A DNA stretch of 16,930 nucleotides, from the NCBI GenBank assembly GCA_048939995.1, contig JBHLOY010000029.1, positions 1 through 16,930 on the forward strand, read 5' to 3'. The first letter of the stretch is position 1, and each line of letters begins with the position of its first letter. The stretch is from Promethearchaeota archaeon (GTDB lineage: Archaea > Asgardarchaeota > Lokiarchaeia > Sigyniarchaeales > SOKP01). This document shows, in pieces, positions 1 through 16,930 of the stretch. A model generated the notes under the pieces. That model saw only the letters and a list, made by a program, of their open reading frames with translations, was not told the origin of the DNA and did not search any database. A program made the position numbers and the translations under genes.

Positions 1-758
1 GCTGAGGTACATGTAACCAGGGCTTCTTTAGTTACCCCAATGCTTGGCTTAAGCACAATGATTTCCCAACTATCCTCGTCAAAAACCGTCTGATAGCAAC
101 AATCCCTACCCGTTGCTGTAGCAGTGTTAATTATTGAGTCATCTCCATCTACAGGAACAGTAAAAGGAATGGAGAAGATTTTGACTTCTCCAACAGCTAG
201 AGTTCCAGTCCAACTAAACCCAAGAGCAGAATCTTCAACTATTACATCGTATAATTTAGTATTACCGCAGTTAATAACTTTAATCTCATAGGTTATAGAA
301 TCATCTTCATGGGCATATAATGGCCCCTCCTTCTCCACATCAATATTAGGAATAGGGCAGCAATCAGTGAATGTTGTGGTTGCTGAATTTGTCCCGTCGG
401 TCGCTGTTACTTTATAAAGTCCTGCTACCCCATTCAAATTGTAATACCGTTGGAAATCTCCTAAATCATCTGTAAAAGCATATAGTAAGACATCAGTTTC
501 ATCTGGTCTTTCTATTGTCAATGTTATTAAAGATTTAGGTTTGAATCCTGAACCATATATAGTCACTATCTCACCTGGTGAATAATCTTCTTTATCAGTC
601 CATATAACCGCAGAATCACTTAAGTTTAGTTGATTTTCGTTATATTTATTTATGTTAGAAGAATTATCTTCAGTTATAGTTTCGGAAAACGCTGAAAAAG
701 CAATAAGAAAAATGAGTAGACCGAATATTCCCAAAAATAATTTAGTTTTGAATTTCAA
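1..758 (-). CDS. Secreted/surface protein with an N-terminal Ig-like domain and DUF11-type repeats; partial, runs off the window start
   Basis: Translated by hand; not in the ORF track. TTG at 758-756 with AGGTG SD at 770-766; frame open to position 1. MKFKTKLFLGIFGLLIFLIAFSAFS is a signal peptide or anchor; WTDKEDYSPGEIVTIYGSGF marks an Ig-like domain; IDVEKEGP..ITYEIKVINCGN..VIVED..IINTATATG is DUF11-like; a further repeat begins at PSIGVTKEA. Confidence 0.85.
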   Translation of the reverse strand, partial: MKFKTKLFLGIFGLLIFLIAFSAFSETITEDNSSNINKYNENQLNLSDSAVIWTDKEDYSPGEIVTIYGSGFKPKSLITLTIERPDETDVLLYAFTDDLGDFQRYYNLNGVAGLYKVTATDGTNSATTTFTDCCPIPNIDVEKEGPLYAHEDDSITYEIKVINCGNTKLYDVIVEDSALGFSWTGTLAVGEVKIFSIPFTVPVDGDDSIINTATATGRDCCYQTVFDEDSWEIIVLKPSIGVTKEALVTCTS

Positions 759-851
759 TTAATTACACCTTTAATATTTAATTTTTAATATTTCGCCTTA
801 ATTTTTGATATTTTTGTAAATAGAGTGCAATTAATATTTATCACGTGGGTA

Positions 852-859
852 TATATAAA
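852..859 (-). promoter_or_regulatory. Candidate TATA box (TTTATATA) for the surface-protein gene
   Basis: TTTATATA on the minus strand with an A-rich upstream flank, about 95 nt upstream of the TTG; the AT-rich background limits certainty. Confidence 0.35.
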
Positions 860-1151
860 GATTTATTATTTTGTTACACAAATGGAGAAGGATTTTAATT
901 CAAATTTTAATTTAATTATTGAGAGACTTTAATTTTATAGTAAAAATTACTTTTGGAAAATATTCACGAACATGATTAACTTTTTCCTTAAGTATAAGAA
1001 TTTTTAAATAACTAAGTTAATTTCTTGGGGGTTTGTAATAATATTTTATTTCTTTTCCATGGACTAATTTTTGATTTAAAAGAAATCAATTTTAAAATTT
1101 TAATAATAATTGTGTTAGTATATATTCAATAAAAAGTAGTAAAATTAGGTC

Positions 1152-3623
1152 CTAAATATTTTGAACCTCTAAAATCTCTTTAATAAAAAGATTTGCGATT
1201 GATAGCCATTTTTCCTTAATATCTTGATTACAATAGGATTTTTCCATGAGTTCCTTACCAATTTGAAGGTTTTCTAATGCTTTTTCAAAGTATCTAAGCT
1301 CTTTATAACAAATACCTATTTTAACATGCGTTTGAAATTTGTACCACACATCTGGGTCTAATTCTAACGCCTTCTGAAACTCTTCAATTGCTTCAGTATA
1401 TTCTTCAAATGTCATCAGAATTTCTCCATAAGTATCATGAAATAGTCCTTTTTTAGGTTGAAGATCTATTAATTTTTTAATGATCTTAATTGCCTGTTCT
1501 CTCTGATTTAGATATTGTAACCAACTTGCCTTATGGTTTAGTAATTCATTATTGTCTGGATAAAGTTGAATTAATTCATCAATAATTTCAAGTCCTGACT
1601 CCACATTTCTCATTTTCTTAAATGCATATGCTTTTTTTAACTTAATCTCCACTTCATATTCAGGGAATAATTCTACCATAATATCAAGGAATTTTAAAGC
1701 ATCATCATATTCATTAAAATAAAGAAGTATTTTAATCTTGGAATTATATATTGACAAACTGGGATTTAATTCAATTGCTTTATTGATTGCTATAATTGCC
1801 TGTTCAAATTCTTTTATTTCAAGTAGAATAAGGCTTTTTAATTGGTACAGTATCGACTTATTAAAATTAGATGATTCAAAGACTAAATATTCATCGATAT
1901 CAACAGATCCATTATCATTTACATCAAATTCATTATAATGATAAATTATATTATAACCATATACTATACCCCTTATAGCACTGGATAAAGGTAAATTTGG
2001 ATATTTTAGACTCAATTTTTTAGAAAGTTGTAATGCTTTTTCGAAATTTCCTAAAGCCAAAAAACTGAGTATTCTGATAAAGGTTGTCGAAATATACACA
2101 TTCTCCTGATTTAATTGAGCCAAAGTAATTTCTTTTTCTATAAGATTTATCGCATCCAGATTTCTATTTGAGTAACAAAAAATAATTGCCTTGAAAATTA
2201 TAAGTTCGGGACTTTTTTGTTTGTCCTCAATATATTTATTTAGAATTTCTAAAACAGAAAGAAAATCTTTTTTATCCATTAAAGACTGTACCTTTTTGAG
2301 GATTGAATTGATTTTACTTTTATAAAGAGGATTTAAAAGTTCTAAAAGCTCAGGATTTACGAAATAAATTTTTTCTAAATTAGCTTGCGGTCCTGGATAT
2401 TGATCAAACCTTTGAACTTCCTGCCAAATTAACCCTTCGAGTTTATCATAAGTGTCTATTAATTTTTTTTCTCTTTCAACTTTGTAAGCTAGATCTCTGA
2501 TATATCCGGGCAAGAAATGATATAACGCATTTTTTAAGCCTTCATTAAATAGGGATCCACATATTTCATTCAAAATTTCTGTAATTGTAGATTCCATGGT
2601 GAATTTGAATGTTTCATCTGGTATTTCTTCAAATAATTTGTTTAAATAAGTAAATTTTGAAATTTGTTCTTCAATTACAGCATTGAGCATCTTTTCAATT
2701 TTTTCATTTGCTTGAAAATAATACGTCTCATCAAAATCTACCTTTAGTTTGAAAAACTTAACGGGATAAATATTTTTATCAACAATCTGAAGGATATGGA
2801 AATCAAGTATTAATCTTTCTATATTAAATTTTAAACAAAAGTCATTTGAATTAATATGGATAGGATATTGATTTGGATGATTCATCGCTAAGAATAATAA
2901 AACCTTATAGAAATCCTCTCTATTATCGAAGTTATGTTGAACAGTTTCAAATGGTAATCTTAATACGTTATAAAGAAATCTAAATCTAATTTTATTATCT
3001 GATATTTCATACTTTTTAAAGAATTGAAGCGTTTGGGATGTAAGTTCTTCAATCCTTTTACTTTCTTCTTGAAGAATTGATTGTCTATCTAAATCATATA
3101 ATTGAAGCATAGATGAATATTTTACCCTACCTAATTTAGTTATCCGATATTCATTATTATTTTTTTCTATGAAATTATTTTCTATTAGATTGTTTAAGGT
3201 TTTCGATAAGGAAGATTGACTGATTTTTACTGGAGAATCATCAATTGTAAAGTCAACCCATTTACAATAGTTATTATTATAAACCATCCAAAGGATCCAA
3301 TGTTCATAATTCCTAACTTTTATAATTGCTCTTGGTGGATAGTTTAACTCACGTTCTTTTTTTTTAATTTGAGATACTTCGTTAAATCTTCTTTTTCCAT
3401 CAAGAGTGATTTGATATTTATTGAATTCACTTCTAACAATATATCCTTGTTCTTTTAAGTTCTTTAAATATATTGATAATGTTGAGTGTTTAACCACTTT
3501 CTTGAAATCAGACCATCTACAAATTTTATTATTACTTAGTATCCAAAGTATGATTAATTCAAAGTTGATTTTGCCAACAATTGGTTTTAAAATCTCCTCA
3601 GGAGGATAATTTATGTGATTCAT
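1152..3623 (-). CDS. Protein with two tandem N-terminal winged-helix-like domains and C-terminal TPR repeats (putative regulator)
   Basis: Duplicated N-terminal unit (NYPP..ILW...NN..C.W.DF...S.LS..L.NL.E..[YF]I.....Y.IT..G) typical of wHTH. The C-terminus has TPR motifs such as HDTYGEILMTFEEYTEAIEEFQKALELDP and AIIAINKAIELNP. Confidence 0.8.
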   Translation of the reverse strand: MNHINYPPEEILKPIVGKINFELIILWILSNNKICRWSDFKKVVKHSTLSIYLKNLKEQGYIVRSEFNKYQITLDGKRRFNEVSQIKKKERELNYPPRAIIKVRNYEHWILWMVYNNNYCKWVDFTIDDSPVKISQSSLSKTLNNLIENNFIEKNNNEYRITKLGRVKYSSMLQLYDLDRQSILQEESKRIEELTSQTLQFFKKYEISDNKIRFRFLYNVLRLPFETVQHNFDNREDFYKVLLFLAMNHPNQYPIHINSNDFCLKFNIERLILDFHILQIVDKNIYPVKFFKLKVDFDETYYFQANEKIEKMLNAVIEEQISKFTYLNKLFEEIPDETFKFTMESTITEILNEICGSLFNEGLKNALYHFLPGYIRDLAYKVEREKKLIDTYDKLEGLIWQEVQRFDQYPGPQANLEKIYFVNPELLELLNPLYKSKINSILKKVQSLMDKKDFLSVLEILNKYIEDKQKSPELIIFKAIIFCYSNRNLDAINLIEKEITLAQLNQENVYISTTFIRILSFLALGNFEKALQLSKKLSLKYPNLPLSSAIRGIVYGYNIIYHYNEFDVNDNGSVDIDEYLVFESSNFNKSILYQLKSLILLEIKEFEQAIIAINKAIELNPSLSIYNSKIKILLYFNEYDDALKFLDIMVELFPEYEVEIKLKKAYAFKKMRNVESGLEIIDELIQLYPDNNELLNHKASWLQYLNQREQAIKIIKKLIDLQPKKGLFHDTYGEILMTFEEYTEAIEEFQKALELDPDVWYKFQTHVKIGICYKELRYFEKALENLQIGKELMEKSYCNQDIKEKWLSIANLFIKEILEVQNI

Positions 3624-3784
3624 TTTTATGGGTGCCTAACTAACTAATAATTATCTGTCTATTAATACCTTGTGGAATGAACTTCTATTGGACTTTTAAT
3701 TTAAATTTTAATCGAGTAAGAAATTTTAAAATATTAGGAGTGTATTTTAAGTTTATACAACAATTTTTAAAATATCTTATAATA

Positions 3785-4330
3785 ATGGATGAAATCAAGC
3801 TTGTCTTTAAAATTACTATTATAGGGGATGGAGGAGTAGGAAAAACCTCTTTGATCCGCAGATTTACAGAAAGTTCCTTTAACAAAGACTATATAAAAAC
3901 TATTGGTGCTCAATTTTCTGTTTATAATAAACAAATTGAGAATGTTAATATTCGATTGTTATTCTGGGATATAGCGGGTCAAGATGAATTTAGCTTTTTA
4001 AAACCTTCATTTTTCAAAAATAGTAATGCATCTATTATTGTATATAGTGTAGAAGAGACTAAACTTGGAGAAATTAGTTTCAATCATATTTTAAGTTGGT
4101 ATAATGACTTAAATCAGTATTGTGCTGATATTCCGACTGTAATTTTTGCCAATAAAATTGACTTAATAGATCAAAATGAATTAAATGATGCACCTATTCA
4201 AAAATTAGTCAAAGAACATAAATTTTTAGGGTTTTATTATACTAGCGCAAAAACAGGTCAAGGAGTCATAAACGCCTTTAATATAATAATTGATTCATTA
4301 TTTCAAAAATATAAATCTTTATCTGAGTAA
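3785..4330 (+). CDS. Rab-like Ras-superfamily small GTPase (181 aa; start probably 3785 rather than 3677)
   Basis: G1 GDGGVGKTS, G2 YIKTIG, G3 WDIAGQ, G4 NKID, G5 TSAK. The 36 codons upstream of ATG 3785 look like AT-rich intergenic DNA, and TTTATA at 3752-3757 fits a leaderless transcript. Confidence 0.93.
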   Translation: MDEIKLVFKITIIGDGGVGKTSLIRRFTESSFNKDYIKTIGAQFSVYNKQIENVNIRLLFWDIAGQDEFSFLKPSFFKNSNASIIVYSVEETKLGEISFNHILSWYNDLNQYCADIPTVIFANKIDLIDQNELNDAPIQKLVKEHKFLGFYYTSAKTGQGVINAFNIIIDSLFQKYKSLSE

Positions 4331-4444
4331 TCTAAAATATAGAATTCTGTAACTGGCTGTAGGGTAGTAACTCCAAAATAGATACAAAAGTCCATTCATA
4401 GTCCTCTTTATGAACCTAAATATATACTCATATATATACTAAAT

Positions 4445-4470
4445 ATTGAGGATAAAAAAATATCTTCAAT
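4445..4470. repeat. Imperfect inverted repeat ATTGAGGATA-N6-TATCTTCAAT upstream of the small ORF
   Basis: 10-bp arms with one mismatch (G.U pair if RNA), just downstream of the direct repeat ATATATACT at 4420-4428 and 4432-4440. Confidence 0.5.
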
Positions 4471-4520
4471 TGAGTCCAAAAAAATGATAAAACAAAAAAC
4501 AAAAAATGGAGTTGAAATAT

Positions 4521-4799
4521 ATGGTTCTATATAAGGAAGAATTAATATCGATTTTAGAAGAACTACCTGATGATATAGGATTAGTTGAAATTCAGAAGGT
4601 TATTTTACAGAAGGCATTACCATCGATACTAGAAGCACCAAAAAAAGAACAAAAAGAAATACAAAAGCTAGCTAAAAAAAGCCGTGAGTTAAGAAGCATT
4701 ATTAAAAAAGCACAATTGAATCCAAATTATCTTAGAGAGATTATTCCAATTAAAGAGGTTAGAAGAAATATAAATTATCGTAATTATGGAATGCTCTAA
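4521..4799 (+). CDS. Small helical hypothetical protein (92 aa from ATG 4521; 97 aa from 4506)
   Basis: GGAG at 4508-4511 precedes ATG 4521; amphipathic helical sequence; followed directly by T14. No recognisable family. Confidence 0.65.
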   Translation: MVLYKEELISILEELPDDIGLVEIQKVILQKALPSILEAPKKEQKEIQKLAKKSRELRSIIKKAQLNPNYLREIIPIKEVRRNINYRNYGML

Positions 4800-4800
4800 A

Positions 4801-4814
4801 TTTTTTTTTTTTTT
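4801..4814 (+). terminator. Oligo-T (T14) archaeal-type terminator
   Basis: 14 consecutive T starting 2 nt after the TAA at 4797-4799. Confidence 0.65.
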
Positions 4815-4929
4815 AAAATATAATAAAAAATTTTGAATTTAAAACATCTAAAACTCAGTTATGAATAATATTTAAAAGAAAATAGATCTTCATTAAATTT
4901 AAAAAAAATATCCAACAAAAACGTAAAAT

Positions 4930-4949
4930 TATCAGATCAAGATCTGATA
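4930..4949. promoter_or_regulatory. Palindromic operator candidate TATCAGATC-AA-GATCTGATA
   Basis: Perfect 9-bp inverted repeat with a 2-nt spacer, about 27 nt downstream of TTTAAA (4898-4903) and 25 nt upstream of ATG 4975. Confidence 0.55.
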
Positions 4950-4974
4950 TAGAAATCCATGTTAGGTAAGAGAA

Positions 4975-5229
4975 ATGGTAGATTTTAACACTGTAAAATT
5001 AAAAGATCTTATAGAAATGAAGTTTGGAACATCTATGGCTCAAGAAATTATTACTGCAATCCAAACAAGCATTGATAATAAAGAATCAAAAGCTCAATTA
5101 AAAGAACGCCTTTGGCAAGATGTAATTAAACCTAAGTTAAGTCTTGCAGATGCAGAAACACTTGGAATTTGGTGTTTTCTAGTAGAGCTCAGTGTATTTA
5201 TTCCTGCACCGCCTGAATTAAATATCTAA
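4975..5229 (+). CDS. 84-aa peptide, putative RiPP precursor (charged helical leader plus hydrophobic Trp/Cys/Pro-containing C-terminal core)
   Basis: AGGT SD-like sequence upstream; lies 76 nt before the B12-rSAM-SPASM gene; residues about 1-61 are charged/helical and 62-84 read TLGIWCFLVELSVFIPAPPELNI. The ORF is well supported; the precursor role is an inference. Confidence 0.65.
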   Translation: MVDFNTVKLKDLIEMKFGTSMAQEIITAIQTSIDNKESKAQLKERLWQDVIKPKLSLADAETLGIWCFLVELSVFIPAPPELNI

Positions 5230-5231
5230 AA

Positions 5232-5252
5232 TTTTTCCTCTAATTTTTTTTT
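5232..5252 (+). terminator. T-rich terminator/attenuator between the peptide and radical SAM genes
   Basis: TTTTTCCTCTAATTTTTTTTT directly after the peptide stop codon (T9 at 5244-5252). Confidence 0.5.
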
Positions 5253-5305
5253 CTTAGTATTTAAAAATAACTTGATTAAAATCTAGATTATAAGGAGTAT
5301 TTTTA

Positions 5306-7546
5306 ATGAGTAATAGTAAGTTTATTGACATTTTGATGGTTTTCCCTTCTGGTGGATCACTTCATACATCTAATTTTAAATGGAACTTGGGATCAGCATA
5401 CATTATAGCATATCTACAAGAAAAAGGTTTTAAGGCGAAGCAATTTGTTTCGAATGAGTCATACAATGTAAAAGAATGTGTTGAAATAATTATGGGACAT
5501 CGACCTAAAGTCGTAGGATTCACAGTTTATGAAACAAATTATATGCAAAGTATTCTAATTTCTAAGGGATTAAAAAAGTATAATCCTAATTTAATTATAA
5601 TTTTTGGAGGTCCTACCCCAACTGTACAATCTAAAGAAATTCTAGAAGGTAATCTTAGCGTTGATATTTGTGTTAGAGGAGAGGGGGAAGAAATTACTCT
5701 AAAATTATTATCTCTATTCTCTGATAATAATTTTAATCTAGTTAAAATAAGTTTAGATAATATTAAAGGTATCACTTATAGGAAAGGGAGAAGAATTATC
5801 TCTAATCCTGATAGCAACATTTTGCTTTTAAATCGATTCACGAAAAATTATTTAGATAAATACCCATCGCCATATCTTTCCAGAGTTATTCCAATATCTG
5901 AAGCTTCTCAAACAGGTATCATCACTGCTAGAGGTTGCAATCAAAATTGTATATATTGTAATTGTGCTGTAATGAGCAAGAGAAACATATTCTGCCATTC
6001 AATAGAAAGAGTAATTGAAGAATTGATTTTCCTCAATGAATATAAAGGACATTCAGGACCTATTCCAATTCAAGATGATGGTTTTACAATTATACCATCA
6101 AGAGCACAAAGGATTTGTGAGAGTATAATTGACAATAAAATCGAATTGCCTTTAACTTGCATTACACGATGCGACAAAATTACAGAAGATCTATTAAATT
6201 TATTGAAGCAAGCAGGTTTTGTGTCCTTAGGTTTTTCTCTAGAAAGTGCGGTTCCAAGAGTTTTACGAACAATTGGTAAGGTAAATCCTCCAAAAAGTAA
6301 AGATTCAGATAACTTGGAGAAAGAAATTGAGTTTATTGAAAAGTTGAAACATATGACTGCATATGCGAAAAAGATTGGAATAAGAAACATTTTTGTCAGT
6401 GTAATGATTGGATTGCCTGGGGAGACTATTCAAGACGCTCAAAAAACTATAGATCTAATAAAACAATTAGATCTAAGCCTTTACCAACATAATTTTTTCC
6501 GTATTTTTACGGGAACCCCAATTTCTCAAAACTATAAAGAATATGGATATATCGTTAAACCAATTGGTAGTAAAAATAAAATAATGACTCATAACAGCTT
6601 TCCTTTTAATATATATGAAGTAAAAATGGCACCAAATTCTACTAGAGAAAAAGAGTATAAGGCAATTGACTTTAATAATCTCAAAATTGTATCGATGAAT
6701 ACTAATCGCATGATTCAAAAACCTTATTTTAGCAATATAATAATAAATTCTGACATTATAAAACGTTCGCTTGTAAATTGGATTCAAGAAAATCTTGTAA
6801 TCAATGGAAGGATTATCCAAATTTATTCCAATAAAAAAAAGTATGTGAAGTACCGCTCTAAAAATTTAGCTACGCTCTATAACGAACTAATACCAACATT
6901 ATATTATGAATGTTATTATTGGGACAACATCAAGGATTTTTCTTCTCTAAAGTCAGAGAAAATATCCTTACTTGGAGAACAAATCGGATTAACAATTAAT
7001 TTTAAGCACACAAATTCAGCCTTACGAAGTATCAATATGAATAATGAGAATCTGATGAATTCAATCTGTTTTGATGATTCAAAAACCGATACACAAGCTT
7101 TATACGATTTCTTGATGGAAATTTCGAATAATGAAAACTATTTTAAAGATTTACTAGATAGTAAACCATTGCCTTATTTTCGGAATCTCTGTAGATGGAC
7201 GAAAAATGTAGCAAATTGTCAAACATTGGATACTGCGATAATTACAAGTGATAATTCTATTAGAATATGTTGGCATTCTCCCCCCATCGGAAAAATAGGA
7301 AATTCAATGTATGATTTAATTCAGAAATTGCAAGATTTATCAAAAAGTGTAGCTGAAATTAGAAGCTGTATTGAATGTTCACAAAACGTGAATTGTGTAA
7401 AATGCAAATTTCCATACCCATTATCTTCTACTGAGTATTGTGAATTAAAAAAAAAATCAAACACAGATTATCCCGCAAAAATTATTAACTCTTTAAATAT
7501 ATTTAAAGATTTATTATATGATCCAATTACGATTATTGATTTTTAA
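5306..7546 (+). CDS. Cobalamin-binding (class B-type) radical SAM enzyme with a C-terminal SPASM-like Fe-S domain; putative peptide maturase
   Basis: AAGGAG SD at 5292-5297. B12-binding domain (LGSAYIIAYL, PKVVGFTVY, IIFGGPTPT, DICVRGEGE); TARGC211NQNC215IYC218; GFSLES and MIGLPGET motifs; C-terminal C629, C638, C655, C688xxC691x5C697xxC700 and C712. Confidence 0.9.
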   Translation: MSNSKFIDILMVFPSGGSLHTSNFKWNLGSAYIIAYLQEKGFKAKQFVSNESYNVKECVEIIMGHRPKVVGFTVYETNYMQSILISKGLKKYNPNLIIIFGGPTPTVQSKEILEGNLSVDICVRGEGEEITLKLLSLFSDNNFNLVKISLDNIKGITYRKGRRIISNPDSNILLLNRFTKNYLDKYPSPYLSRVIPISEASQTGIITARGCNQNCIYCNCAVMSKRNIFCHSIERVIEELIFLNEYKGHSGPIPIQDDGFTIIPSRAQRICESIIDNKIELPLTCITRCDKITEDLLNLLKQAGFVSLGFSLESAVPRVLRTIGKVNPPKSKDSDNLEKEIEFIEKLKHMTAYAKKIGIRNIFVSVMIGLPGETIQDAQKTIDLIKQLDLSLYQHNFFRIFTGTPISQNYKEYGYIVKPIGSKNKIMTHNSFPFNIYEVKMAPNSTREKEYKAIDFNNLKIVSMNTNRMIQKPYFSNIIINSDIIKRSLVNWIQENLVINGRIIQIYSNKKKYVKYRSKNLATLYNELIPTLYYECYYWDNIKDFSSLKSEKISLLGEQIGLTINFKHTNSALRSINMNNENLMNSICFDDSKTDTQALYDFLMEISNNENYFKDLLDSKPLPYFRNLCRWTKNVANCQTLDTAIITSDNSIRICWHSPPIGKIGNSMYDLIQKLQDLSKSVAEIRSCIECSQNVNCVKCKFPYPLSSTEYCELKKKSNTDYPAKIINSLNIFKDLLYDPITIIDF

Positions 7547-7558
7547 ATGGAGGTAAGT

Positions 7559-9598
7559 TTGCCCGATTCGAAATCTTTCGAACTATTAAATGCTGAACAG
7601 TTAATGTATAATGGTAAATTCCAGAAGGCTCGCAAAATTATTGAGACTTTAGAAAATAATGATGTAATAACCTCTAAAGATAAAATTTCTCTATTAATAT
7701 TAAAAGGTAGAATTTATAATTATTGTGAACAATATAATGAAGCAATAAAAATAGGTGAGCATGCTTACCAACTAAGTCAGGAACTGGGAGAGGTTTCAGA
7801 ATTAATAGATGCTCTTATTATTCAAGCACATATTGCATTTTTAAGGAAACTAGATAAGGCTTCCGATCTTATCCTAGAAGCAGAAAAATTATTCAATTCA
7901 GAGGTTGATAAATTATCTATTAATTTTCAGAGACTACAAGCGGACTTATTGCTTATGAAGGCAACTATTTATTTGTTTAAAAACGAGATCAATACCGCAT
8001 TAGAATTTGCGTTACAATGGATGGAAATAAGAAAAGAAACAGTTAATAAATTAGATATCTCGCGTGTATACTGCATTTTGAGTAATATATATTTCTATAA
8101 GGATCAAATTGAGATTGCTTTAGATTATGCTTTGAAAAGTCTAGCGTTAAATAAAGAATTATCTAATGAAATTGGTATTGCGACTTCTCTTTCACTAATT
8201 GGAGCAATTTATTATGGTGAAGGTGAATTCGATCAAGCTCTAAAATATTGCAAGCAGAGTTTGACCATTAATAGCATAAGTATTCGTACTAAACTAGATT
8301 CAACACAGATTTTAGGAACTATTTATCGAGAGAGAGGTCAATTAAATAGGGCTTTAAGATATTACAAGCGGACAATTTCATTAGCAGAAAAAGTAAATTG
8401 CATAGATGACATAATATATATTACATTGGGGATAGGAGCAACATATCGGATGAAAGGTGATTATGATCAATCTATGGAATATTTTAAACGTAGTTATTCT
8501 CTTTCCAAGAGTTTAAAATCTTTATTTGGGATTCATGGATCGCTATTTTATTTAATCCTGATTAATCTTGATAAGAATTCCCGTGAACAAGCCCAGAAAT
8601 ATCTTTCTGAGTTAGAGGAAATAGCAAATAAGACTGAAAATAAGATAATTAGCCAAGCATTCCTAATAGCAAAAGCATTAGTTTTGAAAAAAAGTAATCG
8701 AATTCGTAATCGTACAGAAGCAGAAATATATTTAAATCAAGTTGTAGAGGGAGATATTACTATCCCTCAACTACATCTTTTATCACTAGTTAATCTATGT
8801 GATCTCTACATTGAGGAATTATATCTGACAAATAAGGTGGAAATTCTTGATGATATAAATCCATTAATTAGCAAAGTCCTTGAAGTAGCGGAGAAAAGAC
8901 ATTCATTTATATGGTTAGCAGAAACAAAATTATTACAAGCAAAATTAGCACTAATTCAAATGAATTTTGACGAAGCTAAATTAATTTTAACCCAAGCACA
9001 ACAAATAGCGGAACTACATGGCCTAAATTTGCTAGCAATTAAAATTTCTAGTGAACATGATCAGTTACTGGAGCATTTGAATGTTTGGGATAATCTTAAG
9101 AGTAAGAATGCTCCTATGTCAGAACGTATAGAATTAGCCTCCTTTAAAGATGTTATAGATAGATTACAAGGAAAGAGTTCCTTTAAAGAATCAAAGTTGA
9201 CTCCTGAAACTCCTATACTTCTTTTAATAATCGGAGAAGGAGGACTTCCTGTATTTTCCCATTCCTTTACAGAAGAATTATCCTTCCAGAATGGAATTAT
9301 TAGTGGATTTCTTAGTGCATTTAATAGCTTTAGTAATGAGATATTCTCTAAAGGTCTTGATCGAGCTAAATTTGGGGATTATATATTAAATATTCAATCA
9401 GCAGGCTCTTTTTCATTATGCTATTTATTTAAAGGGCAAACTTATATTGCTAAGTTCAAATTAAGCCAATTTCAAAAAGAAATACAAAGTGATTCTGTTA
9501 TTTGGGCCGCTTTAAATAAATTTTTTCAATTGGGTAGAATGGCTGAACTAAATAGCATTCCTCAGCTTAATTCCCTTATTCAAAAAATATTTAAATGA
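7559..9598 (+). CDS. TPR-repeat protein with a C-terminal longin-like domain (start TTG 7559 or ATG 7547)
   Basis: TPR repeats (LSLIGAIYYGEGEFDQALKYCKQSL; LGTIYRERGQLNRALRYYKRTI; IGATYRMKGDYDQSMEYFKRSY). C-terminal LLLIIGEGGLPVFSHSF...ISGFLSAFNSFSNEIF resembles longin/profilin-like folds. GGAGGT at 7549-7554 precedes an in-frame TTG at 7559. Confidence 0.8.
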   Translation: MPDSKSFELLNAEQLMYNGKFQKARKIIETLENNDVITSKDKISLLILKGRIYNYCEQYNEAIKIGEHAYQLSQELGEVSELIDALIIQAHIAFLRKLDKASDLILEAEKLFNSEVDKLSINFQRLQADLLLMKATIYLFKNEINTALEFALQWMEIRKETVNKLDISRVYCILSNIYFYKDQIEIALDYALKSLALNKELSNEIGIATSLSLIGAIYYGEGEFDQALKYCKQSLTINSISIRTKLDSTQILGTIYRERGQLNRALRYYKRTISLAEKVNCIDDIIYITLGIGATYRMKGDYDQSMEYFKRSYSLSKSLKSLFGIHGSLFYLILINLDKNSREQAQKYLSELEEIANKTENKIISQAFLIAKALVLKKSNRIRNRTEAEIYLNQVVEGDITIPQLHLLSLVNLCDLYIEELYLTNKVEILDDINPLISKVLEVAEKRHSFIWLAETKLLQAKLALIQMNFDEAKLILTQAQQIAELHGLNLLAIKISSEHDQLLEHLNVWDNLKSKNAPMSERIELASFKDVIDRLQGKSSFKESKLTPETPILLLIIGEGGLPVFSHSFTEELSFQNGIISGFLSAFNSFSNEIFSKGLDRAKFGDYILNIQSAGSFSLCYLFKGQTYIAKFKLSQFQKEIQSDSVIWAALNKFFQLGRMAELNSIPQLNSLIQKIFK

Positions 9599-9667
9599 AT
9601 TTCTTTAAATTTAGTAATCTTAACATAATTTTTTTAAGTGATTAAGGCATAAGAAAAATTGATCTGG

Positions 9668-10021
9668 ATGAAATTTGGGGAAAAAATTGAATGGAAAAAA
9701 TGTAATAATTGTGGTTTTTTACAATATATCTCCCATCTTAGATGCTTAAAATGTAAATTTTATGAATTTACTCAAATAAAACCCTTAAAAATCTGTAAAT
9801 TATTGACTTATACAATTTTGACATCTCCTCCTTTAGAGTTTAGAAATCAAAAATCCTATGCGCTTGGAGTTGTAGAGTTTGAGAACAAAACAAAAGCTCT
9901 TGGACAAATTACTACTGAAGAGAATCTCTATCCTGGAATGGTTTTGAAGCCTGTGCATAGAAAGATCTGTGATAATCTCGATGGGAAGGAAGTTTATAAT
10001 TATGTTTTTGATCCTGCGTAA
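9668..10021 (+). CDS. DUF35-family Zn-ribbon/OB-fold protein (acyl-CoA associated)
   Basis: KKCNNCG...RCLKC zinc ribbon followed by LLTYT...YALGVVEFE...ALGQ...LYPGMVLKPV OB fold. Start is ATG 9668 or TTG 9659. Confidence 0.85.
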   Translation: MKFGEKIEWKKCNNCGFLQYISHLRCLKCKFYEFTQIKPLKICKLLTYTILTSPPLEFRNQKSYALGVVEFENKTKALGQITTEENLYPGMVLKPVHRKICDNLDGKEVYNYVFDPA

Positions 10022-10101
10022 ACATAAAATTGAATAATCTATTTTTAAAAACTATTAAGTAGAATTTGAATTAAAATATCAATGATAAAAAGGCTCAAAT
10101 T

Positions 10102-11778
10102 ATGTTTTCTAAAGATGAACTCGATAAAATTAAAAGCGAACGGAAAGATTGGGAAGAAAGAATCTTATCTAAATATATAAAAATAGGAGAAACAAAAAAG
10201 AAATTTGAAACGCCTTCAGGAATCCCGTTAAAACAGATATATGGACCAGATGATATTGAAAATATAAGATATTTAAATGATCTTGGATTTCCAGGGAGTC
10301 CGCCTTTTACTAGAGGAGTTTATCCTAATATGTATCGAGGAAGAGTATGGACTATGCGGCAGTATGCAGGATTTGCAGATGCTACCAAAACTAATGAAAG
10401 ATTTAAATATCTAATATCACAAGGTCAGATGGGGTTATCTATCGCTTTTGATTTACCGACTCAGATGGGTTATAATTCTACTAATCAGTTATGCTTAGGA
10501 GAAGTTGGAAGGGTTGGGGTAACTGTCAATTCGCTAAAAGATTTTGAACAGGTCTTCGAAGGAATCCCATTAGACAAAGTATCAACAAGTATGACAATTA
10601 ATGCCCCCGCTTCTATTTTATTAGCAATGTATATTGCAGTTGGAGAAAAGCAAGGAATATCACCAGAAAAGTTAATCGGAACAGTTCAAAATGATATTTT
10701 AAAGGAATATGTTGCTAGAGGTACGTATATATTCCCACCAAAACCCTCATTGAGACTTACAGCAGATGTTATTGAATATTGTTCAGAAAATATGCCTCGT
10801 TTCAATACCATCTCTATTAGTGGATATCACATGCGAGAAGCAGGATGTAATGCAATACAAGAAATAGCATTTACAATAGCTGATGGAATCGCCTATATAG
10901 AAGAAGTTTTAAATAGAGGAATCAATATAGATGATTTCGCTTCCAGGTTATCTTTCTTCTTTACAACTCACAATCATTTTTTCGAGGAAATAGCAAAATT
11001 AAGAGCAGTTAGAAGGTTGTGGGCAAATATTATGAAAACTAGATTTAATGCTCAAAATCCTGATTCTTTGCGATTGAGGTTTCATACCCAGACTGCAGGG
11101 GTTACTTTAACTGCTCAACAACCAAACGTAAATATCATTCGAGTAACTCTTCAAGCTTTAGCAGCAGTTTTAGGGGGTACCCAATCTCTACATGCCTGCG
11201 GTGCCGATGAAGCTTTATGTCTTCCCACTGAAGATTCTGTTCGTTTATCATTAAGAACTCAACAAGTAATAGCATATGAATCAGGGGCCACTGACGTTGT
11301 AGATCCACTCGGGGGTTCATTTTATATCGAATATTTAACTAATGAATTAGAAAAGAAAGCTCTTGAATATATTAAGGTAATTGATGAGATGGGAGGAATA
11401 ACAGTTGCGGTCGAAAAAGGATTTATTCAACAAGAAATTCAAAATAATGCATATACTGAACAAAAGAAAATAGATGAGTGCCTAGATTTAAGAGTAGGTG
11501 TAAATACGTTCTGTACTGAAAAGGAAATAAAAATTGATACTTTTAAATTCGATTCAGAATTTGAACAAAAAACACTGCAATCCTTAAGTGAATTAAAATC
11601 GATCAGAGATAATGAAGTTGTCAATAAAACATTAAAAGAATTAAAAGAAGTAGCAAAATCTTCAAAAAATATCATGCCGATTATGATAGAAGCTGTTAAA
11701 ACTTACGCTACTATTGAAGAGATAAGTAATGTATTAAGAGAGGTTTTTGGAGAATATCATAGTCCTCAAATATTTTAA
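10102..11778 (+). CDS. mcmA1: Methylmalonyl-CoA mutase, N-terminal/large (substrate-binding) subunit of a split enzyme
   Basis: PFTRGVYPNMY, WTMRQYAGF, GLSIAFDLPTQMG, GTVQNDILKEYVARGTY, ISGYHMREAG, HTQTAG, GGTQSLH, DPLGGS; no C-terminal DxHxxG B12-binding domain. Confidence 0.93.
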   Translation: MFSKDELDKIKSERKDWEERILSKYIKIGETKKKFETPSGIPLKQIYGPDDIENIRYLNDLGFPGSPPFTRGVYPNMYRGRVWTMRQYAGFADATKTNERFKYLISQGQMGLSIAFDLPTQMGYNSTNQLCLGEVGRVGVTVNSLKDFEQVFEGIPLDKVSTSMTINAPASILLAMYIAVGEKQGISPEKLIGTVQNDILKEYVARGTYIFPPKPSLRLTADVIEYCSENMPRFNTISISGYHMREAGCNAIQEIAFTIADGIAYIEEVLNRGINIDDFASRLSFFFTTHNHFFEEIAKLRAVRRLWANIMKTRFNAQNPDSLRLRFHTQTAGVTLTAQQPNVNIIRVTLQALAAVLGGTQSLHACGADEALCLPTEDSVRLSLRTQQVIAYESGATDVVDPLGGSFYIEYLTNELEKKALEYIKVIDEMGGITVAVEKGFIQQEIQNNAYTEQKKIDECLDLRVGVNTFCTEKEIKIDTFKFDSEFEQKTLQSLSELKSIRDNEVVNKTLKELKEVAKSSKNIMPIMIEAVKTYATIEEISNVLREVFGEYHSPQIF

Positions 11779-11903
11779 TTCTTATACCCAATAACTTCTC
11801 TATTTTCAACTTTTTTAATTATTTTTCAAATCTTACAATAATGTAAAAATATATATTACTAAGGATAATCTATAAAATCACAATCAAATAGGCTAATTTA
11901 ATC

Positions 11904-13346
11904 TTAAATTTCTATTTTTTTTAATTGCCTTTTTTTAAATTTTGAAATTTTAGGTAATAAATGTATGAATTCCAAAGGATCCTTAAATATAGGCACTTTT
12001 TTCTCTGCTAAAATCCTAGAAATACGAATATGTTCTTCTGGCGTATTAGCAGGTTGAATTATTGGAAATAAGGGTTTTTTATATTTGTGTCCCAAGGTAA
12101 GTGCTTCAATCATATTTTTTTCATAATCCTTATTAGGATTTATAAAAAATTCATAGCTAAAATACCAGCTGGGGAAATCCATTATGAGAGCATCCATGTT
12201 TTTATCTGATAAAGCTATATCAATAATTTTCTTAATTGATTCACTGTAGTTCAATTGAGCTGCTACATCTAATGGATTTCTTGGACTAGTACCATTGATA
12301 AAGAGTTCATTATTCAGTTCCTCCTGAACTTTTTGACTAAATTCTGGAACCTTCATACCAGCAGCTTCAATTAAATCAACTAGAACGACACCATAACCCC
12401 CGCTTATGCTAAAAACTGCAATGTTTTCTAGAACATTACATCCATAAAAATCAACTATCCGAGCTGCATTTAATAATTCTTCTAAGCTATCAACTTCAAT
12501 GAGATTATATTGCTTAAATAAGGAATGCCATATACGTGTATTTCCTGCCACAGAAGCCGTATGTGTTTTAGCAGCAAATTCTCCTCTTTCTGATTTTCCA
12601 CCCTTCAAAATTACAATTGGTTTCTTGTTATTATTTAGGATGTTTCTTAAAGTTTGAACTCTATTTTGCTTAATTCCCTCAACATAACTTAAAATGATAT
12701 CTGTTTCAGAGTCATTACTCAAGAAATGAAGAAGATCAACAAAGTCTATATCTGCTCCATTACCAAAAGAAAATACCTTGGAAAAATTTATTCCATATTC
12801 TTTTGCAGAATAAATAGCAATATTACATATTCCCCCTGATTGAGCAATAAATCCAATATTTCCTTTTGTTGTTGGAAATTTACTTCGCCATGTTATTCCT
12901 AACTTTGGATAGAAAAGCCCCATGCCATTTGGTCCTAATATTCTTACCTTATTTTTCGCTCTTTTTATGAGTTCTTTTTCTAGTGCAATCCCTTCTATAG
13001 TACCTGAGTCCGAAAATTCTGCTGTAAAAATAGTAACCAATTTTACAGCTTTTTCAACACAATCATCTATGATATTCAATACAAGACTTGCGGGAACTGC
13101 TATAAAAGCAAAATCTAAATCTCCAGGAACATCTTTTACACTCTCATATATATTTTCTTTAGGAAAATCAGGAATTTCATTTAAAGTAGGATGAATTGCA
13201 TAAAGTTTTCCTTTAAAGTTCTCTTGATGGTTCTTTAAAAAAAAAAAATTTCTTCTTTGCGAAGGTCCAATGATAGCCATCGAATTGATATCATTAATAA
13301 ACGAGATATCTTTTACTGTTAAGTCAAAGGGCTCTAATGGTGCCAT
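11904..13346 (-). CDS. Acyl-CoA synthetase (NDP-forming) alpha-subunit family, CoA-binding protein
   Basis: CoA-binding domain (MAIIGPS, DLDFAFIAVPA), ILGPNGMG, IAQSGG, SFGNGAD, LKGGKS, the phospho-His motif AKTHTAS, ISGGYG and NPLD; no ATP-grasp beta domain. Confidence 0.88.
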   Translation of the reverse strand: MAPLEPFDLTVKDISFINDINSMAIIGPSQRRNFFFLKNHQENFKGKLYAIHPTLNEIPDFPKENIYESVKDVPGDLDFAFIAVPASLVLNIIDDCVEKAVKLVTIFTAEFSDSGTIEGIALEKELIKRAKNKVRILGPNGMGLFYPKLGITWRSKFPTTKGNIGFIAQSGGICNIAIYSAKEYGINFSKVFSFGNGADIDFVDLLHFLSNDSETDIILSYVEGIKQNRVQTLRNILNNNKKPIVILKGGKSERGEFAAKTHTASVAGNTRIWHSLFKQYNLIEVDSLEELLNAARIVDFYGCNVLENIAVFSISGGYGVVLVDLIEAAGMKVPEFSQKVQEELNNELFINGTSPRNPLDVAAQLNYSESIKKIIDIALSDKNMDALIMDFPSWYFSYEFFINPNKDYEKNMIEALTLGHKYKKPLFPIIQPANTPEEHIRISRILAEKKVPIFKDPLEFIHLLPKISKFKKRQLKKIEI

Positions 13347-13421
13347 TTAATTTTAAAAATTCATCATTAGATTAATATTTTACATGAACCATAATGTTTG
13401 AAACAATCATCATTAATGGAA

Positions 13422-13440
13422 TACTTTGTGATACAAAGCT
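13422..13440. promoter_or_regulatory. Operator copy 1: TACTTTGT-GAT-ACAAAGCT
   Basis: CTTTGT-N3-ACAAAG inverted repeat abutting TTTAAATA. Confidence 0.75.
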
Positions 13441-13447
13441 TTAAATA
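13440..13447 (+). promoter_or_regulatory. TATA box (TTTAAATA) of the CPBP/ABC operon
   Basis: Matches the archaeal TATA consensus and lies between the two operator copies. Confidence 0.55.
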
Positions 13448-13473
13448 TGAAACTTAACTATTTTCACATAAAG

Positions 13474-13492
13474 TACTTTGTCATACAAAGTA
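13474..13492. promoter_or_regulatory. Operator copy 2: TACTTTGT-CAT-ACAAAGTA
   Basis: Perfect 8-bp inverted repeat with a 3-nt spacer; near-identical to copy 1 and 52 bp downstream of it. Confidence 0.78.
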
Positions 13493-13536
13493 GAAAATTT
13501 TGTTTAATTTCTCAAAAAAATGAAAAAATAGAAATA

Positions 13537-14706
13537 ATGAATATGGTTGATTTAAATCTAGATAGTAGGAAACTAAGAATAAAGATTAAAAACCCAAAAC
13601 TTAAATTTCTAAAATTACTGACTCCGATATTAGCCCTAATAGCCAGTATTAATGTTCAATTAATATTTTCTTACATATTTTTATTCATTATTCCATTCAT
13701 CAATCTAATTACTCCATTAAACCAAGTATCTGCTTCATTATTAATTTTGTTCTTAAGTCAAATTTGTGGATCCATAATCGTTTACTTTATTTTCCTACGA
13801 TTTTTCCATATTCAAAAAGACTTTTCCGATCCAATGAGAGGTTCAAACTTATCATGTAATATATCACTAATTTCTATGGGCTACTGTATATGTGCATTGA
13901 TTTCTATCTTTCTCACATTTATATTTACGTTGTTAAATTTAAAACCTCAAACTGGATATGATGCAATTTTACCAGAAACTCAATATCTAACAGATACATT
14001 TACAATAATATTATATTTTACTACCCCAACTTTGGGTGCTGGAGTTTTTGAAGAATTGTCTTTTCGGCGAATGGCAATCCCACTCTTAGAAAAGCATGGA
14101 TTCAGTCCATTTTCAGCAGTTTTAACAACAGCTTCGTTTTTTAGTATTTCTCATATTCCCAATGATTTGCTTAATGGCAATCTATCAGGAGGCATTATTC
14201 ACAGTCTCGTAGTATTTTTTATTGGATTGGTTGCGGGATTAATGTATATTTTTAGTCGAAAGGTAATTTATTCAATAATAATTCATGCCACATTGAACTT
14301 TTTATCCTTTGCTGGATATCTAATCGCGTTAATTGGTGTTCCAATGCTTATGATTATCAATTCTTCCTTAAGCTATGCATTAATAATTTTGGGAGGTATA
14401 ATTCTGATCTATTTCCTATCAAAATTCATTTACAAGCCAAATTGGTTATGGCGAATAAAATTAAGAGAGAAGTCGAGATTTAGCGGAAAATTATCTATTT
14501 TAGGTTTTTTAATAGTGGGTACTATTTACATCGTGATTATAACCTTAATTCAGTTTATAGCCCCATTCTTAATTTCAATTGGTGCAACAGTAGAGAACAC
14601 TCTTTTAGTAATTATTAGTTTATTTCTGGTATCTCTTTTAGCTATCCTATGGATTGGAAATAAAAAAAATCAAATTATTTTTGATAAAAGAAAAAAAATA
14701 GAATAA
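13537..14706 (+). CDS. CPBP (CAAX protease/bacteriocin-processing, Abi) family intramembrane glutamic protease
   Basis: EELSFRR (EExxxR), FSISH (FxxxH), HATLN (HxxxN) and many TM segments. Start is more likely 13537 or 13543, because ATG 13447 overlaps the TATA box and that extension runs through operator copy 2. Confidence 0.88.
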   Translation: MNMVDLNLDSRKLRIKIKNPKLKFLKLLTPILALIASINVQLIFSYIFLFIIPFINLITPLNQVSASLLILFLSQICGSIIVYFIFLRFFHIQKDFSDPMRGSNLSCNISLISMGYCICALISIFLTFIFTLLNLKPQTGYDAILPETQYLTDTFTIILYFTTPTLGAGVFEELSFRRMAIPLLEKHGFSPFSAVLTTASFFSISHIPNDLLNGNLSGGIIHSLVVFFIGLVAGLMYIFSRKVIYSIIIHATLNFLSFAGYLIALIGVPMLMIINSSLSYALIILGGIILIYFLSKFIYKPNWLWRIKLREKSRFSGKLSILGFLIVGTIYIVIITLIQFIAPFLISIGATVENTLLVIISLFLVSLLAILWIGNKKNQIIFDKRKKIE

Positions 14707-14722
14707 TTATGAGGTGTGAAAA

Positions 14723-15556
14723 ATAAAAGCAAAATATGCAATCGAGGCTCAAAATCTAACAAAATATTTTGGTCCTCTTTCAGCAGTGAAAGAATTAAAT
14801 TTAAAGATATCACATGGAAAGACCTATGGGTTATTGGGACCCAATGGAGCAGGAAAAACAACTACAATAAGAATTCTCAATGCGATTATATCTAAATCTT
14901 CTGGAAATGCTTTAATTGGTGGATTTGATATAGTCAAGCAAAGCAATGAAGTAAAAAGAATTTGTGGGTTTTTACCCGAGACTCCAGGATTATATTCAAA
15001 ACTAACAGCACGAGAATTCTTGGAATTTATTGCGGAATTATATTATTTACCTAAAGAGGTAATTTCAGCCCGAATCGACGAACTGTTAGGAATTTTCGAT
15101 TTAGAAGGTAGAGAAAACGATCTCTTAGAGAGTTATTCAAGGGGAATGAAGCAAAAGGTGTGTTTATGTGCTGCTCTAATTCAGGATCCAGAAATTATTT
15201 TTTTAGATGAACCAACATCAAATTTAGATCCTGCTACTGCTCGAATGGTAAAAGATCTTATAAAAGAACTTGCAAAAAAAGCGGATAAAACTGTGTTCAT
15301 TTGTACTCATCTACTAGATATTGCAGAAGAATTATGTGATATAATTGGTATTATTGTTGATGGAGAATTAAAAATTGAAGGCACTCCAAAAGAGATAATT
15401 GAGTTTGTAGGGGCTAAGAATTTAGAAGAAGCATATTTAAAAGTTACTGGAGCGTCTCATATTGAAGACTTACTAGCTTGGAGACATGAAAATTCGAATA
15501 ATGAGAAGAAACAGAAAAAGCGAAGTAGGAAAGAAAGGAAAACCAAAAAGAGGTAA
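14723..15556 (+). CDS. ABC transporter ATP-binding protein (ABC-2/export type); N-terminus extends upstream of the track's GTG at 14786
   Basis: Walker A GPNGAGKTT, signature YSRGM, Walker B IIFLDEPT, H-loop CTH. The in-frame upstream sequence IKAKYAIEAQNLTKYFGPLSAV is the canonical first strands of the domain; GAGGTG SD at 14711-14716. Confidence 0.9.
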   Translation: MKAKYAIEAQNLTKYFGPLSAVKELNLKISHGKTYGLLGPNGAGKTTTIRILNAIISKSSGNALIGGFDIVKQSNEVKRICGFLPETPGLYSKLTAREFLEFIAELYYLPKEVISARIDELLGIFDLEGRENDLLESYSRGMKQKVCLCAALIQDPEIIFLDEPTSNLDPATARMVKDLIKELAKKADKTVFICTHLLDIAEELCDIIGIIVDGELKIEGTPKEIIEFVGAKNLEEAYLKVTGASHIEDLLAWRHENSNNEKKQKKRSRKERKTKKR

Positions 15557-15563
15557 GTTTAAT

Positions 15564-16930
15564 ATGACAGTTCTAACTACTGAAAAACTAATTCAGGCAT
15601 CTGTTGATAATACACAAAAGAAATCAATGTATAAAGAAAAGAGTTTATGGAAAGTAATTGCAAAAAACGAAATTAGAATTCGAACAAGTAATTTCCGAAA
15701 CCATCGAAAGCTCTTTTTCGCAATGCTATATTTTATATTGTTCATATGGGCGCTTATTGGTGCTCCTAATCTATTTGACATATTTATGCCAACTTTGGCT
15801 ACTCAATACTCTAGTATATTCAAACCTATTGTTGCACTTCTGATTGAAGCTTTTATGATGACACTATTCTTAGTACTCGTTATGTATCCCTTAAATAATG
15901 TTTATCGAGAGAGTGAAATTGGTTTTAAGGAATCATTATTAGCAACTCCAGTTAGATCAAGCGATATTTTTCTTGGAGAATTTTTAGGTAAATTTCCAAT
16001 TTATACCATGGCAGTCTTAATATTTGCTCCAATTGTCGTCGGTTTAATAAATCCTATTATAGATCTAACTCTTATCCAATACCTTATAATATATATATGT
16101 GTTTTTGGTCTCGTGTATTTTGCGAATTTAATAGGATCAATTATAGCAAGTTGGCTTGAACACAAAATTTCTAAAAGCGAAAAAGCAAGAGATTTGGGAA
16201 AAGCATTGATATGGATTTTCACAGTTGTATTGGTTGTTATTATGTATGCAGTTATATTTTTTCTTAACGAGCTATTGACGCATCCTGAACTTAAAAATTG
16301 GCTAGCTATTTATCCATCTTTATGGTTTTCTAACATAATTTTATACAGTATAGATCCACTTTTACTCAATACTTTCATTCTTAATATATGGTTTAACATT
16401 GTTTTGGCTATTGGTGTTCCTTTAATAACATTATATCTATCTTATAAGAAAGCTGAGTCATTTTATACCTTAGAACGTGGTAAAGAAAAGATAAGTATAT
16501 CAATAGTAAATAAGGAAAACCCAATCTATTTTATACTGAGGAAAATTACAGGTCGTAAATGGGGAAGTTTGATCATAATGCAACTAAAGAGATTTTTTAG
16601 GAAAAAAGCTAATATGGCAAGAATTGCTTATGTTATCGGTCTTCTAGGGTTTATGTCATGGTTTCTCTCTAGAATGGGAGATAATCCAGTTGGAAGGACT
16701 TTGGTTACAACAATGATAGTTGCACTCGGAGGCGGTGTAGGAAGTGTAATGTTAGGTCATCTTGGTTTTGTTGATTCAAAGGATTTAATATGGGTTTATA
16801 AGAGATCACCACGAGGAATAAAAGCGATTGTATATTCTTACTTGCTAGCAATATTTATATTGAACATTTTTATTACGATCTTTATTACAATTCTATTCTC
16901 AGTATTTATAAATCTCGATATTATAGGTGC
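15564..16930 (+). CDS. ABC-2-type exporter permease, probably two-repeat; partial, runs off the window end
   Basis: Translated by hand; not in the ORF track. GAGGT at 15550-15554, ATG 15564 (MTVLTTEKLIQ...), frame open to 16930. WKVIAKNEIRIR and ESLLATPVRSSDIFLGEFLGK are ABC-2 permease motifs; a second unit has IMQLKRFFR and WVYKRSPRG; many TM helices. Confidence 0.85.
   Translation, partial: MTVLTTEKLIQASVDNTQKKSMYKEKSLWKVIAKNEIRIRTSNFRNHRKLFFAMLYFILFIWALIGAPNLFDIFMPTLATQYSSIFKPIVALLIEAFMMTLFLVLVMYPLNNVYRESEIGFKESLLATPVRSSDIFLGEFLGKFPIYTMAVLIFAPIVVGLINPIIDLTLIQYLIIYICVFGLVYFANLIGSIIASWLEHKISKSEKARDLGKALIWIFTVVLVVIMYAVIFFLNELLTHPELKNWLAIYPSLWFSNIILYSIDPLLLNTFILNIWFNIVLAIGVPLITLYLSYKKAESFYTLERGKEKISISIVNKENPIYFILRKITGRKWGSLIIMQLKRFFRKKANMARIAYVIGLLGFMSWFLSRMGDNPVGRTLVTTMIVALGGGVGSVMLGHLGFVDSKDLIWVYKRSPRGIKAIVYSYLLAIFILNIFITIFITILFSVFINLDIIG

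What the first reader, a model, noticed from the sequence alone, without database searches (positions are those of the whole stretch)
4930..7546. Candidate Asgard-archaeal RiPP system: short precursor peptide plus B12-dependent radical SAM/SPASM-like maturase
Seen: an 84-aa ORF with its own SD-like site and upstream palindrome, then a T-tract, then 76 nt later a B12-binding radical SAM gene with an extra Cys-rich C-terminal domain. Established: a precursor directly upstream of its maturase is the usual RiPP layout; class B radical SAM enzymes methylate peptides (PoyC, TsrM) and SPASM-domain enzymes commonly act on peptides. Inference: this is a two-gene modified-peptide pathway in a Lokiarchaeia-like genome. 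I know of no characterised RiPP pathway from that lineage.
Basis: partly seen in the sequence, partly recalled or inferred. Interest (0 to 1): 0.88.

Follow-up and report, generated by a model that had tools for sequence, protein, structure and literature searches.

The report
Lokiarchaeal peptide plus B12 radical-SAM maturase
An 84-residue peptide gene and the B12-dependent radical SAM enzyme gene beside it form a conserved pair found in some Lokiarchaeia and some bacteria, which looks like an undescribed family of enzyme-modified peptides and is the first such candidate in Asgard archaea, though no chemistry has been shown.

Summary

- **The pair.** The 84-aa ORF (4975-5229) belongs to a small-protein family of about 100 clusters at 50% identity. 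Members share a helical leader with a near-invariant Gly and carry a hypervariable hydrophobic C-terminal tail.
- **Co-occurrence.** In 135 genomes of the window's family, the peptide profile hits exactly the 27 genomes that carry the 746-aa enzyme, nearly always beside it. A control small ORF (orf97) occurs in 74 of the 135.
- **Metagenomes.** In 68 usable metagenome loci, 57 have a family peptide within 400 nt upstream on the same strand.
- **Bacterial relatives.** Homologues at 40-45% identity keep the same peptide. Another clade sits in clusters of several B12 radical SAM genes with an NHLP-like precursor.
- **The enzyme.** It is a class B radical SAM (B12 domain, CX3CX2C) fused to a half that resembles a degenerate radical SAM barrel plus SPASM domain, with 8 invariant Cys. 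The SPASM likeness is structural only; sequence models do not match.
- **Distribution.** The gene is accessory, found in 30 of 400 Asgard genomes. In Lokiarchaeia a TPR gene travels with the pair.
- **Open points.** The chemistry is untested (methylation is favoured), and no protease or exporter is linked.

I rate it a new variant of a known kind.

The parts
4930..4949 (.). Perfect 9+9 bp palindrome (TATCAGATC-AA-GATCTGATA) upstream of the peptide gene. It may be an operator, but it is not conserved in the closest relative.
   Evidence: I20; one search shows it is absent in L003.
4975..5229 (+). Precursor-like peptide gene, 84 aa. Residues about 1-60 form the conserved leader (L-I-x-x-x-F-G motif); the hydrophobic C-terminal tail ends ...SVFIPAPPELNI.
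   Evidence: family alignments; dN/dS; co-occurrence with the enzyme; about 100 family clusters.
5244..5252 (+). T9 run 15 nt after the peptide stop codon; likely archaeal terminator or attenuator between precursor and enzyme.
5306..7546 (+). 746-aa B12-binding radical SAM enzyme with a C-terminal pseudo-radical-SAM/SPASM-like half; putative maturase.
5384..5695 (+). Cobalamin-binding domain (residues 27-130).
   Evidence: PF02310, 56.8 bits; fold matches to CysS, TokK, TsrM, MgmA.
5918..6460 (+). Radical SAM core (residues 205-385), with the invariant CX3CX2C at C211, C215 and C218 (nt 5936-5959).
6713..7165 (+). Alpha/beta domain (residues about 470-620) without a cluster motif. It aligns structurally to the barrel of SPASM-type radical SAM enzymes.
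7190..7441 (+). Eight-Cys region (C629, 638, 655, 688, 691, 697, 700, 712); putative site of two auxiliary [4Fe-4S] clusters.
   Evidence: invariance; fold neighbours; weak TIGR04085 match in 3 of 26 members.
7547..9598 (+). 683-aa TPR protein that starts at the base after the enzyme's stop codon; partner specific to the Lokiarchaeial clade.
   Evidence: order peptide-TPR-enzyme in G267; 13 of 16 Loki-clade metagenome loci.

Best explanation
The 84-aa product of 4975-5229 is most likely a ribosomally made substrate (leader plus C-terminal core) of the adjacent 746-aa cobalamin-dependent radical SAM enzyme.

**Shown by the data**
- The two genes form a strictly co-occurring, adjacent pair across Lokiarchaeia and several bacterial clades.
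- The peptide has a conserved leader and a hypervariable hydrophobic tail rich in beta-branched residues (Val, Ile, Thr), and is sometimes duplicated in tandem.
- The enzyme has a class B radical SAM N-terminal half and a C-terminal half with 8 invariant Cys whose fold resembles a cluster-less radical SAM barrel plus SPASM domain.

**Inferred**
- The leader docks on the enzyme, perhaps on the C-terminal half as in SuiB- or CteB-type maturases, or through the TPR partner.
- The radical SAM/cobalamin site modifies unactivated carbons in the tail.
- The 8-Cys region holds two auxiliary [4Fe-4S] clusters for electron transfer.

**Chemistry (my odds, given that the peptide is the substrate)**
- C-methylation of Val, Ile or Thr-type residues, about 0.45.
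- A C-C or other cross-link, about 0.25.
- Something else, the remainder.

The T-run between the genes would give more precursor than enzyme transcript. In Lokiarchaeia the downstream TPR protein probably binds the peptide, either as a scaffold or as a receptor of the modified C-terminus. No protease or exporter is linked, so the product may stay as a modified small protein.
For: **Co-occurrence**
- the peptide profile hits 27 of 135 family genomes. These are exactly the enzyme-bearing ones, on the enzyme's contig in 26 of them (in G270 the peptide is split across two contig ends).
- a control small ORF family hits 74 of 135, including genomes without the enzyme.
- an upstream ORF is present in 27 distinct loci.
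- 57 of 68 metagenome loci have a family peptide within 400 nt upstream on the same strand, 3 more have it elsewhere in the locus, and several of the 8 'none' loci show family-like or NHLP/Nif11-like small ORFs by eye.

**Bacterial relatives**
- homologues at 44-46% identity, at least one of them (P0103) in a bacterial genome, keep a homologous peptide.
- other members sit in clusters of several B12 radical SAM genes with an NHLP-like precursor that has an ...AGAGG junction.

**Precursor behaviour**
- Tandem precursor copies occur in L012, L044, G203, L099 and L105.

**Enzyme**
- Searches support class B radical SAM.
- Searches support the SPASM-like half.
- PMC12257519 documents that B12 radical SAM enzymes both methylate and cross-link RiPP peptides.

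**Accessory status**
- patchy distribution, 30 of 400 genomes and 4 of 41 in the window's own genus, as expected for an accessory pathway.
Against: - No biochemical data exist.
- No protease, exporter or immunity gene is conserved with the pair.
- The leader is long, about 60 aa, and may be a folded domain in its own right. Leader-like repeats occur in larger proteins such as P0191.
- The peptide matches no known RiPP leader family.
- The enzyme is unusually well conserved for a natural-product enzyme, 50-70% identity within the Loki clade.
- Sequence models of SPASM do not match.
- The enzyme is far below the cut-off of every curated RiPP methyltransferase model (ApyD 104 against 750; TIGR03975 53 against 282).
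- The peptide profile was built from sequences of the same genomes in which it was then counted. Only its absence elsewhere is independent evidence.
Confidence: 0.75

Rival explanations
1. The small ORF is an accessory partner of the enzyme (chaperone, recognition or regulatory subunit, like PqqD), not its substrate. The enzyme would then act on a lipid, cofactor or other small molecule, as archaeal B12 radical SAM enzymes do on tetraether lipids.
For: The leader is long and conserved. No protease or exporter is linked. B12 radical SAM enzymes modify archaeal lipids (PMC11214058). The weak NCBIfam hits include lipid and hopanoid enzymes.
Against: The C-terminal tail is hypervariable and the gene is duplicated in tandem, which fits a substrate rather than a subunit. 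In a sister clade the same slot is filled by an NHLP-like precursor. No lipid or cofactor genes are conserved nearby. All lipid-enzyme matches are far below their cut-offs.
Confidence: 0.1
2. The enzyme post-translationally modifies a large protein, such as the adjacent TPR protein or the Ras-like GTPase, in the way the glutamine C-methyltransferase modifies methyl-coenzyme M reductase. The small ORF would be a bystander or adaptor.
For: MgmA is among the structural neighbours (rank 12). The TPR gene is adjacent in nearly all Lokiarchaeial loci.
Against: Bacterial clades lack the TPR and the GTPase but keep the peptide (TPR in 1 of 29). The module of wHTH-TPR regulator, Ras-like GTPase and two small ORFs (orfA, orf97) exists in many genomes without the enzyme. 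The TPR protein belongs to a family with 8 or more copies per genome.
Confidence: 0.06
3. The peptide is the substrate, but the product is not a secreted natural product. It would stay in the cell as a modified small protein or peptide-derived cofactor or signal that works with the TPR protein (Lokiarchaeia) or a sensor kinase (bacteria).
For: No leader protease or transporter is conserved. TPR domains typically bind C-terminal peptide motifs (general knowledge). Sensor histidine kinases lie next to the pair in L060, L061, L071 and about 5 of 29 metagenome loci. The enzyme is strongly conserved.
Against: The patchy distribution and hypervariable tails resemble diversifying natural products. 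Proteases and exporters of RiPP pathways are often encoded elsewhere. A CPBP protease and an ABC transporter lie 6 kb downstream in this window, though their linkage is not conserved.
Confidence: 0.35

Closest known systems
Proteusin-type RiPP pathways with cobalamin-dependent radical SAM C-methyltransferases (PoyB/PoyC; NCBIfam TIGR03975), which act on long NHLP/Nif11-type leaders
   Same: A long helical leader, a core rich in Val, Ile, Thr and Gly, and a class B radical SAM enzyme encoded beside the precursor. A sister clade of this enzyme family sits in clusters of several B12 radical SAM genes with an NHLP-like precursor.
   Different: The enzyme scores 53 bits against a cut-off of 282 for TIGR03975. 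The window's leader matches no NHLP or Nif11 model. The enzyme carries an extra 300-aa SPASM-like half. The Loki clusters hold no epimerase, protease or other tailoring genes.
SPASM-domain RiPP maturases (SuiB, CteB, PqqE, SkfB) and anSME
   Same: Eight Cys in an order and spacing that parallel the anSME set. These enzymes are the top structural neighbours of the C-terminal half: anSMEcpe Z 7.2, 238 residues aligned, rmsd 5.2; SuiB, ChlB, TigE, PqqE, SkfB and CteB Z 5.9-6.6.
   Different: The SPASM-like region does not follow the active barrel directly; a cluster-less alpha/beta domain lies between. Pfam PF13186 and hhalign do not match. The active core is class B, not the SPASM subgroup. RadicalSAM.org treats these as separate subgroups (PMC9477430).
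TIGR04150 'pseudo-rSAM protein' of the GG-Bacteroidales peptide system
   Same: Clusters with this name are the nearest structural neighbours in the ESM Atlas for residues 457-720 (TM 0.46-0.57). They are radical SAM/SPASM-like folds without the SAM cluster motif, and they belong to a peptide-modification system.
   Different: The resemblance is structural only. No NCBIfam hit to TIGR04150 was found. Here the domain is fused to an active B12 radical SAM enzyme rather than standing alone.
PbsB, the B12 radical SAM cross-linker of biphenomycin-like RiPPs, and ApyD
   Same: Class B radical SAM enzymes that act on RiPP precursors. ApyD is the best NCBIfam hit.
   Different: ApyD scores 104 bits against a cut-off of 750. 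The precursors, partner enzymes (MNIO, arginase) and domain architecture all differ.

Membership tests
Class B (cobalamin-dependent) radical SAM enzymes | N-terminal B12-binding domain | tested here: met
   PF02310 scores 56.8 bits against a cut-off of 32.1, residues 27-130. The GGP[T] and GEGE-type motifs are invariant or nearly so.
Class B (cobalamin-dependent) radical SAM enzymes | Radical SAM core with CX3CX2C | tested here: met
   PF04055 scores 58.4 bits against 29.5. C211, C215 and C218 are invariant in 33 sequences.
Class B (cobalamin-dependent) radical SAM enzymes | Fold like solved class B enzymes | tested here: met
   Model pLDDT 89. Foldseek top hits are CysS, TokK, TsrM, MgmA and OxsB, E 1e-12 to 4e-17.
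Class B (cobalamin-dependent) radical SAM enzymes | Binds cobalamin and cleaves SAM | not testable with these tools
   Needs purified, reconstituted protein.
SPASM domain (PF13186 / TIGR04085) | Match to the curated sequence model | tested here: not met
   No PF13186 hit at E<=1 in 26 members. The six-frame own-genome scan finds 6 other SPASM matches (5 above the cut-off) but not this gene. hhalign against the genome's own SPASM domains gives probability 0.7%. TIGR04085 matches weakly in 3 of 26 members, best E 0.006.
SPASM domain (PF13186 / TIGR04085) | Seven or eight conserved Cys C-terminal to the barrel, for two auxiliary [4Fe-4S] clusters | tested here: met
   Eight invariant Cys with the pattern C-x8-C-x16-C-x32-C-x2-C-x5-C-x2-C-x11-C. 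The definition is from PMC9477430. Cluster binding itself is untested.
SPASM domain (PF13186 / TIGR04085) | SPASM/twitch fold | tested here: inconclusive
   The ten best of 48,161 chains are all SPASM/twitch-type radical SAM enzymes or MoaA, but Z is only 5.2-7.2. Foldseek E is 0.03-0.1. Atlas TM is 0.46-0.58. Model pLDDT is 74, and below 50 around C688-C700.
RiPP pathway (precursor plus maturase) | Small precursor gene adjacent to and co-occurring with the enzyme | tested here: met
RiPP pathway (precursor plus maturase) | Conserved leader, variable core | tested here: met
   Alignments A2 and A9. About 95 small family representatives show diverse tails.
RiPP pathway (precursor plus maturase) | Enzyme-dependent modification of the peptide | not testable with these tools
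   Needs co-expression and mass spectrometry.
RiPP pathway (precursor plus maturase) | Leader protease and/or exporter in the cluster | tested here: not met
   None is conserved in the flanks of 14 genome loci or in the bacterial loci. The CPBP protease and ABC genes at 13447-16928 are not syntenic elsewhere. This feature is not obligatory for RiPPs.
NHLP / Nif11 leader peptides | Match to TIGR04509, NF038399 or Nif11-type models and a GG cleavage motif | tested here: not met
   There is no hit for the window peptide or its Loki and bacterial relatives. Only the precursors of the multi-radical-SAM sister clade match, and those are sub-threshold (E 4e-4 to 0.01).
RiPP C-methyltransferase TIGR03975 / ApyD NF050148 | Score above the curated cut-off | tested here: not met
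   53.2 against 281.85, and 103.8 against 750.

The most novel reading that the evidence does not exclude
This would be a previously undescribed RiPP class present in both archaea and bacteria. Two features would define it: a new leader family (about 100 clusters at 50% identity), and a maturase that fuses an active B12 radical SAM enzyme to a degenerate radical SAM barrel plus SPASM-like module with two clusters. In Lokiarchaeia, including the cultured Lokiarchaeum ossiferum, it is attached to a TPR protein and lies downstream of a module made of a Ras-like GTPase, two small ORFs and a wHTH-TPR regulator. The modified C-terminal tail might therefore be an intracellular ligand or signal rather than an antibiotic. 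That would make it the first Asgard RiPP and a possible link between peptide modification and the eukaryote-like signalling proteins of these archaea.
Probability: 0.45. Interest if true: 0.82.

Novelty: new variant of a known kind. Interest (0 to 1): 0.72.

Why it matters
- No RiPP pathway from Asgard archaea turned up in the searched literature. This family gives a concrete three-gene target, and it is also present in the cultured Lokiarchaeum ossiferum.
- The enzyme joins two radical SAM subgroups that are normally separate (cobalamin-dependent and SPASM-type). It could therefore carry out new chemistry or show how auxiliary clusters serve a B12 enzyme.
- The precursor family, with its hypervariable tails rich in beta-branched residues (Val, Ile, Thr), offers a ready set of natural substrates.
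- Its link to TPR proteins in archaea and sensor kinases in some bacteria hints at a signalling role.

Tried and rejected
1. **Housekeeping enzyme.** Rejected. Only 30 of 400 Asgard genomes carry it, and 4 of 41 in the window's own genus; several nearly complete genomes lack it.
2. **Orphan peptide.** The word-based search found only the peptide itself. Locus-by-locus ORF reading and profile searches then revealed the family.
3. **orf97 (4506-4799) as a second precursor.** Rejected. Its family occurs in 74 of 135 genomes, many without the enzyme.
4. **Ras-like GTPase and wHTH-TPR regulator as part of the pathway.** Not supported. The same module exists without the enzyme and is absent from the bacterial loci.
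5. **SPASM by sequence.** Negative in Pfam, in the PDB profile search and in hhalign.
6. **Stand-alone form of the C-terminal half.** None found among shorter proteins, apart from one truncated fragment.
7. **Known family for the peptide.** None in Pfam or NCBIfam, and the ESM Atlas was uninformative.
8. **Palindrome as a conserved operator.** Not conserved in L003.
9. **Linked CPBP protease and ABC transporter.** Not syntenic in relatives.
Full report
**Anatomy**

The window has about 28% G+C. Its ORFs are as follows.

| Coordinates | Strand | Product |
|---|---|---|
| 1152-3623 | - | wHTH-TPR protein |
| 3677-4330 | + | Ras-family GTPase |
| 4506-4799 | + | 97-aa ORF (orf97) |
| 4975-5229 | + | 84-aa ORF, the peptide |
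| 5306-7546 | + | 746-aa B12-binding radical SAM protein |
| 7547-9598 | + | 683-aa TPR protein, starting at the base after the enzyme's stop |
| 9659-10021 | + | OB-fold protein |
| 10102-11778 | + | methylmalonyl-CoA mutase large subunit |

- The 9+9 bp palindrome lies at 4930-4949.
- A purine-rich stretch precedes each ATG.
- The gap between the peptide and enzyme genes is 76 nt.
- A T9 run lies at 5244-5252.

The + strand has only three separate T>=9 runs. Two of them directly follow orf97 and the peptide gene, which fits archaeal termination or attenuation after each small gene.

**Is the small ORF a gene, and is it tied to the enzyme?**

A word-based search found no relative of the peptide. 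The enzyme, in contrast, has hundreds of full-length relatives at 40-70% identity. I read the DNA upstream of the enzyme gene in 14 genome loci and then in all loci from a phylum-wide genome search.
- Every locus with enough upstream sequence carries a same-strand ORF of 62-100 aa, except G267, where the TPR gene lies between (see below).
- That ORF ends 50-215 nt before the enzyme gene.

The products align (A2).
- The N-terminal part carries a recurring L/I-x-x-x-aromatic-G motif and helical periodicity.
- A variable middle follows.
- The tail is hydrophobic and commonly ends ...HWVTVG, ...GFITVG, ...YETIGR or ...IFVSIG.
- The window and its closest relative share a variant ending ...VFIP(A/S)PP(E/D)LNI.

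Pairwise dN/dS is 0.26-0.72 where divergence suffices. The peptide diverges faster than its neighbours: against L003 it is 58% identical, compared with 70% for the enzyme, 74% for the TPR protein and 83% for orf97.

**Co-occurrence**

- The enzyme is accessory. It is in 30 of 400 genomes of the phylum, 4 of 41 in the window's genus and 22 of 54 in a sister genus, and it is present in a 6-Mb single-contig genome that matches Lokiarchaeum ossiferum.
- A profile of the peptide family hits 27 of 135 genomes of the family. These are exactly the enzyme-bearing genomes, on the enzyme's contig in 26 of them (in G270 the peptide is split across two contig ends).
- The profile was built from those genomes, so the positives follow by construction. 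The independent result is the absence of hits in the other 108 genomes.
- As a control, a profile of the orf97 family hits 74 of 135 genomes, many without the enzyme.
- In genomes without the enzyme, the block made of the wHTH-TPR protein, the Ras-like GTPase, a conserved small ORF I call orfA, and orf97 is intact, but the peptide, the enzyme and the adjacent TPR gene are missing.
- In G267 the order is peptide, TPR, enzyme.

The mobile unit in Lokiarchaeia is therefore peptide plus enzyme plus TPR. It is added next to a separate, more widespread GTPase module.

**Beyond Lokiarchaeia**

- P0103 (44% identical) lies in a 9.1-Mb genome labelled Aminicenantes, among bacterial genes (Obg, RsfS, a sigma-54 activator, ThiI). 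A 78-aa ORF lies 50 nt upstream. Its product aligns with the archaeal leaders and ends ...VTMIIPSF.
- L061, L070 and L071 show the same layout, with tails ...ISHVVPTV...IGVGIYSVP... and ...GFVIAVP. Three of these four loci have a sensor histidine kinase next to the pair.
- A third clade (P0105, P0110, P0118) sits in clusters of five to seven radical SAM genes, most with B12 domains. Each of two of these clusters holds two paralogues of this enzyme with the full 8-Cys half.
- Those clusters surround a 69-aa ORF with sub-threshold NHLP-type matches, an ...AGAGG junction and a Thr/Val/Ser/Gly-rich core.
- A midpoint-rooted tree separates a large Lokiarchaeial clade from the bacterial clade with kinases and from the multi-radical-SAM clades.
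- In 79 metagenome loci found with the enzyme alignment, 68 have at least 400 nt upstream. Of these, 57 carry a family peptide (profile E<1e-3) on the same strand within 400 nt, 3 carry one elsewhere in the locus, and 8 have none.
- Among those 8, three have family-like ORFs by eye, two have NHLP/Nif11-like ORFs, and two are the most distant homologues at 31-32% identity.
- The TPR gene lies downstream of the enzyme gene in 13 of 16 Loki-clade loci and is present in only 1 of 29 others.
- An exhaustive profile search of 1.84 billion representatives finds 102 proteins at E<=0.001, about 95 of them 56-117 aa long. They share the leader and have very diverse tails rich in beta-branched residues (Val, Ile, Thr), such as ...YHFVIVG...YGFIIP...THVVPTS...TAIVVPAF and ...YWVWIVFGIP....

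**The enzyme**

- The N-terminal 430-480 residues are a typical class B radical SAM enzyme: both Pfam domains are above cut-off, the CX3CX2C is invariant, the model is confident (pLDDT 89), and the top fold matches are CysS, TokK, TsrM, MgmA and OxsB.
- All curated functional models score far below their cut-offs.
- The C-terminal 300 residues match nothing by sequence.
- Folded alone (pLDDT 74), the ten best of 48,161 PDB representatives are all SPASM/twitch-type radical SAM enzymes or MoaA. The best is anSMEcpe with Z 7.2, 238 residues aligned and rmsd 5.2; the others are BtrN, SuiB, ChlB, TigE, PqqE, SkfB, MoaA, CteB and BlsE. These alignments span both the barrel and the SPASM part.
- ESM Atlas structural neighbours of residues 457-720 are 'TIGR04150 pseudo-rSAM' clusters and SPASM-bearing radical SAM clusters, with TM 0.46-0.58.
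- These scores are middling. The evidence lies in the agreement between methods and the eight invariant Cys in an anSME-like order.
- Sequence-level SPASM membership fails, apart from weak TIGR04085 hits in 3 of 26 members.

I therefore describe the protein as an active B12 radical SAM enzyme fused to a cluster-motif-less barrel plus a SPASM-like 8-Cys module. RadicalSAM.org treats the B12-binding and SPASM/twitch groups as separate subgroups (PMC9477430). I found no stand-alone form of the C-terminal half.

**Mechanism**

Shown:
- a strictly linked peptide-enzyme pair;
- leader/core behaviour of the peptide;
- tandem precursor copies;
- replacement of this peptide by an NHLP-like precursor in a sister clade;
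- class B radical SAM features of the enzyme.

Inferred:
- The leader-guided tail is modified at unactivated carbons.
- I favour C-methylation, because the tails are rich in Val, Ile and Thr and because sister clusters look like proteusin pathways.
- Cross-linking is a real alternative, since PbsB shows that B12 radical SAM enzymes can form C-C links (PMC12257519) and the extra clusters resemble those of cross-linking SPASM enzymes.
- Cys is not conserved in the tails. The window has C67 but L003 has none, so thioether formation is unlikely to be the general chemistry.

No protease or exporter is linked, so a retained modified small protein that binds the TPR partner is a serious possibility.

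**Comparison and novelty**

The pair works like a RiPP precursor and maturase. It is not a member of any curated RiPP enzyme or leader family that I tested. No paper in the searched library describes an Asgard RiPP or this architecture. I rate it a new variant of a known kind.

**Limits**

- Everything here is computational.
- The structural matches are moderate.
- NCBI organism labels of the metagenome-assembled genomes (Thor, Odin, Hod) disagree with the narrow distribution in the genome search, so I give the range only as Lokiarchaeia-related plus some bacteria.
- The look-up of encoding contigs closed before I could sample distant precursor clusters.

Noticed in passing
window 1152-4799: The block of wHTH-TPR regulator (minus strand), Ras-family GTPase, a small ORF I call orfA (motif KRALKRWKQS; absent from this window) and orf97 (4506-4799) is a conserved module in its own right. 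The orf97 family is in 74 of 135 genomes of the family, many without the radical SAM gene. Its function is unknown.
   Followed up: partly
L004:4049-4261, L012:4420-4662, L006:5157-5408, L038:4282-4533: Several orfA and orf97 homologues carry a single in-frame stop codon at otherwise conserved positions. In one, the stop aligns with the conserved Trp of KRWKQ. These could be pseudogenes, sequencing errors or recoding; I did not resolve which.
   Followed up: no
window 7547-9598 and G000 contigs C38, C17: The 683-aa TPR protein belongs to a strongly expanded paralogous family, with 8 or more matches per genome in many Lokiarchaeial genomes and tandem arrays such as G200:C33. Its last 190 or so residues match no Pfam family.
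   Followed up: partly
window 13447-16928: A CPBP/Rce1-like intramembrane protease gene is followed by an ABC transporter ATPase and a 481-aa ORF with no Pfam match that runs off the window end. Such sets are often linked to peptide processing or immunity, but this one is not syntenic with the radical SAM gene in relatives.
   Followed up: partly
window 9659-13346: An OB-fold (ChsH2-like) protein, the methylmalonyl-CoA mutase large subunit and an ADP-forming acyl-CoA synthetase-like gene lie here. The mutase shows that the organism uses cobalamin.
   Followed up: no
P0191, P0129, P0167, P0208, P0225: The leader-like motif occurs as 3-7 tandem repeats in a few larger, apparently secreted proteins. 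The leader may derive from, or mimic, a general small helical repeat. P0129 may be a spurious Cys-pattern match.
   Followed up: no
L062, L063, L072, L091: These metagenome clusters hold five to seven radical SAM genes, most with B12 domains, around a 69-aa NHLP-like precursor ending ...SAVSVSSI or ...SIGISISSI. They look like uncharacterised proteusin-type pathways.
   Followed up: partly
A2 members from the sister genus, e.g. L005-L008: Many leaders of the sister-genus clade carry paired CX3C-type motifs (EC.QEC ... C..QC), with weak hits to the Tim10/DDP zinc-finger model in 4 members. The window's peptide lacks them.
   Followed up: no
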